Virus record (IMG/VR): IMGVR_UViG_3300025608_000006
Origin: a virus
Taxonomy: Duplodnaviria; Caudoviricetes
Length of the DNA: 64,000 nt
Direction: 5' to 3' (one strand)
This document shows, one piece after another, positions 1 to 64,000 of this stretch. Position numbers and translations under genes: made by a program. Under the pieces are notes generated by a model. That model saw nothing but the letters and a program-made list of their open reading frames with translations. It was not told the origin of the DNA and did no database searches. Positions within the stretch are counted from its first letter, which is position 1. Every line of letters starts with the position of its first letter.

Positions 1-1170
1 AGCATCTTCATTGCCTACATCTTCCAAGAGTAGTAATCTTACTCCGTTGGTTTTAATTGAACTAGGATTAAAGTTAGCTGGATTAATAATGTAATCGATA
101 CTAGTACGTCCTGCAATCACAGTATCACTCGGAAAACTATCAGAGTCCCAGTTAATTAATATTTTGCCTTCATCAAACGGACTTAGTGTAAATGTTCCTG
201 TGACAGTTTTTGAATTGTCTTGACTGGTAAGGTATATTCTACTTACATCAGCAGCATATTGTCCAGGTAACGCTTCAAAAATTTCTCTCCAATTTTTATT
301 ACCAACGGCGCCGTTTGAAAATATTTGAGCACTGTCGCTATTTACAAATACACCGTAGGTATTGTAATTAACATTAGCCATCTCAGCAGCAGTATCAGAT
401 ATAGACTTTCTGCCAAATTCATTCTCTGTGATACCAGCTCGCGGCACATCATCATATGCATTCAGCACAGGAGCACTTACTCCTGATTCAATGTCGCCTA
501 ATGTTTCGTCGAACATACTTGTAATAATATTAGTAATAACACCCATCTTGCGTACTTTAGTAGGCGGACTGATATAGATAGGTACACTAAATGTAAGAGT
601 AGCAATATCAATTTCGCTGTCGACTCCTACAGGAACACTTCTATTTGACCATGTTACGTTTTCTAAATTAACAACAGTAATACTGGTCCAGTCGATAAAG
701 TTATCTGTGGTTTGCATTTCCAAACTAGGATTGAACAGAACTAGAATTTGCTCAAGCAACTGTAGCTTTTGATCAGTATTACTAGTCCATATATCTGCAT
801 TAACACGCATCATATACGGAGTTGGAATTAGTCGTTCTACTGTATAGTTTTTGCCCTGCGTATTTAGGTATTCACCTGCTTCATCGTCGTATGCACGTTC
901 TCTAATATTTGTTTTACGAGTATATGTTGAATCTGTAAGTCTGTCTTTGTCTAGTTCAAGACCTGTTAAGTAAACAGCAATGCGTGGCGCACTGGGCAAT
1001 TTGTTTTCGCTGTTTTCTCTAATAATATTAGCAACTTGACGAGTTAAATCTCCGTAAGTAACCGGAACATCTTTTTGCACACCCTTTCCGTCTTGTACAG
1101 GAAAGTTTGCAAGTATGCGCATCATTTGTGTAAGATATCTTCTTACTTGTCCGTCATAAAAATGTTGCAT
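1..1170 (-). CDS. T4 gp15-like tail completion/sheath-stabilising protein (partial, runs off window start)
   Basis: ATG at 1170 overlaps the upstream stop (TAATG); reads MQHFYDGQVRRYLTQMMRILANF...LPSAPRIAVYLTGLE...QILVLFNPS; both ends read in the same open frame; lies next to neck genes. Confidence 0.6.
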   Translation of the reverse strand, partial: MQHFYDGQVRRYLTQMMRILANFPVQDGKGVQKDVPVTYGDLTRQVANIIRENSENKLPSAPRIAVYLTGLELDKDRLTDSTYTRKTNIRERAYDDEAGEYLNTQGKNYTVERLIPTPYMMRVNADIWTSNTDQKLQLLEQILVLFNPSLEMQTTDNFIDWTSITVVNLENVTWSNRSVPVGVDSEIDIATLTFSVPIYISPPTKVRKMGVITNIITSMFDETLGDIESGVSAPVLNAYDDVPRAGITENEFGRKSISDTAAEMANVNYNTYGVFVNSDSAQIFSNGAVGNKNWREIFEALPGQYAADVSRIYLTSQDNSKTVTGTFTLSPFDEGKILINWDSDSFPSDTVIAGRTSIDYIINPANFNPSSIKTNGVRLLLLEDVGNEDA

Positions 1171-2330
1171 TAATTATCTGCCTTGGGTCTAAGAGCTTTA
1201 CTAAGACTTTGTCTTTCATCAACAGTTTCGCCGTCGATTTCGTTAGTATTAGTATTATTAATAAATGTCGTTTTATAAGTTTGACGCTCGAGTGTATTGC
1301 TCAGTGTCATTCTAATATCGTCTTGAACTTTAACCCAACGTGATCCGTCATAACGGAACATTCTATTAGGTAAAAAGTCTGTACGTAAAAAATAGTCGCC
1401 TTCTTCATTGAGTATCGGAAACGATATTCCAAAACCAAACGGTGCTCCATTTGGTGCAGCATCTCCAGTTCCTACTAGGTATCCAGTATACCCTTCTCGT
1501 TCGGGTCTGCTAGTAATTTCATCAACTGTTCTGCCTATATTACTTGCTTCGATGTCAGTATCGTCAGCTGTTTGTAGTGCAACACTACCGTCGTCGTTTG
1601 TACTTACTGTGTAATAATGACTAATGTCGTATCCGCTTTTTGGAGCATCTGCTTCAGCTTGTGCAACTACGGCATTTGAAATTTGCATTTCTTTTTCGTA
1701 TGTTGACAGCATGTCACGTAATGTATCGTCGCTGCCTTCTTCTGCAGGCAAGTCTAATATTTCATTATATTCTTGTCCATCATATATTTGTTTTAGTTTT
1801 AAGCGATATAAGTGTGGATACCAAGTTTGGCTGAATCCTTCTGCTGCACGGTTAACGTCTTCTACAACATAGAATCTTTTAAGTGCAACACTATAATCGT
1901 TAAGTGCATATTCGTCTTTTAAATGAGGCAATTCGATTACATCGCCACTTATAATTTTTCTGCCCAGTGTTTTAACACTTGAATTAATATGTATAGTTAA
2001 CATAAGTGTGTCATTGCTTAAAAATAAACCAAACGCACTGAGATCGAAGTCTATATCTTGAACATTATAAATTCCGCGAATGTTATAAACATCAGGATCG
2101 TACTTTCTGTCTCTATTTTCTAAGAACAGTAAGTCTTGTATGTTAGTTTCTGCAACAGCATCGTATGTAGGCTGATCAGCCGTTCCTTCACCTTCTTCTG
2201 GATTTACTGCTCCAAGAAACTTGTGAATATTGATATCAGTGCCGCCAATGGTAAACATCTCTTGGATTTGTTTGTCCAAAAAATGATAATCATTACCGCG
2301 TTCCGGTTTGTATAATGATAAGCGAGGGAT
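1170..2330 (-). CDS. T4 gp14-like neck/head-closure protein
   Basis: ORF track 1170..2279 extends in frame 17 codons to (M)PRLSLYKPERGNDY, with AGGAG upstream of an ATC codon at 2330; divergent from the gp13-like gene. Confidence 0.6.
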   Translation of the reverse strand: MPRLSLYKPERGNDYHFLDKQIQEMFTIGGTDINIHKFLGAVNPEEGEGTADQPTYDAVAETNIQDLLFLENRDRKYDPDVYNIRGIYNVQDIDFDLSAFGLFLSNDTLMLTIHINSSVKTLGRKIISGDVIELPHLKDEYALNDYSVALKRFYVVEDVNRAAEGFSQTWYPHLYRLKLKQIYDGQEYNEILDLPAEEGSDDTLRDMLSTYEKEMQISNAVVAQAEADAPKSGYDISHYYTVSTNDDGSVALQTADDTDIEASNIGRTVDEITSRPEREGYTGYLVGTGDAAPNGAPFGFGISFPILNEEGDYFLRTDFLPNRMFRYDGSRWVKVQDDIRMTLSNTLERQTYKTTFINNTNTNEIDGETVDERQSLSKALRPKADN

Positions 2331-2354
2331 AGCTCTTCTCCTATTCGTTATATA

Positions 2355-2375
2355 TATTTATCCGACGGATAAATA
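2355..2375. promoter_or_regulatory. Back-to-back late promoters (TATTTATCC-GAC-GGATAAATA)
   Basis: Perfect 9-bp inverted repeat placing ATAAATA (T4 late promoter-like) on both strands between divergent neck genes. Confidence 0.65.
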
Positions 2376-2391
2376 CTATTGGAGAACCAAT

Positions 2392-3150
2392 ATGGCAGAT
2401 TTAGCGACACAAAAACAAGAAGTATTTGACTATGTAAATGCAATGCTCGGCGGGGGCATGGTTGATGTTGAACTTGACCCGATACATTATAATACTGCAC
2501 TTACAAAGGCGCTAACACGCTTTAGACAACGCAGCGATAACGCAGTCGAAGAAAGCTATATGTTTTTAACTACAGTTGTAGATCAAAACGAATATGTGTT
2601 ACCTAATGAAGTTATGGAAGTACGTAAACTATTTCGTAGAAGTATTGGTTCACGTACTGGCGGCGGAGACGGCGGCAGTTTGTTTGAACCGTTTAACATG
2701 GCTTATACAAATACATATTTGTTGTCAGGATCTAAACTTGGCGGACTAGCAACATACGATATGTTTGCGCAACATCAAGAATTAGTTGGCAGAATGTTTG
2801 GTAGCTTTATTGAATTTAATTGGAGTAATACCAGCAAGAAGCTAACACTGCTACAGCGCCCGAGAGCAGAAGAAGGATTATTACTTTACTGCTACAACTA
2901 TCGTCCTGATAGTGAACTATTAAATGACTATCTAGCAGTGCAGTGGATCAAAGATTATACGTTAGCAGCCTGTAAATATATGCTCGGAGAAGCACGTAGT
3001 AAATTTGCTACTATTGCAGGTCCTCAAGGCGGATCAACACTTAACGGCGACACACTAAAAGCTGAAGCACAAGCTGAAATGGAAAAACTTGAAGTTGAAG
3101 TTAGTATGGCTGTACCAGGCGGCACGGGCTATGGATTCTTAATAGGTTAA
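2392..3150 (+). CDS. T4 gp13-like neck protein
   Basis: MADLATQKQEVFDYV...WIKDYTLAACKYMLGEARSKFATIAGPQGGSTLNG; GGAG RBS before ATG 2392. Confidence 0.75.
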   Translation: MADLATQKQEVFDYVNAMLGGGMVDVELDPIHYNTALTKALTRFRQRSDNAVEESYMFLTTVVDQNEYVLPNEVMEVRKLFRRSIGSRTGGGDGGSLFEPFNMAYTNTYLLSGSKLGGLATYDMFAQHQELVGRMFGSFIEFNWSNTSKKLTLLQRPRAEEGLLLYCYNYRPDSELLNDYLAVQWIKDYTLAACKYMLGEARSKFATIAGPQGGSTLNGDTLKAEAQAEMEKLEVEVSMAVPGGTGYGFLIG

Positions 3151-3217
3151 AAAACACCCGAGTTTACGCTAACATTTACATATGCTGTAAATACAATATA
3201 ACAAAGGAGTTACTATT

Positions 3218-3448
3218 GTGTGCAGTCCGTTTGTAAGAAAAGAAGCCAACCGCTTTTACTGGATAGTAAAAGGTTCATTAATCCCCCAATCATGGTCCGA
3301 CAAAGATGTAGAAGGAATATACGATAGCTATATGAAACGCATCTGGGGCAATCACGAAAATTGTGTTCATGAAAAAGGATTCCCTGCTGCTTGGGCAGAA
3401 AGAGAAGCAGAAGAAATAAACCGAGTTGCAGTATTAGGTTACGATTAA
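3218..3448 (+). CDS. hypothetical protein
   Basis: 76 aa ORF, GTG start with AAGGAG RBS. Confidence 0.5.
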   Translation: MCSPFVRKEANRFYWIVKGSLIPQSWSDKDVEGIYDSYMKRIWGNHENCVHEKGFPAAWAEREAEEINRVAVLGYD

Positions 3449-3450
3449 GG

Positions 3451-3478
3451 TTGACAAATACATAAGTTCTGTTATAAT
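3451..3478 (+). promoter_or_regulatory. sigma70-type promoter
   Basis: TTGACA-16 nt-TATAAT upstream of the kinase gene. Confidence 0.7.
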
Positions 3479-3500
3479 AATATAATTATAGGAGAACAAT

Positions 3501-4025
3501 ATGAAACTAAAACTGCTAGTTATAGGTCACGGACGTCACGGTAAAGACACTGTATGTGAAATGCTTCGCGACAAATATGGTTATAGTTTTGAAAGCAGCA
3601 GCAAGTTCTGTAGCAAGTTGTTTATCTATAATGATCTAAAAGACAAGTACGGATACACTGACGAAGAGCAGTGTTATGCAGATAGACATAACCATCGTCA
3701 AGAATGGTATGAAGCTATCTGTGATTACAATGTACCCGATGCAGGTACACTGGGTAGAGAAATATTCAAAGCACATGACATCTATTGCGGCTTGCGTAAT
3801 AAGCGTGAATTCCATGCTATGAAGAATACTGGTGTATTTGACAAAGCTATTTGGGTAGATCGCAGTGATCATCTTCCTCCCGAAAGCAAAAACTCAATGA
3901 GCTTAGAACAGTGGATGGCAGATTATACTATTGACAATAACGGCACACTTGAAGATTTAGAGTTTAACTTGGCTCAACTTATTGAGCACATTGATCCTTA
4001 TAGTGTATCAGAAGTCGGGAGTTAA
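3501..4025 (+). CDS. deoxynucleoside monophosphate kinase (T4 gp1-like P-loop kinase)
   Basis: N-terminal LLVIGHGRHGKDT P-loop; C-terminal DYTIDNNGTLEDL typical of dNMP kinases. Confidence 0.7.
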   Translation: MKLKLLVIGHGRHGKDTVCEMLRDKYGYSFESSSKFCSKLFIYNDLKDKYGYTDEEQCYADRHNHRQEWYEAICDYNVPDAGTLGREIFKAHDIYCGLRNKREFHAMKNTGVFDKAIWVDRSDHLPPESKNSMSLEQWMADYTIDNNGTLEDLEFNLAQLIEHIDPYSVSEVGS

Positions 4026-4343
4026 ATCTCCTTGCTTCCATTTAACTCCTTCTTTTTGTAAAGTACGCTGACAGTTAGCACATATAGTTTTTAGATTATT
4101 GTGACGGCAATTATTTAAATCGCCGTCTATATGAAACACATTAAACACTTCTATATGCTTGCTTGAAAAATTACATTTTTCGCAAGTATTTTTTTTCTCA
4201 TACCCTCGTTGTTTCCACTTAGGAATTCCGTGTCCTTCACCGTTGCGTAAACAAGTCTCGCATAGTTTACGATAGTAGGTTTTATTACCTTTTTTGTAGT
4301 TTATTGCTGCTGGACGCTGTTTACACTTGCATAATGGTCTCAT
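4008..4343 (-). CDS. Zn-finger/HNH-like protein
   Basis: CxxC pairs and HIDGDLNNCRHNNLKTICANC HNH motif. Confidence 0.65.
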   Translation of the reverse strand: MRPLCKCKQRPAAINYKKGNKTYYRKLCETCLRNGEGHGIPKWKQRGYEKKNTCEKCNFSSKHIEVFNVFHIDGDLNNCRHNNLKTICANCQRTLQKEGVKWKQGDLTPDF

Positions 4344-4411
4344 ATTGTATTTAGCTCACCTTTTCGGTCCCTTTTTCGGGGTGTTATAACAGGTGTTTTA
4401 CTATGAATATA

Positions 4412-4418
4412 ATAAATA
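4412..4418 (+). promoter_or_regulatory. Late promoter (ATAAATA) of tail sheath gene; representative of many copies
   Basis: Similar (A/G/T)TAAATA boxes lie just before starts near 7855, 8615, 10675, 12031, 13572, 13930, 15530, 36432, 56002, 56275 and 63621; resembles the T4 gp55-dependent TATAAATA. Confidence 0.65.
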
Positions 4419-4456
4419 CTGTATAGAACACACTAACATCCAACAGGAGAAATAAC

Positions 4457-7400
4457 ATGGCATTAGTATCACCAGGCGTAGAGGTCAATGTAATTGACGA
4501 ATCATTCTACACCCCAGCAGCAGCTGGAACGGTACCTATGATCTTTGTTGCTACTGCGACTAATAAAACTAAAAGCAGTGGCACAGGAACAGCAGCAGGT
4601 ACAACAAAAGCAAATGCGGGAAGACCTTATTTGATCACCAGTCAGCGTGAGCTTGGTGAAACATTTGGCGACGCATTATTTTATAGCGACAACAACGGTA
4701 ACATGATTCACGGCGGAGAGCTTAACGAATATGGCTTACAGGCTGCATACTCGACACTGGGTGTAAGTAACCGTGCATATGTTGTTCGTGCAGATTTAGA
4801 TTTAGCAGAATTAACAGCAAGTGCTACAGCACCAGGCGGAGAGCCAGCAGACGGTGCATACTGGATGGATACATCTACAAGTAACTACGGTATCCTTGCA
4901 TGGAATTCAGCAGAAATTTCAACGTCAGGCGGACAGAGTTTTACTGCACAAGATCCACTTGTTATTACTGTAGTCACAGACTTAGTCGGAAACACAGAAG
5001 GTAATTATCCAAAAGAATCAATTGGTTCAATTGGGCAATATGCAGTAGATGCAAACGACAATATGAATAGACTGTACTTCAAATCAGCTGGTAACACAGA
5101 AGCAGGCGTCGATGCAGGCGAATGGGTTGAAGTAGGTAGCGATGCATGGAAAAACAGCCACGCAACACTTACTACTGCAAAACTTTCTACAACAACACTT
5201 ACACTAGGCGACACACTTACTATCAACGGTTTGACAACTACACCAACAACTGGCACTACAATGGCCGACGTAGTTACTGGTATTAATGACAGAGCTATAG
5301 ACGGTATTACTGCTGCACTAGTTGACAATCAGGTAGAAATTTATGCAGATAGTACTGCAATGTCAGATGGTGCAACTGCCGACGGCAAAATTGCAATTTC
5401 TGCAGGCACAGGTGATTTGCTAACAGACTTAGCGTTAACAGCAGGAACATACAGTTCGCCTAGAGTTGCAACAGCACCGCATACTAATGTTCCAGAATTT
5501 AAAGACAGTGATGACAACCCAGCCCCAACAGGTTCAGTTTGGATCAAAACAACTACTCCAAACGGCGGCGCGAAGCTTAGTATTAGACAGTATAACGCAG
5601 CTACACAGCTATGGTCTTCAGTAACAACACCAATTTATACAACTTCAGAAGGTGCTATCTATGGTCTCGATGCAGCAGGCGGCGGCGCAAATCTTGCAGC
5701 AGGCGCCCTTTATGCTAAAGTGAATACAGAAGAGCTAACAAATCCAATTGTTAACTACAAAGTGTTTACAAGAGCAACTACAGGCGCAACAACTGTTACT
5801 GGTAGTGTTATTTCTAATCAGTTTACTGCGGCTGCCACTTATACATTTACGCTTCAGGAAACTAAAGTAGCATCTAATTCATTATCAACTTCGTCTGGAG
5901 TTAGTATTACTGCTGCTGGTGACTCATCTGATTCAGAAACAATAGTAGCAGCAATTAACGCACTGGGCATGACAAATGTCGTAGCACTAGTTGATTCACA
6001 AAATAGAATTGTTATTTCTCATAAGCTAGGTGGCGATATTAAGATGATCGATACAGATGGAGGTCTGGCACTAGCAGGATTTGTTCCAGCTTCGGTTGCT
6101 AACCTTTACAATGGTCCAGATAGTGACAATGACGATGCTGCAGATACTGCTGAAGGTATTGTTGCTTCTAACTGGAAACCTTTAGTTTATACAGCATCAG
6201 GCACAGAGCCACTTAACTTACCTGCACAAGGTCAGCTATGGTACAATAGTGTTGTTGACGAAGTTGATCTCCTAGTACACAACGGCGAAGCTTGGGTAGG
6301 ACTTGCATATGACGGCGCAAGCGGTTTAAGTGATATTGCTAGCCCATACAGCGGCACAGATCCAGAAGGACCAATTGTTGCTGCTTCAGAACCTACCAAA
6401 CAAGCAGATGGTACAACTGATCTAGTTAATGGCGATATTTGGATATCAACTGCAGATATTGAAAACTATCCAGCAATTTACAGATATAACGGCACACTAA
6501 GTGAGTGGGTATTACTTGATAAAGCAGACCAAACTACTGAAAACGGAGTGTTATTCGCAGATGCACGTCAAGGCGACACTGGTGGAACAGCAGATGATGC
6601 ACCAAGTGCGACTATTGCAGAATTAATGCTAAGTGATTATGTAGACACAGACTGTCCAGATCCTGCTCTATATCCAAAAGGTATGTTGCTATGGAACCTA
6701 CGCAAGAGTGGATTTAACGTTAAGCGTTTTGAGCGTAACTATGTAGATACAGCAGAGAAAAACATTCGTCAAGGCGGAGTTGATGCTGGCGCTTCAATGG
6801 CAGCTTACTATCCACACCGTTGGGTTACTGACTCAGGTAACCAAGCAGACGGTTCGGGTAGCTTCGGACGTCACGCACAGCGTAAGAGTGTTGTACAAGC
6901 ATTACAAGCAACTGTTAACAGCAACCAGGATATTCGTGACGAAGAAAGTCGTCAGTTTAACCTAATTGCTACTCCAGGTTATCCAGAGCTAATTGGCGAA
7001 ATGATCACACTAAACTATGACAGACGCTTAACAGCATTTGTTATTGGTGATACACCATTCCGTTTAACACCAGATGCAACTTCATTAAACGAATGGGCAA
7101 CTAACGTTAAACTAGCACTTGAAGACAACGACAATGGTGCAGTTAGCTTTGACGAGTACATGGCTATGTATTACGGTTCAGGTTTCACAAGTGATAATGC
7201 AGGAAACAACATTGTTGTTCCACCAAGTCATATGGCACTACGCACTATCGTACTAAATGATCAGGTTGCTTTCCCTTGGTTTGCGCCAGCAGGCACAAGA
7301 CGAGGCGGCGTGAGCAACGCTACAAGTTCAGGATATATTACAAGTGAAGGCGAATTTAAGTCTGTAGCACTTAATACTGGACAGCGTGATACACTATATT

Positions 7401-7810
7401 CAAACGCAATTAACCCAATTACGTTTATTAGTGGCGCAGGACTTGTTGTATTTGGTCAAAAGACTCGTGCAAGAAATGCAAGTGCATTGGATCGTGTGAA
7501 CGTAGCACGTCTAACTGTTTACTTACGTGGACAGCTTGAGCTATTGGCTAAGCCATACTTGTTTGAACCAAATGATAAGATCACAAGAGATCAAGTCAAA
7601 GCAGCAGCAGATGCATTGCTACTAGAGCTAGTAGCACTAAGAGCACTATACGACTTCCTAGTAGTGTGTGATGAATCAAACAACACACCATCAAGAATTG
7701 ATCGTAACGAGCTTTACTTAGATATTGCCATTGAGCCAGTTAAAGCAATTGAATTTATCTACATTCCATTGCGTATTAAAAACACAGGCGAGATTGCAGC
7801 ACTAGGTTAA
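4457..7810 (+). CDS. contractile tail sheath protein (gp18-like) with large internal insertion domains
   Basis: MALVSPGVEVNVIDES N-terminus; C-terminal WFAPAGTRRG, INPI, LDRVNVARL, CDESNNTP, IEPVKAIEFIYI sheath motifs. Confidence 0.95.
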   Translation: MALVSPGVEVNVIDESFYTPAAAGTVPMIFVATATNKTKSSGTGTAAGTTKANAGRPYLITSQRELGETFGDALFYSDNNGNMIHGGELNEYGLQAAYSTLGVSNRAYVVRADLDLAELTASATAPGGEPADGAYWMDTSTSNYGILAWNSAEISTSGGQSFTAQDPLVITVVTDLVGNTEGNYPKESIGSIGQYAVDANDNMNRLYFKSAGNTEAGVDAGEWVEVGSDAWKNSHATLTTAKLSTTTLTLGDTLTINGLTTTPTTGTTMADVVTGINDRAIDGITAALVDNQVEIYADSTAMSDGATADGKIAISAGTGDLLTDLALTAGTYSSPRVATAPHTNVPEFKDSDDNPAPTGSVWIKTTTPNGGAKLSIRQYNAATQLWSSVTTPIYTTSEGAIYGLDAAGGGANLAAGALYAKVNTEELTNPIVNYKVFTRATTGATTVTGSVISNQFTAAATYTFTLQETKVASNSLSTSSGVSITAAGDSSDSETIVAAINALGMTNVVALVDSQNRIVISHKLGGDIKMIDTDGGLALAGFVPASVANLYNGPDSDNDDAADTAEGIVASNWKPLVYTASGTEPLNLPAQGQLWYNSVVDEVDLLVHNGEAWVGLAYDGASGLSDIASPYSGTDPEGPIVAASEPTKQADGTTDLVNGDIWISTADIENYPAIYRYNGTLSEWVLLDKADQTTENGVLFADARQGDTGGTADDAPSATIAELMLSDYVDTDCPDPALYPKGMLLWNLRKSGFNVKRFERNYVDTAEKNIRQGGVDAGASMAAYYPHRWVTDSGNQADGSGSFGRHAQRKSVVQALQATVNSNQDIRDEESRQFNLIATPGYPELIGEMITLNYDRRLTAFVIGDTPFRLTPDATSLNEWATNVKLALEDNDNGAVSFDEYMAMYYGSGFTSDNAGNNIVVPPSHMALRTIVLNDQVAFPWFAPAGTRRGGVSNATSSGYITSEGEFKSVALNTGQRDTLYSNAINPITFISGAGLVVFGQKTRARNASALDRVNVARLTVYLRGQLELLAKPYLFEPNDKITRDQVKAAADALLLELVALRALYDFLVVCDESNNTPSRIDRNELYLDIAIEPVKAIEFIYIPLRIKNTGEIAALG

Positions 7811-7821
7811 TATGCGCATAT

Positions 7822-7849
7822 AATGAGTGGAGAATAATCTCCACTCATT
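7822..7849 (+). other. Perfect hairpin between sheath and tube genes
   Basis: AATGAGTGGAG-aataat-CTCCACTCATT, 11-bp stem. Confidence 0.6.
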
Positions 7850-7879
7850 TAAGCATAAATACTGTATAGGAGATTAAGA

Positions 7880-8524
7880 ATGCCAATCACAACATTACAA
7901 AATATTAGTGTACCTACAGAAGGTGCTGGATCTAACTCGTCATTATTGATGCCTAAGTTACAGTATCGCTTTAGAGTATTACTAGACAACTTCGGTACAA
8001 CTGGTGGACCAGACGGTACAAGAGAAGTTTCAAGACAAGTAGTAGACGTAACTCGTCCAAACGTAAGTTTTGAGCAAATGACAATTGAAGCTTACAACTC
8101 AAGAACATATCTTGCTGGTAAGCATACATGGGAACCAATTACACTTACACTACGCGAAGATGCAAACAACAACGTACAAAAAGTTGTTGGACAGCAGCTA
8201 CAAAAGCAGTTCGACTTCTTCGAACAGTCCAGCGCAGTATCAAGTGGTACTTACAAGTTCCAAACTAGTATCGAAATACTAGACGGCGGCAACGGCGCAA
8301 ATGGTGCAAACATAATTGACCGATTCCGCTTAGTAGGTTGCTATATTGAATCGGCTAATTATAATACATTAGCATATGCTACTAACGAAGCAGTTACTAC
8401 TTCATTAACTATTCGTTATGATAACGCTATCCAATTTGGTGCAGACGAGTCATTCGAAGGCATCGGCGAAGCAGTTACAAGAGCAGTAGCAGCAGGCATC
8501 GGCGGCACAACTGTAACTGGCTAA
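7880..8524 (+). CDS. tail tube protein (gp19-like)
   Basis: PKLQYRFRV, VTRPNVSFE, YLAGKHTWEPITLTLRED; follows the sheath gene. Confidence 0.85.
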   Translation: MPITTLQNISVPTEGAGSNSSLLMPKLQYRFRVLLDNFGTTGGPDGTREVSRQVVDVTRPNVSFEQMTIEAYNSRTYLAGKHTWEPITLTLREDANNNVQKVVGQQLQKQFDFFEQSSAVSSGTYKFQTSIEILDGGNGANGANIIDRFRLVGCYIESANYNTLAYATNEAVTTSLTIRYDNAIQFGADESFEGIGEAVTRAVAAGIGGTTVTG

Positions 8525-8553
8525 TACGTTTAGTTAAGGTTGGTGTTTTATAT

Positions 8554-8593
8554 AGAAAGCGGAGATTGTTAATTCAGTCTTCGCTTTTCTTTA
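8554..8593 (+). terminator. Rho-independent terminator after tail tube
   Basis: AGAAAGCGGAGA...TCTTCGCTTTTCT followed by T-rich tail. Confidence 0.55.
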
Positions 8594-8627
8594 TATATGC
8601 ACATTATACATAAGGATAAATATTAGT

Positions 8628-9854
8628 ATGAGTTTAAAAGATGCATTCCTGTTCAACCTACAATCAGAAACACACTTGCGTGATGCTCGTCATGCGAACC
8701 AAATTTATACTCAAAATAATTTTGCCTTTTCGCCTAAAACAAAATACATGTATCATGTTAGGTTTGAACCTAACGAAGAAGTCGGCAACAGTGCTACATC
8801 AAATGTATTTAGATTTCAAAAAGAAATAGGTATACTTGTTAAAAGTGCAGATCTGCCAAGTTTTAGAGCAAGTGTAGAAAACAAACAACAGTACAATCGT
8901 AAAAAGAATGTACAAACTCGTGTTGATTATCAAGACTGTAGAATTGCATTTCATGATGATAATACTGGAGTTACTAGAGCGTTATTGGAAGAATACTATA
9001 GATACTATTTTGTTGATGCTAATCAAGCAACAACTGGAAGTAATGGTGCATACGTACCTAGAGACAAGTATTTTGAAAAAGTACCTTCGTACGGATTAGA
9101 TAACGGCAAAAGAAATCCGTTTTTTAAATACATCACAATATATCAATTATCACGCAGAGAGTGGGTAGCTTATACACTAGTTAATCCGTTACTTACAGCG
9201 TGGGATCACGGTAGTGTTGAGTCTAGCGGCACAGACTTTAACGAAAACACAATAAGTGTTGCATACGAAGCAGTTCAATATACTAGTGGAACAGTTGCAG
9301 GAGATACACCAGCAGGGTTTGCAGACGCAAACACAGGTTACGATGTAGAACCAAGTCCACTAGGGTATCTCGATAACGCAATGATTCAAGGTAATGACGG
9401 CGGCAAAGGATTACTTCCTTCGATATTAGGCTTGGGAACATCTGCATTATTAAACAAGGCTTTTGGCAATAGCAATAGTCCAAGTAAAAATATAATTAAA
9501 CAAGTGGCAACTGGTGTAATAGGCAGCGTAGTGTCTAACGTAATATCACAAAATCGATTACCGGTGCCTGATCCGCAAAATCAACAAGAAGCAGCAACTT
9601 CGCAATCGGATAATTCAAGATCGTTAAGAGCATCCACTATCAATACGCTATTGTCAAATCCTGCTATTGCAAGTCAAGTAAATCCTGCATTAATTAATAG
9701 TGGCGCTCTTCCCAACGTAAGTATTAACGATTATAATAATGCATCAGCTTCGCAAAAAGCATCATACGATGCACAAATATCGACTAGTATTGCTAATGGT
9801 GACCAAAAGTTAACACAAGTCGCATCAAATACGTTAAGTAAATTAGGTTATTAA
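8628..9854 (+). CDS. tube-like baseplate/tube junction protein (gp19/gp54-like fold)
   Basis: KSADLPSF...QYNRK...IAFHDDN pattern of tube-fold proteins; position after the tube gene. Confidence 0.5.
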   Translation: MSLKDAFLFNLQSETHLRDARHANQIYTQNNFAFSPKTKYMYHVRFEPNEEVGNSATSNVFRFQKEIGILVKSADLPSFRASVENKQQYNRKKNVQTRVDYQDCRIAFHDDNTGVTRALLEEYYRYYFVDANQATTGSNGAYVPRDKYFEKVPSYGLDNGKRNPFFKYITIYQLSRREWVAYTLVNPLLTAWDHGSVESSGTDFNENTISVAYEAVQYTSGTVAGDTPAGFADANTGYDVEPSPLGYLDNAMIQGNDGGKGLLPSILGLGTSALLNKAFGNSNSPSKNIIKQVATGVIGSVVSNVISQNRLPVPDPQNQQEAATSQSDNSRSLRASTINTLLSNPAIASQVNPALINSGALPNVSINDYNNASASQKASYDAQISTSIANGDQKLTQVASNTLSKLGY

Positions 9855-9864
9855 GGAACATCAT

Positions 9865-10239
9865 ATGTCTAAGTCTGTATCAGATAGTACAAATATTAAT
9901 AGTAATTTAGAACTAACACCTGAATATTTTAATAATTTTTATAACATAGAAATAAGTTATAATCCTGGTGAAGTTGATGCAGTTATTGGTTATTTCCTTA
10001 AAAGAGGTTTTGAAAAAACTGCTGCAATCAACACAGCAAGTGTACTATTACAACAGGCAAAAATAGACAATCTAAATGTTCAAACACTAATTGATACATT
10101 AAAAGGTGTAACAGACGTACAACTAAGTTTAATTGTCGCTCAGATACTTAATTTTAATAGAGCTAAAACTAGTGTATTAGGGTTTAGAGACAGTAATACT
10201 CAGCAAGAATTGTTCGAACAAAGAAACGTTGTAATATGA
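9865..10239 (+). CDS. hypothetical virion-module protein
   Basis: 124 aa ORF with AAGGA RBS in the structural operon. Confidence 0.6.
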   Translation: MSKSVSDSTNINSNLELTPEYFNNFYNIEISYNPGEVDAVIGYFLKRGFEKTAAINTASVLLQQAKIDNLNVQTLIDTLKGVTDVQLSLIVAQILNFNRAKTSVLGFRDSNTQQELFEQRNVVI

Positions 10240-10240
10240 C

Positions 10241-10678
10241 ATGTCTAGATTTGCTCAAGGTAAATTCAATCTAAAAAATCCAGAAAAATATATAGGTAAT
10301 AAGGCACCTACATATCGTTCAGGATGGGAATTTACTTTTATGAAATTCTGTGACGAGCATCCTGCAATTGAACAATGGGCAAGTGAAGCAGTACGTATTC
10401 CTTATCGTAATCCTCTAACTGGCAAACAGACTATCTATGTACCTGACTTCTTTATTTCTTATGCAGATAAAAGTACTAAAAAACGTGTAGAACTTATTGA
10501 AGTTAAACCTGCTAATCAAGCAATGAGAGAAAGATTAGGCAAATCAAAACATAATCAAGCACATTATGTTGTTAATCAAGCCAAATGGGAAGCCGCAAGA
10601 GCATGGTGCAAGCAAAAAGGAATTACATTCCGTATCGTTACTGAAGATGATATATTTCATACTGGGCGCAAAAGATAA
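10241..10678 (+). CDS. head completion nuclease (T4 gp4-like, TnsA-type)
   Basis: NPEKYIG, YRSGWE, WASE, YVPDF, IEVKP, NQAKWEAA motifs. Confidence 0.85.
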   Translation: MSRFAQGKFNLKNPEKYIGNKAPTYRSGWEFTFMKFCDEHPAIEQWASEAVRIPYRNPLTGKQTIYVPDFFISYADKSTKKRVELIEVKPANQAMRERLGKSKHNQAHYVVNQAKWEAARAWCKQKGITFRIVTEDDIFHTGRKR

Positions 10679-10707
10679 ATAATAGTAGCATATAATGGAA
10701 GGCTACC

Positions 10708-11217
10708 ATGACTAAGAAATTAGAAGATTTATTGAACTTGCCTGATTCAAAAGAAATTATTGAAGATGCAGAAGTCCAAGAAGCAGAGCAAAAGAAATAC
10801 GAAATTGATCAAGCTGAAACATTTCGTGATATTGAAGAATTTGATAAAATTGCAAGTGCATTGCCTAGTGTAAGAGGACTGGGACAAAAAGCAGACGAAG
10901 AACTAAACGAAATTGCCGACAAGGCAATGCAAGCATATGACGACTTAATGGACCTAGGCATGAACGTCGAAGCACGATACAGTGGTAGAGTATTTGAAAC
11001 TGCTGGCGGCATGCTTAAAACATCTCTAGATGCTAAAGTTGCAAAGTTAGATAAAAAACTTAAGATGGTAGAATTGCAACTTAAAAAAGAGAAGATGGAC
11101 AAAGATAGTACAGCACCCGGCGACGGCGACATTGTTAACGGAGCAGGGTATGTTGTTACTGACCGTAATAGTTTATTAGAGAAGCTCAAAGGTCTAGATA
11201 GTAGCGATAAAAAATAA
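10708..11217 (+). CDS. possible small terminase subunit (gp16-like)
   Basis: Helical 169 aa protein with DLMDLGMNVEARYSGRVFETAGGMLKTSLDAK segment reminiscent of gp16; upstream of large terminase. Confidence 0.4.
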   Translation: MTKKLEDLLNLPDSKEIIEDAEVQEAEQKKYEIDQAETFRDIEEFDKIASALPSVRGLGQKADEELNEIADKAMQAYDDLMDLGMNVEARYSGRVFETAGGMLKTSLDAKVAKLDKKLKMVELQLKKEKMDKDSTAPGDGDIVNGAGYVVTDRNSLLEKLKGLDSSDKK

Positions 11218-12038
11218 TGCTAATATATGGATCGTATGCTTTAAATTACTGGTTTGACGACTATTATAAATCTCCAACAGATATTGATGTAGTTGTATAT
11301 GATTCAAAATTATACAACTCCGAAATAATTAATGAATTAAAAGCTACAAAATTACCAGTTGAAATAACAGATTCGAGTGAGTCATATTTTTTTAAAGAAC
11401 TAGAAAATATGATAGAAGATTACTATCTAAATCCAACTGGGTTGCTCACTGTAAAAATGTCTCATGCAATGTATAATTACAACTTAGACAAAACAGTAAA
11501 CGATATTATATTCTTGCAGCAAAAAGGCGTGACATACGATTTAGAAATCTTAAATATGCTACGTACACATTGGAAAGAACGTTACAAAAATTTTAGAGAG
11601 ACGATGAATTTTAATTTACCTCCTGAAGAGTTTTTTAATAGTTCAGTTAGTCGTTATGTTGAACACGACGAATTACATGATATATTAAAATTAGATAGTA
11701 TTCCTGCGTATAAGAAAATATTAGACAACGATGTAACTGTAAAAGTATCTCGAAAAAAGTTTGATGCACTTAGTCATGAAGAGCAAATGGCAACTGTTAT
11801 TGAAGAAATATCTGTATTAGCATGTGAACGTTATTTTTATATTTTAGACGCAAAGACTGCGTTTATTCAAGCAGCGCAAGATTTTCTTACACGAATGACA
11901 TCAGGCTGGTATAATATTTTTCTGTTAGAAAATATTCAAGCAGTATTTAATTTTAATAACGTCTCGCATTTTAATACTATGAAACAGATTATGCAGTTTA
12001 TCAGACGTGAACAATATCAACACAACGAAGATAAATAA
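11217..12038 (+). CDS. nucleotidyltransferase-like hypothetical protein (AT-rich insert)
   Basis: N-terminal IYGS...PTDIDVV (GS/DxD pol-beta-like signature); HDELH motif; visibly lower GC than neighbours. Confidence 0.45.
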   Translation: MLIYGSYALNYWFDDYYKSPTDIDVVVYDSKLYNSEIINELKATKLPVEITDSSESYFFKELENMIEDYYLNPTGLLTVKMSHAMYNYNLDKTVNDIIFLQQKGVTYDLEILNMLRTHWKERYKNFRETMNFNLPPEEFFNSSVSRYVEHDELHDILKLDSIPAYKKILDNDVTVKVSRKKFDALSHEEQMATVIEEISVLACERYFYILDAKTAFIQAAQDFLTRMTSGWYNIFLLENIQAVFNFNNVSHFNTMKQIMQFIRREQYQHNEDK

Positions 12039-12065
12039 TACATATAGAACAGGGATCATTGCGCA

Positions 12066-12623
12066 ATGAGATCATTTACAGAAATACTTACAGAGTCTAA
12101 AAAGACTTATGAATTTAAAATTGGAGTTGCTGGACCGTTACCAGAAGGCTTTGCAGACTCTATGGAAACATCACTTAAAAAGTTTAATGTTTCTAATATG
12201 ACGTCAGGAAAGAAAACTCCAATTCAAGAACGTCCACTAGATTTCCCACAACTACAAAATATGGAAGTAACATACTTTGAAGTTGCTGTTGAATATCCAA
12301 CTACAAGTCAAGTACTACAAGAGTATGTAGGTAAATGCTGCGGCGTTGATCAGGCATACATTATTGTACGCAATGCAAACGATCCAAGAGAAGAATATCA
12401 AGAAATGAAAGACGATACTCCGTATGAAGCTATGTTGACCAAAGAAGACATGGGCGGAGAAACTGCACAAGAAGATGTAGCAGGCAATCGTGTAATGAGT
12501 TTATTAAAAGAATTAGAAACTGCTCGCAAGGAAAATGAACACAGTGGTGCAGAAGGTGCTCCAGTTGGAGAATCATCTGATATTGGTGATGCAGAGAATA
12601 CTAAAGCAGTTGTAGGAGGCTGA
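12066..12623 (+). CDS. hypothetical late protein
   Basis: 185 aa ORF after an ATAAATA box; acidic C-terminus. Confidence 0.65.
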   Translation: MRSFTEILTESKKTYEFKIGVAGPLPEGFADSMETSLKKFNVSNMTSGKKTPIQERPLDFPQLQNMEVTYFEVAVEYPTTSQVLQEYVGKCCGVDQAYIIVRNANDPREEYQEMKDDTPYEAMLTKEDMGGETAQEDVAGNRVMSLLKELETARKENEHSGAEGAPVGESSDIGDAENTKAVVGG

Positions 12624-12627
12624 AATT

Positions 12628-13521
12628 ATGGATATGAAAAAACTTTTAGAATCGATGGATCACATTGAAGAATGTGGAATGACAGAAATGCCAGCAGCAG
12701 CACTACCTGCACCAGAAATGGACAAAGGCAATCCAGTAACAGTAAATGTTAGTATGAACGCAAGTGGTAAAGAACATGTTGCAGATCTACTAGACATGAT
12801 GAAAAATGCAGGACTAGGTGGTGCAGAACCAGTAGGTGCTAAAATGCTTTCACCACGCATGGACATGGAACGTTTGTCAGCAATGATGGATGAACCAGGC
12901 TTTGACGATAAAGAAATGCCACTTCCTAGCGGCGCTGAAGCAGATATGGAAGAAGTCGAAGAAGGCCAGTACGACGGTAAGAGCCGTGAAGAACTGTTGA
13001 AAATGAAAGCCCAAGCTGAAGCTGGTATTAAGAATATGCAATCCAGCGGCGACGGCGCACACGAAAAATTTTACGATGAAACACAGATGATGATGGCGCA
13101 ACAGCATCTTGACGACATCAACAATGCACTAAAGAAAGCAGAAGAAAGCGTTGAAGAAGAAGATTATGCTAACGAGCCTGATCCACAATACGGTGACATG
13201 CGTGACGCTATCCCAGACGGCAATGATCTAAACCGTAAAAAGAAATCATATGCTGCTACACAAGATGGCGACAATCCAATGGCTGTTGAAAATATCAAAG
13301 CAGCATTGTATGCAGCATTAACTGAAAAGAAAAAGACTATGGTCAAAGGCCCAGATGGAAAAATGGTGCCAGACTATGCAGCAGACGGCAAAGGCAAAGA
13401 CGATCTCGGCAAAGGTAAAAAAGATACCAAAACTACTGAAGGTCGTGGCAAAGTAATGGCTGGACGCGGACGCGGCAAAGACAAGCTAATGGCTGGCAGA
13501 GGCCGCGGCAAGAAAAAATAA
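12628..13521 (+). CDS. acidic putative internal head protein with basic GRGRG tail
   Basis: E/D/M-rich body; C-terminal GRGKVMAGRGRGKDKLMAGRGRGKKK. Confidence 0.55.
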   Translation: MDMKKLLESMDHIEECGMTEMPAAALPAPEMDKGNPVTVNVSMNASGKEHVADLLDMMKNAGLGGAEPVGAKMLSPRMDMERLSAMMDEPGFDDKEMPLPSGAEADMEEVEEGQYDGKSREELLKMKAQAEAGIKNMQSSGDGAHEKFYDETQMMMAQQHLDDINNALKKAEESVEEEDYANEPDPQYGDMRDAIPDGNDLNRKKKSYAATQDGDNPMAVENIKAALYAALTEKKKTMVKGPDGKMVPDYAADGKGKDDLGKGKKDTKTTEGRGKVMAGRGRGKDKLMAGRGRGKKK

Positions 13522-13540
13522 ACTACGGTGGGGTTACGCC

Positions 13541-13566
13541 AAATAGGACCTTCGGGTCCTATTTTC
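13541..13566 (+). terminator. Rho-independent terminator with UUCG loop
   Basis: AAATAGGACC-TTCG-GGTCCTATTTT. Confidence 0.8.
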
Positions 13567-13582
13567 TTGAGTAAATAACTGT

Positions 13583-13933
13583 ATGACACAACACGATATT
13601 GATTGGTCCGCATATTTTGATAGTATAAAACCTGTTTGTCCATGGAGTGCAGCAGCATGGAAAAAGAGCGAAATTAAAATTACTCAATGGACAGGCGAAT
13701 GGGAACACTTGGGCAACAATCAAGCTATTGTGTATATTGTTCCTAACTACAATCGTAGACGTTTAAAGAAACTGTGCAGCAAATTAGATGTTAGTTTAGA
13801 ATACGAATGGCTGTGGAGCGAACCAAGATACGGCGAGTATGCTGCACCTACACACATCTTAATTCAACAAGATCGCCGTAGACTGTTCGACCTAAGATTC
13901 GACACTGGTTATTACGACGATATAATAGGTTAA
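13583..13933 (+). CDS. hypothetical protein
   Basis: 116 aa ORF after a TAAATA box. Confidence 0.55.
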   Translation: MTQHDIDWSAYFDSIKPVCPWSAAAWKKSEIKITQWTGEWEHLGNNQAIVYIVPNYNRRRLKKLCSKLDVSLEYEWLWSEPRYGEYAAPTHILIQQDRRRLFDLRFDTGYYDDIIG

Positions 13934-13940
13934 ATACAAT

Positions 13941-15521
13941 ATGGCAGCATCATTGGACGGCGTCTTAATTAAGAAGGCCAATAAACAAGAAACATATACA
14001 AACGAGCAAGTTGAAGACTTGATGAAATGCATGGATCCCAATGAAGGATACTTGTACTTTGCTCGCAAGTTTGCTTTTATTCAACACCCCGTTAAAGGCA
14101 AGTTGTTGTTCGATCCGTTTGAGTATCAGTTACGATTGATGCACAGCTATCACAACTATCGCTTTAATATTAACATGATGCCTAGACAAACAGGCAAGAC
14201 CACATGTGCAAGTATCTATTTGGCATGGTATGCTATGTTTAATCCAGATCAAACTATTCTTGTTGCTGCACACAAGTACACAGGTGCGCAAGAGATTATG
14301 TCACGCATACGTTTTGTATATGAAACTTGCCCTGATCATATTAGAGCAGGTGTTACAAGTTACAACAAACAATCAATTGAATTTGAAAATGGATCACGTA
14401 TTGTAGCACAGACTACAACAGGCAACACAGGACGCGGCATGTCAATCTCGCTACTATACTGCGACGAGTTTGCATTTGTGCAACCTAACATTGCCGAAGA
14501 GTTTTGGACTTCAATTTCGCCTACACTAGCAACAGGTGGTCGTGCTATTATTACTAGCACACCTAACAGTGACGAAGATACATTTGCTACTATTTGGAAA
14601 CAAGCAGAAGAAAAGTTTGATGCACATGGCAACGAACAAGAACTAGGATCAAACGGCTTTCACAGTTTTGTTGCACAGTGGGACGAACATCCTGACAGAG
14701 ACGACAAGTGGAAAGAAGAAGAGATTGGACGTATTGGTGAAGAAAAGTTCCGTCGAGAATACGGTTGCGAATTCCTAGTATTTGACGAAACATTAATCAA
14801 CAGTTTAAAACTTGCTGTTATGGAAGGTGCTTCGCCTATACTCAACATGGGACAAACACGTTGGTATAAAAAGCCAAGTCCACAATACACATATGCTGTT
14901 GCATTAGATCCTAGTATGGGCACAGGCGGCGATAATGCTGCTATACAAGTGTTTGAATTACCGTCATATGAACAAGTAGCAGAATGGCAACACAACCAAA
15001 CTGCTATTCCAGGTCAGGTAAGAGTGCTTGCAGACATATGCAAATACCTACAACAAGAAACTAATAACACAAACGGTATATATTGGAGTGTAGAGAACAA
15101 CGGCATCGGTGAAGCATGTTTGCTGGTTATTAACGACTTCGGTGAAGAAAACATTCCAGGCCTGTTTGTAAGTGAGCCTATGCGTAAAGGACATGTAAGA
15201 AAGTTCCGCAAGGGATTTAACACTACACATGGTACTAAAATCACAGCGTGTAGTAGATTAAAAACTATGATTGAAAACGACAAAATGACTATTCATAGTA
15301 AACCATTATTATCAGAACTAAAAGGATTTGTTGCAACAGGTTCAAGTTATCAAGCTAAAAGTGGAATGGGAGACGATCTAGTGAGTGCTACACTATTGGC
15401 ACTGAGAATGATGGCTGTACTCAAAGACTGGGATCCACGAATCTATAATACCTTTACACAAGCAGAAGATCAAGAAGATTATGAAGCACCTATGCCTATC
15501 TTTATAAGCACAAACTTTTAA
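13941..15521 (+). CDS. terminase large subunit (gp17)
   Basis: MPRQTGKTT Walker A, LLYCDEFAFV Walker B, ITSTPN motif, nuclease LDPSMGTGGD and GDDLV. Confidence 0.97.
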   Translation: MAASLDGVLIKKANKQETYTNEQVEDLMKCMDPNEGYLYFARKFAFIQHPVKGKLLFDPFEYQLRLMHSYHNYRFNINMMPRQTGKTTCASIYLAWYAMFNPDQTILVAAHKYTGAQEIMSRIRFVYETCPDHIRAGVTSYNKQSIEFENGSRIVAQTTTGNTGRGMSISLLYCDEFAFVQPNIAEEFWTSISPTLATGGRAIITSTPNSDEDTFATIWKQAEEKFDAHGNEQELGSNGFHSFVAQWDEHPDRDDKWKEEEIGRIGEEKFRREYGCEFLVFDETLINSLKLAVMEGASPILNMGQTRWYKKPSPQYTYAVALDPSMGTGGDNAAIQVFELPSYEQVAEWQHNQTAIPGQVRVLADICKYLQQETNNTNGIYWSVENNGIGEACLLVINDFGEENIPGLFVSEPMRKGHVRKFRKGFNTTHGTKITACSRLKTMIENDKMTIHSKPLLSELKGFVATGSSYQAKSGMGDDLVSATLLALRMMAVLKDWDPRIYNTFTQAEDQEDYEAPMPIFISTNF

Positions 15522-15540
15522 TCAAGCGGATAAATACATT

Positions 15541-17460
15541 ATGCAAGAATTTGACTTAATAGGCGAAGACCTTTTTAATAAAATTAGAGGACGTTTTCCA
15601 GAAGTTACTATAGGTGACGAAACTGGAACAGTTACCAACGAGCCGACTATGGCACGTTTCTTTGATTTTGACTATAATGGACTAGGTAAAGTAAGTGTAA
15701 GTATTTCAGAAGATGAAGGCCTAACTGTTATCTATAGCAAAGACTTTATGGAAGATCAAGACGAAATGACACAAGATGCGTGGTACGATTTCCTAAAAGA
15801 ACTACGTGTGTTTAGCAAAAAGCGTATGTTAGACTACAGCGTAAGAGATATTACAAAGTCAAATTTAAATAAAAGAGATTATAAATTCTTAGCGAAAACT
15901 CCTGAGGACGGACAAATGACAGAATCAAAACTATACGGCACAAGTAAAATTAGTTACCAAAAAGTAGGCGAAGCACGTATTGTAATTCAACATACTGAAA
16001 ACATCAATCAAGAAAGTGCAACAGGACGCACACAAAAAATTGGTAAGATTTACATTGAAAGTGCAGACGGCGAAAGATTCCGTTATCCATACAAGCATCT
16101 AAGTGGTGCAAGAGCAATGGCACGTCACGTAGCAGAAGGTGGCAACACATATGATGACTTTGGTAAGCACATTGTAGGCCTATCAGAAGAAATGGGCAAA
16201 CTACGCAAGTTTAAAAACTACATGGGACGCAGTGCTGTAATGGCAGAAAGTCTCGCAGGGTATGTAGATGTTGTTAAAGAGCGTATTGCTACAGTTAAGA
16301 AAACAATTGAGTCACTTCAAAAGCCAGCATACTATGCAGAAACTGTTGCAGCATTTGAAACACCAATGATGGAAGATGTACCAGCAGATGTTAAAGAAAA
16401 CTGGATTGACCAATTAACTATCAAACAGTTTAATGAAGAACTAGCAGATGTATTTCCATACATTTACAAACTAGTTAGTGAAGCAACTAAGGCCAAAGAA
16501 CTAGGACCAAATGACTTAGTGTCAGAAGATAGTAAAGACGAAGAAGTAGACGAAACAAATAACAGCAAAACAACACGTACTAAAGAAGAAATTGCACTTG
16601 AGCAAGGCTTTGAAGAAATGATGGGTCAGTTTGCAGAAGCAAAAGAGTGCGAAGAATGTAATTGCGCACCTTGCGAATGTGACACAAACGAAGGCAATGT
16701 ACAAGAAGCAATGATTAAGACAAGCAAAGACGCCAGTGACGCACTAGGTGTATTACGTGGTAAAGGCAAAAAGATCGAAACAGGTGACGGTGAGTATGAA
16801 GGCAACCTAGCAAACGAGTATGCTAATGAAGTATGGGATGTTTATTCTTGGATTGAAGCAAGAACAAGCGGATTTCAAGGTATAGATCCAAAGTTTCAAG
16901 AAGCAATCGATGCTATGATGGCATTGCGTAAAGAAGCAAAGAAATTAGAAACTCAACCAGGCTCAGGCAAAAATGCACGTTTTGGTAATCAAATAGTAAA
17001 CACATTATATCCTGTAATGCAGTATATAGATGCACACGACTTTGATAAAAAAGAAGACGACGGCACTGAAGAGCCAAAAGAACAAAAAACCCCAATCGGT
17101 GAGTTTATACTAAGTTACTTTGATAGAGAGACAGGCGTGTTTCCTAAAGGCGAAACAGCAGTACTAACAATGATTGAAAAAGATTATGGCGAGCAGTTCA
17201 TAGAACCTGCTAAGGCATTTATTGAACAAATCACAGCAAAGTTTGACGAGTGGCAGATGCGCTCACAGCCACAGCAAATGGAAGATGAAGTAGACGAAAA
17301 CTTTACACAGGCAGCAGCGGCAGCAGCAAGAGCACACAAAACAGAATTTGAATATCCCAAAGGATCAGGCAAAATGCATCCTGTAAAAATGGACAAAGGC
17401 ACTGCACACGAAATAAATGACGATTACGACAGAATGAGAGAGTTAGCAGGTTTACGTTAA
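15541..17460 (+). CDS. large acidic hypothetical late protein
   Basis: 639 aa after an ATAAATA box; GERFRYPYKHLSGARAMARHV conserved-looking block; CxxCxCxxCxC cluster. Confidence 0.7.
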   Translation: MQEFDLIGEDLFNKIRGRFPEVTIGDETGTVTNEPTMARFFDFDYNGLGKVSVSISEDEGLTVIYSKDFMEDQDEMTQDAWYDFLKELRVFSKKRMLDYSVRDITKSNLNKRDYKFLAKTPEDGQMTESKLYGTSKISYQKVGEARIVIQHTENINQESATGRTQKIGKIYIESADGERFRYPYKHLSGARAMARHVAEGGNTYDDFGKHIVGLSEEMGKLRKFKNYMGRSAVMAESLAGYVDVVKERIATVKKTIESLQKPAYYAETVAAFETPMMEDVPADVKENWIDQLTIKQFNEELADVFPYIYKLVSEATKAKELGPNDLVSEDSKDEEVDETNNSKTTRTKEEIALEQGFEEMMGQFAEAKECEECNCAPCECDTNEGNVQEAMIKTSKDASDALGVLRGKGKKIETGDGEYEGNLANEYANEVWDVYSWIEARTSGFQGIDPKFQEAIDAMMALRKEAKKLETQPGSGKNARFGNQIVNTLYPVMQYIDAHDFDKKEDDGTEEPKEQKTPIGEFILSYFDRETGVFPKGETAVLTMIEKDYGEQFIEPAKAFIEQITAKFDEWQMRSQPQQMEDEVDENFTQAAAAAARAHKTEFEYPKGSGKMHPVKMDKGTAHEINDDYDRMRELAGLR

Positions 17461-17506
17461 TCTGCTAGCACTCATAAGTTTTTATGTTTTTTCTTTCAAA
17501 AAAGAC

Positions 17507-17535
17507 TTGACGAACGTTGTAGACGGTGTTATTAT
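17507..17535 (+). promoter_or_regulatory. sigma70-type promoter for ssb
   Basis: TTGACG-17 nt-TATTAT. Confidence 0.55.
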
Positions 17536-17618
17536 TAATACTGTGCTATAACATATAAAGGCACAGAGCAACATAAGTTGTTCTACACATAGGCATAACA
17601 TTTAGGAGAAAAGGCACT

Positions 17619-18602
17619 ATGGCATCATTAGCAGAAATCCGAGCAAAGCTCAAAGAACAAGAAGCCCGCACAGGCGGCAACCAAGGTCCAACTGGTCCAA
17701 ACCCAATTTACCCATTCTGGAATATCAAAGAAGGTGAAAGCGCAACTTTCCGTTTCCTTCCTGATGGCAACCAAGACAACACTTTCTTTTGGGCAGAACG
17801 TTTGATGATCAAACTTCCGTTCGCTGGTATCAAAGGCGAAACAGATTCACGTCCAGTACAAGTACAAGTTCCGTGTATGGAAATGTATGGCGAAAGCTGT
17901 TCTATCCTACAAGAAGTACGTGGTTGGTTTAAAGATCCTTCACTAGAAGACATGGGTCGTAAGTATTGGAAAAAGCGTTCATACGTATTCCAAGGGTTTG
18001 TAACTGACAATCCGTTGACTACAGATGAAGCGCCTGAGAATCCAATTCGTCGCTTTATTATTGGTCCACAAATCTTCCAAATTATCAAAGCAGCATTGAT
18101 GGATCCAGACATGGAAGAACTGCCAACAGATTATACTGCTGGTGTAGACTTCCGTCTTAACAAAACATCAAAAGGTGGATATGCAGACTACGGCACATCT
18201 AACTGGGCACGTCGTGAGCGTCCTTTGAATGATGCAGAGATGAATGCTGTTAACACACATGGTCTTTTTGATCTAAGTGAATTCCTTCCTAAAAAGCCAG
18301 ACGCAACTGCTGTAAAAGTAATGCAGGAAATGTTTGAAGCGTCAGTAGATGGCGAAGCATATGATGCAGAACGTTGGAGCAACTACTTCCGTCCTGCAGG
18401 CATGCAAGCACGTACAGGCGATCCGCAGAAAGAAGCAAGCCCACAAGCTACTGCTGTAAGTCAAAGCGCACCTGCTCCAGAAGCACAGCCTGCACCAGCG
18501 GCAGAAGCAGCACCAGCACCTGCTCCAGCGGCAGAAGCAGCACCTGCAGAAGGTGGCGGCGCACAGGACATTCTTGCAATGATCCGCTCACGTCAAGGTT
18601 AA
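17619..18602 (+). CDS. single-stranded DNA-binding protein (gp32)
   Basis: ATFRFLPDG, KYWKKRSY, IRRFIIGPQIF, GGYADY motifs; Ala/Pro linker and short C-terminal tail. Confidence 0.9.
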   Translation: MASLAEIRAKLKEQEARTGGNQGPTGPNPIYPFWNIKEGESATFRFLPDGNQDNTFFWAERLMIKLPFAGIKGETDSRPVQVQVPCMEMYGESCSILQEVRGWFKDPSLEDMGRKYWKKRSYVFQGFVTDNPLTTDEAPENPIRRFIIGPQIFQIIKAALMDPDMEELPTDYTAGVDFRLNKTSKGGYADYGTSNWARRERPLNDAEMNAVNTHGLFDLSEFLPKKPDATAVKVMQEMFEASVDGEAYDAERWSNYFRPAGMQARTGDPQKEASPQATAVSQSAPAPEAQPAPAAEAAPAPAPAAEAAPAEGGGAQDILAMIRSRQG

Positions 18603-18611
18603 GGGCAACTG

Positions 18612-18645
18612 AAAAGGGTTGCTTTTGCAGATTGCAACCCTTTTT
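18612..18645 (+). terminator. Terminator after ssb
   Basis: AAAAGGGTTGC...GCAACCCTTTTT. Confidence 0.7.
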
Positions 18646-18671
18646 ACTTTACAGCTTTATAGGAGAATTTA

Positions 18672-19766
18672 ATGGCTAAATCGTTTGATGTTAGTAAGTT
18701 CCGCAAGGACTTAACTAAAAGTATCTCAGGCATGAGTGCTGGATTTAACGATCCTACTGATTGGATTTCAACAGGATCATATGCACTAAACTATCTTATC
18801 TCAGGAGACTTTCACAAAGGTGTTCCGCTAGGTAAGGTTACTGTGTTTGCAGGTGAATCAGGAGCAGGTAAATCATATTTCTGTTCAGGTAACATTGTAA
18901 AACACGCACAGGATCAAGGTATCTTTGTTGTACTAATTGACTCAGAGAACGCACTTGATGAGAGCTGGCTACAGGCTCTTGACGTTGACACAAGTGAAGA
19001 AAAACTTCTTAAACTTAACATGTCAATGATCGATGATGTAGCAAAAACTATCTCAACATTTATTACAGACTTTAAAGCAATGGACGAAGAAGACCGTCCT
19101 AAAGTATTGTTTGTAATTGACAGCTTGGGCATGTTGCTAACACCTACTGATGTTGATCAGTTTAACAAGGGTGATATGAAAGGTGATATGGGTCGTAAGC
19201 CTAAAGCATTGACTTCACTTGTTCGTAACACAGTTAACATGATCGGCTCATTGAACGTTGGACTAGTATGTACTAACCACACATACGCATCGCAAGATAT
19301 GTTTGACCCAGATGACAAGATTAGTGGTGGTTCAGGCTTTATCTATGCATCAAGTATTGTTGTTGCAATGAAGAAGCTGAAACTAAAAGAAGACGAAGCA
19401 GGTAATAAGATCTCAGATGTTATGGGTATCCGTGCTGGTTGTAAAGTAATGAAAACACGCTATGCTAAACCGTTCGAAGGTGTGCAGGTTAAGATTCCTT
19501 ATGAAACTGGTATGAATCCGTACAGTGGTCTTATTGAATTGTTTGAGAAGAAAGGCTTGTTGACAAAGCAAGGCAATCGACTCAAGTATGTAAATCTTGC
19601 AGGCGAAGAAGTTCTTGAATATCGCAAGGCTTGGATGCAAGGCGATAAACTTGATTTGATTATGTCGGAATACGAGGAAAAAATGACTCCTGTGGTAAAT
19701 ACCGATGAAGTTGACGATGAAGAAGCAACTGTTGATCAAATTGAGGAAGCAACTACAAATGAATGA
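18672..19766 (+). CDS. uvsX: RecA-like recombinase UvsX
   Basis: ISTGSYALN, AGESGAGKS Walker A, IDSENALD, VIDSLGML, TNHTY, ISGG. Confidence 0.95.
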   Translation: MAKSFDVSKFRKDLTKSISGMSAGFNDPTDWISTGSYALNYLISGDFHKGVPLGKVTVFAGESGAGKSYFCSGNIVKHAQDQGIFVVLIDSENALDESWLQALDVDTSEEKLLKLNMSMIDDVAKTISTFITDFKAMDEEDRPKVLFVIDSLGMLLTPTDVDQFNKGDMKGDMGRKPKALTSLVRNTVNMIGSLNVGLVCTNHTYASQDMFDPDDKISGGSGFIYASSIVVAMKKLKLKEDEAGNKISDVMGIRAGCKVMKTRYAKPFEGVQVKIPYETGMNPYSGLIELFEKKGLLTKQGNRLKYVNLAGEEVLEYRKAWMQGDKLDLIMSEYEEKMTPVVNTDEVDDEEATVDQIEEATTNE

Positions 19767-19986
19767 AGAACACATCAGTGACATCTGGACAATGTTTAAA
19801 GAATATACAGACAAGAAACAAATGGAACTTGTTGCCGAAAAGTATGTTGATTTATTAGCAGACTACGGTGTTAGTGATGAAACTTTTAAGGAAGTTATTG
19901 GTACAGATTCTTATCTAGATGAAGCAATTAGCTACTATCTAGATTTAGATAATGTGGACGATGACGACGAGGATTGGGACGAATAA
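19759..19986 (+). CDS. hypothetical acidic protein
   Basis: MNEEHISDIW... overlaps uvsX stop and uvsY start. Confidence 0.6.
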   Translation: MNEEHISDIWTMFKEYTDKKQMELVAEKYVDLLADYGVSDETFKEVIGTDSYLDEAISYYLDLDNVDDDDEDWDE

Positions 19987-20441
19987 TGGGATGGTATAGC
20001 GAGGTATCTCGTGACATTAGTAAGATTCCTGGTGCTGTACAGTTCTTCGAAGATGAGCTAGTTAATGCTCGCGTCGAAGTTAAACTCAAAGGCAATGTTG
20101 AACGTGCTGCCGCAGAAATGCCAGGCATTGTTGAACATCGTTTCAATCAGCTTCAAGAGATTGAAGCAATTCTCAACTACTTAAACATCGAGCTGCGTAG
20201 GTTGCGCAGCTCGTACTTTAAGAAATATCTTGAAAACTATCAACGAGCTCTGTCAAGCCGTGACGTTGAAAAATACGTTGACGGTGAGGCAGATGTTGTT
20301 GACTATGAAAAGATTATTAATGAGTTTGCACTAATGCGCAACAAATGGCTAGGTCTACTAAAGGGTCTTGATCAAAAGCAATGGCAGATTACAAACGTGG
20401 TTAAACTACGTGTAGCAGGAATGGAAGATGCAAGCTTATGA
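19986..20441 (+). CDS. uvsY: recombination mediator UvsY
   Basis: MGWYSEV..., ALSSRDVEKYVDGE, LKGLDQKQWQITNVVKLRVAG. Confidence 0.85.
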   Translation: MGWYSEVSRDISKIPGAVQFFEDELVNARVEVKLKGNVERAAAEMPGIVEHRFNQLQEIEAILNYLNIELRRLRSSYFKKYLENYQRALSSRDVEKYVDGEADVVDYEKIINEFALMRNKWLGLLKGLDQKQWQITNVVKLRVAGMEDASL

Positions 20442-21163
20442 TAGATTTTTATTGTATACATAAACAAGGCGATAAAGAGACTCAGGAACCAGTTAACGAT
20501 GCAATCGAATCTGGAAAGCAATATGGCATAAATGTAATTCCGTACAATGGCATATATGAAAATATCGATAATATCATTGATAAAGAAAAATTATTTGTAA
20601 ATCCCGCTGGATCACATAAAATTACACGTCGTGGTAAAGGAGTACTAGGATGTTTTTTATCTCATTATTTTTTATGGAAAATGTCTAGCGAAAGAAATAT
20701 TCCTATAGGAGTATTAGAATACGATGCAATCTTTACTAAAAAACTCCCAGATGACATATTATCCAAATTTGATGATTATCTAAATTTAGATTACACTAGA
20801 CATACACATCTTGGGTTATCATCTAATGGTAGCGAATATTTAAAGCAAATTAAATTAGAAGAAAATAATAAGATAGAAATTAAAAGTATTGTAGAAAATA
20901 CAAAAACTAAACACAAGCATCACTTTAAGTATATTAACAATAATCATATCAAAGGTGCATTCGGATATATTATTAAGCCTTCAGGTGCTAGCAAATTAAT
21001 CAGTGCAACTATACAACATGGAATATTGCCAGCTGATGTTCAACCAAATTTATTATACTGCGATATGAAGTATGTCACGCCTAGTATTGTTATGTTAAAC
21101 CCAAAAGGTTTATCCAACAGATACGGCGGTTCTCATACTAATACAGGACGACTATCTTCATGA
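20438..21163 (+). CDS. glycosyltransferase family 25-like
   Basis: GVLGCFLSHYFLW, VLEYDA, GAFGYIIKP motifs. Confidence 0.8.
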   Translation: MIDFYCIHKQGDKETQEPVNDAIESGKQYGINVIPYNGIYENIDNIIDKEKLFVNPAGSHKITRRGKGVLGCFLSHYFLWKMSSERNIPIGVLEYDAIFTKKLPDDILSKFDDYLNLDYTRHTHLGLSSNGSEYLKQIKLEENNKIEIKSIVENTKTKHKHHFKYINNNHIKGAFGYIIKPSGASKLISATIQHGILPADVQPNLLYCDMKYVTPSIVMLNPKGLSNRYGGSHTNTGRLSS

Positions 21164-21885
21164 TTACATCTTATTTAAAATGGCCTGGAAATAATTTTGG
21201 CGATAAACTTAATGATATAATATTTCAAAGTCTAGGAATTGAACAATGTATTCCCTACAAAAAACCAAATTTATTTGATCTTAAAGAAGATACAGCATTA
21301 GGCCTTGGCACATTACTATCGCACAAAGTCAAATCGCCAGTAACAGTACTTGGGTCTGGTGCAGATGGTGTACGCAAGCCAACTATTCCGTTAAATTACA
21401 AATTTGTAAGGGGAAAGTTAACAGCACACTATTTAAACTTGGATCCTTCTCTGGCAGTAGGAGATACTGCGTATTTTTTAAAAGAATACATACAAAATTT
21501 TCAAACAGAATACAAAGAATACGAAATAGGCATTATTCCGCATTATGTAAACAATACAGTATTACAAGGAGATAATATTATATCTCCAACTTTGCCTATC
21601 GATGAATTTATTATTAAGGTTAGCAAGTGTAAGGTAATTTTAGCAGAAGCAATGCATGGTGCAATATGTGCAGATATACTAAGAATACCATGGGCACCTA
21701 TAAGTATCGATCCGGTTAGATATCCTATACAATATTTTAAATGGAATGATTTTGCAAGTATGTTTAATTTAGATTTAGAATTTGGTACTACAAAAACTTA
21801 CAAAAAATACTTATCAGGCGATAATATACTAGACACAGTGTCAGATAATGTACATAGTCAATTGTTAGCTGTTGTAAACAAATAA
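21160..21885 (+). CDS. polysaccharide pyruvyl transferase (ExoV-like)
   Basis: NNFGDKLN, GLGTLL, VRGKLT, VGDTAY, GIIPHY, AMHGAICADILRIPW. Confidence 0.75.
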   Translation: MITSYLKWPGNNFGDKLNDIIFQSLGIEQCIPYKKPNLFDLKEDTALGLGTLLSHKVKSPVTVLGSGADGVRKPTIPLNYKFVRGKLTAHYLNLDPSLAVGDTAYFLKEYIQNFQTEYKEYEIGIIPHYVNNTVLQGDNIISPTLPIDEFIIKVSKCKVILAEAMHGAICADILRIPWAPISIDPVRYPIQYFKWNDFASMFNLDLEFGTTKTYKKYLSGDNILDTVSDNVHSQLLAVVNK

Positions 21886-22506
21886 CATATCAGCCTCGAT
21901 AGTTTCTACGTATTTGTAATTTAACGAATTTAATAAGTCGAGTATTTTATTCTTAGGATAATTAAATTGTTTGCCCAATCCGTTTACTTCTAAACATATA
22001 ACAGGTTGAAATTTTTTAATGGTATTAAGCGCACCTTCTAATGCATATCCTTCGTAACCTTCGATATCTAAATGTATTAAATCACAAAATTCTAAATCTA
22101 TAGAGTCAATAAGAATCATCGGAATATTTCCTTCTCCTGAAACTTGATATGTGCCTACATTAATGCCTTTCTTTTCGGTTGCTTTTTTTGGTAATTTAAC
22201 ATCTACAAACTTCGATTGGTTTCCTAAACAAGCGTTCTTGAAAACAATGTTATCTTCCGTAATGTTCTTTTTTAAGCAATAAAAATTTAATGCTTCCGGT
22301 TCAAATGTGTAAACTTTATTAAAAATTTTAGAATACAATATAGGGTATGTTCCGCACCTGCCGCCTGCTTGTACAACAACATTATGATTTTTACAATGTT
22401 TTGAAATTAATAAAGGATTTTTAATTTCAAACTGACCGTCTCTATAATTAGTGTCTTTTTTTGGCCACCATAACCCACTGGGCTTTTGTTCTATTAAATT
22501 TTCCAT
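21865..22506 (-). CDS. FkbM-family SAM methyltransferase
   Basis: VVQAGGRCG, YTFEPE, LIHLDIEGYE motifs. Confidence 0.8.
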   Translation of the reverse strand: MENLIEQKPSGLWWPKKDTNYRDGQFEIKNPLLISKHCKNHNVVVQAGGRCGTYPILYSKIFNKVYTFEPEALNFYCLKKNITEDNIVFKNACLGNQSKFVDVKLPKKATEKKGINVGTYQVSGEGNIPMILIDSIDLEFCDLIHLDIEGYEGYALEGALNTIKKFQPVICLEVNGLGKQFNYPKNKILDLLNSLNYKYVETIEADMLFVYNS

Positions 22507-23270
22507 TTATCTACAGCTTTCATAAAATCAGCGCCAAATTTTTTAGATCCCTTGCCAGTTATTACAAATGATTTTCCTTTAGAATGATTGCAGTATTCTC
22601 TCGTAATACTTTGTGTTTGATAGTTTTTGGATAAAGAAATAAATGTATTTTGATCCATAAATCCAAAACTAATTTTATTAGTTTTATAATAATTTAGTTG
22701 CGTACCCCAGTCTCTTAATAACTGCGAATCATTTTTAAACGCAGTAAGACTAGTTACGAATCTTCCTTTTATATCAAGACAACCTTGAGACTGTTCTATT
22801 ACATTTTCTAAATCAAATGACCCAGTACATACTGTGTCTACATCGTAACACAGTATAGTACTTTTGCCAGACCATAATTTATTCATTTCGATAAATCTTC
22901 CAGATCTATAATTTTGCCCATGTACTAATTTATGTAATTTCTCATCTAATGTAGGAAGATCTTTTAAAAACCTAAAAGCAGAATTTAGTCCAGAAATTAA
23001 AAATTCGTCAGTTTTGTTTTCCAATACTTTTTTTAGATTTTTGATAGTTTCTAATTTTAAACTATCGTCTGTATAACTAACAGAATAATTACAAGGAAGA
23101 TTTTTTAATAATACGATATCTTGATCCAGTGGATCTATAATATGAAAATGTATATCCGTAGCTGGGTTAAAGCAAGCAAAACTTTTAATAAATGATATAC
23201 CGTATGTATTAAAAAATACACTGTCGGCAGATGTAAAAATACAAGGATCCGTAATTGTTTGTTGCTCCAT
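22494..23270 (-). CDS. glycosyltransferase-like protein (GT-A)
   Basis: TSAD, CYDVD (DxD), FMDQ motifs; within the glycan island. Confidence 0.5.
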   Translation of the reverse strand: MEQQTITDPCIFTSADSVFFNTYGISFIKSFACFNPATDIHFHIIDPLDQDIVLLKNLPCNYSVSYTDDSLKLETIKNLKKVLENKTDEFLISGLNSAFRFLKDLPTLDEKLHKLVHGQNYRSGRFIEMNKLWSGKSTILCYDVDTVCTGSFDLENVIEQSQGCLDIKGRFVTSLTAFKNDSQLLRDWGTQLNYYKTNKISFGFMDQNTFISLSKNYQTQSITREYCNHSKGKSFVITGKGSKKFGADFMKAVDKWKI

Positions 23271-23321
23271 AATTATATTTATGCATTAAGTATGTATATA
23301 AATATCAAGTAGGAGATTATA

Positions 23322-23867
23322 ATGAAGCCCTGGCACTTTAAAAAATTTAAACAAGTGATGGCTGAGATCCAGCCATGTTCTATTGCAGAAATTGGCACTC
23401 ACGATGGAAGAACAGCTACTCAAATGGCAAATTATGCCTTAGAAATATCTGAAAAAAATATTAGCTATACAGGTTATGATGCATTTGATACTATATCGTT
23501 ATCTGAAAGCTTAAATGATGAAATTAATGGAAAAGGCCTCGGCAATAAAAACGAAGCCGAACGATGGCTCAATAAAGTTAAAAAAAGAAGTGCAGGGAGA
23601 TTTGAATACGAATTAATTAAAGGATATACTTCTGATACCCTTACAGTGCCGGTATCGTATGACTTTATCTATGTCGACGGCGGCCACAGTTATGAAACAG
23701 TTAAGCATGACTACACTATGGTTAAAAACAGTAAGGCTATTATATTCGACGATTGGTATATTCCAGAAGTTGCACAATTCCTTAAAGAATTAGAAAGTGA
23801 GCATGATATAGAATACGTTGAATTATCTGACGACTCTAGGCAAGTAGCTATTTTGAGAAATTATTAA
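23322..23867 (+). CDS. class I SAM methyltransferase (Methyltransf_24-like)
   Basis: AEIGTHDG, YTGYDAF, DFIYVDGGHSYE, IIFDD. Confidence 0.8.
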   Translation: MKPWHFKKFKQVMAEIQPCSIAEIGTHDGRTATQMANYALEISEKNISYTGYDAFDTISLSESLNDEINGKGLGNKNEAERWLNKVKKRSAGRFEYELIKGYTSDTLTVPVSYDFIYVDGGHSYETVKHDYTMVKNSKAIIFDDWYIPEVAQFLKELESEHDIEYVELSDDSRQVAILRNY

Positions 23868-23868
23868 T

Positions 23869-24642
23869 ATGGGCAGAGTAGTATTAGTAACAGGAGGTTT
23901 TGATCCTCTGCACTCAGGACATATTGCCTATTTTAAATCAGCACGAGAACTAGGCGATCACTTAGTAGTAGGTGTTAATTCAGATGAATGGCTTACACGC
24001 AAAAAAGGTAGACCCTTTATGCCCTTTGAAGAACGTTGTGCAATCATTAAAGAACTTGCATGTGTTGACGAAGTTATTGGATTTAACGATGACGATGATA
24101 GTGCGTGTAACGCTATTATGCAAGTGCTGTCAACTAAAGGCACTAGCTGGAGTGTTGTGTTTGCAAACGGTGGTGATAGAATAAACACCAACACACCTGA
24201 ATACAAAGTATACGGCGAACATACTGATGTTGAATTTAAATTTAAAGTAGGCGGCAGTAATAAAGCTAATTCAAGCAGTTGGATACTTGACGAGTGGAAA
24301 ACACAAAAGACTGAGCGAGACTGGGGCTATTGGCGTGTACTCGACGATGTACCAGAAAAAGGATACAAAGTAAAAGAACTTGTAATCTATCCAGGCAAAA
24401 GTTTAAGTGATCAAAAACATTTCGAACGTTCGGAACAGTGGCAAGTATTGCAAGGTATTGTTAAAATGGATACTGAATATAATACAATACAAAATATTAC
24501 ACACTTAGAATCGCACTCTCGTCCGTATGAAATTGGTAAGGAAGTTTGGCATAAAGCAAGCAATCCGGGAACAGAAAACGCACATATCCTCGAAATACAA
24601 TGGGGCGTGTGCTACGAAGAAGATATTGAAAGAAGAGATTAA
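23869..24642 (+). CDS. cytidylyltransferase (RfaE2/TagD-like) fused to mannose-6-P-isomerase-type cupin
   Basis: TGGFDPLHSGH, VGVNSD, FANGGDR; C-terminal ERDWGYWRVL...LSDQKHFERSEQW...ILEIQ. Confidence 0.85.
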   Translation: MGRVVLVTGGFDPLHSGHIAYFKSARELGDHLVVGVNSDEWLTRKKGRPFMPFEERCAIIKELACVDEVIGFNDDDDSACNAIMQVLSTKGTSWSVVFANGGDRINTNTPEYKVYGEHTDVEFKFKVGGSNKANSSSWILDEWKTQKTERDWGYWRVLDDVPEKGYKVKELVIYPGKSLSDQKHFERSEQWQVLQGIVKMDTEYNTIQNITHLESHSRPYEIGKEVWHKASNPGTENAHILEIQWGVCYEEDIERRD

Positions 24643-25316
24643 TGAAAGTATTTGTAGGTTACGATCCAAGAGAAGACATTGCATACCAAGTGTGCAAGCA
24701 TAGTATTTTAGCAAAACAACCCGATGCTGATGTACGTCCTCTTGTACAAAAAGAACTACGGGATGCAGGCTGGTACAAGCGTCCTGTGGATAAGTTGGCA
24801 AGTACAGAATTTACATTTACACGATTCCTTGTACCAGAACTTGCCAACTTTAAAGGATGGGCAGTGTTTATGGATTGTGATATGATCCTTACTACTGACA
24901 TTAAAGAATTGTTTGATCAAGCAGACGACAAGTATGCTGTTATGTGTGTACAACACGATTACACACCTAAAGAAGGTATGAAGATGGATGGACAAAAACA
25001 AACAGTTTATCCACGCAAGAACTGGTCAAGTGTTGTGCTGTTTAACTGCGCACACCCTAGTAATGCTAGACTTACACAAGACATGGTAAACGATCCAGAA
25101 CTAAACGGTGCATACTTCCATCGATTTAGTTGGCTCAAAGACGAAGAGATTGGCAAGTTAGACCATACATGGAACTACTTGGTAGGTGTGTATGACGATA
25201 TCAAAACACCAAAACTAATACACTACACAGAAGGCGGACCGTGGTTTGAAAATTATAGAAACTGCGAGTTTAGCGGACTTTGGAAAAACGAACTACAGGA
25301 AATGATGAATGGGTAA
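24642..25316 (+). CDS. glycosyltransferase (GT8-like)
   Basis: VFVGYDPRE, STEFTFTRF, FMDCD, YPRKNWSS, LIHYTEGGPW. Confidence 0.85.
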   Translation: MKVFVGYDPREDIAYQVCKHSILAKQPDADVRPLVQKELRDAGWYKRPVDKLASTEFTFTRFLVPELANFKGWAVFMDCDMILTTDIKELFDQADDKYAVMCVQHDYTPKEGMKMDGQKQTVYPRKNWSSVVLFNCAHPSNARLTQDMVNDPELNGAYFHRFSWLKDEEIGKLDHTWNYLVGVYDDIKTPKLIHYTEGGPWFENYRNCEFSGLWKNELQEMMNG

Positions 25317-26109
25317 GGTAGCAAAAATACAAGCTTCTGTTATAAACCAAATGCATTTTGACGACTTTATACGAAGTATGTTAATGGGCATTAATAAATT
25401 TAATATCGAAGAAGATATTGAAGATACTTTAATTATACGAGGCCTAGGCGGCGGAAGTCAAAAAGCAATTAAACGATGTTGGTCCAGCGGACTGCCGTTT
25501 TATGCCATCGACACTGGTTATTTTGGAAATGGCAAACATAAAATATGGCATCGAATCACATATAATGCCCTGCAAAATATGAATCAAATTTCTAACTGCA
25601 ACGAATCTCGTCTTACACAACAACTTGGACAATGGAATCAAATATATAAAAAGTTTACGACTGGAGACAAAATATTAGTATGCCCGCCGAGCGACAAGGT
25701 AATGAATTTGTTTGGACAAGGTACTGCTCGAGAATGGACATCTAATCTAGTAAAACAGATTGAAACACTAACAGACCGGCCTATAGAAATTAGAATGAAA
25801 CCTAGCAGAAGTGCTCGTGTAACTGATAGTACTATTCAAGAAGCTCTGCATGATAATGTGCATTGTTTGATTACATATAATAGTATCGCTGCCACCGAAG
25901 CACTATTAGAAGGCAAGCCTGCTATTACACTAGGTCCAAATGCAGCACAGCTGATTTGCGAAACAGATCTTGCTAATATCAATAATCCTAAAATTCCTAC
26001 AGAAGACGAGATGTTTAACTTTCTCAAACATCTATCTTATTCTCAATTTACACAAGAAGAAATGAAAAATGGAATTGCATGGAAAATATTACAGGAGACA
26101 CAGGTATGA
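25309..26109 (+). CDS. capsule-synthesis (KpsS/KpsC-like) GT-B protein
   Basis: IDTGYF, LVCPPS, CLITYNSIAATEALLEGKP, YSQFT; paralogous to the CDSs at 26106 and 27858. Confidence 0.55.
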   Translation: MGKVAKIQASVINQMHFDDFIRSMLMGINKFNIEEDIEDTLIIRGLGGGSQKAIKRCWSSGLPFYAIDTGYFGNGKHKIWHRITYNALQNMNQISNCNESRLTQQLGQWNQIYKKFTTGDKILVCPPSDKVMNLFGQGTAREWTSNLVKQIETLTDRPIEIRMKPSRSARVTDSTIQEALHDNVHCLITYNSIAATEALLEGKPAITLGPNAAQLICETDLANINNPKIPTEDEMFNFLKHLSYSQFTQEEMKNGIAWKILQETQV

Positions 26110-27038
26110 CCATCACCGTAGCATCTTACTTAATGGGTATTCCTCCTGGTAATAAAAACCCAGAAAAACCACAAATTATTGTAAACTTTATTGAAGGTGT
26201 TTGGGCTAGTGGAGACAAAGGTCAGATCGTATGTGACTATACTCCTGTTGACTCTGACGTAGCAGTAGTGCAAGGATTTGTGCATCCTGGAAGTAAAAAA
26301 GGCGAACATTTAACTCTAAGAAAAAACGTATTTGAAAAACAACAGCGTGACAACAAACGTAGTATTATTGTAGATAGTAATTTATTTTTATACGCAGATC
26401 CAGGTAATTCAAAAAAGTTTCTACGCTACAGCTATGACGGCATATTTCCAAGCACAGGCGAATATTGCAATGATACTCCTGATCCTGCAAGATGGCAAAA
26501 TATTAGTCAACAGTTGGGAATTAAATTAAAACCGTGGAGAAAGTTAAATGAGAATATTTTAATTTGTTGCCAAAGAGACGGCGGCTGGAGTATGGACGGC
26601 AAAGCATTAATGCCTTGGCTTGTTTCTACTATACAACGAATTAGAAAACATAGTGACAGAACAATTATAGTCAGATTTCATCCTGGCGACAAAAACATTT
26701 TAAATCATAAAAGGCAGTTGGCTAGATATCGATTAAAAAATGTAGGTGTAAGCCACGCTCAAAATATACTACAAGACTTCCAAAGTTGTTATTGTGTTAT
26801 AAATTATAATAGTAGTCCGACAGTTGCAGCAGCGATAGAAGGATTGCCTACAATAGTATTAGATCCTAAAAATAGCCAGGCGGCGGAAGTATCGCATCAT
26901 AGTTTGTCGGATATTGAAAACTTAAAAGAGTTTGACAGAGAAAAATGGATATACAAAATGGCCCAAATGCATTGGTCATTAGGCGAATTAAAAGACGGAA
27001 CAGCATGGAGGCACCTAAGAAAATGGGCAATCAAATAA
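26106..27038 (+). CDS. capsule-synthesis (KpsS/KpsC-like) GT-B protein
   Basis: ICCQRDG, VRFHPGD, YNSSPTVAAAIEGLP motifs. Confidence 0.55.
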   Translation: MTITVASYLMGIPPGNKNPEKPQIIVNFIEGVWASGDKGQIVCDYTPVDSDVAVVQGFVHPGSKKGEHLTLRKNVFEKQQRDNKRSIIVDSNLFLYADPGNSKKFLRYSYDGIFPSTGEYCNDTPDPARWQNISQQLGIKLKPWRKLNENILICCQRDGGWSMDGKALMPWLVSTIQRIRKHSDRTIIVRFHPGDKNILNHKRQLARYRLKNVGVSHAQNILQDFQSCYCVINYNSSPTVAAAIEGLPTIVLDPKNSQAAEVSHHSLSDIENLKEFDREKWIYKMAQMHWSLGELKDGTAWRHLRKWAIK

Positions 27039-27868
27039 CAGTAGTAACAACATTTCATCCAGCAGGATTAGTAAAATACGGACAGCGATTCTTGGATAGC
27101 TTTGCTGCAAGAGTAGACAAGCGTATCAAACTAATTGTATATGCAGAAGATTGTAAACCTGTAAATCCAGATCCAAGTCGTATCGAAATATTAGATGCGC
27201 ATGTAGCATTGCCTAAACTAAATGCGTTCAAAGACAAGTGGGGCAATGTTCCTAAAGCCAATGGCGACATTAGCAAAGACCCTGTGCGCAGCAAACGCAA
27301 GGATTGGAACAAGGCTTTTAAGTGGGATGCTATACGGTTCGCTAACAAGACATACGCTGTGTATGACGCTGTACAGCGCTCTAAGGACTGGTGTGTGTGG
27401 ATGGATGCTGATACGTTTGTACATAGTGATTGGAGTTACGAAGACTTTATAGAACTACTTCCTAACAATGCATACATTACATATGTAGGTAGAGGCAAAG
27501 GATCACAGACATGGCCAGAGTGCGGCTTCTACGGATTAAACTTAAATCATCCTGTGTGCCACGAGTTCCTCAAAGAGTTTGAACGCATGTATGAAGATGC
27601 AGAGAACGGAATGTTCTTGCTAGATGAATGGCACGACAGTTACATCTTTGGTGAGATACTAAAAAAGTATAAGGAATTTCCATCACATGATTATAGCGCA
27701 GACATGTATTTGCGCGAAGCTAAGAGTGGAGGAGGCGGACATCCTTTGATCAACGGACCACTAGGCAAATGGATTGATCACATGAAAGGCGGACGCAAAG
27801 ACACAGGCAGAAGTCTTAAAAAAGATATTATGGTTAAACGGACAGAAGCATATTGGAATGAAGTTTAG
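27023..27868 (+). CDS. glycosyltransferase (GT-A, DxD)
   Basis: VVTTF, DAIRFANKTYA, WMDAD, EWHDSY, DHMKG. Confidence 0.7.
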   Translation: MGNQITVVTTFHPAGLVKYGQRFLDSFAARVDKRIKLIVYAEDCKPVNPDPSRIEILDAHVALPKLNAFKDKWGNVPKANGDISKDPVRSKRKDWNKAFKWDAIRFANKTYAVYDAVQRSKDWCVWMDADTFVHSDWSYEDFIELLPNNAYITYVGRGKGSQTWPECGFYGLNLNHPVCHEFLKEFERMYEDAENGMFLLDEWHDSYIFGEILKKYKEFPSHDYSADMYLREAKSGGGGHPLINGPLGKWIDHMKGGRKDTGRSLKKDIMVKRTEAYWNEV

Positions 27869-28703
27869 TTTATGGACACACAACGGTGCGCTTAACAGTA
27901 GACCAGTTTTTGATGCCTTTGATAACAGTCTTGTGGATGCTGGGCATGATGTTCTTTATAATGATATTAGCGCTGACGTTAATGTTATTTGGAGTGTTCT
28001 TTGGAATGGTCGAATGGCTAGGAACGAAGCTGTATGGAATCAAGACAAGCCTACTATAGTATTAGAAGTAGGCGGAATCAAGAGGGGAACGACTTGGAAG
28101 GTAGGATTGAATGGTATTAATAGAGATGCTTACTTTGGCGATTATATGGGCCACGACAGTAGCCGTAGTGATTTACTTGAACTCAAAGTAAAGCCGTGGC
28201 GCACAGACGGCGAGTATATTCTAATATGCGGACAGCATGATAAAAGTTTGCAGTGGAAAAATATGCCACGCATGAGCAATTGGTTTCTTCAGACATACGA
28301 CGAAATACGCAAGCACACAGACCGTCCTATTATATTCCGCCCACATCCACGTTGCAGACTGCCCCATATAGAACGCGGACTCAAACACGTATACAGACAG
28401 GAACCACAACATGTTACTAACACTTATGACGACTTTGATATGGGCTTCAATAACGTTCATTGTACTATTAGCTATAGCAGTAATCCTGGCATACATTCTG
28501 TTATGGCCGGTGTACCTAGTTTTGTTAGTACTCATAGTCTCGCTTATGATGTGGGCAATGACATTGACTTCTTGCACGACATTGAACAGCCAATTATGCC
28601 AGACAGAACAGAATGGCTCAACAACTACGCATACACTGAATACACAGTAGACGAAATTGCACAAGGCATTCCACTAAAACGATTGACAGATAAGTTAATT
28701 TAA
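27858..28703 (+). CDS. capsule-synthesis (KpsS/KpsC-like) GT-B protein
   Basis: LEVGGIKR, ICGQHD, FRPHPR, SYSSNPGIHSVMAGVP. Confidence 0.55.
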   Translation: MKFSLWTHNGALNSRPVFDAFDNSLVDAGHDVLYNDISADVNVIWSVLWNGRMARNEAVWNQDKPTIVLEVGGIKRGTTWKVGLNGINRDAYFGDYMGHDSSRSDLLELKVKPWRTDGEYILICGQHDKSLQWKNMPRMSNWFLQTYDEIRKHTDRPIIFRPHPRCRLPHIERGLKHVYRQEPQHVTNTYDDFDMGFNNVHCTISYSSNPGIHSVMAGVPSFVSTHSLAYDVGNDIDFLHDIEQPIMPDRTEWLNNYAYTEYTVDEIAQGIPLKRLTDKLI

Positions 28704-28711
28704 GTTATACT
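28683..28711 (+). promoter_or_regulatory. sigma70-type promoter
   Basis: TTGACA-17 nt-TATACT upstream of 28718. Confidence 0.6.
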
Positions 28712-28717
28712 ACATGT

Positions 28718-29890
28718 ATGATTATAAACTTAGAAGATTGCTTAGAGTATCTCACAGGCTTGCGCCAAGCACCTGTTGAATTCACTGTCGAGAAAACTGA
28801 TGCAACTATTATCAATAGTATTGCAAGACAAGTTTTTAAAGGCACAGCTTTAACTGACAGACAGTCTGCGCTTATGCATGAAAAATTGCAAAAGTACAGA
28901 GATCAATTTATTAATTTAGATTGGGACTTTGATTATGCAGTTAATCAATTGCGTCAACCCTTGCGTCATATTGATCGCAGTAAATATATCAAACTTGCGG
29001 ACAACGAAATCAAAATAAGATTTCCTTTTAGAAAAACTGAGATAATGTTGGTGCAGGAAGTTGCAAACACGGCACAAGATAATTATCGTCATGAAAAAGG
29101 ATCACACACTCATTATTTTGAATGTAACGAAATCAATATATTAAATTTGTTAGACAGATTTAACAATAAAGAATTTGAAATAGACAGAGAACTTGTAGAG
29201 TTGTACGACAATATAAAAACTGTTCATAATAATCCACAAGAATATTTGAGTGGATTTTTAGATAAGAATTTATTGAATGTTAATCCTGCTCTAATGCCTG
29301 CTATTCAAAATGAACTTGGCGAACTGAATAACAATTCGTTAACACAATTCTTTGATCGCAGATTTAGATATGGATTTGATTTAACAGATGTTATTCCTAA
29401 TAATACACTTGCACAGAAAATTGCACATCGTAAAGATGCACAATATCAAAGCAAGCCCAGTGCAGAAACATCGAGCGAAGTACTAAATGCATTATGGAAT
29501 CTAAACAGATTTCCTATGCTAGTAATTTTAGAAGAAAACAATGCAGAAGATCAGTTGTATGAGTTTGCAAACCATTACAGAGATATTTTAAATCCAGAAG
29601 AACAGAGTGTACTGTTTCGTTTAGAAGATAAAGATGCAGGCTTTAACCAATTGATTAAGGACAGAAAATTAAACAATTGGGTTGACAACACTACAAAGAT
29701 AGTGTATATTAATAAGAGTAAGTTACCAAAGTTGCTTGTAAACAATGAATGGAAGCCTAGTGCTGCATTTTGTTTTTCAAGTGCAATGGACCGTTATGTG
29801 AATAGTTATGTTTCATTTAACTGTGACTTAATTATATATAGAGAAGAACACATGAGTCCATTTAGGAGACATTCAAGATACTATGGCTAG
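28718..29890 (+). CDS. hypothetical protein preceding UvsW
   Basis: 390 aa ORF overlapping the helicase start. Confidence 0.65.
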   Translation: MIINLEDCLEYLTGLRQAPVEFTVEKTDATIINSIARQVFKGTALTDRQSALMHEKLQKYRDQFINLDWDFDYAVNQLRQPLRHIDRSKYIKLADNEIKIRFPFRKTEIMLVQEVANTAQDNYRHEKGSHTHYFECNEINILNLLDRFNNKEFEIDRELVELYDNIKTVHNNPQEYLSGFLDKNLLNVNPALMPAIQNELGELNNNSLTQFFDRRFRYGFDLTDVIPNNTLAQKIAHRKDAQYQSKPSAETSSEVLNALWNLNRFPMLVILEENNAEDQLYEFANHYRDILNPEEQSVLFRLEDKDAGFNQLIKDRKLNNWVDNTTKIVYINKSKLPKLLVNNEWKPSAAFCFSSAMDRYVNSYVSFNCDLIIYREEHMSPFRRHSRYYG

Positions 29891-31346
29891 TTGTAAACTA
29901 ATAATTGAAGACGAAGTAAACATCAAGTTAGAAGGTCTTGAAGTTGACATTCGACGTAAACTTGCAAATGCACTAAAGTTTGAAGTGCCGTATGCAAAAC
30001 ACATGCCACAGTATAAACTAGGTCGGTGGGATGGCAAAGTTGCTTTCTTTGGCATTGGTGGCACAGGATACGTCAATCACCTTGATGTTGTTAGTGAAGT
30101 ACTAGCAAAGAACAATGTACAGATTGTAGACATTGAAGATAGACGTCATCCTATTAAATTAGAATTTAAACCAGTAACAGAACGCTACTGGGCAGATCAA
30201 GGTGTTGTTTGGCCAGAAGGTCATCCAGCAGAAGGCGAAGATATTATTCTTCGTGACTATCAAGTTGAGGCAATCAACAATTTTATTTCTAATCCACAGA
30301 GTCTACAGCAAATTGCTACAGGCGCAGGCAAGACAATTACAACTGCTACGTTATCACACATCAGTGAACCTTACGGGCGTAGTTTGGTTATTGTACCTAA
30401 CAAAAGCTTGGTTGAGCAGACAGAAGAAGACTATATCAACTGTGGATTAGACGTAGGGGTGTACTTTGGAGACAGAAAGCAACTAGGTAAGACTCACACA
30501 ATATGCACTTGGCAATCCTTGAATATCTTGGACAAGAAGCATAAAGATGGCTCAGCAGTGTTGTCACTGGCAGAGTTTTTAGAAGGTGTAAGCACTGTTA
30601 TTGTTGACGAAGTACACATGGCGAAAGCAGAAGTTCTTAAAAACTTGCTTACTCGCAACCTACGTAACGCTCCTATTCGCTGGGGACTAACTGGCACAGT
30701 GCCAAGAGAGAAGTTTGAATTTGAAAGTATTCATGCATCACTTGGTCCTGTTATTGGAGCAATTACAGCAAAAGAACTACAGGACAAAGGTGTGTTATCA
30801 GCATGTCATGTTAATGTAGTACAACTAATTGATACAGTTGCACATCGTGATTACCAAAGCGAACTAAAGTATCTAACATCAGATACAGCACGTTTAGAAT
30901 ATATTGGTAAGATGATGAACACAGTATCTCAATCAGGCAATACTCTAATTCTTGTAGATAGAATTAGTGCAGGCGAAACATTAGCAGAACTTATCCCAGG
31001 AGCCACGTTTATTAGTGGAAGTGTAAAAGTAAAAGATAGGAAAGAAACTTACGATACAATTCGTGAAGGAACTAACGAAGTAATTATTGCAACATATGGG
31101 GTTGCAGCAGTTGGACTTAACATTCCTCGTATCTTTAATCTTGTACTACTCGAGCCAGGAAAAAGTTTTGTAAGAGTAATCCAATCAATTGGTAGAGGCG
31201 TAAGAAAGGCAAAGGACAAAGACTTCGTGCAAATATGGGATCTTACAAGTACGTGTAAGTTTGCGAAGCGACATCTAACTCAGCGTAAAAAGTTTTACAA
31301 AGAAGCAGAGTATCCCTTTACTATCGAAAAAGTGGATTGGAATTAA
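29883..31346 (+). CDS. uvsW: SF2 DNA helicase UvsW
   Basis: LRDYQ, ATGAGKT, IVDEVH, GLTGT, QSIGRGVR. Confidence 0.92.
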   Translation: MASCKLIIEDEVNIKLEGLEVDIRRKLANALKFEVPYAKHMPQYKLGRWDGKVAFFGIGGTGYVNHLDVVSEVLAKNNVQIVDIEDRRHPIKLEFKPVTERYWADQGVVWPEGHPAEGEDIILRDYQVEAINNFISNPQSLQQIATGAGKTITTATLSHISEPYGRSLVIVPNKSLVEQTEEDYINCGLDVGVYFGDRKQLGKTHTICTWQSLNILDKKHKDGSAVLSLAEFLEGVSTVIVDEVHMAKAEVLKNLLTRNLRNAPIRWGLTGTVPREKFEFESIHASLGPVIGAITAKELQDKGVLSACHVNVVQLIDTVAHRDYQSELKYLTSDTARLEYIGKMMNTVSQSGNTLILVDRISAGETLAELIPGATFISGSVKVKDRKETYDTIREGTNEVIIATYGVAAVGLNIPRIFNLVLLEPGKSFVRVIQSIGRGVRKAKDKDFVQIWDLTSTCKFAKRHLTQRKKFYKEAEYPFTIEKVDWN

Positions 31347-31853
31347 ATGAGAATATTAACCTTAGATAACGAGTGTTTTAACCTAGACGATTTACCAGAA
31401 CAAATTGAAGACGATGTACGTTTTAGTGTACTAGATAATAGTGATCCTAAAAATCCTGACTTTTTCTTTGTACCGTTAATTTTCTTAGAAAGTTTTAGTG
31501 CACCTGCAATGGTGCTGGACATTGGAGGCAAAGAAGTTACTATGCCTGTAGATTGGAACATTGCAGTCGGATGTTCCGAAAGTGGCAATGATTTAGAAGT
31601 ACTGCCTTTAACAAGTATTAACGATAGAGGGTTTGAAGCATTTTTGTTTAATCCTCTCACAAGTTTTAAAACTGATTTTGCTGAAATAAAAATTACAAAT
31701 TTTTATACAGATGTAAAATGGTACTTTCCTAAAATGAAAAATGGACAACTATTAAGTGTTCCAATTACAGACGGAAAAGATCCGTTATGTGCATATTTTG
31801 TTAAAGATATAAGCAGACAGAGCGAAGTAATAGAATATAGTTTGTTAATGTAA
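31347..31853 (+). CDS. conserved hypothetical protein
   Basis: 168 aa beta-rich ORF abutting uvsW. Confidence 0.6.
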   Translation: MRILTLDNECFNLDDLPEQIEDDVRFSVLDNSDPKNPDFFFVPLIFLESFSAPAMVLDIGGKEVTMPVDWNIAVGCSESGNDLEVLPLTSINDRGFEAFLFNPLTSFKTDFAEIKITNFYTDVKWYFPKMKNGQLLSVPITDGKDPLCAYFVKDISRQSEVIEYSLLM

Positions 31854-31863
31854 AGGAAAACAA

Positions 31864-32232
31864 ATGGGAATTAAAGCAGGTAAGGTATGGGGGGCTACTG
31901 AGCTCATTCATGCAAACGGTGTACTAGAGTTTCATCGCATTGAATACAAAGCAGGATACAAGTGTAGCGAACACGAACATCAGTTTAAATGGAATGGATT
32001 TTTTGTTGAATCGGGCAAGATGATTGTTCGAGTTTGGCAAGATGATCAAGGACTAGTTGATGAAACTATTCTTGAAGCTGGCGACTTTACACAAGTCAAG
32101 CCCGGCAAGATTCATCAGTTCGAAGGACTAGAAGACGGTGTCGCTTTTGAACTGTACTGGGCTGAATTTAATCACGATGACATTGTAAGACGTACAAGTG
32201 GAACAGAAGTTGGGAAATCTAAAACCAAATGA
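31864..32232 (+). CDS. cupin-domain protein (sugar isomerase/epimerase-like)
   Basis: KVWG, CSEHEHQFK, FFVESG, PGKIHQF. Confidence 0.75.
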   Translation: MGIKAGKVWGATELIHANGVLEFHRIEYKAGYKCSEHEHQFKWNGFFVESGKMIVRVWQDDQGLVDETILEAGDFTQVKPGKIHQFEGLEDGVAFELYWAEFNHDDIVRRTSGTEVGKSKTK

Positions 32233-32467
32233 AGCACTGATATACGAGCGTAGCAACGGTGTTGTGTACGCTCGTTATCGTGACAAGCCTGAAATAGAAC
32301 GTTGGATCATAGGCGGCGACCCTGCATCAGTTGCACAAGCAAATGGCGACTTATTACACTACGCAGAGTGGCAAGAATTGTGCGAACTAGCACAAGAGTA
32401 TCCTACAATAAAAAAGCTCTTGGATCAGCTGGTTACGACTTATTATATGGTAAAGGAAAATAAATGA
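32198..32467 (+). CDS. hypothetical protein
   Basis: 89 aa ORF, YERSNGVVYAR. Confidence 0.55.
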   Translation: MEQKLGNLKPNEALIYERSNGVVYARYRDKPEIERWIIGGDPASVAQANGDLLHYAEWQELCELAQEYPTIKKLLDQLVTTYYMVKENK

Positions 32468-33240
32468 GAATTATTGCAGGACCGTGTCAACACGAATCAC
32501 TAGCACAGAGTTCAAAAATTGCACGTGAGTGTAAACGTGTGTGTGATTTTTTTGATATTGATTATGTATTCAAAGCTAGTTTTGACAAAGCAAATCGAAC
32601 AAGTGTAACCGGCGAACGTGGCGTTGGCTTTAAAAAAACCATGGAAGATTTTAGAGAACTAAAAACTGGCTTTACAAATCTACAAATACTAACAGACGTA
32701 CATGAAAAAAATCACATTGACCTAATACAGACAGTATACTGGGACGCAGTTGATGTACTACAAATACCTGCTTTCCTTTGCAGACAAACAGATTTAATTC
32801 AGCATGCATGTGCTACTGGCAAAATAGTTAACATCAAGAAAGGTCAATTCCTTGCACCGTGGGACATGGCAGGAGTGCTAAGTAAGTGTGCAGACGCTCG
32901 TGAAGTCTGGATAACTGAGAGAGGTACTAGCTTTGGTTACAATACTTTGGTCGTGGACTATACTGGTATGCAGTATATGCTTGATAACTTTGACTGTCCT
33001 CTGGTGTTTGACGCTACCCACAGCGTACAAAAGCCAGGCGGCAATGGAAGTAGTAGCGGCGGGAATCGCGCTTACGTTCCTGGGATGGCTCGTAGTGCCG
33101 CCGCTTTGGGTGTTACTAATTTCTTCTTAGAAGTACATGCTGATCCTGACAACGCACCCAGCGATGGTCCTAACATGCTGCGCTTAGAAGATTTTGAGGA
33201 GGTAGTCAGTGACATCCACCGCTATTCTTATACCCGCTAG
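32464..33240 (+). CDS. kdsA: 3-deoxy-D-manno-octulosonate 8-phosphate synthase
   Basis: IAGPC, KASFDKANRTS, QIPAFLCRQTDL, NIKKGQFL, ERG, FDATHSVQ, LEVH. Confidence 0.95.
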   Translation: MRIIAGPCQHESLAQSSKIARECKRVCDFFDIDYVFKASFDKANRTSVTGERGVGFKKTMEDFRELKTGFTNLQILTDVHEKNHIDLIQTVYWDAVDVLQIPAFLCRQTDLIQHACATGKIVNIKKGQFLAPWDMAGVLSKCADAREVWITERGTSFGYNTLVVDYTGMQYMLDNFDCPLVFDATHSVQKPGGNGSSSGGNRAYVPGMARSAAALGVTNFFLEVHADPDNAPSDGPNMLRLEDFEEVVSDIHRYSYTR

Positions 33241-33898
33241 ATACGGCAGCACACGCTTTCCAGGTAAACCATTAGCTAAGTTAGATGGCATACCTATGAT
33301 AGAACGTGTGTATGACGCTTGTACAGCGTCTAAGATACCAACATACGTTCTTACCGACGACATGCGTATATACGAATTGTTTGGTTCTAACAAGTGCTGG
33401 ATCGAGCAAGTAGATTATGCCAACGGCACAGAACGATGCGCTGGCGCGATACAAAATGACTTCTTCAAACAGTATGATCAGTTTATAAATGTACAAGGTG
33501 ACATGCCCGATGTAACAGTTGAAATGATTGAAAAGTGTGTTGAAAGTTTATCCTATAACTATTCAGTAAGCACAGTGTACACAGACATGCCTCCTTGTAT
33601 GCAGAACGATCCTAACTCAGTTAAGATGATACATGCCTATCCCAATCAAGCACTATGGTTTGGTAGAGGACTCACAGGTTATGGCGAATGGCATCTAGGT
33701 GTATACGGATACAAGCGCCATGCACTAGTAGCTTACCCTAGTTTAAAAGTTACACAAGAAGAAACTGTTGAATCGCTTGAGCAACTGCGTTGGTTAAAAA
33801 GTGGTTGGCAAATTGGCGCACAGAGTGTATACTTTAATGGAGTAGAGATTAATACCCCGGAGGATGTTGAAACGTGGCAGCAGAAAAACTTGCAATAA
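33209..33898 (+). CDS. kdsB: CMP-Kdo synthetase
   Basis: IPARYGSTRFPGKPL, NGTERC, NVQGD, HLGVYGY, LEQLRW; GTG start with GAGGAGG. Confidence 0.92.
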   Translation: MTSTAILIPARYGSTRFPGKPLAKLDGIPMIERVYDACTASKIPTYVLTDDMRIYELFGSNKCWIEQVDYANGTERCAGAIQNDFFKQYDQFINVQGDMPDVTVEMIEKCVESLSYNYSVSTVYTDMPPCMQNDPNSVKMIHAYPNQALWFGRGLTGYGEWHLGVYGYKRHALVAYPSLKVTQEETVESLEQLRWLKSGWQIGAQSVYFNGVEINTPEDVETWQQKNLQ

Positions 33899-34341
33899 AA
33901 GAAATCCTCAGTTGGATTGACAATGGCGAAAGTGAGATTTGGAATCACTTGGAAGATGATCACAAGAAGCAGATCAGCTTTTGGTTGTTGAATAGATATG
34001 TCAGTGGCGTACAAGGCAGTCGTGAAAAGCAGGAACTTGCTGTATTCAAAACCAACGAGTACTACAATAAAAACTTTAATGACATTGGTGTAGGCAAAGA
34101 TACTGGACATCAAAAATTAATGTGGCAGTTGTTGTGCATGTGTGGCAACACAGGCAAGAACGAATTTCATCCTTGGATTGGTTTTAAGAAACGTGACGGC
34201 AGTACAGGCAAAGCAATGCAACTGCTGGAGAAAATATATCCACATCTAAAGACAGACGAGGTTGAAACACTTGCTAGAATATCTACAAAAAAAGAACTCA
34301 AACAACTTGCAGAAGAGCATGAAATTGCAGTCAAACTCTAA
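33874..34341 (+). CDS. possible clamp-loader small subunit (gp62-like)
   Basis: FWLLNRYVS and HPWIGFKK segments resemble gp62; in the replication block. Confidence 0.45.
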   Translation: MAAEKLAIKEILSWIDNGESEIWNHLEDDHKKQISFWLLNRYVSGVQGSREKQELAVFKTNEYYNKNFNDIGVGKDTGHQKLMWQLLCMCGNTGKNEFHPWIGFKKRDGSTGKAMQLLEKIYPHLKTDEVETLARISTKKELKQLAEEHEIAVKL

Positions 34342-35014
34342 ACCATACAAATGTGAATACTGCGGCAGCAGTTATGTAAAAGAGTCAACTCTTATGGCGC
34401 ATCTGTGTGAAAAGAAAAGACGTGCCTTGCAAAAAGACGAAAAGCGAGTACGCCTAGGGTTTTATGCGTTCAATCAGTTTTACAAACTAAGTGCAGGTGC
34501 AAAGAAAGATAAAACATATGAAGAGTTTTGCAAAAGCAGTTACTACAATGCGTTTGTAAAGTTTGGCAGTTTTGTATCTAATGTAAAACCGTTGTATCCT
34601 GAGAAGTACATCAACTATGTTGTAACCAGCGGAGTTAAACTTGATCATTGGTGCAAGGAAGAAATGTATGAGAAATATGCAGTTGAGCTAATTAAAAAAG
34701 AAGGTGTTGAAACTGCACTCGAACGTAGCATTGAAACTATGGTCGAATGGGCTGCTGAAAACAACAGTGTATGGAATCATTACTTCTTGTATGCATCGCC
34801 TAACAGAGCGGTATGGCATATCAAAGATGGAAAGATCAGTCCGTGGCTTATGCTTAATTGTAAAAGCGGAAAAGAAATGCTTGGCAATTTTAACGACGAG
34901 CAATTGAGTATGATTTATAATATTGTAGATCCGAAACACTGGGGTGTTCGATTTAAACGACAAATAAAAGATGTTGAACTTGTAAAGCAAGTTGTAAAGG
35001 AAAGCAAACTATGA
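34319..35014 (+). CDS. hypothetical protein with N-terminal Zn finger
   Basis: YKCEYCGSSY...MAHLC. Confidence 0.6.
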   Translation: MKLQSNSKPYKCEYCGSSYVKESTLMAHLCEKKRRALQKDEKRVRLGFYAFNQFYKLSAGAKKDKTYEEFCKSSYYNAFVKFGSFVSNVKPLYPEKYINYVVTSGVKLDHWCKEEMYEKYAVELIKKEGVETALERSIETMVEWAAENNSVWNHYFLYASPNRAVWHIKDGKISPWLMLNCKSGKEMLGNFNDEQLSMIYNIVDPKHWGVRFKRQIKDVELVKQVVKESKL

Positions 35015-35508
35015 AACTAATTAAATATCCAAACGAAATACTAGAACGTGAAGTTAAAGATGTAGACCTAGACAATCCAGGGTTTGATCCTGTCGAACTC
35101 AAAAAAGAAATGGTTGAGTTTATGATTGCAAACAACGGCATCGGACTAAGTGCAAATCAAATCGGTCTTGATGCTAAAGTGTTTGTGATGGGAGATAGTG
35201 TAGAGAATAGTACAATGTGTATTAATCCGACAGTGCTACAATATACATCAGATACACAAGATGATATTGAAGGTTGCTTGAGCTTCCCCAATGTGTTTGT
35301 TAAGATCAAACGCCCAAAAGAAATACTTGCAAAGTACTGGAACGAAAATCTAGAAGAGTGTACAGTCAAGATTGAAGGCTACAGTGCCAAGTGCTATTTG
35401 CACGAACTAGATCATTTGCTGGGCATTACATTCAAAGATCGTGCAAGCAAACTCAAATGGGACATGGCTCAGAAGAAAGCACGTAAACTGGAGAAACAAC
35501 TTGCCTGA
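35011..35508 (+). CDS. def: peptide deformylase
   Basis: GIGLSANQIG, EGCLS, HELDHL: all three PDF motifs. Confidence 0.93.
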   Translation: MKLIKYPNEILEREVKDVDLDNPGFDPVELKKEMVEFMIANNGIGLSANQIGLDAKVFVMGDSVENSTMCINPTVLQYTSDTQDDIEGCLSFPNVFVKIKRPKEILAKYWNENLEECTVKIEGYSAKCYLHELDHLLGITFKDRASKLKWDMAQKKARKLEKQLA

Positions 35509-36061
35509 TATTGATATAGATTTTGGCGACAGAGACGTTATACTATCTCGACTAACTCATAGAGTTGCCAAACTCCCTACTGGCAAAAAACACAACACAG
35601 GAGTCTATGCTACTGAGATTCCGCACAATCCTATTGATAATTTATCTACAATTGAACACAAAGAAGCAGATGAACGCGGCTACTTTAAACTTGACTTTCT
35701 CAATGTGAGTATCTACAAAGACGTTCGTGATGAAGCACATCTAACAGAACTAATGGAAAGGACTCCACTATGGCAGTTACTAGAACACCAAGAGTTTTCA
35801 GATCAGGTATTCCATCTAAACGGACACAACGAATTATTAAAAAAATTAAAGCCACAATCAGTAGAACAGTTAGCAGCAGTGTTGGCGATGATACGTCCTG
35901 CGAAACGCCATCTTGTCAACGAAACTTGGCAAACGATCAACGACAGCGTTTGGACAAAGCCAGAAGATGGAGCATACTACTTTAAGAAAGCACATGCTAT
36001 TTCATATGCTATGGCGTGTGTAGTTCATATGAATTTACTGTGTGAGAAACTTAGCTCTTAG
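35501..36061 (+). CDS. minimal DNA polymerase III alpha (DnaE)-like catalytic core
   Basis: TTG start with GGAG RBS; PDIDIDF, HNTGVY, GYFKLDFLN, AMIRP, FKKAHAISYA. Confidence 0.75.
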   Translation: MPDIDIDFGDRDVILSRLTHRVAKLPTGKKHNTGVYATEIPHNPIDNLSTIEHKEADERGYFKLDFLNVSIYKDVRDEAHLTELMERTPLWQLLEHQEFSDQVFHLNGHNELLKKLKPQSVEQLAAVLAMIRPAKRHLVNETWQTINDSVWTKPEDGAYYFKKAHAISYAMACVVHMNLLCEKLSS

Positions 36062-36422
36062 GTTTTCTCACTAGTTGAACGTTTTTACGTTTGACTCGTT
36101 TAATAGATAGATTATTTAAATTAACACACGGCCCTATTGTTACTCTTACATCTTTTGAATTCATTGTTGTTATGCAATATTTAAAAGGCTCAATTTCTCC
36201 TCGCAAGAATATATTAATAGGAATCATTCGATTAGATTCCCACCACCATGCGTCGCCAAGTTCTAAAAAAGCCTTTTGTTCTAATTCAGTCCTAATATCA
36301 GTATATACGTACATGCTTGTAACTGTCGCATCTTGATTGATAATGATGCCAATGTACTCCTGCCCACCGTATGTTACTACGCTAAGGAATGGAAAATTTT
36401 CTTCTATATTTTTTGTTAACAT
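36051..36422 (-). CDS. hypothetical protein
   Basis: 123 aa ORF, WWWESNRMIPINIF. Confidence 0.6.
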   Translation of the reverse strand: MLTKNIEENFPFLSVVTYGGQEYIGIIINQDATVTSMYVYTDIRTELEQKAFLELGDAWWWESNRMIPINIFLRGEIEPFKYCITTMNSKDVRVTIGPCVNLNNLSIKRVKRKNVQLVRKPKS

Positions 36423-36462
36423 GTAATTCCGATAAATACTTTATTAATAAGGATCCTGCTTA

Positions 36463-37254
36463 ATGCAACTTATACCAAGATATTTAGTCAATAACAGAAT
36501 AGAGGTTGTATCAAACGATACAGGATTTATAACGGAGTATAACCCAGTGTATAGCAGACAAATAAAGATATATAAAGGAATAGATAATACTGTTCAATTT
36601 AGGTTTTTAAACGCAGATCAAAAACCAATTGATGTATCTAATGAAACTATTAAATTTGTTGCATACGATGAAACATCTAAAAAAGTATTAGATCTTACAG
36701 TAGATGCATCTGCAACTAAAGGTCTAGCAAATCTAACAATAGGCAACTCGTTATTAGAAGATTTGCCTCAACAATACTTACGATACAGCGTGTACTTTGA
36801 CGACGAATCTGCAGGTCAAACTTTAACATACGCTGATAGTCACTTTGGTAATAATGGAACAATATATCTAGATGCTAGTGCATTTCCTGCACCTAGAGCA
36901 GATGTTGAAATGTTTTTTACAGATGTTGCATCTTCTATTATACCTGATGATGATACTACTGATTCTATAAATTACTGGGCTACAGATTATATTACTGCAA
37001 CACCAAGTGGCGAAATATTTGCATTTGAAAATGCCATCATAGTTACTCCGGCAATTGATAGTTCTGAATTAACAATACAATATACCACTGATAGATCTGT
37101 TTCGACAGGATCAAAATGGGTTAACATTACGCCTAGTAATGCTAGCAGCGATTCTACGGAGACACAAATTGAGTTTGACGGAACGTATAACTATTTGAGA
37201 GTTTTTACTACAATAGATCCTACAAACATTACTTCAATTAAATTAAGAAACTAA
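36463..37254 (+). CDS. hypothetical late protein
   Basis: ATAAATA box upstream; IYKGIDNTVQFRFLNADQKP. Confidence 0.6.
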   Translation: MQLIPRYLVNNRIEVVSNDTGFITEYNPVYSRQIKIYKGIDNTVQFRFLNADQKPIDVSNETIKFVAYDETSKKVLDLTVDASATKGLANLTIGNSLLEDLPQQYLRYSVYFDDESAGQTLTYADSHFGNNGTIYLDASAFPAPRADVEMFFTDVASSIIPDDDTTDSINYWATDYITATPSGEIFAFENAIIVTPAIDSSELTIQYTTDRSVSTGSKWVNITPSNASSDSTETQIEFDGTYNYLRVFTTIDPTNITSIKLRN

Positions 37255-37282
37255 TTGACAAATCCTATACTGATGCTATAAT
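37255..37282 (+). promoter_or_regulatory. sigma70-type promoter for primase
   Basis: TTGACA-16 nt-TATAAT with a TG just upstream of the -10. Confidence 0.7.
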
Positions 37283-37288
37283 AGTAGT

Positions 37289-38269
37289 ATGAGTATTGTA
37301 TCTGACACAATTACAGCACACTTGCCTTCAAAGCGAAAGACAACTCCTAGTGGGTGGACCAGCTTTAACGCACCCTGCTGTCATCACAACGGCAACACTG
37401 CTGACACTAGAGGACGCGGCGGACTTATTAGTGAAGGTGATACAGTTAGCTATCATTGTTTTAACTGTGGATACAAAGCAAGCTGGCAACCAGGTAGACC
37501 GGTGTCTAACAAGCTACGTAAGCTTCTACAGTGGCTGAACTGTACAGATGATACAATAACACGGCTAACCTTTGACGTCATGCGCTTAAACGAAGGCGTT
37601 GAGGTAGCAGAGCGCAAGATAGAACTGCCCACATTTGAAACTGTACCACTGCCTCCAGATGCAATTAAAATTACTGATATTACTGATTTCAGCAAATTTA
37701 GTTTGTCTATATTAGAATACATGGCTGCACGTAATCTAAACTTAGATGATACTGATTACTATTGGAGTGCAAGTTTAGCATATCGTGATAGACTTATTAT
37801 TCCGTTTTACTATGAAGGTAGAGTAGTAGGCTGGACAGCTAGAACTATCACAGCAGATAAAAAGCCCAAGTATCTTACAGAAACACAACCTGGCTTTGTG
37901 TACGGACTTGACGCACAAGGCTATGACAAAACGTTTGCTATTGTCTGTGAAGGGCAAGTAGATGCTATTCATGTAGACGGCTGTGCGCTCGGCGGCAGTG
38001 AAATTAATGATGCACAAGCGTTGCTGATCAACAAACTAAACAAAGACATTGTTGTAGTGCCCGACAGAGACAAAGCTGGTAGTAAACTTGTAGAACAAGC
38101 CATTGAACAGGGTTGGGGAGTTAGCTTACCAGAGTGGCCCCAAGATGTTAATGATATTGGCGATGCAGTAGATAAGTACGGAAGACTATATACACTATAC
38201 AGCATTGCTAGTGCTGCTGAAACTAGCCCACTTAAAATTAGATTGAGAGCAAAAAAATGGTTCATATGA
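37289..38269 (+). CDS. DNA primase (gp61-like)
   Basis: Zn-binding PCCH...HCFNC; RLIIPF, GWTAR, KYL, CEGQVD and PDRD TOPRIM motifs. Confidence 0.88.
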   Translation: MSIVSDTITAHLPSKRKTTPSGWTSFNAPCCHHNGNTADTRGRGGLISEGDTVSYHCFNCGYKASWQPGRPVSNKLRKLLQWLNCTDDTITRLTFDVMRLNEGVEVAERKIELPTFETVPLPPDAIKITDITDFSKFSLSILEYMAARNLNLDDTDYYWSASLAYRDRLIIPFYYEGRVVGWTARTITADKKPKYLTETQPGFVYGLDAQGYDKTFAIVCEGQVDAIHVDGCALGGSEINDAQALLINKLNKDIVVVPDRDKAGSKLVEQAIEQGWGVSLPEWPQDVNDIGDAVDKYGRLYTLYSIASAAETSPLKIRLRAKKWFI

Positions 38270-38394
38270 TTAAAAAAGTATTAACAAAGATTTGGGATGT
38301 GGTTGCATGGCCCTATCGTAAAATCAAAGCAGAAATTAAATTCCGTAAACGCATGAAAGAGCTACGGGAAAAGGACCCGTTTATCTATAAATGA
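38266..38394 (+). CDS. small basic hypothetical protein
   Basis: MIKKVLTKIWDVVAWPYRKIKAEIKFRKRMKELREKDPFIYK; overlaps both neighbours. Confidence 0.5.
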   Translation: MIKKVLTKIWDVVAWPYRKIKAEIKFRKRMKELREKDPFIYK

Positions 38395-39377
38395 TTACTT
38401 GGGGAATAGTTGGCAATAGTCACGATGCCAGCATAGCCGTTTTTGATGACACAGTCAAAGGGTTAGGTATAAACCGTCCTACACGACTCATATGGGCAGG
38501 TCTTGCAAAAGACTTCTCGGGAGTTCCTAATGACCCTGATCTCAATGATGCTATTGTAGAACACGCACTACAGTACGGCAAGCCTAACAAAGTTGTATGG
38601 TATGAACGTCCGTTCTTAAAGACACTGCGACAATGGCGTGCAGGACAGGGTTGGCTACGTAAAGAGAATGATATTAGAGCCTATCTCAAACGTTGGAACA
38701 TTGGGTGTAAGATAGAGTATACCCAGCATCATTTGAGTCATGCAGCCTACGCATACTACACCCAACCCTATGTAGACTGTGCTGTAATATGCTTAGACAG
38801 TATAGGAGAGTTCGAGACCCTAACTGTATGGCATGGTACAGAACGAGGCCTAAAGAAAATACACAGTCAAGGGTACCCACATAGTCTTGGATTATTCTAT
38901 AGTGCTATGACACAACGTATGGGCCTACAAGCACAACGTGATGAATACTTAGTAGCCCAATGGGGTGCTAAAGGCGACCCACATAGATTGTTTATGCCTA
39001 TACTTGAAGAACTGGTAGAAACACGTGGCATGGGTAATGACCCTTATATACGCATGCGAGAGAACATGCACAGAGGCGTAAGCTGGTGGAGACCAGAGCT
39101 GACTACTGAACAGGACATGTATGATATTGCAGCAGCTACACAAAAAGTGTTTGAGTATTGCTTGCTTAACTTAGCAGCGTGGACCAAAAGAAAGACAGGT
39201 TCTAAGAACTTAGCACTTGCAGGTGGAGGCGCACTTAACCGTCAAGCAGTTGCATTGTTAACCAATTGGAGCACAGTACACGTTCCCAAGAATCCAGGTG
39301 ACCCGGGCAGTTGTATAGGAGCAGTATTAGCAAAGACCAAGGACAGAACAACACTTGACAACAAATGGCACAGGTAG
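38391..39377 (+). CDS. carbamoyltransferase, N-terminal (Kae1-like) domain only
   Basis: HDASIA, QHHLSHAAYAYY, LDSIGE, SLGLFYSAMT, EYLV, LAGGGALN, PGDPGSCIGA. Confidence 0.8.
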   Translation: MITWGIVGNSHDASIAVFDDTVKGLGINRPTRLIWAGLAKDFSGVPNDPDLNDAIVEHALQYGKPNKVVWYERPFLKTLRQWRAGQGWLRKENDIRAYLKRWNIGCKIEYTQHHLSHAAYAYYTQPYVDCAVICLDSIGEFETLTVWHGTERGLKKIHSQGYPHSLGLFYSAMTQRMGLQAQRDEYLVAQWGAKGDPHRLFMPILEELVETRGMGNDPYIRMRENMHRGVSWWRPELTTEQDMYDIAAATQKVFEYCLLNLAAWTKRKTGSKNLALAGGGALNRQAVALLTNWSTVHVPKNPGDPGSCIGAVLAKTKDRTTLDNKWHR

Positions 39378-39383
39378 TATAAT
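39355..39383 (+). promoter_or_regulatory. sigma70-type promoter for helicase
   Basis: TTGACA-17 nt-TATAAT. Confidence 0.7.
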
Positions 39384-39389
39384 AAACAC

Positions 39390-40811
39390 ATGAGCACAAG
39401 ACAAAACACAGACTATGGGTATGATATACAAAAGGTATATCTTGAGATGATGATGAGCGATGCTGAGAGCTTTGTTCGTTGTCAAGCAGTATTTGACCCT
39501 CAAGCATTTGATAGACGCTTGCAGGAAGGTGCAAAGTTTCTCACAGACTATGTGACAGAACACAACGCACTGCCCACATTCGACATGATCAATGCTGCAA
39601 CCAAAGCAGACCTCAAAGATCCTGGACAACTACAGGAGAATCACTATGATTGGCTGTTGAATGAGTTTGAAACATTCAGCAAGCACAAAGCACTGGAAGC
39701 AGCTATTCTCAAGAGCGCAGATCTGCTGGAGAATGGTGATTATGGAGCGTGTGAGGATCTAGTCAAGAAAGCTGTGCAGATTGGTCTACAGAAAGACTTG
39801 GGCACAGACTACTGGGCTGATCCAAGAACACGTCTAGAAGGCATCAAGAGCACAAACGGACAGGTCAGCACTGGTTGGGCTGCTATGGACAAGAAACTGT
39901 TTGGCGGATTCAACAGAGGCGAGCTGAATATCTTTGCAGGCGGCTCGGGTGCAGGCAAGAGTTTGTTCCTAGCCAACATCGGCGTTAACATGGCTGAGAA
40001 GGGCATGAACGTGATGTACTTGACACTGGAACTTGCAGAGAGCTTGGTTAGTATGAGAATTGACAGCATGGTCACAGGCATCAGCACACGTGATGTGTTC
40101 AAGAGCATTGATGATGTTGAGATCAAAGTCAAGATGATTGGCAAGAAGAGTGGTGCATTCCAAGTCAAGTACATGCCCTCAGGCAAGACTGCAAACGATG
40201 TGCGCAGCTATATCAAAGAGTATGAGATCAAAACAGGCAAGAAAGTAGATGTGCTGTTGATTGACTACTTGGATCTATTGATGCCAGCTGGTACAAAGGT
40301 GAGTGCAGAGAACCTGTTTATCAAAGACAAGTATGTGAGTGAAGAACTGCGTAACCTAGCAATGGAACTCAATACAGTGTTTGTTACAGCGGCACAGCTG
40401 AATCGTGGTGCTGTTGAAGAAATTGAATTTGATCACTCGCATATCTCAGGCGGTCTTAGTAAGATTCAAACAGCAGACAACGTGTTTGGTATCTTTACCA
40501 GCAGAGCAATGAGAGAACGTGGACGCTATCAACTACAGCTGATGAAAACACGTAATAGTAGCGGCGTAGGACAAAAGATTGATCTGGGCTTTGATCTAGA
40601 CACACTGCGCATCATAGACTGTGACGAAGATGAAGATGACAACTACACATCAAGCGGTGCAAGCTCAGGCGCTAGTAGTATTGTAAACAACCTCAAACGC
40701 ACCAACACAGCCAGCGAAGATCCCAGTGAAGGAGCAGCAGCACCCAAGATACGTGCTGAAACAGACAGCACCAAACTGCGAGCATTCCTCAACAATCTTG
40801 GTGACGAATGA
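39390..40811 (+). CDS. replicative DnaB-like helicase (gp41)
   Basis: AGGSGAGKS, YLTLEL, LLIDYLDL, TAAQLNR, QTAD, MKTR. Confidence 0.92.
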   Translation: MSTRQNTDYGYDIQKVYLEMMMSDAESFVRCQAVFDPQAFDRRLQEGAKFLTDYVTEHNALPTFDMINAATKADLKDPGQLQENHYDWLLNEFETFSKHKALEAAILKSADLLENGDYGACEDLVKKAVQIGLQKDLGTDYWADPRTRLEGIKSTNGQVSTGWAAMDKKLFGGFNRGELNIFAGGSGAGKSLFLANIGVNMAEKGMNVMYLTLELAESLVSMRIDSMVTGISTRDVFKSIDDVEIKVKMIGKKSGAFQVKYMPSGKTANDVRSYIKEYEIKTGKKVDVLLIDYLDLLMPAGTKVSAENLFIKDKYVSEELRNLAMELNTVFVTAAQLNRGAVEEIEFDHSHISGGLSKIQTADNVFGIFTSRAMRERGRYQLQLMKTRNSSGVGQKIDLGFDLDTLRIIDCDEDEDDNYTSSGASSGASSIVNNLKRTNTASEDPSEGAAAPKIRAETDSTKLRAFLNNLGDE

Positions 40812-41449
40812 AGCTGTGGATATTTGGTGACAGTTATGCACAAGATCACGCGGATGCAACACAGTGGCAGCATCTACTGGCAGATCATTATCAGTGCGAT
40901 ATAGAATTTGATGCAGCAGCAGGACGCAGCAATGAAAGAATACTATGGGGACTGCAACAAGCAGAGGATCGCATACAAGCACAGGACGCAGCAGTGGTGG
41001 TCACCACTGACTGCTTTCGACGATGGTTCTGGCAGGATTATCCTCAATACGCCAACTACTACAATTTAAAAGAAATCGATATGCCCAACACTGCTGCCAA
41101 CTGGCATGCATTGGAACAGTACACACGCTATCTGGTGAACCCCACAGCAGACATCATCAACTATGAATGTCACCTGGCATGGCTGAACAGTCGAGATTAC
41201 CGCACTGTGATTGTTCCCGGATTTAGAAATCTGCCCACAGAACAAGCACTCACTGAGTGTGTGAGCGAACAGGAATTCTTGGACCATCAACATCGCACCA
41301 TGTGGTATCGCAGAGGAGTAGACACTAGACTGAATCATATCAGCAGCTACAACCATGTGATACTAGCAGACAAAATACGCCAGGTGTTGGACGGCGAAGG
41401 TGAGTTGGATCTCACCACAGATTTTCAACAGAAGTTTCTCGCAGCCTAG
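40808..41449 (+). CDS. hypothetical protein, SGNH-hydrolase-like
   Basis: IFGDSY N-terminus, AGRSNE, late NH. Confidence 0.45.
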   Translation: MKLWIFGDSYAQDHADATQWQHLLADHYQCDIEFDAAAGRSNERILWGLQQAEDRIQAQDAAVVVTTDCFRRWFWQDYPQYANYYNLKEIDMPNTAANWHALEQYTRYLVNPTADIINYECHLAWLNSRDYRTVIVPGFRNLPTEQALTECVSEQEFLDHQHRTMWYRRGVDTRLNHISSYNHVILADKIRQVLDGEGELDLTTDFQQKFLAA

Positions 41450-41596
41450 ATCCGAAAGAGCGCGAAGCGCCCTGCGCCAGATTTTCCAAGAAGCCGCGAA
41501 GCGGTATGCGCTTTTTTAGATACTAGCGTATACCCAAAGCACCCAATACAAATGGTGTCTAGCAAGCTCACAGCAGCCCGTACACACACGGTAATA

Positions 41597-41869
41597 CTAA
41601 CTGCGAGTCAACGTAAACCTAGTGTCCGAACACAGTGCTAACTGCGCAACTGTACAGTGCAAGTCTGACTCAAACACTAGTGAATCTTCTGTTGGCTGAA
41701 AACACTTTATATTATTGTTGATGAACAGTTCTATTGACAGTGCATGCACTAGCGCATCAACAGCAACACTGTTGGTAATAGTATGAAAGTTGAATTTGAG
41801 CGTGTGCTGTTGAGTGTTCATACAGTATTTACACAGTAGACTTACAGTGTGCTCACAGTAGTTGTACAC
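41597..41869 (-). CDS. doubtful small ORF
   Basis: 90 aa ORF in otherwise non-coding DNA; no early promoter module. Confidence 0.3.
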   Translation of the reverse strand: MYNYCEHTVSLLCKYCMNTQQHTLKFNFHTITNSVAVDALVHALSIELFINNNIKCFQPTEDSLVFESDLHCTVAQLALCSDTRFTLTRS

Positions 41870-42183
41870 TAGGAGTGAGGTTCGTTTAAGCTACACTAGG
41901 ATGTACTGTGTACATACACGCTCGTTAGCACTCACGTGTGTGTTCGCTTCGCGAGTATAACAGTTGGAAAAGGGTTCTAGCAGATTAAAAAAATTTCTGC
42001 GCAAAAAATTTTGAGATTGATTTCTATTGTGTGTGGAGGTTTTGCACACTAGCGAAAAAGGTTCTTGTAGAGTAGAAAATCTGCGCTGCGGTTTCATTAA
42101 GCATAGTACTTATAGTTTCAACCAGGTGATTTCTTAACCCCCACCCCCCGATGAAAAATTTTTTTTATTTTTTTTTATTTGAC

Positions 42184-42218
42184 AAAAAGAAAAAAGGAAC
42201 AGTGCGAACACTGCTCCC
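42184..42218 (-). terminator. Rho-independent terminator closing the early array
   Basis: Minus strand GGGAGCAGUG-UUCG-CACUGUUCC followed by UUUUUUCUUUUU. Confidence 0.85.
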
Positions 42219-42246
42219 TCTCTTCACTTCCATCCCGAGAAGTTAG

Positions 42247-42612
42247 TTAGTCTGCTCTACTGCCTGCGTAAGCTGTGAAGCCTGCTGCTGAGAACACCTT
42301 AGCTGCTGCGTATGCACCCTGCTCCTTGGTGTACATACACTGTGTGCCTAGCCCACTGGGGTTCCATATGCTGTATGCTCCTGAGTAGTCCTTCTCAAAG
42401 CCTGCTGCCTTCATACGCTTGCCCAGCTTGGTGTTGCCTTTGATGCCGTAGATGTTAACCCAAGCAAAGCCACAGTAGCCTAGCTCACCGTTAGCAGCAA
42501 TGCTGGCTTCAGCTGCATCACGTGCATGCTGTAGTGCCGCAGCCTTAATAGTTTGCAGGTCCTCTACAGTGAGGTCGTTGAGTACAGTAGTTGATGTGTT
42601 GATAGTAGTCAT
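42247..42612 (-). CDS. early hypothetical protein
   Basis: Own promoter module; GYCGFAWVNIYG. Confidence 0.7.
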   Translation of the reverse strand: MTTINTSTTVLNDLTVEDLQTIKAAALQHARDAAEASIAANGELGYCGFAWVNIYGIKGNTKLGKRMKAAGFEKDYSGAYSIWNPSGLGTQCMYTKEQGAYAAAKVFSAAGFTAYAGSRAD

Positions 42613-42674
42613 TTGCTATGCTCCTTAGCGTTAATGTATATACAGTATAGCACCTGTGTGCTGTGTGTCAACCT

Positions 42675-42947
42675 CTAATATTCGTATACAGTTGGCATTG
42701 TCAAGCCCTGGCCTGCACAGTAACGATCCAGTTCCTTGATCACTCTGCCATAGTAGTTGTACTTGTTCTGTGCTTGTGTAGCTGAGATCTCTCCATCGCA
42801 GTGTAGGTTCTCTGGGCTTAGGTCACTGTCTAGGCTACGTGCTAGATCGTTTACTTGTGTTTGGCTAAGTGGGAAGTTGATCTGCGGTGAGTTAAAGAAG
42901 CTACCCCAGGTGTTCTTCTGGTCGATGTATGCTTGTAAGTTTTTCAT
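42675..42947 (-). CDS. early hypothetical protein
   Basis: Own promoter module; LSPENLHCDGEIS. Confidence 0.7.
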   Translation of the reverse strand: MKNLQAYIDQKNTWGSFFNSPQINFPLSQTQVNDLARSLDSDLSPENLHCDGEISATQAQNKYNYYGRVIKELDRYCAGQGLTMPTVYEY

Positions 42948-43012
42948 AGTGTGCCCTCTTTGTTTAACTTATAATACTACTATAACACCAGTTGTTGAGT
43001 TTGTCAACCGTT

Positions 43013-43798
43013 TTAGTAAGAAATTTTTGCCTCATCCAAGCGAGCAGTGATAGCATCGCCGAACTGCCAACCTTCTGGCATAGTGGTGCGCCATCCCAGC
43101 TCAGTGTCAAGACGCAGTGCATCCTTGGGATCGATATAAGCAATAGCAAGATTGTCTTTGAGCATCTCTGCAACTTGTTCTACACTAGCTCCTGACTGAA
43201 ACATTTCAACACTATGCTTGAACAGTAGATCACAAGGTACAATGTGCTCACGGTATGTGCGAACATCTGTAGGTTCATTAATAGTAATATACCGATCCAC
43301 GCAGTCGAACAAGTGACGATGTAGCAATATTGTATTACCATGTTTAGTCACATCTTCAATAAACCTTGCTACGATTTCAAAGTATGGTTTGCCAGCACTA
43401 TCAAATTTCTTCCAACTGCTGGCACCAGCTGGATCCAACAAGTCACAGTCGCTGATCAATTCATACAGTGCAAGGAAGTCATCATCTAGATTGTCGGTTT
43501 CGTAGCGCAGGTTCTTTTGTGAATCGTCTACAGCAAACCCATTATCAGTTAGGTACTCGACTACAATTGGGCGACTCTGATCACCTTTGCCTCCTGGTAG
43601 TCCAACTCCAATCATCAATCGATTGCGAATGTAAAGAACTTCCAATACAACACCTGATTTAAGTGTTTGAGTATAGCAACGCTTGCCTTGACGGTCTTGT
43701 TTACCGCTACCTTCTACTCCTTCGATACTAAATCGGATACTGCTATCCTTTTGATTGATACGAGCGATAAAATCTTTGATACGTTCTTGAGGAGTCAT
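43013..43798 (-). CDS. early hypothetical protein
   Basis: True start MTPQER at 43798 behind a promoter module; C-terminal REHIVP. Confidence 0.65.
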   Translation of the reverse strand: MTPQERIKDFIARINQKDSSIRFSIEGVEGSGKQDRQGKRCYTQTLKSGVVLEVLYIRNRLMIGVGLPGGKGDQSRPIVVEYLTDNGFAVDDSQKNLRYETDNLDDDFLALYELISDCDLLDPAGASSWKKFDSAGKPYFEIVARFIEDVTKHGNTILLHRHLFDCVDRYITINEPTDVRTYREHIVPCDLLFKHSVEMFQSGASVEQVAEMLKDNLAIAYIDPKDALRLDTELGWRTTMPEGWQFGDAITARLDEAKISY

Positions 43799-43864
43799 CT
43801 TGTTGCCCTTTGCCCTAACTGTTATATACAGTATAGCATCTATCTGCTGATTGTCAACCATTAT

Positions 43865-44120
43865 TCAAAAGAAAAAGCCCGGAGCGTATTGGACGAGGGC
43901 ACATCCTGCTCCGGGCTATCCTAAAGGTTATAGAGCGTGAGGGCATACGCTGTTCTATAACCTGTTACCGCACTGTTCTTGGTGACAGCTTCGGCTTATT
44001 GCAGTCTAGGGACGAGGGCACATCCTTCGACTGTTTGAGCTAGCGCGAACGAGGGCACATTCGTTCTAGCTCAGGTTGGACTGCACCGCAGGGTGCGCTA
44101 CAGTCCTACAGTGTTGCGGA
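43865..44120 (-). ncRNA. Putative multi-hairpin regulatory RNA with UGCCCU(C) loops
   Basis: Four hairpins with different stems share one loop (plus-strand GAGGGCA at 43895, 43939, 44014, 44051); the last hairpin is followed by a U-tract on the minus strand. Confidence 0.6.
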
Positions 44121-44123
44121 GCT

Positions 44124-45125
44124 CTATGCTCGACGCATCACCGTATTCTCTGCCATCGCTTCCCACTTGTCGGGGAAAGCGCCAGCTAGGTCTGCTACCT
44201 TGAGCACTGTGCGCAGCGATAGCTCACGCAGCTTGCTCTTGTTGATCTCTACGAAATCCATGATCTCCGTCTTGACTTCTTCTGACAGTTTACGGTCATC
44301 CAACATGCCATCTTGTACCACTTGCTTGATGCGCAGTACTTTGTCCTTGTCACTATCAATAGTCAAGTCCATGTAGTGACAGCGGCTCTCCAGTGCTTCC
44401 AAGTGCTCACGCAGCTTGCCTTTTACCTTATCGAACTTCAAGTTAGTGATAAAGATAGCACTAGCTTCGAACTTGAACTTGTCTGGCACACCTTCGTTGC
44501 GCAGCTTGAAGCTGTCAGTGTTCCAGTGGATCCAACGATTCTTCTTTGAGTCCAATGCTGCTTTCAAGATGTTCAAGCTTAGGTCATCTTGGAAGATGCT
44601 GTCACAGTCATCGAACACCACTACCTTGCCTTTGTCTGCCATGTTGAACAGTTTGCAGTAGAGTCCAATTGGGCTCATAGCGCCTTTGATAACTTCGTGT
44701 GTCTTGCCTGCACCTAGTGTTTCCATAGTTGCATAGCGATCCAGCACTTCTTCAACACCATGGCTCTTGCCCACGCCCGGAGGACCTGAAACGATCATAG
44801 CGCGAACGTTTCCTTTCTTTACCGCTTTGGTCATGTCTTTGAGCATATCAAAACGTTCGCGGATGCGCTCTACAATCTCAGCGTCTGACTCCTCAGGCAA
44901 ATCGTTCTTCTCTGCTTCACCGACCAACTCGTAGTCCTCCGGGCTGCTGCATTTGATCTTGATGTTGCGGTTGGGCAAGCCTGTCACAGGAGTTGCGTCA
45001 ACTGTGACTGCGCCGCCGCTGGTTCCCATAGTAAACTCTTTGGCCATTGGGAATACAATACCGCTCATGTCTGTTTCTTTTCCACGTAGTCTATAAGTAC
45101 CATTTACAATCTTAATGTTCTGCAT
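44124..45125 (-). CDS. AAA-family P-loop ATPase
   Basis: SGPPGVGKS Walker A, VVVFDDCD Walker B, FITN sensor, ALESRC arginine finger. Confidence 0.85.
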   Translation of the reverse strand: MQNIKIVNGTYRLRGKETDMSGIVFPMAKEFTMGTSGGAVTVDATPVTGLPNRNIKIKCSSPEDYELVGEAEKNDLPEESDAEIVERIRERFDMLKDMTKAVKKGNVRAMIVSGPPGVGKSHGVEEVLDRYATMETLGAGKTHEVIKGAMSPIGLYCKLFNMADKGKVVVFDDCDSIFQDDLSLNILKAALDSKKNRWIHWNTDSFKLRNEGVPDKFKFEASAIFITNLKFDKVKGKLREHLEALESRCHYMDLTIDSDKDKVLRIKQVVQDGMLDDRKLSEEVKTEIMDFVEINKSKLRELSLRTVLKVADLAGAFPDKWEAMAENTVMRRA

Positions 45126-45193
45126 GTGTTTGCCCTCATGTGTTTGTTTAACTTATATACAGTATAGCATCAATCTAACGTTTGTCAACCACT

Positions 45194-45370
45194 TTATGTA
45201 AATATTAGATAAAGAATTCCAAGTACTGCAATCACCACAGCAGGTGGTACCAGTGTGAAGATCAAGCTGTGAACACACTGTTCCCAAAAGCCCACGTACT
45301 CGTTGCAGTTGTGACACTGTGGAGCAAAGAAGTTCTTATCCATTTGATGACAGTTTGGACATACGCTCAT
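45194..45370 (-). CDS. small Zn-ribbon membrane protein
   Basis: MSVCPNC...QCHNC followed by a hydrophobic C-terminal helix; AGGAG RBS. Confidence 0.55.
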   Translation of the reverse strand: MSVCPNCHQMDKNFFAPQCHNCNEYVGFWEQCVHSLIFTLVPPAVVIAVLGILYLIFT

Positions 45371-45371
45371 C

Positions 45372-45509
45372 TTATAATACTCCTACAAAGGATGGTTGAA
45401 GGACAGCACCTGCCCACATAAGTCCTGCGCCAAGCCATATCAGTATTGCACTCAGCAAGCCTGTTTGCCACAGCACCAAAAGGATTACTAGTTTGATCAG
45501 CGTTCCCAT
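45372..45509 (-). CDS. small membrane protein
   Basis: MGTLIKLVILLVLWQTGLLSAILIWLGAGLMWAGAVL. Confidence 0.5.
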   Translation of the reverse strand: MGTLIKLVILLVLWQTGLLSAILIWLGAGLMWAGAVLQPSFVGVL

Positions 45510-45510
45510 C

Positions 45511-45786
45511 TTAGCGATCCTTGCGATCAATAGTGATCGTTCCCTGCATCCATGATACAATCAACTCACGGTCTTCATCTGAGAAGTCTTTAGCAGTTGT
45601 ACCAAACGTAGCGCCAAAGTGTGTGAGCGCATTGCCCACATGGCTTAGGTTGTTGAGTGTGCGCAAGCCATCTTCAGTCACAGGGCCAAGTCCGTGAATC
45701 TTACCGTACTCTTCTGAGTAGTTCATCATCTCACGTCCGATAGTAGCCAGTTGCTTCTGTTCAGTTGTTGCTTCGAAAAATGCCAT
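45511..45786 (-). CDS. early hypothetical protein
   Basis: Own promoter module. Confidence 0.65.
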   Translation of the reverse strand: MAFFEATTEQKQLATIGREMMNYSEEYGKIHGLGPVTEDGLRTLNNLSHVGNALTHFGATFGTTAKDFSDEDRELIVSWMQGTITIDRKDR

Positions 45787-45896
45787 TGTGTTTGCCCTTT
45801 ATCTAATTGTTATATACAGTATAGCTTCACTTGCGGAGTTTGTCAACCCCTAATTTGGAAGTCCGCCATTCCAGTCATCACAGGGATCATCATACA

Positions 45897-46115
45897 TTAT
45901 TCGTCCTCCTGTTCACGACCTTGTGCAAAGTCCAACAAGTCTGCTGCCAATGCTGCTGCTTGTGCGCGAGTCAACTGCACCCAGCTAAACGGGCCGCCTT
46001 CGCTCCAGCTGCCTACTTTGCTCTGTGTCAATTGCACACAAGTGCCTCGGTCGCTGCCTCCAAAGAAGCGTGTCATTGTTACGCCTTCTGCGTGTGTTTT
46101 CAATTCTGTTGACAT
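45897..46115 (-). CDS. early hypothetical protein
   Basis: Own promoter module; RFFGGSDRGTCVQLTQ. Confidence 0.65.
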   Translation of the reverse strand: MSTELKTHAEGVTMTRFFGGSDRGTCVQLTQSKVGSWSEGGPFSWVQLTRAQAAALAADLLDFAQGREQEDE

Positions 46116-46180
46116 CGTGTGCTCCTCTAATGTCTAACTTATACATACACTATAGCACCACTGTGCTAGTTTGTCAACCA

Positions 46181-46345
46181 CAAAAGTAGCAGGAGGAGTA
46201 CTTTTTTTGATCGAGGGCACAATCAAATGTTCCTCTACTCCTGCTATTTGTCCGGGCTCTGGGGCAAGTCTATTAATAGTCCCCAGCGCCGACAGTCGCT
46301 ATGTGATCTGTGCTTCACGGTTATTAGCACGAGCGCTGTCTACTC
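46181..46345 (-). ncRNA. Putative structured RNA 3' of the tRNA cluster, ending in a UGCCCU-loop hairpin
   Basis: Stems GACAG/CTGTC, GTGCT/AGCAC, CTGGGG/CCCCAG and TAGCAGGAG/CTCCTGCTA enclosing TTTGAT-TG-TGCCCT-CG-ATCAAA. Confidence 0.5.
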
Positions 46346-46349
46346 AGTT

Positions 46350-46426
46350 TGGCCTCCCCTGCAGGATTCGAACCTGCGACCCACAGCTTAGAAGGCTGTT
46401 GCTCTATCCAGCTGAGCTAAGGAGAG
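46350..46426 (-). tRNA. tRNA-Arg(UCU)
   Basis: CTCTCCTTAGCTCAG...ACAGC-CTTCTAA-GCTGT...GGTTCGAATCC...GGCCA; encoded CCA. Confidence 0.95.
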
Positions 46427-46430
46427 TATA

Positions 46431-46507
46431 TGGTGGGCCCACCGAGACTCGAACTCGGAACCTACGGATTATGAGTCCGGTGCTCTAACCAATTGAGCTA
46501 TAGGCCC
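46431..46507 (-). tRNA. tRNA with CAU anticodon, probably Ile2 (lysidine) rather than Met
   Basis: GGGCCTATAGCTCAATTGG...CTCATAA...GTTCGAG...GGGCCCACCA; acceptor stem resembles bacterial tRNA-Ile2. Confidence 0.85.
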
Positions 46508-46513
46508 TGTCTT

Positions 46514-46598
46514 TGGTGCTCCCTGTCGGACTTGAACCGACATGCCTTGCGGCGACAGATTTTAAGTCTGTTGTGTATACCTATTCCACCAAGGGAGC
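46514..46598 (-). tRNA. tRNA-Leu(UAA)
   Basis: 85 nt with long variable arm; ACAGA-CTTAAAA-TCTGT; encoded CCA. Confidence 0.93.
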
Positions 46599-46612
46599 GA
46601 ATTCTGTTTTAC

Positions 46613-46771
46613 TTATGCCCCATCATCCATTTCTAATTCAAACTCTGAAGCCATATCTTCTTCAATAGCTTCAGCAAGTGCTTCATACTTGGCTCGCAGT
46701 TCGCTTACCTGCCGCAGCGACAGCACACGATCCAAGTCTTTGATAACATCTTGTAGTGTAATATAATCCAT
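46613..46771 (-). CDS. small acidic hypothetical protein
   Basis: MDYITLQDVIKDLDRV...; TAATG coupling with the upstream gene. Confidence 0.55.
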   Translation of the reverse strand: MDYITLQDVIKDLDRVLSLRQVSELRAKYEALAEAIEEDMASEFELEMDDGA

Positions 46772-46968
46772 TACTGCACCCATACGTGGTTGAATTTGGT
46801 TGGAAGGTTATCACAGCTGAAGATCTCATCTGTGTAGTTAACGACTTTGACGCACTCATTTGTTGCGTAGCTAACATGGACATCTGGCGCACTCAACGCT
46901 GAGTTCATTGCGTATCCTAGTCCTGCTAACATAGTCCCTGCAAACGCGATAGTAAAAACTGCTTTCAT
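46771..46968 (-). CDS. early membrane-anchored hypothetical protein
   Basis: Own promoter module; N-terminal hydrophobic helix; CVKV...C. Confidence 0.65.
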   Translation of the reverse strand: MKAVFTIAFAGTMLAGLGYAMNSALSAPDVHVSYATNECVKVVNYTDEIFSCDNLPTKFNHVWVQ

Positions 46969-47042
46969 TGTCGTTGCCCTTTTGCTTAACTGTTATATAC
47001 AGTATAGCGCCGAAACGCTATACTGTCAACACCTAATTTGCC

Positions 47043-47291
47043 TTATTCAGCAAAAACTTTTGCACGTGATCCTGTGATGTCACGAGCACTTACTGCATAG
47101 CGAGCCTTGCCCGTTGTAGCAGTGTCCACACGCACGTTCAATCCAGCAGCTCGCAAGTCGCTGATTCGTGCAGTTAGATTTTGGATTCCGAAACGTGCCT
47201 TTGCATCAGCAGCAGTGATTGTCTTGCCAGTGCCACGCAGGTAAGTTTCAAGGAATGCAGTTTGGTTTGATTTAATAGTAGTAAAGCTCAT
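47043..47291 (-). CDS. small helix-turn-helix DNA-binding protein
   Basis: LETYLRGTGKTITAADAKARFGIQNLTARISDLRAAG winged-HTH-like pattern. Confidence 0.65.
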   Translation of the reverse strand: MSFTTIKSNQTAFLETYLRGTGKTITAADAKARFGIQNLTARISDLRAAGLNVRVDTATTGKARYAVSARDITGSRAKVFAE

Positions 47292-47390
47292 AATATGTAC
47301 CCTTTAGAAAGTTTAGTTTAAAGTTTGCCTATCAACACTTTTTGCTCCAGTGTCTATATAGTATAGCACCTTTGCGGGATATGTCAACCC

Positions 47391-47585
47391 CTAATTGAAC
47401 ATATCGTCCCAAGCATCTTCAGTGATGCCAGTCTTGATGAACTCACGCTCACCAGCTGTTAGTTGGGGGAATGCATCCTGTACCAACAGTTTGCCTTCAA
47501 AGTAGGCTTCAACCTGCTCGTAGGTTACGTCAAGATCCATGGTGTTCTCTTGGCCGTTGAATGGATTAGTACGTGTGATTTTCAT
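47391..47585 (-). CDS. early hypothetical protein
   Basis: Own promoter module; QDAFPQLTAGEREFIKTGIT. Confidence 0.7.
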   Translation of the reverse strand: MKITRTNPFNGQENTMDLDVTYEQVEAYFEGKLLVQDAFPQLTAGEREFIKTGITEDAWDDMFN

Positions 47586-47650
47586 AGTGTTTGCCCTTTT
47601 CCCTAACTGTTATATACAGTATAGCATCAATTGAGGATTTGTCAACCTCT

Positions 47651-47848
47651 TTATGCAGTTTTAGTGCCAGTCTTTAGATTATATTCAAAGCGCAGACCGC
47701 CCAGTACATCACGACAGCGGATGTAATCATAGTAGCCTTGTGCCTTCATTGCTTGATGAACAGCCTTGCCATCCGCAGCGTTTGATACAGTGTCTACCCA
47801 CTGCTCTGCACCACCGTCTTTGATTCCGAATATTTTGTAGCTTCTCAT
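47651..47848 (-). CDS. early hypothetical protein
   Basis: Own promoter module. Confidence 0.65.
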   Translation of the reverse strand: MRSYKIFGIKDGGAEQWVDTVSNAADGKAVHQAMKAQGYYDYIRCRDVLGGLRFEYNLKTGTKTA

Positions 47849-48062
47849 CGTATTGCCCTTTGCCCTAACTGTTATATACAGTATAGCACACTCTACGGAT
47901 TTGTCAACCCCTAATTGTCACTAACAATAAATTCACGCTCTTCTGGCAGGTATGCTATCAGCACATCTTTGGGCACTCGTTGCAGCATCTCGTAGAGTGC
48001 AGTTGTGTCCCGATCTTCGAGGTCGTTCTCTATCTGGTGAATCACTTCGTCCCACAGGTCCA

Positions 48063-48344
48063 TCATAGCGCATACTCCTTATTGGATTTCAACTGCCACT
48101 TCTCTAACACAGGCAAGCCGTATTCATCTTCGTCCACAACCACATAGGCAACTGTCTTCTTGACTGTGCCATAACGGTAGCCAGTCATGCCAGCAACACC
48201 GCCACCACCTACCCATATCTTGTGCAGCGTGTCCTCATTGCAGTTGTTCAACGGATCATCGTTGACACTATACTCGAAGTAATTGCCTGTGTCCTTCTCA
48301 ACGAAGCAACCTATTGGATCTTTGGTGTAGGTGTAGTATGCCAT
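48063..48344 (-). CDS. early hypothetical protein
   Basis: Own promoter module; TVKKTVAYVVVDEDEYG. Confidence 0.65.
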   Translation of the reverse strand: MAYYTYTKDPIGCFVEKDTGNYFEYSVNDDPLNNCNEDTLHKIWVGGGGVAGMTGYRYGTVKKTVAYVVVDEDEYGLPVLEKWQLKSNKEYAL

Positions 48345-48443
48345 GTCTTGCCCTCATTGCCTAACTGTTATATACAGTATATGCTCTAATAGGGGATCTG
48401 TCAACCATTATTTGGAAAAAAGATCCCCTTTAGAATCAATAGC

Positions 48444-49010
48444 TTACAAGCCTGTGGGTGCTAGGTTTACTTCTTCGTCTTCATCCTCTTCTTCTTCCAT
48501 TTCCTCATACTCTGCAAGACGCTCGTCTAGAGCATATTCGTCCACAAGATACTCTGGGATCATGTTGCGAACAGTGTCTGAGGTTGCACCTGAATAGTCA
48601 TAGTGGTCGTCAGCACCTTCTGAATCCCAGTAGCCAACGAAGCACATACCGCCTTCTTCGTAGTATGCTTCTAGGTATACGCCGTCCATGTCATCACAGA
48701 ACGCTGAGTAAGCGTCAATGGGCGGGCTCCAAGCCGAATCAAACCAACCTGTGATCTCACTAGTGCCGTCACCGTTGTCTGTGAACTCAAGACCTTCAGT
48801 ATCAACATCCCACTTGGTCCCCCAGTTAGTGACACACCAGTCATACCAGTTAGGCCCGTCACTAGGAGCAGTTGTCCCTTCTAGTTCCTTAGGCATAGGA
48901 ATCATTGCGTTCAACAAGCCGCTGCCTTCTTGATTAGCGTCTTCCCACAGTTCCTTGATAGTCTCTGTGGAACCTTTGATTGTGATTGAGTTGTTGCACC
49001 AGTTAGGCAT
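48444..49010 (-). CDS. MPNWC-type (DUF1281/YubB ferredoxin-like) protein
   Basis: MPNWCNN, WYDWCVTNWGTKWD, FDSAWSPP, YYEEG. Confidence 0.7.
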   Translation of the reverse strand: MPNWCNNSITIKGSTETIKELWEDANQEGSGLLNAMIPMPKELEGTTAPSDGPNWYDWCVTNWGTKWDVDTEGLEFTDNGDGTSEITGWFDSAWSPPIDAYSAFCDDMDGVYLEAYYEEGGMCFVGYWDSEGADDHYDYSGATSDTVRNMIPEYLVDEYALDERLAEYEEMEEEEDEDEEVNLAPTGL

Positions 49011-49161
49011 AGTCAGTCTCCCCCATAAGTTCTGTATCTACAATATCGGAATGTTCAAACGAGTAATCACACTCGCTCATGATGTCCTGGATGTCAGCGT
49101 CCCTAAGGACCTCCAACGCCACTGTGACATAAACTGTCTTGGTGTTGTCAGCGCCTGCCAT
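49003..49161 (-). CDS. small acidic hypothetical protein
   Basis: MAGADNTKTVYVTVALEV...; coupled to both neighbours. Confidence 0.5.
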   Translation of the reverse strand: MAGADNTKTVYVTVALEVLRDADIQDIMSECDYSFEHSDIVDTELMGETDYA

Positions 49162-49379
49162 TAGCAGTCCTCCCCAAATGCGTCATACAGTTCTGTCAAG
49201 TAATCAACGTCTGGCTCATCGTCTTCGAAGAACCGCTCGCTCAACTCATTACAGTCAAGCATATCCTCAACGTCATCGTTGCTCATATACTTGAGCGCCA
49301 TAGTCAGCATGTCTTCTGCTGACACCATGCCGTTCTCAACCAACTCAAGTGCGATATCTCTGTAGTTTGTCATTTGCAA
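49161..49379 (-). CDS. early hypothetical protein
   Basis: Own promoter module; LKYMSNDDVEDML. Confidence 0.65.
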   Translation of the reverse strand: MQMTNYRDIALELVENGMVSAEDMLTMALKYMSNDDVEDMLDCNELSERFFEDDEPDVDYLTELYDAFGEDC

Positions 49380-49447
49380 ATGCCCTCTGCTTTGTTTAAC
49401 TTATATATACACTATAGCACCGAATGCGCTATGTGTCAACCTCTTTT

Positions 49448-49651
49448 TTAAGCTATAGCTTCTTCTTTTGTTTTGCGATGATAGAACGCTTCCAAGTCTA
49501 CGCAGCCGTCTACTTCAAGACCTGCGAGCAGCTGGGTGCGTTCTTGTTCATCGAATGCTTGATGATATTCATCCGGAGTATATTCACTAGCAGCGCAGTA
49601 GTTGGCGCCTTCCCAAACTAGTACAAAACGGTTGAAACGTACTTCTGACAT
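49448..49651 (-). CDS. early hypothetical protein
   Basis: True start MSEVRF behind a promoter module. Confidence 0.6.
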   Translation of the reverse strand: MSEVRFNRFVLVWEGANYCAASEYTPDEYHQAFDEQERTQLLAGLEVDGCVDLEAFYHRKTKEEAIA

Positions 49652-49723
49652 AGCAGTAATCCCTCTGCGTTTGTTTCTATACAAGTAGTATAACACAGCC
49701 CGAAGGCTGTGTCAACCTTTTTT

Positions 49724-50206
49724 TTAGATGTCGTAGCCTTGTGCTTTGAGGCGTGCCACTTCAAGTGTTACACGAGTCTCCAAGTCGTCAAAGATTGGAA
49801 AGCCAAGTGCGTCCGAACCTGCATTGTAACGGTCATGCACAATCCAACCTGCGGCAGTGTGCAAGTAAAAGTATTCGCAGCCGCTGCCTGTGTAGTATTC
49901 AACAAACTCCTGCACAGTGTCAAACTCGACTGCTTCTGTGTTGCTTTCGCCTCTGTCACGTCCGTAGAATACAGTAACGCCTTCCTCTGGAGTTGCAAAG
50001 CTGTGTCCGCTGCCTGGCATTGGAAAAATTTCTTCTGCCATGTAGCTTTGATCGCCTAGCTCTACCATCTGTGCAACTTTGCGAGCTTGCTGGTAGTGCT
50101 CCTGCAACGTGCGTCCTGCGCCTGCTACATAGCCATCATAGTGTGAATACTTTGCACGGATTTTGCCTTCTGGTGTTTTGTAACCAATTGCTGAACGAGT
50201 TCCCAT
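49724..50206 (-). CDS. early hypothetical protein (MGTRS-type)
   Basis: Own promoter module; MGTRSAIG...HYDGY...YGRDRGE...EYFYL. Confidence 0.7.
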   Translation of the reverse strand: MGTRSAIGYKTPEGKIRAKYSHYDGYVAGAGRTLQEHYQQARKVAQMVELGDQSYMAEEIFPMPGSGHSFATPEEGVTVFYGRDRGESNTEAVEFDTVQEFVEYYTGSGCEYFYLHTAAGWIVHDRYNAGSDALGFPIFDDLETRVTLEVARLKAQGYDI

Positions 50207-50285
50207 TGCATATGCTCCTTATGCGTTTGTTTAACTTATACATACACTATAGCACCTGAATGCTATAGTGTCAACCTTTTTCTGC

Positions 50286-50561
50286 CTATGCCTCCAAACT
50301 TTTTAGCATGCTGGCTGTGACCTTCCACTTGCCCTGCGTGGGCGAGTTTACAATCACTGTCTTGCGATTGATTTTCTCAACCATTCCCGTCACAGTGCGT
50401 CCACCGCGTCCTGTGAAGCTTACAGCATCGCCTACAGTGAGTGAACGTGCTGTAGCTCGTGCGTTGAATGTGCGTTGGAGTTTGATTGCTTCAACCACTT
50501 GGTTGATCTCATCGTTGTTCATGTTGCGGATTGCTGTGATTGCGGTTTGTACGTTGTTCAT
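50286..50561 (-). CDS. early hypothetical protein with SH3/KOW-like C-terminus
   Basis: Own promoter module; LTVGDAVSF...GMVEKINRKTVIV...WKVTASML. Confidence 0.7.
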   Translation of the reverse strand: MNNVQTAITAIRNMNNDEINQVVEAIKLQRTFNARATARSLTVGDAVSFTGRGGRTVTGMVEKINRKTVIVNSPTQGKWKVTASMLKSLEA

Positions 50562-50604
50562 CTTGTAGCCCTCTTTGTTAACTTATACATACACTATAGC
50601 ACCA

Positions 50605-50823
50605 CTATGCTAGAATGTCAACCTCTTTTTCAAACTTTTCTACAGTTTCTTCAAATTGTTTTGCAAGCGATACCAAGTTCATCATAGCAAACTCAGCTTC
50701 CATGCTGCCTGCTTCTGTTGTGTCCAGTATGCGGATGCGCTCTGCCATCATGCCTGCGATTGCTTTATATGCACCGCACTCACGTGCTGTCTTCATGCTT
50801 TGATCAAAAAATGTATCGTTCAT
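50605..50823 (-). CDS. early hypothetical protein
   Basis: Own promoter module; C-terminus overlaps the next promoter. Confidence 0.65.
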   Translation of the reverse strand: MNDTFFDQSMKTARECGAYKAIAGMMAERIRILDTTEAGSMEAEFAMMNLVSLAKQFEETVEKFEKEVDILA

Positions 50824-50887
50824 CTTGTTGCCCTCTTGCTTAACTTATACATACACTATAGCACCAGTCGTGCTAGTTGTCAACTCC

Positions 50888-51280
50888 TTATTGCAAGAAA
50901 TCTTCCTTTAGGATCTCCAGCATACGAACTGCTTCTGTACGTGCTTGATCAATAGCTTCAATTGCCATGCCGTTGATAACGCCGTCTGTTTTGTCATCTT
51001 GTGCCAGCCAATCTGCAGGTGACTCTGCTACAATTGAGCCTAGGTAGCTCTCGCCCATAACCTTGCCGTCATACTTGGCTTGCACACGAACGATCATGTG
51101 CTGCCAAAAGCCCGACTCCAAGTTTTCAATCAACTCAGGGTAGTAGTCTGCCTCAGTGTCAAACAACAGATCCAACTGAGTGTCGTCTGGAGCGAACGCA
51201 ATCTCTACTGTGAACTGCTCGTGGTCGAACTCTTCCTCTACGTAGAAGTTGTCGTTGTTTTTGAAAAATGCGTGTGTCAT
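50888..51280 (-). CDS. early hypothetical acidic protein
   Basis: Own promoter module. Confidence 0.65.
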   Translation of the reverse strand: MTHAFFKNNDNFYVEEEFDHEQFTVEIAFAPDDTQLDLLFDTEADYYPELIENLESGFWQHMIVRVQAKYDGKVMGESYLGSIVAESPADWLAQDDKTDGVINGMAIEAIDQARTEAVRMLEILKEDFLQ

Positions 51281-51429
51281 GTGCTTGCCCTTTGTTCTAA
51301 CTATACATACACTATAGCACAGGTGTGCTGGGTTGTCAACCTCTAATTTAAACTTTTTTCTGAGGACCCAACAGCGGGGCCTACAGGTGTGTACACTATA
51401 GCACAGTGTGCGCTATAGTGCAAATTATT

Positions 51430-51675
51430 TTATAGCTGCTCTAGTGCAGCTTCTATTATATTATGCGCACAGCTGTCTGTTGCAAAGCCCTCCTCTTGTG
51501 CAAAGTCGACGCTGCTGCTGCACATAATAGTGTCTGTGTTTACATTAACGTTGTTTGCTGTAAACAGTGCTGCAAGTTGTGCTGCTGTGTATGCAGCGCC
51601 TACAACTGTGTTGTTTACTGTTACAACAATTGCAGCGTCTGTTGCGTTTAGGAATACGTAGTTTGTGTTTTGCAT
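51430..51675 (-). CDS. early hypothetical protein (GA/TC-poor segment)
   Basis: Own promoter module; CSSSVDFAQEEGF. Confidence 0.6.
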   Translation of the reverse strand: MQNTNYVFLNATDAAIVVTVNNTVVGAAYTAAQLAALFTANNVNVNTDTIMCSSSVDFAQEEGFATDSCAHNIIEAALEQL

Positions 51676-51804
51676 AATGTGCTCCTCATATGCTTGTTTA
51701 ACTTATACATACACTATAGCATATGTATAAGCAGTTGTCAACTGAAAGTAATTGTTGGAAAACAAGCACTTAGCATTTTTTTACTAAGTGCTTGTTTTTG
51801 TTGG

Positions 51805-52074
51805 TTAAATTGCGCAATGTACAATGCGCAAATAACGTGCTGTGCTAGGCATAGCGTATGCAAACGTTTTAGTTGCGTGTACACATTTAACGTTTAGTGC
51901 TTGCTGCAACTGCTGCAATACACTAGGAGGCATGCTGCTTACAGTAAAGCACAAGTTGCGCAGTTTAGGATTTACACACATATTTGTATAAGTGTGCTTG
52001 CTTACAGCAATATTGTTTTGCTTTAGGATGTTACGTACAATGTTACGTGCTGTTTTAGTAGTAGTATTTTGCAT
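51805..52074 (-). CDS. early hypothetical protein lacking Asp/Glu/Gly/Trp
   Basis: True start MQNTTTK behind a promoter module. Confidence 0.55.
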   Translation of the reverse strand: MQNTTTKTARNIVRNILKQNNIAVSKHTYTNMCVNPKLRNLCFTVSSMPPSVLQQLQQALNVKCVHATKTFAYAMPSTARYLRIVHCAI

Positions 52075-52165
52075 ATAAAGCCCTCTATGCTTGTTTACGT
52101 TATATACACTTATAGCACAAGTGTGCGCTGCTGTCAAGTGTTTTTTTAACAGCAGCACAACTTTT

Positions 52166-52369
52166 TTACAAGTACTTGCTTTCGTTTACCTCGTCGTTGC
52201 TGTAGCGTGTAGCTGCTACAATTGCAGCATAATCGGAGTTTGCCGCTAATAGCTGCTGCATAACAGCAACAAGCTCCTCTGCTGTGTCTATGCACAGTGT
52301 TTGCGTTTGTGTTACGTACTCGAGTTGTTGTGCGCAGTGCTGTAGTGCTAGTGCTTGTGTAATTTGCAT
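52166..52369 (-). CDS. early hypothetical protein
   Basis: True start MQITQ behind a promoter module. Confidence 0.55.
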   Translation of the reverse strand: MQITQALALQHCAQQLEYVTQTQTLCIDTAEELVAVMQQLLAANSDYAAIVAATRYSNDEVNESKYL

Positions 52370-52461
52370 AGTTTGCCCTCTATGTTTGTTTACGTTATAA
52401 CTTAATATAGCACAAGTGTGCGCTGCTGTCAACTGAAAAATGCTAACAGCAGCAACTTTTT

Positions 52462-52755
52462 TTATGCAACTTGCATACTTGTAATAGTGTCTGCATAGTA
52501 GTGCAGCATGCTATACATGCATTCTCTAACAGCAGTATCCGCAGCACTGTTTAAACAGGCAGCTGCTAAACTGTTTACTGTTGTGTGCTGCATGTAGTTG
52601 TCGTATAAAAATTGCATTTTATAGCAGTTGTCTAATATGCAGTAGTCGTTTGCTTCCGCTACGCTGTCATGTGCAGCGTGTGTAATTGCTTCCGCATAGC
52701 TTGCAATTGCGCTTGCTACTACTTCCGCATAAATTGCTTGTTGTGTGTTTTGCAT
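52462..52755 (-). CDS. early hypothetical protein
   Basis: Promoter module with a TAGACA -35 variant. Confidence 0.55.
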   Translation of the reverse strand: MQNTQQAIYAEVVASAIASYAEAITHAAHDSVAEANDYCILDNCYKMQFLYDNYMQHTTVNSLAAACLNSAADTAVRECMYSMLHYYADTITSMQVA

Positions 52756-52892
52756 AGTAATGCCCTCTATGTTGTTAACTTATACATACACTATAGCATA
52801 TGTTTGTGTGTTTGTCTAGCGAAAAGAAGTGTTGGAAAACAAGCACTTAGCATTTTTTTTGTAAGTGCTTGTTTTTGTTAATTAAATTATTT

Positions 52893-53126
52893 TTACGTTT
52901 GCCATGCAACTACACTGTCATTTTGTATAGCAACACGTACATTTTCTAATGCGCCATTTGCTGCACTACGCTTTGCAAAAAAGTGCATAATGTCTCCGGC
53001 ACTGTGTTTTGTTTTGTTGTAAAAATTAAAACTTGTGTATACACACTTGTCTACTGCACAGTAAGCAACAGCAGTTGCGTTAGTAGCAAGGTCGGATACA
53101 TTATTAGCATTTGTGTAACGTAGCAT
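52893..53126 (-). CDS. early hypothetical protein
   Basis: Own promoter module. Confidence 0.55.
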   Translation of the reverse strand: MLRYTNANNVSDLATNATAVAYCAVDKCVYTSFNFYNKTKHSAGDIMHFFAKRSAANGALENVRVAIQNDSVVAWQT

Positions 53127-53309
53127 ATTATAGCCCTCTATTTTGTTAACTTGTACATACAGTATAACACAAACAGCACAGTTGTCAACTGAAAAATGAA
53201 CAAAAATGAACAGCTAAGTCATTGACTGCCAACAGTTTTAAATTTTATTTTAGCCAATACAATCAAACACTTAGCAGCACCTCGGGCACAAATGTGAACA
53301 CAGTCGGCA

Positions 53310-53642
53310 CTACATGCTCCAGTATGCCTCACTAGCTGGGCTCATATAGTTGGGAGTGTTGACCGACTCAGTATACAGTGTGTTGCTCATCATATTTGTG
53401 CGTGTGCGACTCTTCTCAATAGTACTATGGAAGTAGTTGGCCTCTGCTATGCCATAACGGTACTGAGGATCGTTGACTGAGTCCTTGAGGTCTGCTCTAT
53501 AACGTTTGCTCATCTTAGTAAGAGCAGCTTGGGCAGCACTCATGGTCTTGTAGCTCTTGCGGTGATCTGGACGAACCTCGCCCGAACGTGTGTCCATCTT
53601 GCCCATGATGTAAGTTGACGATTTTTCATAAATGTAATACAT
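53310..53642 (-). CDS. early hypothetical protein
   Basis: Own promoter module; ESVNTPNYMSPASEAYWSM. Confidence 0.7.
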   Translation of the reverse strand: MYYIYEKSSTYIMGKMDTRSGEVRPDHRKSYKTMSAAQAALTKMSKRYRADLKDSVNDPQYRYGIAEANYFHSTIEKSRTRTNMMSNTLYTESVNTPNYMSPASEAYWSM

Positions 53643-53701
53643 AGTGATCCCTCTACGTTTGTTAACTTATAATACTACTATAGCACCATACTGCAGGCTT
53701 G

Positions 53702-53917
53702 TCAACCTTTTTGTTTGAGGCGCCGCCTTCTTTGAGCAGCCACCTGGGGTCTGAATTGTTCTTTTAGTGTGCTCAAGTTCTCGCTCACAAACTCTTCAAA
53801 TGAATATGGTTGAACCTGACGGAAGCCATCATACTCATCTCGATTCTCCCAGTAGCGATTGGTACAGAACACTCTGAAACTTCTTGGACGATGATAGCTT
53901 GAATGTGAATGACTCAT
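53702..53917 (-). CDS. early hypothetical protein
   Basis: True start MSHSH behind the first promoter module of the array. Confidence 0.6.
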   Translation of the reverse strand: MSHSHSSYHRPRSFRVFCTNRYWENRDEYDGFRQVQPYSFEEFVSENLSTLKEQFRPQVAAQRRRRLKQKG

Positions 53918-54025
53918 GTTATAGCCTCTGATCAATTAACCTATACACTAACTATAACACCAACAGTTGCGTTTGTCAACCTCTGATTCACAAACTCAAC
54001 AACAAACAACAGAACCTAAACCCCC

Positions 54026-54632
54026 AACAGCGGGGCCTTTACAGCACAGTGTACAGTATACTAGTAGTAGAGTCAATAGTAGTAGAGCTGAGTGTGAACA
54101 GTATAGTAATAGTAGTAGTAGAGCACAACCTATACAGCATAGTAGTAGCAGTAGTAGTTGAGCTAGAGTTGACACTATACAGTCAGTCAGGTGCTGTACT
54201 AGTAGTAGAGCTCTACGAGGAAGGTGCCAACAGCGGGGCCTTTGACAGCATACACGGTGTCATACACGGTGTCAACACCATCAAATGTGGTTTTCTTGGT
54301 TGATTTTGGGTGAGTAGATGTTATAATATAACAGTTCTCTTCACGGTTTGCACCACTATATATAGTATGAAAAAAATTCTTGCGCTCGGTCACGAGAGGC
54401 ATAGTTCAAATACTTTTGCAGGTTTGCATTCTACAGTTTACACCTTTGCAATTTGCAACTCACACTCGTTAACAGCGGGGCCTTTGTGTGTGTACGTTGG
54501 TTGTATAGGCTCAATAGCTCCGCTCAACTACTACTACTACTACTAGCAGTATCACTACTACTACTCATACTACTCATACTCAAGATGGATAGGCTCTTCT
54601 ACTCCAGTAGATTGTTCAACAGCGGGGCCTTT
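54026..54632 (+). repeat. Four direct copies of AACAGCGGGGCCTTT (fifth, partial copy at 51370)
   Basis: Exact 15-mers at 54026, 54229, 54471 and 54618 within low-complexity (TAG)n/(CTA)n DNA. Confidence 0.85.
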
Positions 54633-54717
54633 GTGTGTTTGCTACTACTACTATAGTCCGTGTATACGCATATGCCTTTTATGCTTGACAGAGTGTATAG
54701 TGTGTGCTATATAGTAG

Positions 54718-54987
54718 ATGTATTTGTATTGTATAAGTGATGGTTCATTGTGTAAGTTTGGTTATAGTGTGGATCCTCAACGTAGATTGCGTAGTTTACA
54801 AACGGGTAGTAGTAGTCAATTAGAGTTGGTTCATAGTATACTAGTAGATGTAGATCAGGGTAGGGTATTAGAGCGTACATTTCATCGTGAGTATGCTCAT
54901 CGTCGTGCTAGAGGGGAATGGTTTCGTTGTACAGTAGAGGAAGCAGTAGTGTGGTTAACGTGGTTTGAAATACACTATGTTAACTAG
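54718..54987 (+). CDS. T5orf172/GIY-YIG-like protein
   Basis: YLYCI...KFGYSVDPQRRLRSLQTG...LERTFH...GEWF; TTGACA promoter upstream. Confidence 0.75.
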   Translation: MYLYCISDGSLCKFGYSVDPQRRLRSLQTGSSSQLELVHSILVDVDQGRVLERTFHREYAHRRARGEWFRCTVEEAVVWLTWFEIHYVN

Positions 54988-55195
54988 ATTTCTTGCCCAT
55001 TAGTCGAGCTTTGTATTCATCAGCTGCTGACTGTTTGGGTTGTTCTCGTTGAGTGGGTTCAGGGTCTTCTACTACTACACTAGCGGGTTCAAGGTTTGTG
55101 TTTGTGCTGTTGAGTTCTAGTTGTGCTCTTAGACGCTCGATGCGAGTTCTTAGTTCTTGTACTTTTTGATGTATATCCATTGGGTGCGCTTTCAC
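54980..55195 (-). CDS. hypothetical coiled-coil protein
   Basis: 71 aa ORF in the minus-strand cluster. Confidence 0.5.
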   Translation of the reverse strand: MKAHPMDIHQKVQELRTRIERLRAQLELNSTNTNLEPASVVVEDPEPTQREQPKQSAADEYKARLMGKKSS

Positions 55196-55302
55196 TAGTG
55201 GTGTCTACACCTTCCACAGTCATGTAGTGCAGCAGTTGCAGTAGACTTTCTCTAGTGTGACTGTTGAGTGTGCTGTTGTTGAGTTGTAGTAGTATTTGTC
55301 GT

Positions 55303-55683
55303 TTATTCATCTGTTGTGCTTGGGGGAGGCTGATTGTTGCCTGAGAGTCTCAGTTTGGGTCTTCCTTTGGTGCGGATTACTCCGGGTATGGGTGTGGTTC
55401 TTGGCTGTGGGGGTTGTTCACCTTTGACTCTAGTGGTGTAGCTGCCGTCCTCGTTCTCTTCTGTGATCATTTCTGCACGTTCGATGTTGAAGTATGCTGC
55501 CACTAGGTCACACACCAAGTATACTTCTTCAGCAGCAGCGTCAGTGGTCTGTAGTTCTGCTACTAGAGCGCTCCAGTTCAACAGTTGATTCACTGCTTCC
55601 AGTACTGCACTTTGAATTTCGTCATCGCTCAAATCATCATCATCATAGTTGTCGTCGTTCATACTCAGCTTTCCTCCTGCCAT
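55303..55683 (-). CDS. hypothetical acidic protein
   Basis: 126 aa ORF. Confidence 0.55.
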   Translation of the reverse strand: MAGGKLSMNDDNYDDDDLSDDEIQSAVLEAVNQLLNWSALVAELQTTDAAAEEVYLVCDLVAAYFNIERAEMITEENEDGSYTTRVKGEQPPQPRTTPIPGVIRTKGRPKLRLSGNNQPPPSTTDE

Positions 55684-55946
55684 TCTATGGTGTCCACATC
55701 CCAGCAGTCATCAAATGCTACAGTAAACTGTTGTAGGCTCACTGTGTCCTGCAGTTGTACCAAACTCTGCTCCATGTCCCTCACCTGTATAACGCCTATG
55801 CTTTCGTACACCTCGGGTGTGCCTGGATGAGCTTGACCCACTTGTAGACCACTTGCACTCACTGGTGTGCCTGTTTCGTCCACAAAGGTCACTGTTCGAA
55901 ATCTGCAGGCCCAGCTTTCGCCCACTGGTATGTCTTGAATTTTCAT
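55665..55946 (-). CDS. hypothetical protein
   Basis: 93 aa ORF with AGGAGCA RBS. Confidence 0.6.
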   Translation of the reverse strand: MKIQDIPVGESWACRFRTVTFVDETGTPVSASGLQVGQAHPGTPEVYESIGVIQVRDMEQSLVQLQDTVSLQQFTVAFDDCWDVDTIEWQEES

Positions 55947-56049
55947 CGTTGTGCTCCTGTGCGTTTGATATACTATTACTTATACCAACACAGTCTAGCA
56001 GATAAATATTTGTGACTAGCTAGTATAGTCCACAACAGGAGAATTTCCC

Positions 56050-56271
56050 ATGAGTACACTACGTAACCTAAACGTCAATCTAGAGATAGGACAGACTATC
56101 CTAGTGGGCCAGAATCGCGAGCCAGCTACCATAACCAAAATAGAGTTTCACGAGAGAAGTGGAGAAATTTCAATCAATACAACCAAGGGACCTAGAAAGG
56201 CTCTTACATTTAGTTTGTGTGAGCAGAGTGATCAGCAGGACTACTCTAACATAGCTGACAAGTACCGCTGA
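56050..56271 (+). CDS. small SH3/KOW-like hypothetical protein
   Basis: ATAAATA box and AGGAG RBS; LEIGQTILVG...ITKIE. Confidence 0.6.
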   Translation: MSTLRNLNVNLEIGQTILVGQNREPATITKIEFHERSGEISINTTKGPRKALTFSLCEQSDQQDYSNIADKYR

Positions 56272-56287
56272 AAGTATAAATACTAGC

Positions 56288-56548
56288 ATGAGAGTAGATG
56301 AACTATTAGAATCAGAACAAGATCTTGATGATTGGGCAGCAAGTCGCAGTCTATGCAAGAGTTCAAAGCCCAACAGCGCATTGGGTGCCAGCGCACTAGC
56401 CAGCTGCAAGAGTCAGGGCTATAGACGCAGAACACACAAGCGCAAGTTCAAGCTGAGTGCCAAAGGCAAACGTCAAGGCGTTGAAGGCAAGAAGGTCAAG
56501 GGCAAGAAGTATGGTGGTCCTCTACCTGACTATGGCAGCGGAAGCTAG
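56288..56548 (+). CDS. small basic late protein
   Basis: Perfect TATAAATA upstream; K/R-rich C-terminus. Confidence 0.6.
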   Translation: MRVDELLESEQDLDDWAASRSLCKSSKPNSALGASALASCKSQGYRRRTHKRKFKLSAKGKRQGVEGKKVKGKKYGGPLPDYGSGS

Positions 56549-56550
56549 CT

Positions 56551-57084
56551 GTGCAGATCAGAGCGGGCAGTCTACTCATAGCACATCCAGCTCATGCTAG
56601 AGCACACCGTGCCAACAGCGTGGTGCTCATCACTGAAAGCAACAACTACAGCACCCTGGGTCTAACACTCAATGCACTCAGCAGCTATGATCTAGCTGAA
56701 CTGATGGCTCAGCATGACATAGACTGGCAGGGTGCTGATAGACTGTATGTGGGCGGCAACTACAACAGCACAGCACTGGTGATGCTGCACTCAGACGAAT
56801 GGTACAGTTCAAACACCATGAATATTGATGGTAGATTCAGCATAAGTTCAGATAGACTGATGATGGAAAAGCTGGAGATGGGCAACACACCTGATTGGTA
56901 TCAGATGTTTATCGGCTGTGAAGCATGGGATGCAGATGATCTAGAACATCAGTTGCGCAGCGCCAAACCCAAATGGTTGTTGTTGAGCCGACCCAGTCAA
57001 GCACTGATAGAACTAGCAGACGAACATCTTTGGCAGAGTGCTGTTGAGGAATACAGCCAGGATGTGTTCTCCAACTATATTTGA
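56551..57084 (+). CDS. YqgE/AlgH (DUF179) family protein
   Basis: GSLLIAHP, SVVLI, LGLTLN, YVGG, MFIGCEAW...LEHQL. Confidence 0.7.
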   Translation: MQIRAGSLLIAHPAHARAHRANSVVLITESNNYSTLGLTLNALSSYDLAELMAQHDIDWQGADRLYVGGNYNSTALVMLHSDEWYSSNTMNIDGRFSISSDRLMMEKLEMGNTPDWYQMFIGCEAWDADDLEHQLRSAKPKWLLLSRPSQALIELADEHLWQSAVEEYSQDVFSNYI

Positions 57085-57112
57085 TATATAATTATATAAC
57101 AAGGAGAAGTAA

Positions 57113-57442
57113 ATGCTTAGATCAGTATCAGCGTTTGCTATATGGATCTCACTACTTGCTCCAACAGCAAATGCACAACAAACAAAACAATTTATAACAG
57201 CACAGCCCTGTGACAACGTGATCATCATAACAGATAAAATAGTGTCTGAGTATGGTGAAGAGCCACTATTTCAAAGCACAGGCAATCAACTGAGTGCAAG
57301 AGATGGCAACTGGTACAGCAGCAGTATGATGTACTTTGTTAATCAAGACAGCGGCACTTGGAGTTTGGTTAGCTTATACCCAGATGGTACAGCTTGCATG
57401 GTAGCAGCAGGCACTGACTTTGAACCGTTTGTAGGCTATTGA
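57113..57442 (+). CDS. hypothetical secreted/periplasmic protein
   Basis: Signal-peptide-like N-terminus (LLAPTANA/QQ); two Cys. Confidence 0.6.
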   Translation: MLRSVSAFAIWISLLAPTANAQQTKQFITAQPCDNVIIITDKIVSEYGEEPLFQSTGNQLSARDGNWYSSSMMYFVNQDSGTWSLVSLYPDGTACMVAAGTDFEPFVGY

Positions 57443-57467
57443 CAAAGCATAAGTATTGTTGTATAAT
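57439..57467 (+). promoter_or_regulatory. sigma70-type promoter
   Basis: TTGACA-17 nt-TATAAT. Confidence 0.7.
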
Positions 57468-57495
57468 GCTAAAGATATAACAAGAGGATAACCAC

Positions 57496-58005
57496 GTGGG
57501 ACAAGTCCTACTATTAAATGCAGACGCTCAACCAGTATCATACCTTCCGCTAAGTGCTATACAGTGGAAAGAAGCTATCACCTACATGTGGCTTGACAAA
57601 GTCACAGTACTGGAATGGTATGATGATTGGATGGTGCGTAGTTCTACATGGGAAACTCGAGTGCCCAGTGTTATTATGCTCAAAGAAATGCAGCGGCGAC
57701 GGCGTAAACCGAGATTCTCCAAACACAATCTTTATATTCGCGACCTCTACACTTGCCAGTACTGCAACACTCCCTATTCCAAATCTAATCTAACACTTGA
57801 CCATGTTGTGCCTATATCAAAAGGCGGCAAGACATCATGGACCAATATTGTTGCGGCATGTGGCCCGTGCAATGGACGCAAAGGCAATAAAGCGCACATG
57901 AAGCCAATCAAAACTCCATATGCGCCTGACTATTATGATTTGGTCAACAAACGCAAACAACTAGATATGAGTATTGCACATCCTAGTTGGACAGCTTATT
58001 TGTAG
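57496..58005 (+). CDS. HNH endonuclease (McrA-like)
   Basis: VLLLNAD, RDLYTCQYC, TLDHVVPISKGG...WTNIVAACGPCNGRKG. Confidence 0.9.
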   Translation: MGQVLLLNADAQPVSYLPLSAIQWKEAITYMWLDKVTVLEWYDDWMVRSSTWETRVPSVIMLKEMQRRRRKPRFSKHNLYIRDLYTCQYCNTPYSKSNLTLDHVVPISKGGKTSWTNIVAACGPCNGRKGNKAHMKPIKTPYAPDYYDLVNKRKQLDMSIAHPSWTAYL

Positions 58006-58565
58006 TCATTAGCTAATAGATTAAGATCTTCTATACCGTACATGTACAATGCATATCGAGTTGATTCTTGATTTTCAACACTATGTATAGTAGATACACT
58101 TAATTGATGCCACATATCTTCTTCTAGATAATGACTTTCAACTTCGTCTAGATACGAGTAAGGTATTCCTGTATTAAAAGGAAATTCAACATGCTTGTAC
58201 TCGTCTTTTAATTTATACCATACATTTTTAATATTGTCTCCTCCTGATTTTAATACATATAGTATTATTGGAGAAGTTCTCATACTGGGGTCGTCTACGT
58301 GCGGAAAAAATCGATTCGACCCAGTAATTGCTTGTAGTATATAACCTACACTGCTATTTTTGGGAATATTATAAAAGTTATTAATCTTTAATACAGTATC
58401 AGAAGGTAATGCCCAAGTATTAAATGATGAAGATTCTTTATTATCATCGACGCCAAAAACAATTCTTTCAACATTGTTTTTTAAACATGTTTCTCCGTAT
58501 TGAATACATTCTTCTTTTAAATTATCAGGCAATGGCCTAAGGTTATCAAATTTTTTATAATTCAT
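57996..58565 (-). CDS. 2OG-Fe(II) oxygenase-like protein
   Basis: FFPHVD (HxD), distal IHSVEN and RYAL. Confidence 0.55.
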   Translation of the reverse strand: MNYKKFDNLRPLPDNLKEECIQYGETCLKNNVERIVFGVDDNKESSSFNTWALPSDTVLKINNFYNIPKNSSVGYILQAITGSNRFFPHVDDPSMRTSPIILYVLKSGGDNIKNVWYKLKDEYKHVEFPFNTGIPYSYLDEVESHYLEEDMWHQLSVSTIHSVENQESTRYALYMYGIEDLNLLANDYK

Positions 58566-58572
58566 TTTTAAT

Positions 58573-59220
58573 TTACCAATCTGTTAAAGCAAAACGTTTC
58601 CATATTGATGAAGTGCCGTTGTAATCAGCTGTACAATAATATAGATAGTTTTCGTCTATTGCAATGTCACCCTTTATATCATCTTCTGTACCAACAGGTG
58701 AAGCAATTGTATTAGGAGGTATGTTTGGCTTTGTTAAATAAGCCCTATTGTCTTCTAGTGCAAACGGAAGATGAGAAGAGATATTTTCGTCATCATAAAC
58801 ACAAGATTTGAATATTAATGCTTCTTTATTAGTAGCAGGATTTATTGCAACCGAAATCTTAAAAGGTTGAGTATTATCTTTTATCTTTGAGTCAAACCCT
58901 AACCAATCTTGTATAGTTGATCTCTTTAGCAATGCTTGACTTTTTGCTATAATTAAGTCTGCATTTAGTGCTGAAGTTTGTGTATTTTCACTAATAATAT
59001 TAGTTGATTTAATTAATTCTAAAATGCTGTGTCCGTCGATGGTGATATCATCGCTGACAATATTATTAGCTGTTAGTGTAGTTGTTGATATATCAATAGA
59101 TTCTAAAGTAGCAGTATTAGATGTAATAAAAATAGAATTTTCAAGTTCGCTAACAACAATGTTAGAAACTCCAATTAATTCTCTTCCATCTCTTAATATA
59201 ATTTTATTGTTCAATGACAT
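58573..59220 (-). CDS. hypothetical virion-type protein
   Basis: C-terminal GTEDDIKGDIAIDENYLYYCT...WKR repeat typical of tail-associated proteins. Confidence 0.5.
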   Translation of the reverse strand: MSLNNKIILRDGRELIGVSNIVVSELENSIFITSNTATLESIDISTTTLTANNIVSDDITIDGHSILELIKSTNIISENTQTSALNADLIIAKSQALLKRSTIQDWLGFDSKIKDNTQPFKISVAINPATNKEALIFKSCVYDDENISSHLPFALEDNRAYLTKPNIPPNTIASPVGTEDDIKGDIAIDENYLYYCTADYNGTSSIWKRFALTDW

Positions 59221-60148
59221 TTTGTATTTTTATTGTTTTTCTAACTAAGTTCTCGTGAATTAGTTTGGCTAGTTTTGTTCTAGAACCTAAGTCTATATGA
59301 AATTGGCTGAACCCCCATTTGTGATTAGCATCAATAAAAACAGGCTCGTTTAATTTAATTACATCAATATCTGATTTATAGTGATGTCTAAACTTGTTCA
59401 TAATGATATTACTCAATCTTTCAGCATATTTGTGATCAGTAGGATCTGATATTACTTTTGTTTGTCTATAGAACATCAAGTTGTCTGGACCAACTTTAAT
59501 ATTTTTAATAGTATGATCTTTTGAAATAACAAAATCAGATAGATGTGTCTTGACTAATATTACTCTATCTTGAAAAATTTCGTAGATGTCTCGTGCAAAG
59601 TCTACCATAAGATCAAAAGACCATTCAAGCGATTCTTTAGTATCAAATGGCAACTGGTACTGATCTTTAGAAATGTATTCCTTCCAAAGCCAATTTAATG
59701 GATTTTTAGGATCTCCTAGTTTACTAAATTGAGGCACACACGTAAAACATTCTTTACCTTTAATAAACTTTGTATATAGCTCTGGGCTGAAACTGATTAA
59801 TATATAGTCATTGGGTCCTGCATTTTTTCTATAGAAATCTAACCAAGGAAATTTTACAATTTCGTCATACAATGTTTTGTTTAATATAACGTCTCTAGAT
59901 TTCCCTGTGGCTAATGTTTCTAATACACGTTGGGCGATGTCGCCTGGTTCTGAATATAGTGAAATAACACTTGTTCCAGCGTTTGGCACACTGTGTTTTG
60001 ATAAATCAAGTTGTTTATTATCAATTTCATTAGGATTCTCGGCTGCATAGTCAATAATATCAAAGTCTTTTTTCAAAACATCAATCATCATATCCTGTAG
60101 ATCGCAACCGCCATATAAAAATACTCTAGGTTTAGTTATCTCGTTCAT
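59204..60148 (-). CDS. hypothetical protein
   Basis: 314 aa AT-rich ORF; YGGCDL, HKWGFSQFH. Confidence 0.6.
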   Translation of the reverse strand: MNEITKPRVFLYGGCDLQDMMIDVLKKDFDIIDYAAENPNEIDNKQLDLSKHSVPNAGTSVISLYSEPGDIAQRVLETLATGKSRDVILNKTLYDEIVKFPWLDFYRKNAGPNDYILISFSPELYTKFIKGKECFTCVPQFSKLGDPKNPLNWLWKEYISKDQYQLPFDTKESLEWSFDLMVDFARDIYEIFQDRVILVKTHLSDFVISKDHTIKNIKVGPDNLMFYRQTKVISDPTDHKYAERLSNIIMNKFRHHYKSDIDVIKLNEPVFIDANHKWGFSQFHIDLGSRTKLAKLIHENLVRKTIKIQNVIEQ

Positions 60149-60217
60149 TAAAATATTTATTAAACCTCTTTTTCAGTTAAGTGTAAATTGATTATTTTTC
60201 CTTGTAACTACTAATAA

Positions 60218-61189
60218 TCAAACTCGACCATTTTTATAATCTTTGAGGCTAAAGTTTGTACCCAACATATAATCAGTACTAGCAGATTTATCGTTACTCC
60301 AAACCAATACTTCTGGATCTTCATACAAGAAGTCACAGTTTTTACAATAATCAATACTGTCAAAGTCACCCATCTCATGTGCTTTGCGTAGTTTGTTGTA
60401 TTCCTCGCCATGCCATATTTCTTCTAGGGTTTGGTTCTGTGCATGACCCAGCACACTTTTACTTTCGTTGGGCGGTCCCATTGTTTGACAGCAAGGAGTA
60501 ACTGCACCTTTCAGTCCGTTGACGCCTCCACTACGTATGGTTATCTCAGGAGCAAAGGGTCTGCCACAAGTTCTACGTTTGCTGGCATCTCTTACATAGT
60601 CTGGGTCGTAGTTTCCGCTCCAATTGTGCATTTTCCATATGTAGCCTATTGATCCAGTTGGTCCAATAAAGTTATTTCTGTACTGTTCTACTTCGTAGTC
60701 AATTTGGTTGTTGTCCAATATCAAGTGATAGCTGCTTATTAGGCAATTGCTATTGGATTTTTTGATATATTCCTTGGCTTTGACAACATTGGTCTTGAGC
60801 AAATCAAAGTTGTCAACAGCCATCCATTCTTTGTACTTGTCTTTGTTATAACCAATACAACTAAATCTAGCAAAGCTTAATCCTGCATCCACACAGTCTT
60901 GCATAAAGTGACCACTAAAGAAACTGCCGTTGCTGTACATAAAGCTAGGCAAGCCACGTTTAGTACATGCTTCGATATAACGAGGTAGATCCTTTGCCAT
61001 AGTAGGCTCGCCTGAACCTTCTAAGTTGATTACAGGAGTGCCAGGAAGTTGATCTAGTATGTTCTCAAACATATCAAACGGCATCTTTCGTGTCCAGTCT
61101 TTGCCTCTGCCAGTTGTTTGTGGACACATCTGACACTTGTAATTACAGCCACCAAACACTTCAACTACTGCTCTTTCTAGATTTTCCAT
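60218..61189 (-). CDS. radical SAM/SPASM domain protein
   Basis: CNYKCQMC (CxxxCxxC), GSGEP; SPASM C...PCC...CxxC; likely start MENLER at 61189. Confidence 0.88.
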   Translation of the reverse strand: MENLERAVVEVFGGCNYKCQMCPQTTGRGKDWTRKMPFDMFENILDQLPGTPVINLEGSGEPTMAKDLPRYIEACTKRGLPSFMYSNGSFFSGHFMQDCVDAGLSFARFSCIGYNKDKYKEWMAVDNFDLLKTNVVKAKEYIKKSNSNCLISSYHLILDNNQIDYEVEQYRNNFIGPTGSIGYIWKMHNWSGNYDPDYVRDASKRRTCGRPFAPEITIRSGGVNGLKGAVTPCCQTMGPPNESKSVLGHAQNQTLEEIWHGEEYNKLRKAHEMGDFDSIDYCKNCDFLYEDPEVLVWSNDKSASTDYMLGTNFSLKDYKNGRV

Positions 61190-61190
61190 A

Positions 61191-62027
61191 TTATAACCGT
61201 CCTTTTTGATGCCCAACTGATAAATGTTCGTCTGTATAGTTATTTCCACTTAAAATTAAAAGAGATGCCTTTATTTGGTCTTTTAACGAAGGACTTTCGT
61301 GCTTGAAGTGAACAATTGTAGATGCGTCGTCTTGCTGTGATACTTGCCAGTTTGAAAAATGTTTTAGTTCGAAATTTGAAAATATTTTATAATTAGAATT
61401 AGAAAGTCTAGCTTTGTATTGATTGTGTGAATTGATCATTGCTTGGGGCAGCGCATCCACGCCCGGCATGCGCAAAATATGAGGAATAAGTGTTCCGTGA
61501 TCAGGCACTAGGGCTGTGTGGTACTCTTTATTCATAAAAAACTCATTGATATTAATTTTCTTCATTTTTTTTAAAAACCTAAATTTTATTCCACTGGTAT
61601 TAAAATAAAATGTTTTAACTGGACCTTGATGGAAAAGATCTAAAATAACTTGCCTAGTACCACCTGGATGCACCACATTTTTCGCCCATCTAGGGTTGTA
61701 ATGAGAGCAGATTGGATCTTTGAATGATTTAGATTTTAGATAAGCATCTAATAAGTAGCAGGCTTTGCTTACCAATTCAATATGAAGCATAGAACCCGAA
61801 TTAACCTCAATAGCTTCGATATCGAATTTGTATCCATCTTCGGTTATAAACTTTTTTAGAAGAGGCTCAAAATTTTCAGAGCCTGCCAAGTGTAACAGTT
61901 CACTATCAATATTGCCAATCCATAAACTCTCATTGAAGTGTGCCCAATGTTTACTTGCTAGTTTTAAACGTTCTGATGAACTAATTTGTAGTTCATCAAG
62001 ATAAAATGGCCTGTCTATTTTAACCAT
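61191..62027 (-). CDS. hypothetical protein
   Basis: 278 aa AT-rich ORF; VVHPGGTR. Confidence 0.55.
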   Translation of the reverse strand: MVKIDRPFYLDELQISSSERLKLASKHWAHFNESLWIGNIDSELLHLAGSENFEPLLKKFITEDGYKFDIEAIEVNSGSMLHIELVSKACYLLDAYLKSKSFKDPICSHYNPRWAKNVVHPGGTRQVILDLFHQGPVKTFYFNTSGIKFRFLKKMKKININEFFMNKEYHTALVPDHGTLIPHILRMPGVDALPQAMINSHNQYKARLSNSNYKIFSNFELKHFSNWQVSQQDDASTIVHFKHESPSLKDQIKASLLILSGNNYTDEHLSVGHQKGRL

Positions 62028-62428
62028 GCAATACGCTTGCCGTCTCGAACACGGCGCTCCTGTTCTTCAACTGATCCTGGATAACGCCATGCCCATATTG
62101 CAACAAGCGCCATAAATCCACCACTCCATAACACAGCTTTGACATTGCCTGTGCTAAACCAAAGGAATGCAAGTGAACTACTCATTACAGCAACCATTGC
62201 ATATTTTCCCCAAGTAGGAAATACTTTCTTTTCTACCCAGTTGGTTAAAAACGGACCAAAGTATTTGTGATTATACAACCATGCATGCATCCTTGGTGAA
62301 CTCTTGGCAAAACAATATGCTGCGAATACCAGGAATATTGAAAACGGAATGCCTGGAACAATCACGCCAATGTATGCCATGCCAAGTGATAGGAAGCCAA
62401 GAGCCATCCATAAGTATTTTTTAATCAT
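62015..62428 (-). CDS. YbaN (DUF454) family membrane protein
   Basis: [37 protein letters not shown]...FGPFLTNW. Confidence 0.85.
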
Positions 62429-63608
62429 TTAGTATCTCTTTCAGTGCTTTTATTAGATCCTCAATCATACCGTCAGTATGATACGGCGTGGGAGCAAAGC
62501 GTAATCTCTCTGTGCCTTCGGGTACCGTAGGATAATTAATGCTTTGTACATATATCCCATAGTCGTTAATAAGTGCATCACTTACAGCTTTACACTTTAT
62601 AGCATCACCTATAAACAATGGAACGATGTGTGTTGTGCTGCAATCCATAGGCTGTAAACCAGCAGCGATTAATTCTTGTTTGAGCTTTTGAGCACGTTCT
62701 TGATGCTGTTGTCTAAGCTCATTATGATCTCGCAAGTATTTGACACTTGCAAGAGCACCAGCAGCCATTACTGGACTCATACTGGTTGTAAAAATAAAGC
62801 CCGAAGCAACAGAGCGGATTGCATCTATGATGTCAGCGTCCGCTGCTATATATCCGCCCTGCACTCCGAAGGCTTTGCCTAGCGTACCGTTTACGATATC
62901 CACATTATCCTGCAGGTTTAGTTTCTGTAAATAGCCTGCTCCCTGTTCTCCGTATAATCCTACGGCGTGAACTTCATCAATGTATGTAATCGCCCCATAC
63001 TTGGTCGCTAGGTTGCAAATGTCGAGGATAGGTGATACGTCTCCATCCATGCTATACACAGACTCGAACACAATACATGGTGTTCCGTTGACAGCTTTCA
63101 ACTTATCCTCAAGGTCACTCATATCATTGTGCTTCCATATGACCTTGTCAGCACCACTGTGTCGTATTCCTTGGATCAAACTTGCGTGATTCTTATCATC
63201 GCTTACGAACACAATGTCGGGAATGATTTGTTTTAGAGCAACCAAACTCCATTCATTTGCAACATACGCTGACGAGTACAGTAGCGCACTACCCTTGCTA
63301 TGCAGGGACGCTAATTCTCCTTCCAGCGCAACATGATAGTGTGATGTTCCGCCAATGTTTCGGGTGCCACCACTGCCAGCGCCAGTCTGATCCAATGCAG
63401 TATGCATTGCATCTATGACAATTTTGTTCTGGCCCATTCCGAGGTAATCATTTGAGCACCAGTTTACAATCTCTTTGATTGAATACTTTCCGTACCAAAT
63501 AGCTTTAGGAAACTTTCCGCGCTCTCTGAGTATATCATTGAACACACGGTACTTGCCTTCCTGTTTCAGCTGTGCAAGTTTTTGTTGGAATGGTTTTTTA
63601 TCTATCAT
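62421..63608 (-). CDS. hemA: 5-aminolevulinate synthase (Shemin pathway)
   Basis: [72 protein letters not shown]. Confidence 0.92.
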
Positions 63609-63645
63609 GCGTATATTTAACTAAATATTGTATAGGAGAACACAG

Positions 63646-63948
63646 ATGCGAGCAACAGATATAGTTAGACAGGTATTAGACCTACTAGATCAAGTAGAAG
63701 GCCAACATGATATACAGCCTGGAGTTATTCCTGATGACACTTGCGGAGCAGAACAAGGCGAACCGATAGCTGGACGTTTCAAACAAATCTTTGCAATGCT
63801 AGATGCACCTAGCACTAGTCCACTTGCTAATTCACCTAATGAAGTAGTTGCAGGCGTAGATGCTGTTACCACACTAGCAGGCGGCGGAGTAAACGGTCCT
63901 AAAGATCCTGCAGACATTAGAGTAAAAGATCCAAGAGGATTTGAATAA
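63646..63948 (+). CDS. hypothetical late protein
   Basis: TAAATA box and AGGAG RBS; MRATDIVRQVLDLLD...NGPKDPADIR. Confidence 0.6.
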   Translation: MRATDIVRQVLDLLDQVEGQHDIQPGVIPDDTCGAEQGEPIAGRFKQIFAMLDAPSTSPLANSPNEVVAGVDAVTTLAGGGVNGPKDPADIRVKDPRGFE

Positions 63949-64000
63949 TGCCAGACATCACACTCAACTATAGAGGACTCACAGGCAAGCGTGGAACAGT
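63948..64000 (+). CDS. partial CDS (5' end)
   Basis: TAATG coupling; MPDITLNYRGLTGKRGT runs off the window. Confidence 0.45.
   Translation, partial: MPDITLNYRGLTGKRGT

Follow-up and report, generated by a model that had tools for sequence, protein, structure and literature searches.

A PeSL-type promoter-leader module repeated through the probable hyperplastic early-gene region of an uncultured marine T4-like phage

From 42.6 to 54.0 kb of the window (the whole stretch of 64,000 nucleotides analysed here), small minus-strand genes are preceded over and over by the same promoter and leader. Is this unit only a strong promoter, a common control site, or also a joint at which genes are exchanged? 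Judging from the sequence, the window comes from an uncultured marine T4-like phage, and this array is very probably its hyperplastic early-gene region, made of modules of the type published as PeSLs (promoter-early stem-loops; Arbiol 2010, Comeau 2014). The phage carries T4-like genes for sheath, terminase, a gp32-like SSB, UvsX, a UvsW-like helicase, gp41 and gp61. Almost every one of its small early genes has its own copy of what reads as a strong host-type promoter plus leader.

Shuffles predict 0.26 matches to TTGACA-N15-19-TATAST in the 64-kb window; the search returned 23, of which 21 lie on the minus strand at 42644-53979. Allowing one mismatch added 52818 (TAGACA) and 52137 (-10 TATAAG), and the total is 24 minus-strand modules with a mean spacing of ~490 bp. 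The repeated promoter-leader unit of the original prediction is thus real. Its order is an A-rich UP tract, GGTTGACA, N16/17, TGn, TATA(C/G)T, GTATRTAWMAGTTA, an A-rich leader, (G/A)AGGGC and ATG. The modules and their neighbouring elements are as follows.

53915..53999, minus strand: module 1, -35 T at 53979, TATAGT, ATG 53917; ORF 53917-53702, 71 aa
53640..53725, minus strand: module 2, -35 at 53705; ORF 53642-53310, 110 aa, its family present in 9 related loci
53124..53208, minus strand: module 3, -35 at 53188, 16-bp spacer; ORF 53126-52893, 77 aa
52753..52838, minus strand: module 4, degenerate -35 TAGACA at 52818, preceded by the terminator hairpin acaagcactta...taagtgcttgt; ORF 52755-52462, 97 aa
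52367..52452, minus strand: module 5, -35 at 52432, TATATT, UP tract and -35 enclosed by a 12-bp stem; ORF 52369-52166, 67 aa, found only in the window
52072..52157, minus strand: module 6, -35 at 52137, -10 TATAAG, a 27-mer in common with module 5; ORF 52074-51805, 89 aa
51673..51761, minus strand: module 7, -35 at 51741, preceded by a second copy of the terminator hairpin of module 4; ORF 51675-51430, 81 aa
51278..51359, minus strand: module 8, -35 at 51339; ORF 51280-50888, 130 aa
50821..50903, minus strand: module 9, -35 at 50883; ORF 50823-50605, 72 aa, its stop codon within the module 10 spacer
50559..50641, minus strand: module 10, -35 at 50621; ORF 50561-50286, 91 aa
50204..50294, minus strand: module 11, -35 at 50274, 12-bp stem-loop over the -10 (z = -5.3); ORF 50206-49724, 160 aa
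49649..49735, minus strand: module 12, -35 at 49715, spacer hairpin CACAGCC-TTCG-GGCTGTG (z = -6.1); ORF 49651-49448, 67 aa
49371..49459, minus strand: module 13, -35 at 49439; ORFs 49373-49161 (70 aa), 49161-49003 (52 aa) and 49010-48444 (188 aa, Api92-like domain)
48342..48424, minus strand: module 14, -35 at 48404, enclosed by the stem GGGGATC...GATCCCC; ORFs 48344-48063 (93 aa) and 48066-47911 (51 aa)
47846..47927, minus strand: module 15, -35 at 47907, subtype A box GTATATAACAGTTAGG; ORF 47848-47651, 65 aa
47583..47665, minus strand: module 16, -35 at 47645; ORF 47585-47391, 64 aa
47289..47407, minus strand: module 17, -35 at 47387, atypical, lacking the box and with a hairpin in its 68-nt leader; ORF 47291-47043, 82 aa, a winged-helix protein (HTH_39)
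46966..47049, minus strand: module 18, -35 at 47029, 12-bp stem over the -10 (z = -5.1); ORF 46968-46771, 65 aa, then the tRNA cluster
46350..46598, minus strand: tRNA-Leu(taa), tRNA-Met(cat) and tRNA-Arg(tct), downstream of module 18, with no module of their own
46113..46197, minus strand: module 19, -35 at 46177, subtype B; ORF 46115-45897, 72 aa
45784..45866, minus strand: module 20, -35 at 45846; ORFs 45786-45511 (91 aa) and 45370-45194 (58 aa)
45123..45208, minus strand: module 21, -35 at 45188; ORF 45125-44124, 333 aa, the most conserved cassette, encoding an AAA ATPase with homology to T4 NrdC.10
43796..43877, minus strand: module 22, -35 at 43857; ORF 43798-43013, 261 aa, no homologue in the fetched loci, look-alike viral clusters listed in a protein atlas
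42945..43027, minus strand: module 23, -35 at 43007; ORF 42947-42675, 90 aa
42610..42691, minus strand: module 24, -35 at 42671; ORF 42612-42247, 121 aa
42190..42223, minus strand: intrinsic terminator-like hairpin, 15 pairs and a T-run, ending the array after the last cassette

The number of modules agrees with the 24 single-gene cassettes originally described, but only 19 of them serve one ORF, while five serve two or three genes or one gene plus the tRNA-Leu/Met/Arg cluster. To call the cassettes a host-takeover or anti-defence library is conjecture; among 30 array proteins no functional family was recognised except the NrdC.10-like AAA ATPase, the winged-helix protein and the Api92-like domain. 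The module cores fold with a mean MFE of -7.7 kcal/mol compared with -4.5 in shuffles, and six modules reach z <= -2.3. A convincing stem-loop, overlapping the -35, the spacer or the -10, is found in only about half of the modules, where it would probably attenuate read-through or antisense transcription.

Conservation well past the -10, also claimed beforehand, was confirmed by a column-wise information analysis anchored on the -10. The conserved columns comprise an upstream A/T tract, GG plus TTGACA, the -10 TATA[C/G]T with (G)TGC in front of it, and a further 15 columns, GTAT(A/G)TA(T/A)(A/C)AGTTA(A/G), at 0.35-1.3 bit each; downstream follow an A-rich stretch, the (A/G)AGGGC ribosome site and the ATG. 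With up to one mismatch the box GTATRTAWMAGTTA has 14 copies in the window (0.34 expected), all directly 3' of an array -10 and none elsewhere. The predicted start, T-1/A+1, is kept in 21-22 of the 24 modules, and purines make up 71.5% of the predicted initial transcribed sequence, compared with 55.7% in the background. The discriminator has no G at -5, a base which favours long-lived open complexes. As had been noted for a near-identical pair, the 27-mer TTGACAGCAGCGCACACTTGTGCTATA lies upstream of both ORF 52369 and ORF 52074.

The same module is present in 119 IMG/VR stretches. In 36 related loci, fetched by protein homology alone, 344 promoters carry 0.38 bit per column after the -10 and 0.08 in the spacer. 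Far from being fixed, the set of cassettes and its order are different in each relative. Upstream ends of homology blocks lie in modules in 66% of cases, the modules making up 19% of the region, and 113 of 121 blocks do not cross any module. Clean single-cassette indels are bordered by two modules: the module 10 cassette is missing between the W9 and W11 homologues in loci L064 and L032, and in L032 a module matching module 22 drives the homologue of the next gene instead. Identical 17-nt spacers precede non-homologous genes in 25 module pairs, and spacers with up to two mismatches in 137, against none in shuffles for either. Taken together, the differing order, the blocks ending in modules and the identical spacers support the reading of modules as PeSL-like recombination joints, as originally proposed. 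Since a 60-90-bp unit recurs every ~490 bp and the phage has a UvsX recombinase, the modules probably also act as homology patches, a mechanism of recombination which we infer. Among relatives, cassettes have been inserted, deleted, replaced and re-ordered at the patches, and parts of modules are exchanged too, giving chimeric modules.

It could be argued that the modules are strong promoters only, alike through functional selection, and bystanders of shuffling by illegitimate recombination or whole-block exchange. Any gene-level rearrangement must adjoin a module because nearly every gene has one, so breakpoints close to modules are expected anyway. The nearest relatives share only 65-85% DNA identity, too diverged for crossover points to be fixed, and the reads gave ambiguous joints and no firm module-to-module junction, which leaves the predicted ongoing expansion and contraction unsupported. 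However, the promoter spacer is not read base by base by RNA polymerase, and the identical spacers before unrelated genes speak against selection alone. So do the chimeric modules, in which one spacer is joined to different box subtypes, and the islands of spacer identity, which stop less than 30 nt past the -10 and are confined to the module. Module similarity is also greater within than between contigs, and greater among neighbours than among distant modules. In RB49 and phi1, mini-circles have been sequenced with junctions inside PeSLs (PMC2839356). We therefore regard mere bystanders as improbable. A dedicated site-specific recombinase moving promoterless cassettes on a repeated unit, as in integrons, is hardly conceivable. 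Single-gene cassettes with a repeat between them give only a superficial look of it; each cassette has its own promoter, no integrase or recombinase family was recognised among the 30 array proteins, and the repeat is a promoter and not an attC-like imperfect palindrome of fixed structure, by which this reading is effectively refuted.

What, then, is the box past the -10? Most likely it is the discriminator plus the initial transcribed sequence, which would set the start site and ease escape from a near-consensus promoter while doubling as the 5' end of a standard leader. Each module would be a maximal host sigma70-type promoter, in which a proximal UP-like A tract is followed by GGTTGACA, a spacer of 16/17 bp, TGn and TATA(C/G)T. 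Behind them would come a 6-bp discriminator GTAT(A/G)T, an A start site with T before it, and a leader of 25-30 nt, purine-rich and unstructured; the ribosome site, (G/A)AGGGC, is specific to the class and lies 6-8 nt 5' of the ATG. The predicted start AUAAGUU resembles, we assume, that of N25. Phage promoters near consensus are escape-limited and modulated ~10-fold by the initial transcribed sequence (PMC12464699), and T4 early promoters show extra consensus beyond UP/-35/TGn/-10 (PMC2988021). Two observations count against this explanation: the missing G at -5, and a second, lower-GC clade that keeps the exact box with a different ribosome site (AAGGAG), a conservation which exceeds what escape efficiency obviously needs.

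Such conservation, with the box at a fixed register in at least 14 modules and two phage clades, would suit an operator, at which a DNA-binding protein of phage or host would turn all genes of the early class on or off in concert. A candidate is the winged-helix protein of cassette 17, encoded within the array behind a module that itself lacks the box; subtype A contains a short dyad, TATAC-T-GTATA, and early shut-off is not settled even in T4 (PMC2988021). Yet no dyad is seen in subtype B, every copy of the box in the 64-kb window adjoins a -10, and the box sits where discriminator, start and initial transcribed sequence are expected. RB49 PeSLs, re-derived here, have an unrelated, equally conserved stretch at the same place (TATAAT-ACACACATACCGAAACGAA...TAGGAGAATCAAAATG), which points to a role in promoter or leader that PeSLs share. 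The shared operator once suggested is thus quite unlikely.

Compatible with the discriminator reading, though unlikely, is that shared leader and unusual ribosome site form an RNA-level handle for class-wide silencing of early mRNAs. The silencing agent would be an RNA directed against the ribosome site, or else a nuclease or repressor resembling T4 RegB or RegA. RegB targets GGAG in early ribosome sites and gives a precedent. Of the 24 modules, 16 have the site (G/A)AGGGC(A) and four others AGGG or GAGGC, while genes outside the array have AGGAG-type sites or none. The complement of the site, UGCCCUC, has five sense-strand copies in two non-coding array stretches (43895-44057 and 46213). However, the role of this motif may be structural, since at least the last copy forms part of a hairpin that, with its U-run, looks like a terminator. 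The lower-GC clade, moreover, keeps the box but has AAGGAG.

Integron cassettes are promoterless and require an integrase and attC sites. Integron arrays and lambdoid morons resemble our array in that small accessory genes are gained or lost as units; in contrast to it, integron cassettes depend on these sites, and the promoters and terminators of morons are unrelated and are not believed to drive the movement of these genes. The likeness to PeSLs goes further. In a PeSL, an AT-rich tract and a near-perfect sigma70 promoter go with an SD, an ATG and a stem-loop that can take any of five positions; ~100 bp are conserved, and the elements occur in hyperplastic regions with indels at PeSLs and mini-circles (PMC2839356, PMC4122927). 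As far as sequence allows comparison, the array agrees with them in every feature testable in silico, and it is a clear further case of this design, not a new type of system. With RB49/phi1 PeSLs (Arbiol et al. 2010, PMC2839356) it shares the AT-rich tract, a near-perfect promoter of the form TTGACA-N17-TATAxT, a stem-loop that lies between the hexamers or overlaps them (in subtype A, G-run/C-run stems around the -35), a conserved leader, SD and ATG, dense occurrence in ORFan-filled hyperplastic regions, and single-cassette indels between relatives with an element at each border. Both also have a conserved stretch after the -10, and this trait is therefore not new.

The units differ from those of RB49/phi1 in being unrelated outside the hexamers (GTATRTAWMAGTTA in the array, ACACACATACCG in theirs), in the ribosome site ((G/A)AGGGC versus TAGGAGA) and in the -10 (TATA(C/G)T versus TATAAT). 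A strong stem-loop is found in only about half of the array modules, the array is denser (24 modules in 11.4 kb), and its host is marine. PeSLs of T4/PST and KVP40/nt-1 (Comeau et al. 2014, PMC4122927) have the same architecture; where related T4-like phages, large marine Vibrio phages among them, differ by insertions, deletions, replacements or displaced ORFs, these PeSLs are likewise associated with the changes. Their promoters are off consensus (TTTACW...TAYWAT; TTGYVH...TAWWAT), whereas those of the array are consensus-like, and their stem-loops lie upstream of the promoter instead of overlapping it. The T4 early 'uber' UP/-35/TGn/-10 promoters and strong early promoters such as T5 N25 and T7 A1, like the array, bring all RNA-polymerase recognition elements together, with extra consensus and a purine-rich, escape-controlling initial transcribed sequence (PMC2988021, PMC12464699); those promoters are described as regulatory signals and not, as proposed for the array modules, as repeated recombination joints.

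A search for TTGACA-N15-19-TATAST in the window gave 23 matches where 0.26 would be expected; 21 of them are minus-strand matches at positions 42644 to 53979. When one mismatch was tolerated, we obtained 24 modules (repeated promoter-plus-leader units, numbered 1 to 24 from about 54.0 kb down to 42.6 kb and named also by the coordinate of their -35), with a mean spacing of about 490 bp. The motif array is real and greatly exceeds what chance would give. With the -10 as the anchor, the modules read, in order, an A/T tract, GG followed by TTGACA, a spacer of 16 or 17 bp that varies and ends in (G)TGC, and TATA(C/G)T. TTGACA is perfect in 22 of the 24, with one deviation in each of the other two, TGn is found in most modules, and positions 4-10 nt before the -35 hold almost nothing but A or T, as in AAAAAAGAGG and AAATTAGGGG. 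Column-wise analysis of the 24 modules confirmed the earlier claim that conservation goes beyond the -35 and -10: 15 more conserved columns, GTAT(A/G)TA(T/A)(A/C)AGTTA(A/G), follow the -10, and then come an A-rich stretch, (A/G)AGGGC and the ATG. A ribosome site, (G/A)AGGGC or GGAG, is located 6-8 nt 5' of the ATG in 24/24 modules. Stop codons commonly fall a few bases from the next -35, and some lie within the next module. The original prediction of 24 single-gene cassettes (a cassette being what one module serves) was right in the number of modules and for the 19 that have one ORF; the other five serve two to three genes, or a gene plus three tRNAs.

A plus-strand block with a gp61-like primase and a gp41-like helicase converges on the array, and tail sheath, tail tube, terminase, gp32-like SSB, UvsX and UvsW-like helicase genes are found further upstream. 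The largest cassette gene (module 21) encodes an AAA ATPase homologous to T4 nrdC.10, with at most 44% identity to any cultured phage. A DNA search of GenBank phages gave matches at tRNA genes only and thus no cultured close relative, and metagenomes from marine and estuary sites contain the stretch. Because of these T4-like genes, the lack of a cultured DNA match and the marine and estuary presence, we conclude that the element is the accessory early region of a marine T4-like phage that has not been cultured. Of the 30 array proteins, 26 belong to no family, or only to PHROGs of unknown function, according to PHROGs, Pfam and the protein atlas. The functional exceptions are the AAA ATPase, one winged-helix protein (HTH_39, module 17) and one Api92-like domain. 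The idea of a host-takeover or anti-defence library is a conjecture, reasonable by analogy to T4 early genes. A host look-up among 185,579 genomes returned 29 matches, mostly single chance hits. The same promoter arrays are carried by L174 (JBDNIA010000195.1; 10 modules in 8 kb) and L181 (JALRIV010000172.1), contigs binned into two Crocinitomicaceae MAGs, and by L193 and L198 (NZGL010000xx), binned into one gammaproteobacterial MAG. These contigs are probably mis-binned phage DNA, and the hint that they give at the host is weak and conflicting.

Elements of this kind have already been published. The promoter-early stem-loops (PeSLs) of T4-like phages are intergenic units of about 100 bp in hyperplastic regions, composed of an AT-rich tract, a sigma70-like early promoter (in RB49, a near-perfect TTGACA-N17-TATAAT), a stem-loop, a Shine-Dalgarno and a start codon, the stem-loop being placed upstream, over the -35, between the hexamers, over the -10 or just downstream (Arbiol et al. 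2010, Comeau et al. 2014). Their definition is based on three pairs of cultured phages. The array modules share the AT-rich tract upstream of the -35, the sigma70-like intergenic early promoter (16-18 bp spacing in PeSLs) and the Shine-Dalgarno plus ATG at the 3' end, with about 85 bp conserved here versus about 100 bp in PeSLs. The setting is also an ORFan-rich hyperplastic region flanked by T4-like core genes, and insertions, deletions and replacements between relatives lie at the modules as well, although the relatives compared are only 65-85% identical in DNA. Every PeSL-defining part occurs in the array, the stem-loop convincingly in no more than about half of the modules. Re-deriving the RB49 elements from the genome revealed conservation downstream of their -10 as well, TATAAT-ACACACATACCGAAACGAA...TAGGAGAATCAAAATG, and thus conservation past the -10 is a general PeSL trait with lineage-specific sequence. 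We regard the array as a clean, dense PeSL example from an uncultured marine clade. It differs from an integron, which contains an integrase, attI/attC and promoterless cassettes, in that every cassette has its own promoter, and no recombinase family was found among the 30 array proteins scanned.

About half of the modules have a clear stem-loop in or beside the promoter, and the rest have a weak one. Promoter cores fold at a mean of -7.7 kcal/mol versus -4.5 for shuffles. The stem-loops, all on the minus strand, are the following:
Modules 50274 and 47029, minus strand: 12-bp stem overlapping the -10 (z <= -5)
Module 49715, minus strand: UUCG hairpin in the spacer (z <= -5)
Modules 49439, 50621 and 52137, minus strand: stem-loop, clear examples
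Modules 52432, 52137 and 48404, minus strand: stem enclosing the -35
Modules 47907, 47387 and 45846, minus strand: GGGG...CCC stem

Searching with the box (the conserved stretch of about 15 nt directly past the -10) returned 119 IMG/VR stretches, many with 5-16 promoters. Against circularity, a second locus set was fetched by AAA-protein homology alone. Its 36 loci at 65% identity or more span 485 kb and contain 344 distinct promoters, of which 301 share the strand of the gene. These promoters have 0.38 bit per column after the -10 versus 0.08 in the spacer; its 13 loci at 45-49% identity have almost no such promoters. Most cassette families of the window recur in the fetched loci at 40-90% amino-acid identity, in a different order and company. 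For instance, the 110-aa family (module 2) has eight different next neighbours in eleven contexts, and the 160-aa family (module 11) behaves likewise. Cassette order and content are not fixed across relatives, in agreement with the shuffling originally proposed: the same families have different neighbours.

The strongest point for shuffling is the spacers shared before unrelated genes. The 290 distinct modules include 25 pairs with the same 17-nt spacer before non-homologous genes and 137 pairs with no more than two spacer differences and non-homologous genes downstream; shuffled spacers gave none in either case. The same spacer also occurs with different box subtypes, forming chimeric modules. 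On the 3' side these identity islands stop less than 30 nt past the -10, and on the 5' side most do so within a few bases of the -35. At a larger scale, the upstream end of 66% of the 121 distinct DNA homology blocks (150 bp or longer) lies inside a module, with modules being 19% of the region, and 113 of the 121 stop short of crossing a module into the next cassette. Two cases are clean. In the window, the 91-aa cassette and its module (module 10) sit between the 72-aa (module 9) and 160-aa genes. This cassette is missing in the related loci L064 and L032, which have the left half of module 10 fused to a right half leading into the 160-aa gene. The 261-aa gene between modules 22 and 23 has no homologue in the fetched loci, and in L032 the counterpart of module 22 drives the homologue of the gene that comes after the 261-aa one. 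Finally, module mismatches average 7.5 within a contig versus 8.6 between contigs, in 16, and 15.6 between neighbours versus 18.0 between distant modules, in 41 (permutation p < 0.005 for each).

In four marine/estuary metagenome runs, kept as short contigs, contigs break at modules. The runs also contain many module-to-module joints, possibly from relatives or repeats. On their shorter side these are anchored by no more than 20-37 nt of repeated module sequence, too little for them to be weighed for or against exchange at the modules. Examples are the following:
42966 to 43814: joint that skips the 261-aa cassette, in metagenome runs X1 and X2, anchored by 20-37 nt of repeated sequence
49722 to 50237: joint in metagenome run X3, anchored by 20-37 nt of repeated sequence

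Taken with the phage's own UvsX, the evidence from spacers, homology blocks, indels and module similarity supports the published model, by which cassettes would be exchanged by homologous recombination at the modules. The proposal of PeSL-type shuffling withstood both checks set to refute it: gene order and content vary, and conservation reaches past the -10.

There are two module subtypes, TATACT-GTATATAACAGTTAGG and TATAGT-GTATGTATAAGTTAA, which are spatially clustered. Allowing one mismatch, the box has 14 copies in the window against 0.34 expected, every copy directly after a -10. With a 6-bp discriminator, the predicted start is a column with A in 22/24 modules, preceded by T in 21/24, and the next 20 nt are 71.5% purine versus 55.7% for the strand. 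It has been described that near-consensus phage promoters are escape-limited, and that the initial transcribed sequence shifts their output about 10-fold, purine-rich sequence being favourable (PMC12464699). T4 early promoters also have consensus outside UP/-35/TGn/-10 (PMC2988021). Thus, the simplest reading is that the box would comprise the discriminator, the start site, an initial sequence that favours escape, and the 5' end of a standard leader without structure. This reading leaves unexplained a second, lower-GC clade, in which the exact box is kept and the ribosome site is different.

The box had also been proposed as a shared operator. An operator is unlikely, and nothing specific speaks for it: there is no dyad common to both subtypes, no free-standing copy and no late or second -10 motif; inspection of the aligned modules for an IHF-like or dyad operator found no symmetry common to the two subtypes. 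A second -10 inside the box was rejected, as TATAAG/TATAAC are without the final T and no TGn is in register, and so was a late promoter, the T4 late motif TATAAATA being absent from the array. We consider it unlikely that the invariant part past the -10 (box plus array-only ribosome site) is, beyond efficient expression, a class-wide control handle through which a phage factor shuts the whole immediate-early class off at once. If it were, the requirement that all incoming genes obey this switch would account for a module that stays identical from one phage clade to another. The factor might be a protein that binds DNA at the box; alternatively, (G/A)AGGGC might be the target of a nuclease or of an RNA, the latter perhaps provided by the five UGCCCUC-bearing hairpins inside the array.

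Array genes (42247-53917) have the ribosome site (G/A)AGGGC(A), whereas other window ORFs have AGGAG-type sites such as TAGGAGA, or none. Consequently, the early genes have a class-specific Shine-Dalgarno variant, the only array feature that might hide something more. UGCCCUC, the complement of this site, has five sense-strand copies in two non-coding stretches of the minus strand, 43895-44057 and 46213-46219, and at least the copy at 43895 lies within a terminator-like hairpin with a U-run after it. The window contains 13 UGCCCUC versus 3.6 expected, and the 8 outside these stretches are mostly ribosome sites themselves.

The array extends PeSLs to a clade of uncultured marine T4-like phages and leaves current understanding unchanged. 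Identical neutral spacers before unrelated genes, together with chimeric modules, on dozens of metagenomic contigs, give evidence for the joint model without isolates. The module reliably marks the pool of early accessory genes in these phages, where host-takeover or counter-defence genes, if any, are expected. Promoter and leader may provide a strong expression signal for the marine host.

Other signals were observed in and around the array. On the opposite (plus) strand, at 49693-49712 and 50244-50271, the spacer hairpin and the complement of the UP tract (CAACCTTTTT) form a terminator-like signal, and thus some modules could also stop antisense transcription entering the array. Near-identical terminator hairpins, acaagcactta-N-taagtgcttgt plus a T-run, lie at 52838-52878 and 51760-51800 (minus strand), each just before a module, in an AT-richer sub-block (51.4-53.2 kb) where every gene starts MQ(N/I)T; relatives have homologous hairpins before the same gene family. 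The winged-helix gene is the sole array gene with a 68-nt leader (47292-47366, minus strand). Pairing in its leader hairpin is kept among relatives with differing sequences (ACACT/AGTGT, AACAGT/ACTGTT, ACACTTA/TAAGTGT), and a conserved AAACTTAAACT lies 3' of it.

Three consensus-like sigma70 promoters on the plus strand (28683-28720, 37255-37291 and 39355-39392) are each followed, exactly 7 nt past the -10, by the start codon ATG of a long ORF. The ORFs encode a 390-aa protein, the gp61-like primase and the gp41-like helicase, with no ribosome site, and their mRNAs are candidate leaderless transcripts. TAAATA stands 3-6 nt before an ATG, also with no ribosome site, at motif starts 8617, 13931, 15531, 23281, 41831, 60159 and 63619; the ORFs include the tail tube gene, the terminase gene and the last gene after the array (41821-41597). 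This pattern has 12 matches versus 5.6 expected. TAAATA looks like a T4-type late promoter core (NTAAATA, not the T4 late motif), which would give leaderless or near-leaderless late mRNAs. The 11-mer GGCCCCGCTGT, within AAAGGCCCCGCTGTT, has five copies on the minus strand versus 0.16 expected. Four are in 700 bp of non-coding DNA (54000-54700) upstream of module 1, amid tag/tac-rich simple repeats, and the fifth, at 51371-51381, precedes module 8. The copy at 54038-54018 folds into a CCCC...GGGG hairpin, and the 11-mer may represent an origin, several terminators or a binding site.

Follow-up and report, generated by a model that had tools for sequence, protein, structure and literature searches.

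Nearly all early transcripts of an uncultured marine jumbo phage (TerL 54% to PA5oct, a distant relative) begin with one shared short leader. Its ribosome-binding box, AGGGCA, is exactly complementary to hairpin loops of two conserved non-coding RNAs encoded close by, and this suggests a possible RNA switch for all early messages. The box is best explained as the ribosome-binding site of the first gene after each early promoter, within a cassette of about 65-75 bp. From the sequence patterns, we give an even chance to the proposal that the multi-loop RNAs are antisense RNAs which mask or destabilise all early transcripts.

The early promoter-leader cassettes and their box

A sequence scan of the window, i.e. 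the whole 64-kb stretch of DNA that was analysed, gave an array of 24 early promoter-leader cassettes on the minus strand (42612..53984). The layout is (G)GTTGACA, N16-17, (TGC)TATAGT/TATACT, a leader of 30-39 nt (68 nt in one) and ATG, followed by one small gene or one short operon per cassette. The sigma-70 consensus is matched at 11 of 12 letters by 23 of the 24, most have TG ahead of the -10, and in 10 of the 24 a stem-loop lies inside the promoter spacer. Promoter and leader are conserved as a whole, with the box as one part of the cassette. Gene order is shuffled between relatives, and the cassettes sit at the rearrangement junctions. The boxes are:

53922..53927 (-) variant AGGCTA (ATG 53917)
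53647..53652 (-) variant AGGGAT (ATG 53642)
53132..53137 (-) AGGGCT (ATG 53126)
52761..52766 (-) AGGGCA (ATG 52755)
52374..52379 (-) AGGGCA (ATG 52369)
52079..52084 (-) AGGGCT (ATG 52074)
51681..51686 (-) hybrid AGGAGC(A) (ATG 51675), loop pairing with one bulged A
51286..51291 (-) AGGGCA (ATG 51280)
50829..50834 (-) AGGGCA (ATG 50823)
50567..50572 (-) AGGGCT (ATG 50561)
50214..50219 (-) hybrid AGGAGC(A) (ATG 50206)
49659..49664 (-) variant AGGGAT (ATG 49651)
49381..49386 (-) AGGGCA (ATG 49373)
48349..48354 (-) AGGGCA (ATG 48344)
47854..47866 (-) doubled AGGGCAA-AGGGCAA (ATG 47848)
47592..47604 (-) AGGGAAA + AGGGCAA (ATG 47585)
47298..47303 (-) variant AGGGTA (ATG 47291, 68-nt leader)
46975..46980 (-) AGGGCA (ATG 46968), transcript continues into the tRNAs and second loop RNA
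46121..46126 (-) hybrid AGGAGC(A) (ATG 46115)
45793..45798 (-) AGGGCA (ATG 45786)
45131..45136 (-) AGGGCA, AAA-ATPase gene (ATG 45125)
43804..43816 (-) doubled AGGGCAA-AGGGCAA (ATG 43798)
42952..42957 (-) AGGGCA(C) (ATG 42947)
42620..42625 (-) hybrid AGGAGC(A) (ATG 42612)

The counts of the first-pass annotation are exact for the last 22 nt of the leaders: AGGGC in 16 of 24, AGGGCA in 13 and AGGAGCA in four. Its variants (AGGGAT twice, AGGGTA, AGGCTA), its doubled boxes ahead of ATG 43798 and ATG 47848 and its AGGAG ahead of three core genes are also borne out. The last of these served as comparators:

4445..4449 (+) AGGAG, tail-sheath gene (ATG 4457)
7868..7872 (+) AGGAG (ATG 7880)
18661..18665 (+) AGGAG, UvsX-like recombinase gene (ATG 18672)

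Enrichment over shuffled leaders, a check proposed by the same annotation, is clear, as 16 leaders carry AGGGC while 2000 shuffles of the 24 leaders averaged 0.5 such leaders and never exceeded 4. The coding strand of the 11.4-kb region holds 22 AGGGC, of which 18 fall at most 25 nt upstream of a cassette ATG, and AGGGC is found at 0 of 32 core starts (Fisher 1.8e-8).

AGGGCA had been described as a weaker Shine-Dalgarno with poor 16S pairing, and this does not hold. Against the usual 16S tail ACCUCCUUA, the early leaders pair better than the core genes, with means of -6.3 and -4.9 kcal/mol, respectively, and -7.3 for the AGGAG examples alone. The GAGGGC/GAGGGA boxes (n=15) contain the canonical GAGG and reach -6.1 to -6.3 kcal/mol; the AAGGG boxes (n=6) reach -4.4, and two doubled leaders -6.2. 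The distance from box to ATG is normal for a Shine-Dalgarno site and tight at 8-13 nt.

The box marks early transcripts, by their promoter-proximal leader, and not the early gene class. It is present in 209 of 278 cassette-first leaders of the relatives versus 5 of 116 operon-internal starts, and in the window at none of the seven operon-internal early genes, which use GGAG in its place. The earlier idea of a tag marking the early gene class is therefore retained for the tag, with its extra letters kept and a complement in the loops, and dropped for the class.

The letters G-C-A after the Shine-Dalgarno core are unexplained by ribosome pairing, yet they are retained in orthologous leaders that are otherwise diverged. 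Among the orthologues of the ATPase leader, AGGGC is kept in 21 of 28 distinct relatives, though the remaining leader varies in sequence and length. The A-rich 3' continuation is also conserved (GGGCAA 49%). In 20 leaders the box is found only upstream, 8 or 13 nt past the -10, together with a separate Shine-Dalgarno site. Such an upstream box is commoner where the Shine-Dalgarno position lacks the box (20/78 versus 12/208, p = 9e-6; p = 0.018 without locus L029). The apparent role of the box as a recognition tag is supported by these sequence patterns.

Structured RNAs with loops complementary to the box

The loops are found in two non-coding stretches on the strand of the early genes:

44124..45125 (-) AAA+ ATPase gene, 333 aa, phrog_1250, function not assigned
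43862..44123 (-) structured non-coding 3' end of the ATPase transcript, four hairpins showing (U/A)UGCCCUC
44051..44057 (-) loop 1, UGCCCUC
44014..44020 (-) loop 2, UGCCCUC
43939..43945 (-) loop 3, UGCCCUC, in the 8-nt loop AUGCCCUC
43895..43901 (-) loop 4, UGCCCUC, tip of a terminator hairpin
43876-43917 (-) stem of the terminator hairpin of loop 4, U-tract at 43867-43875
46350..46598 (-) tRNA-Leu(taa), tRNA-Met(cat), tRNA-Arg(tct)
46180..46349 (-) second structured non-coding RNA, behind the tRNAs
46213..46219 (-) loop 5, UGCCCUC

The ATPase 3'UTR folds with -111.8 kcal/mol (z = -7.8 versus shuffles). The second RNA (z = -4.7 versus shuffles) finishes in a terminator-like hairpin with loop 5 as its tip. 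TGCCCTC occurs five times on the early-gene strand of the window, each time in a hairpin loop of these two stretches, while of its eight occurrences on the opposite strand seven are the leader boxes themselves. In relatives, the multi-loop RNA is always directly downstream of the ATPase gene, and in six of them a GCCCUC hairpin lies 20-35 nt past the last tRNA of a cluster. Neither the C4 model nor other sRNA families of Rfam match the loop RNAs.

For covariation, 31 different occurrences of GTGCCCTCG in the window and its relatives were compared, selected by nothing but this 9-mer. The flanking letters pair in 87.6% of cells, compared to at most 52% when slid, and the stem covariation score is 0.52 versus 0.16 in shuffles, with none of 500 shuffles reaching 0.52. 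Several compensatory pair types occur in the stems, while the loop sequence is invariant.

In about 130 metagenomic relatives, the top leader hexamers (AGGGCA/GAGGGC) are the reverse complements of the top 3'UTR hexamers (TGCCCT/GCCCTC). Unbiased counts in 35 IMG/VR loci are led by AGGGCA (62%) and GAGGGC (60%) in 286 distinct leaders, and by GCCCTC (77) and TGCCCT (52) in 24 distinct ATPase-downstream stretches. In 80 metagenome loci, AGGGC is present in 280 of 345 leaders, with 201 GCCCTC and 130 TGCCCT in the downstream stretches; the relatives in these counts share ancestry and are not phylogenetically independent. Some match between purine-rich Shine-Dalgarno sites and pyrimidine-rich loops is always expected; we estimate a chance match of the top hexamers as reverse complements at about 1 in 1000 or less.

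Duplex energies separate the two gene groups. With the loop 10-mer, the early leaders average -12.5 (23 of 24 at or below -9) and the core genes -3.8 (only 1 of 32). AGGGCA/UGCCCU reaches -9.1 and GAGGGCA/UGCCCUC -12.0, versus -6.3 when the box pairs with the 16S tail, the energies of the loop duplexes ignoring strain, without which a closed 6-nt loop forms no full 6-bp helix. Opening costs 0.0 kcal/mol for the 6-nt loops and 1.5 for the boxes. In the hybrids, GAGG-A-GCAC pairs with GUGC-CCUC at -14.6 with one bulged A, a pairing that accounts for the GCA retained in all four.

Concerted change of box and loop is seen in a single lineage (L135/L140/L141), with AGAGA-A-CUAGC in the leaders and GCUAG-CCC-UCUCU in the loop downstream; these leaders pair at -12.5 with their own loop versus -5.1 with the main-clade loop. 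Where a clade has no box (L045, L052 and relatives), the loops are missing too, and its contigs show no enrichment of GCCCTC. Throughout the main clade the core complementarity is invariant, and no co-evolution of the flanks was found there (own loops -14.54, foreign loops -14.53). Further points against the pairing are that L032/L033 keep GCCCUC loops while most of their Shine-Dalgarno sites are GAGGGA, giving 5 bp, and that the 5' flank UGU of the loops is not tuned to GGGCAA, the commonest leader continuation.

A possible RNA switch and other readings

We suggest that (G)AGGGCA could double as Shine-Dalgarno site and as target of the UGCCCU(C) hairpin loops, and G-C-A would then be kept for the sake of the loops, which pair with these six or seven bases. 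The loops are presented by two stable, highly structured non-coding RNAs of the early region, four on the ATPase 3'UTR and one on the tRNA-adjacent RNA. If loop and leader pair over 6-7 bp, the Shine-Dalgarno site at the head of each early transcript would be covered, and as structured RNA accumulates, initiation would be blocked, probably followed by decay of the entire message. The outcome would be a class-wide shut-off of early expression; the AGGAG or AAGGA sites of late and core genes are unmatched by the loops. Operon-internal early genes lack the tag, so control cistron by cistron is excluded and the effect would have to be at transcript level. That leader and loop RNA meet in the cell, that the effect is repression and that translation is controlled via the box are what we infer.

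A simpler reading, which we find less probable although it deserves real weight, is that the box is an ordinary efficient Shine-Dalgarno site plus spacer in a mobile, PeSL-like promoter-leader cassette, with hairpins that have nothing to do with it and stabilise or terminate 3' ends. The boxes would stay alike through cassette recombination and through selection for strong early expression, and the complementarity would be without function or the relic of an inverted leader fragment. This agrees with conservation over the whole promoter and leader, a box that tracks the cassette rather than the gene class, the normal 16S pairing, the lack of flank co-evolution and the shuffled gene order with cassettes at junctions, as in PeSLs (PMC2839356, PMC4122927). 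However, it leaves unexplained G-C-A in diverged orthologous leaders, the upstream box where the Shine-Dalgarno site differs, and the reverse-complement top hexamers of two separate conserved elements in two collections. Stems that covary around invariant loops and the concerted change of box and loop in one lineage also speak against it.

Rather improbable, in our judgement, is an RNA-binding protein or endoribonuclease, of the phage or its host, that reads the extended box, like T4 RegB (with S1) or RegA; the loop RNAs would be unrelated, or hold the leaders in a duplex that is then acted on, e.g. by RNase III. A single 5'-end tag per transcript would suit a nuclease or decay signal, the A-rich continuation fits, and in T4 an extended early-class motif is read by RegB/S1 (PMC3014915). 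However, a protein reader of AGGGCA leaves the complementary loops without a reason. Five relative contigs, including a 275-kb one that is 77% complete, yielded no homologue of RegB (PF10715) or RegA (PF01818), which is weak evidence against it as control genomes were likewise silent. We think it very unlikely that GAGGGCA/TGCCCTC is a DNA site, i.e. an operator, roadblock or shut-off just past each early promoter with copies clustered in the two non-coding stretches. Each promoter has one, both orientations are present, and a roadblock could tolerate the variable promoter distance; but the orientation is fixed by context (sense in leaders, antisense in hairpin loops, always the transcribed strand), covarying flanking stems are a single-strand property, and the distance to ATG is tight. 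Finally, a host 16S 3' end that prefers AGGGCA over AGGAG is barely credible, and nothing was found in its favour. In this phage, AGGAG, GGAG or AAGGA sites precede the core and operon-internal genes, therefore the translating ribosome reads the canonical site, and the 16S tail keeps its CCUCC core throughout the bacteria.

Relation to known systems

The cassettes resemble the promoter-early stem-loops (PeSLs), which T4-type phages carry as mobile regulatory cassettes (Arbiol et al. 2010, PMC2839356; Comeau et al. 2014, PMC4122927). Both consist of many near-identical units with a sigma-70-type early promoter, a Shine-Dalgarno site and a start codon, followed by small ORFan genes, at junctions of gene-order differences between related genomes. 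However, the stem-loop is upstream of the promoter in PeSLs and within the spacer in 10 of the 24 cassettes here, this phage is a distant PA5oct relative rather than T4-type, and the PeSL descriptions have no conserved Shine-Dalgarno extension with a trans-encoded complement.

In T4, the RegB endoribonuclease and the RegA repressor bring about a class-wide post-transcriptional early shut-off, and the RegB motif is an extended Shine-Dalgarno site, GGAG-RAYARAA (Uzan and Miller 2010, PMC3014915). The proposed switch would likewise shut off early messages through a ribosome-binding-site motif. However, the T4 readers are proteins while the candidate reader here is an RNA, the motif is GAGGGCA instead of GGAG, and RegA/RegB homologues went undetected in the five relative contigs, as in the control genomes.

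A phage precedent for antisense loops against a ribosome-binding region, as proposed here, is c4 of P1/P7. It is a phage-encoded processed antisense RNA (the Rfam C4 family), and its loops base-pair with a phage mRNA from the same transcription unit, at the ribosome-binding region. However, c4 has one target operon and acts in lysogenic immunity, while the jumbo phage here is lytic and its loop RNAs would have 24 targets or more, and the C4 model does not match.

In mechanism, the proposed switch would resemble the C-rich-loop, Shine-Dalgarno-masking RNAs, i.e. RNAIII and the Rsa RNAs of S. aureus with their UCCC motif (Geissmann et al. 2009, PMC2790875) and LhrC of Listeria (PMC4132741). These are also stable structured RNAs with a C-rich motif in several open hairpin loops, which matches many mRNAs by complementarity at their G-rich ribosome-binding sites. 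Neither sequence nor Rfam relates the phage RNAs to them, and the loops here lie in a 3'UTR and behind tRNAs. In contrast to those systems, the RNA described here, known from sequence alone, comes from a lytic phage and would be aimed at its own early transcripts, whose co-adapted Shine-Dalgarno extension, GGGCA, sets them apart from the other phage genes.

Early cassettes and the strength of their ribosome-binding sites

The plus strand of the window carries genes for a tail sheath (1117 aa), the large terminase, a UvsX-like recombinase, a DnaB-type helicase and a primase. Among cultured phages the terminase is nearest to its counterpart in the Pseudomonas jumbo phage PA5oct, with 54% identity, and the AAA-ATPase and terminase together span 46-54% identity to their PA5oct counterparts. 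When the early region was compared with cultured phages by megablast, only its three tRNAs gave matches. Relatives come from marine metagenomes and were gathered via the ATPase, giving 51 IMG/VR loci and the best 80 metagenome loci, the latter all with an ATPase identity of at least 63%. The tRNA genes, tRNA-Leu(taa), tRNA-Met(cat) and tRNA-Arg(tct) (46350-46598), recur in seven relatives (L015, L021, L024, L030, L042, L044 and L022), and all three circular permutations of their order are seen among relatives (Leu-Met-Arg, Met-Arg-Leu and Arg-Leu-Met).

The early region consists of 24 minus-strand cassettes, each with TTGACA, a spacer of 16-17 nt, TATAGT or TATACT, a leader (30-39 nt, but 68 nt in one cassette) and ATG; in 23 of the 24 promoters, 11 of 12 positions agree with the sigma-70 consensus. 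The first-pass annotation had reported a ribosome-binding box, AGGGC(A), in these leaders, and its counts are reproduced here: AGGGC in 16 of 24 leaders, AGGGCA in 13 and the hybrid AGGAGCA in four, together with four variant and two doubled boxes. Shuffled leaders contain AGGGC in a mean of 0.5 and a maximum of 4 cases, and of the 22 copies that the region has on its coding strand, 18 are no more than 25 nt away from a cassette ATG. AGGAG does precede the three core genes (plus-strand structural and replication genes) for which it was claimed.

The box had also been described as a weaker Shine-Dalgarno (SD) site than those of the core genes. However, pairing with the 16S tail (ACCUCCUUA) averages -6.3 kcal/mol in the early leaders (n=24) versus -4.9 at the core starts (n=32, heuristically the first ATG of long ORFs), none of which carries AGGGC (0/32). 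The 15 GAGGGC or GAGGGA boxes reach -6.1 to -6.3 kcal/mol through the canonical GAGG and the hybrids -8.3 to -8.6, while AAGGG boxes form 5 bp, including one G-U, at -4.4 kcal/mol, or -6.2 in two doubled leaders. Overall, the early leaders range from -4.4 to -8.6 kcal/mol and can pair with the CCUCC core over four nt or more, and in most box-bearing leaders of a 286-leader set AGGGC begins 8-13 nt before ATG, at SD spacing. The box is therefore neither a weak nor a non-canonical SD site. The seven operon-internal early genes average -7.8 kcal/mol.

Ten of the 24 cassettes have a spacer hairpin overlapping the -10 (z < -2), and clear terminators upstream of the promoter are found at some cassettes only. 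In these hairpins an inverted repeat in the 17-nt spacer pairs with TGCTATA(G) of the extended -10 (-5.6 to -12.8 kcal/mol), as in CTATAGCA-N6-TGCTATAG or ACAGCC-TTCG-GGCTGT. Such a hairpin may serve as the terminator part of a terminator-promoter unit that has been compacted, or may occlude the -10. Examples are:

50246-50274, minus strand, spacer inverted repeat
49687-49715, minus strand, spacer inverted repeat
47001-47029, minus strand, spacer inverted repeat

Two further observations concern promoters and repeats in the window. Three core promoters have consensus TTGACA, a 17-nt spacer and a TATAAT-like -10 that ends just 6 nt before ATG, which suggests that the genes behind them produce leaderless mRNAs:

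28683-28720, plus strand, promoter of a 390-aa gene without known function
37255-37291, plus strand, promoter of the primase gene
39355-39392, plus strand, promoter of the DnaB-like helicase gene

In addition, the 12-mer GGCCCCGCTGTT has five minus-strand copies versus 0.08 expected. A CCCC/GGGG hairpin is possible at every copy, and the one in the early array lies just 3' of a promoter-like TGCTATAGT without a -35 (about 51395-51424):

51370-51381, minus strand, copy within the early array
54026-54037, minus strand, copy in the non-coding block at 54.0-54.6 kb
54229-54240, minus strand, copy in the same block
54471-54482, minus strand, copy in the same block
54618-54629, minus strand, copy in the same block

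The box as a mark of early transcripts

The box had been proposed to mark the early gene class. In the window, AGGGC is found at none of the seven operon-internal early genes, whose sites are of the GGAG type (Fisher 0.002). In 35 related loci, 209 of 278 distinct cassette-first leaders have the box versus 5 of 116 operon-internal starts, 56% of which have GGAG. The box is thus a tag of the 5' leader of the early transcript and not of each early gene. Among 286 distinct leaders, 228 contain AGGGC, and in 20 it is only present upstream, 8 or 13 nt after the -10, next to a separate SD site of another type.

Some relatives show other arrangements. In L029 (IMG/VR contig 3300010316_001058; leaders at 2113-16937) the box, TAGGGCAA(C), is located at the extreme 5' end, 8 nt after the -10, with a separate AAGGAG or GAGGGA as SD site, and UUGCCCU, which matches AGGGCAA, stands in two of the three loops downstream. 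The short marine viral contigs L003, L005, L007 and L012 share an exact 23-nt promoter and initial-transcribed sequence, TGCTATAGTGTATGTATAAGTTA, with the window and have AAGGAG or CGAGGT sites in place of the box; the promoter module is therefore shared beyond the box-bearing clade. On a 275-kb relative contig (G001), two larger genes outside the early array (212 aa and 393 aa; 173686 and 176869, minus strand) start behind GAGGGCA. Pairs of TGCCCTC on this contig, at 173.6 and 176.9 kb, were considered as loop clusters and rejected, as they are these GAGGGCA sites of minus-strand genes.

Complementary loops and their predicted pairing with the box

TGCCCTC, the reverse complement of GAGGGCA, is present 13 times in the window versus 3.6 expected. 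Seven of the eight plus-strand copies are the leader boxes themselves, and all five minus-strand copies fall within two non-coding stretches: four in 262 nt running from the ATPase stop codon to a terminator, and the fifth in 170 nt 3' of the tRNA cluster.

43862-44123, minus strand, stretch with loops 1-4, 3' of the AAA-ATPase gene (44124-45125, phrog_1250)
46180-46349, minus strand, second structured RNA, 3' of the tRNAs
46213-46219, minus strand, loop 5, within the second structured RNA

Both stretches fold better than shuffled sequences (z = -7.8 downstream of the ATPase, z = -4.7 next to the tRNAs), with the motif within hairpin loops. In the predicted ensemble the six-base loops are fully open, at a cost of 0.0 kcal/mol, and opening the boxes costs 1.5 kcal/mol.

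The same pair of motifs is found in the relatives. In the last 22 nt of IMG/VR leaders the commonest hexamers are AGGGCA (62%) and GAGGGC (60%), and in the stretches downstream of the ATPase they are GCCCTC (77) and TGCCCT (52), the exact reverse complements. The best 80 metagenome loci have AGGGC in 280 of 345 leaders, and GCCCTC (201) and TGCCCT (130) downstream. In 31 distinct GTGCCCTCG sites, selected by the 9-mer alone, the flanks are paired in 87.6% of cells versus at most 52% when slid, and the covariation score is 0.52 versus 0.16 in shuffles (0/500 reach 0.52); the stems contain several compensatory pair types around an invariant loop. The GCCCUC core also recurs in further hairpin classes, with loops of 8-10 nt, and in six relatives a GCCCUC hairpin lies 20-35 nt 3' of the last tRNA.

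The loop RNA is outside every curated RNA family. At 42000-55000, Rfam gives only tRNAs above threshold, with no C4 or other curated sRNA family; a weak RsmY match at 47001-47107 scores 21.8 bits, below the gathering score of 57. The 269-nt RNA has no blastn match among 50,697 phage records, and no comparable architecture was found in the RNA-seq-supported ncRNA001 and ncRNA002 or the early promoters of PA5oct.

With the loop modelled as a free strand, so that loop strain is ignored, the loop 10-mer pairs with the early leaders at a mean of -12.5 kcal/mol (23/24 at -9 or below) versus -3.8 for the core genes (1/32). The hybrid GAGG-A-GCAC pairs with GUGC-CCUC at -14.6 with one bulged A, again ignoring strain, and this pairing would explain why GCA is kept in the four hybrids.

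Within the main, box-bearing clade, the core complementarity does not change anywhere and no co-evolution of the flanks was detected (own loops -14.54, foreign loops -14.53); apart from L029, the letters following AGGGC and those preceding GCCCU match at the A-U pair alone. A single lineage whose ATPase is about 65% identical (L135, L140 and L141) has lost AGGGC. Its commonest leader is AGAGA-A-CUAGC and its downstream loop GCUAG-CCC-UCUCU, and the leader pairs with its own loop at -12.5 versus -5.1 with the main-clade loop. L032 and L033 have kept the loops, yet their sites are mostly GAGGGA, which slightly weakens the case for pairing. In distant clades (L045 and L052-like) both box and loops are absent, and their contigs show no enrichment of GCCCTC.

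Alternatives, a possible mechanism and known systems

The box could be carried along with the cassette while its complementarity is idle. This is unlikely, as AGGGC persists in the orthologous ATPase leader of 21 of 28 distinct relatives despite variation of the remaining leader in sequence and length, and as an upstream box is commoner in leaders without a box at the SD position (20/78 versus 12/208 others, p = 9e-6, or 0.018 without lineage L029, the leaders not being phylogenetically independent). Homogenisation alone does not explain the box. A DNA operator is very improbable given the strict strand context of the sites and the covarying stems. That an unusual host ribosome has a 16S end fitting AGGGCA is hardly credible, since other genes of the same phage use canonical AGGAG or GGAG sites.

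CsrB/RsmZ-type sponges carry many hairpin loops with GGA that mimic mRNA targets. Such a CsrA-type protein sponge was rejected, because the GCCCUC loops are complementary to the leader motif and not identical to it. A protein or nuclease reading the box, of the RegB type (PMC3014915), is improbable: a search of five relative contigs gave no RegB or RegA homologue (PF10715, PF01818), a weak argument as the control was also silent. The loop RNA is likewise outside the T4 RegA/RegB system.

We suggest instead that the box would serve two ends, as ribosome-binding site for the first cistron and as landing site for UGCCCU(C) loops. The stable loop-bearing RNAs would be transcribed from the same early promoters, and on accumulating they would mask the 5'-proximal SD site and probably leave the message as a whole open to degradation. 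That each transcript has just one tag fits action on the message better than action cistron by cistron. That the RNAs pair in the cell, and in which direction this acts, we infer; for the pairing we see the chances as even. The earlier idea of a recognition tag gains support from the complementary conserved loops and from a box kept in diverged leaders; the idea of a mark on the early gene class does not hold.

It can be speculated, more tentatively, that a lytic jumbo phage times its early programme by RNA alone, through a private SD extension on every early transcript and stable multi-loop RNAs. Anti-SD-like loops on these RNAs, which would accumulate as they are co-transcribed with the early genes, would then titrate all early transcripts together and spare the late genes (AGGAG), filling the role of the RegA and RegB proteins in T4. 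If the pairing is real, this would be, within a limited literature search, the first known virulent phage with a trans-acting RNA addressing a whole temporal class, here of its own messages and via a class-specific ribosome-binding code. To the known protein routes of the early-to-late switch (sigma factors, RegA and RegB) it would add one by RNA; it would also explain the uniform early leaders of a large uncultured marine phage clade and provide a compact orthogonal translation-control pair, a 6-7 nt SD extension and its matching loop. As promoters and SD cores are canonical, it is directly testable in E. coli. Even if the pairing is idle, the correction to the reading of the box as a non-canonical weak site holds, as does the finding that PeSL-like shuffling of cassettes reaches beyond the T4 group of phages.

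PeSL cassettes of T4-type phages likewise end in a Shine-Dalgarno site and a start codon (PMC4122927). As in PeSL, a repeated sigma-70-type early promoter is followed by SD site and start codon (24 copies), and cassettes lie at the junctions where the gene order of relatives diverges: homologues of L004, L009 and L011 genes are permuted in the window with cassettes between them. However, this phage is not a T4-type myovirus, its nearest cultured phages being PA5oct-like jumbo phages. A PeSL also has a terminator stem-loop directly 5' of its promoter, a position where clear terminators are seen here at some cassettes only. In contrast to T4 RegB/RegA, where early ribosome-binding sites have GGAG, the box is GAGGGCA, with GGAG in just 4 of 24 leaders. 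Closest in operation would be the Gram-positive SD-masking antisense RNAs with C-rich loops (PMC2790875, PMC4132741) and the P1 c4 RNA. Like RNAIII, Rsa and LhrC, the loop RNAs have a C-rich motif in open loops, five across the two structured stretches, with covarying stems, and predicted complementarity to many ribosome-binding sites. The system would be a candidate for a multi-loop antisense RNA that a phage encodes against a whole class of its own messages, together with a co-adapted extension of their ribosome-binding sites.

Follow-up and report, generated by a model that had tools for sequence, protein, structure and literature searches.

The closest functional counterparts of the element described here are small RNAs of Gram-positive bacteria, namely the S. 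aureus RNAs RsaE and RNAIII, the M. tuberculosis RNA 6C, and LhrC of Listeria (PMC4132741), which direct a repeated C-rich loop motif against the G-rich ribosome-binding sites of many mRNAs. In RsaE and RNAIII (PMC2790875) and in 6C (PMC6486639) the C-rich loops pair with Shine-Dalgarno regions and thereby block initiation, and the GC-rich loop contacts formed by RNAs of this type can work without a chaperone (PMC2790875, PMC6486639, PMC4132741). The loop motif of these RNAs is UCCC, in contrast to the GCCCUC or CGCUCC of the phages considered below, in which the element is also distinguished by being phage-encoded, by residing in a 3'UTR, by facing a private box that is restricted to early genes, and by the joint switch of box and loop between clades.

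Among phages, a 2010 review of post-transcriptional control in T4 stated that a functionally characterised trans-acting regulatory RNA was still lacking for that phage (PMC3014915). The early mRNAs of T4 do carry a class-typical ribosome-binding-site motif, GGAG, through which they are selectively inactivated by RegB (PMC3014915). RegB is a protein nuclease helped by S1, whereas the selective agent in the present case would be an RNA and the early motif is GAGGGC rather than GGAG, although the logical role is alike.

Antisense control of ribosome-binding sites is known from the c4 RNA of P1 and P7, and also from P22 sar and lambda OOP, in which a processed phage RNA pairs with sites covering the ribosome-binding site; in P1 and P7 the antisense RNA and its targets differ together between these related phages. 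All of these act on a single operon in temperate phages; the phage considered here is lytic and T4-like, and the proposed targets of its RNA number dozens of early genes. In terms of position, the element is equivalent to the 3'UTR-derived small RNAs of enterobacteria of the CpxQ, SroC and DapZ type, which lie between a stop codon and their own intrinsic terminator and include the terminator hairpin, but which are not built from repeated loops. A succession of many hairpins sharing one repeated loop motif is shared with CsrB and RsmZ, but the loops of the latter carry GGA and bind CsrA, whereas the loop motif here has a complementary class of RNA partners.

The locus lies in a 64-kb window (the whole stretch of DNA that was analyzed) from an uncultured marine T4-like phage, in which an early AAA-ATPase gene precedes the hairpin RNA. 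The gene (44124..45125, minus strand; 333 aa) belongs to phrog_1250, a family annotated with unknown function, and is preceded on the same strand by its own GAGGGCA box (45131-45137) and promoter (45161-45188). Its 3'UTR is formed by a structured element at 43866..44123 on the minus strand, comprising six hairpins and a U-run, which extends from the ATPase stop codon to the terminator and lies ahead of the next early promoter. This promoter, of the sigma-70 type (43830-43857, minus), belongs to the downstream early cassette (43804..43857, minus), the doubled box of which, AGGGCAAAGGGCA (43804-43816, minus), lies upstream of an ATG at 43800. The layout is that of the 3'UTR-derived small RNAs, with the stop codon at 44124, the terminator hairpin at 43876-43917 and the U-run at 43866-43875, and the same layout recurs in the relatives. 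The segment represents a conserved structured RNA, which probably forms the 3' end of the early AAA-ATPase transcript, its strand being assigned from context. A search of Rfam with positions 43700-46700, at the gathering thresholds and at E <= 10, recovered only tRNA-related hits and no homology to RsaE, RNAIII, LhrC or 6C.

The minus-strand sequence of 262 nt folds at -111.5 kcal/mol (z = -8.4 against dinucleotide shuffles), and none of 200 shuffles folded as well; the corresponding values for the plus strand are -106 kcal/mol and z = -3.8. Folding recovers six hairpins after the ATPase stop, in line with the five to six predicted in the initial annotation, and the four motif sites that it had listed (43895, 43939, 44014 and 44051) fall precisely on loops. 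Proceeding along the minus strand, H1 (44078..44106) has an apical GCGCACCCUGCGGUG and a C-rich (CCC) loop distinct from GCCCUC. H2 (44036..44073) combines an outer GAGCUAG/CUAGCUC stem with an inner CGAAUG/CGUUCG stem and the loop UGCCCU at 44052-44057, and H3 (44002..44033) an outer CAGUC/GACUG stem with the inner hairpin GGAUG-UGCCCU-CGUCC, its loop being at 44015-44020. H4 (43967..43995) is without the anti-box motif and has a CCAYYAAGA-like loop, while H5 (43925..43963) has a 10-bp outer stem and the apical hairpin AGCGUA-UGCCCUC-ACGCU with the motif at 43939-43945 (UGCCCU at 43940-43945); its type, GCCCUCACGCU, is found again in most relatives. H6 (43876-43917) has a GC-rich outer stem and, again, the inner hairpin GGAUG-UGCCCU-CGUCC with its loop at 43896-43901. 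Hence UGCCCU(C) loops are present in four of the six hairpins (H2, H3, H5 and H6), the kind of repeated unpaired C-rich loop motif that typifies the anti-Shine-Dalgarno small RNAs, and all five GCCCUC sites on the minus strand of the window lie in hairpin loops. The stems had been described as unrelated, which is correct for the outer stems as they were written, but three of the four motif hairpins share the nearly invariant inner core GGAUG-UGCCCU-CGUCC. The two hairpins without the anti-box motif, H1 with its apical GCGCACCCUGCGGUG and H4 with its CCAYYAAGA-like loop, are also conserved in sequence in close relatives (L001, L003, L030 and L048).

The stem AGCCCGGAGC/GCUCCGGGCU of H6 is followed directly by the U-run UUUUUCUUUU (43866-43875, minus), which is the architecture of an intrinsic (Rho-independent) terminator and bears out the terminator previously placed after the last hairpin. 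H6 is therefore the intrinsic terminator of the ATPase transcript and itself displays an anti-box loop; a simple terminator scanner missed it because of its long inner loop region. The same architecture with other outer stems was found in 17 further hairpins of the relatives.

The candidate targets lie in the early-gene region at 42953..53138 on the minus strand. Approximately 23 small early genes are encoded on this strand between 42.6 and 54 kb, most of them with their own TTGACA-N16/17-TATACT promoter and a short leader. AGGGCA is situated 3-8 nt upstream of the ATG in 13 of the early genes and AGGGC in 16, with three further genes having the variant AGGGCU. The first bases of the AGGGCA boxes, all on the minus strand, are at 52766, 52379, 51291, 50834, 49386, 48354, 47859 (second copy 47866), 47597, 46980, 45798, 45136, 43809 (second copy 43816) and 42957, two of the early leaders having a doubled box (43804-43816 and 47854-47866). 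The sequence confirms that UGCCCU(C) is the exact complement of the AGGGCA box of the 13 early genes, and also the more specific claim for the ATG at 42947, where GAGGGCACA pairs with UGUGCCCUC over 9 nt. The plus-strand genes, which encode structural and other late proteins, use AGGAG behind TAAATA-type late promoters. All 17 GAGGGC/GCCCTC sites of the window are confined to 40175-53138; none was found in the remaining 51 kb, against about eight expected, suggesting that box and anti-box are avoided outside the early region. On both strands, GAGGGC and GCCCTC are wholly absent from 1-40000 and from 53200-64000. A separate feature of the early cassettes is a GTATATAACAGTTA-like sequence immediately after the -10 element, which is conserved across the cassettes (42.9-53 kb, minus) and in the relatives to an extent exceeding the needs of sigma-70 recognition.

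A search with the ATPase protein identified 51 loci in IMG/VR, and a later profile search added 80 more. At a full-length ATPase identity of at least 63%, every locus has 2-5 GCCCUC-loop hairpins after the ATPase stop, and in all about 37 related IMG/VR phages retain such hairpins, with unrelated outer stems, in the same place. Downstream of the arrays there is usually a U-run, then a sigma-70-type promoter, then a leader containing (A)GAGGGCA. In 31 non-redundant 3'UTRs, GCCCUC occupies 81 of 121 predicted hairpin loops and the median sense-strand z is -5.0. Single-sequence folds show that the outer stems of the relatives are wholly different yet still paired. The 16-nt core of the inner hairpin is identical in 16 of 18 hairpins; alignment of 18 type-1 hairpins with MAFFT and RNAalifold matched only this invariant part, for which reason the outer stems have no formal covariation score. 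Among the relatives, 289 distinct GAGGGC boxes were counted at 3-8 nt from the ATG, with the profile G(77%)-AGGGC-A(73%)/U. Taking the complement of the loops yields G(91%)-AGGGC-A/U, which matches the box profile at seven positions but not beyond them, so that here, as in the anti-Shine-Dalgarno class, the loop motif is complementary to the ribosome-binding sites of several mRNAs. The box keeps a tighter distance from the ATG (sd 1.6 nt) than from the -10 element (sd 3.7 nt), and in 61 of 295 cases it is not preceded by a promoter. The box is thus anchored to the start codon, is in part promoterless, and accordingly works at the mRNA level.

The exact 16-mer of the inner hairpin was found at 35 loci in IMG/VR, 26 of them in phages of this family, and all seven newly found loci that were checked lie behind an ATPase gene; the other nine are chance matches inside GC-rich coding sequence. 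In a 275-kb relative, the remaining GCCCTC sites formed no hairpin loops on folding and were rejected; at least one of them resembles a box serving a gene on the opposite strand, and others look coding. No close homolog of the ATPase was found in cultured phages, the best identity being 46%, and in one of these phages, PA5oct, there is no room for an array because the next gene begins within about 40 nt of the ATPase homolog. Two nearly identical phages, L007 and L008, differ by an insertion of about 450-700 nt between the ATPase stop and the array (L008, 2189-2640), with the array remaining intact downstream of it.

A different version of the same arrangement is found in two sister lineages (clades B and C), which use the early box A-GGAGCG-A-A (GGAGCGAA), represented by 156 distinct examples situated 3-7 nt from the ATG. 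In one of them, CCG-AUUCGCUCC-CGG hairpins with variable outer stems occur directly after the ATPase stop, two per 3'UTR; in the other, a single CCG-AUUCGCUCC-CGG hairpin follows one extra overlapping gene and precedes a separate terminator. The loop UUCGCUCC is the 8-nt complement of the box GGAGCGAA, and the loop AUUCGCUCC is its exact complement. The more distant ATPase lineages, to which these two belong, have neither GAGGGC boxes nor GCCCUC loops, and lineages without either type of box are also without either type of loop. A cross-table of box type against loop type for 113 distinct ATPase proteins contains 34 cases in which both are of the GAGGGC/GCCCUC type (A/A), 32 in which both are of the GGAGCG type (B/B), 39 with neither and no A/B combination; its off-diagonal rows represent truncated loci or a single hit in coding sequence. 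In a maximum-likelihood tree of the 96 ATPase rows that reach 300 aligned residues, a limit that leaves out most of the two-hairpin clade along with other shorter matches, state A forms one group produced by one change (support 93/55), nested among lineages with the GGAGCG state. These comparisons of sequence indicate that box and loop changed together between clades. Within a clade neither the box core nor the loop core varies, so this co-variation amounts in essence to a single evolutionary switch. Two checks that had been put forward for the element gave positive outcomes: the loops do co-vary with the early box in related phages (34 A/A, 32 B/B, 0 A/B), and they are retained in relatives having the box, since every GAGGGC-box relative has GCCCUC loops behind the ATPase.

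An AT-rich sister lineage has the AGGGCA box at the ATPase gene and no loops in the DNA examined, pointing to a system that may have been lost or an array that may have moved. Its members L106, L109, L112, L114 and L115 have the ATPase ribosome-binding site AAAGGGCACAAAUG, no array after the gene and few other boxes. A further observation concerns a conserved single-stranded (A/C)GCUCCGC immediately after the ATPase stop (44108-44123, minus), which in 19 of 31 related 3'UTRs also occurs within the initial 45 nt. This sequence is similar to the CGCUCC loop found in the sister clades and complements GGAGC, the core of a minority early box, AAGGAGCA, which in the window precedes 42612, 50206, 51675 and 55946; it may be a remnant of the sister-clade loop or a second targeting site.

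A fifth anti-box hairpin in the window (46187..46246, minus), with the loop UGUGCCCUCG and GCCCUC at 46213-46218, adjoins on its upstream side a tRNA-Leu/Met/Arg cluster (46350-46598), and an early promoter (46149-46177) follows just after it. Such a hairpin, in the orientation of the tRNAs and after the last of them, is also present in 9 of the 22 relatives that have a tRNA cluster in the DNA examined; instances include L003 (approximately 4325-4400), L009 (approximately 3790-3850), L012 (approximately 300-380), L016 (approximately 3940-3990), L030 (approximately 3110-3170), L032 (approximately 4290-4390), L070 and L079. Co-transcription of this hairpin with the tRNAs would be expected. In T4, two small stable RNAs of unknown role, RNA C and RNA D, are transcribed with the tRNA cluster (PMC3014915); the resemblance is one of position only. 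GCCCUCC is also found between the -35 and -10 elements of an early promoter in L009 (1880-1960) and L018 (2820-2900); a transcript reading through this region can form a duplex of about 13 bp between GCCCUCC and the GGAGGGC box of the gene served by that promoter. By analogy with the T4 genes e, soc and 49, a gene with such a spacer would be translated only from its own promoter.

Transcription of the segment is suggested by contigs from marine metatranscriptomes, which cover 43941-44137 and 43999-44104 without a mismatch; in relatives, similar contigs run from the 3' end of the ATPase gene into similar CGAGGGCAC hairpins. These are assembled contigs, which carry no strand, ends or expression level, may include DNA carry-over and are uninformative for the parts they leave uncovered. 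Of the sampled words of the element, 52-70% are present in three small RNA libraries, two of which (X20 and X21) contained just 18-19% of the words from the 2.2 kb around it; this hints at an abundant RNA, with strand and ends not given by these data and DNA carry-over possible.

The sense (minus) strand is favored as the active one from its context, namely the course of the array from stop codon to U-run, the restriction of promoters to the minus strand, the post-tRNA copy and the shuffle z-scores. The array runs from the stop codon to the U-run on this strand in all clades, with the stop codon falling inside the first hairpin in some relatives, and in 43500-46700 only minus-strand promoters were found. 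Neither an internal promoter for the element nor a T4-type late promoter (TATAAATA) ahead of the array was detected. Of 31 relatives, 30 have a lower z-score for the sense than for the antisense strand; a lower sense MFE is seen in just 17, the sense strand shows no enrichment of G.U pairs, and the helix-level count (26 G.U against 15 A.C) is too weak for a strand call. The reverse alternative, in which a plus-strand transcript would present GAGGGCA loops mimicking the box and serve as a decoy for 30S subunits or for a repressor, would equally account for the joint switch of box and loop from clade to clade. It also draws on the antisense MFEs, which are similar to the sense ones, and on the H5-type hairpins, which contain an A/C mismatch on the sense strand and gain a G.U closing pair on the other, although in the type-1 hairpins a U.G pair favors the sense strand. 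On the sense strand, however, the array occupies precisely the interval from stop codon to terminator, its plus-strand end has no U-run, and the post-tRNA copies are oriented as the tRNAs are. The initial annotation had taken a cUUCGg loop and a few G.U pairs to favor the plus strand, but this hairpin is not kept in the relatives and the G.U counts are undecisive. Its alternative of a plus-strand sponge comparable to CsrB or RsmZ is disfavored both by the strand evidence and by the loops, which read UGCCCU in sense and AGGGCA in antisense and hence have no GGA (ANGGA) motif for a partner of the CsrA type; nor is there any promoter-like site in 43500-46700 for the strand that would show the motif. 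We accordingly regard a plus-strand decoy as very improbable.

Other explanations dispense with pairing in trans. The loops might fold back solely on the box of their own ATPase (operon) mRNA, for autoregulation or for protection through contact of its 5' and 3' ends, with the box on other early genes existing for an unrelated reason. The linkage of the array to the ATPase operon in every clade, the box of the ATPase gene itself and the retention of AAAGGGCA at the ATPase start in the AT-rich lineage are all compatible with this; but 2-5 loops per RNA exceed the need of one target in cis, the separate copy behind the tRNA cluster has no box-bearing mRNA there, and the box marks a whole class of genes and has changed together with the loops, which renders restriction to cis unlikely. 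Operator hairpins such as lambda boxB and the MS2 operator are near-invariant stem-loops, and the fixation of the 16-nt core in 16 of 18 hairpins, like that of CCG-AUUCGCUCC-CGG in clades B and C, might similarly mark sites for a phage or host RNA-binding protein involved in titration, stabilization or antitermination, with the loops never pairing with boxes. This would leave unexplained why loop and box are exactly complementary in two different motif pairs, and no candidate protein was identified; we hold it, too, to be unlikely. Viewed as DNA, the loop motif is the box in reverse orientation, and both might even be one double-stranded site of an asymmetric DNA-binding protein; the site would follow early promoters in one orientation and form a cluster behind the ATPase gene in the other, and an altered specificity of that protein would change both together. 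Its invariable location in the unpaired tip of hairpins with co-varying stems, and the distance that the box keeps to the ATG and not to the promoter (61 of 295 being promoterless), make this very improbable indeed. Finally, multiple 3' hairpins protect mRNAs from exonucleases and H6 has the shape of a bona fide terminator, such that the hairpins could be ordinary terminator or 3'-end stability structures that match the box by coincidence. A chance match is extremely improbable, given two independent complementary pairs of 7-8 nt conserved over some 70 phage lineages and the absence of the motif from the other 51 kb of the window.

The interpretation that we consider reasonably likely is that the sense-strand 3'UTR RNA pairs with the early ribosome-binding sites and thereby, most probably, shuts off early translation. 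The RNA would be made as the 3' end of the early transcript, possibly being released as a separate small RNA, and, being highly structured, would outlive the short early mRNAs and accumulate. Its loops would then pair with the early boxes through loop-to-single-strand contacts of 6-9 GC-rich base pairs, competing with the weaker contact between GAGG and the anti-Shine-Dalgarno sequence of the 30S subunit and keeping the latter off. The early class would be progressively shut off as the RNA accumulates, and the late messages with AGGAG would be immune. The median energy predicted for loop-to-leader duplexes is -13.7 kcal/mol with early leaders and -6.0 kcal/mol with late ones (P = 5e-10), values that are upper bounds since loop strain is ignored, and the canonical 16S anti-Shine-Dalgarno tail gives -6.3 kcal/mol on the early leaders. 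Because the RNA, like its supposed targets, comes from an early promoter, shut-off requires differential stability, which is assumed here.

The matched change of box and loop supports, at the level of sequence, the earlier proposal of a multivalent 3'UTR-derived RNA matched to the early ribosome-binding sites; the suggestion that accompanied it, of an adaptor supplying an anti-Shine-Dalgarno function, found no support. Repression is the most likely effect, with activation or protection of the early messages being possible. Conservation of the inner stems, GGAUG/CGUCC in clade A and CCG/CGG in clades B and C, goes far beyond what presentation of the loops requires, which suggests an added constraint in the form of loop geometry or a protein partner. 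The element would qualify as an anti-RBS RNA, and would be new among these in being phage-encoded and multivalent, in its private class-specific box and in its two apparently co-evolved motif pairs.

Early-mRNA shut-off in the T4 family has been attributed to proteins such as RegB and RegA. Searches for RegB (PF10715) and RegA (PF01818) in the 275-kb relative, which is 77% complete, gave no match, the control genomes being unmatched as well. If the above interpretation is true, these phages would have arrived at a different solution to early shut-off, in which a single RNA reads the private ribosome-binding-site code of a whole temporal class. It is conceivable, though doubtful, that box and loop form a phage-private translation code with two or more alleles, among them GAGGGCA/UGCCCUC and GGAGCGAA/UUCGCUCC, in which the RNA acts both as an early-to-late switch and as a determinant of exclusion or immunity, and that conflict between phages drove the switch from one allele to the other. 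Under such a code, the multivalent RNA would silence every early gene with a matching box, including those of a superinfecting related phage. The two natural motif pairs constitute a ready-made specificity control and a possible source of orthogonal parts for translation control. As the family is widespread in marine T4-like phages, the element may shape the timing of infection in the ocean.
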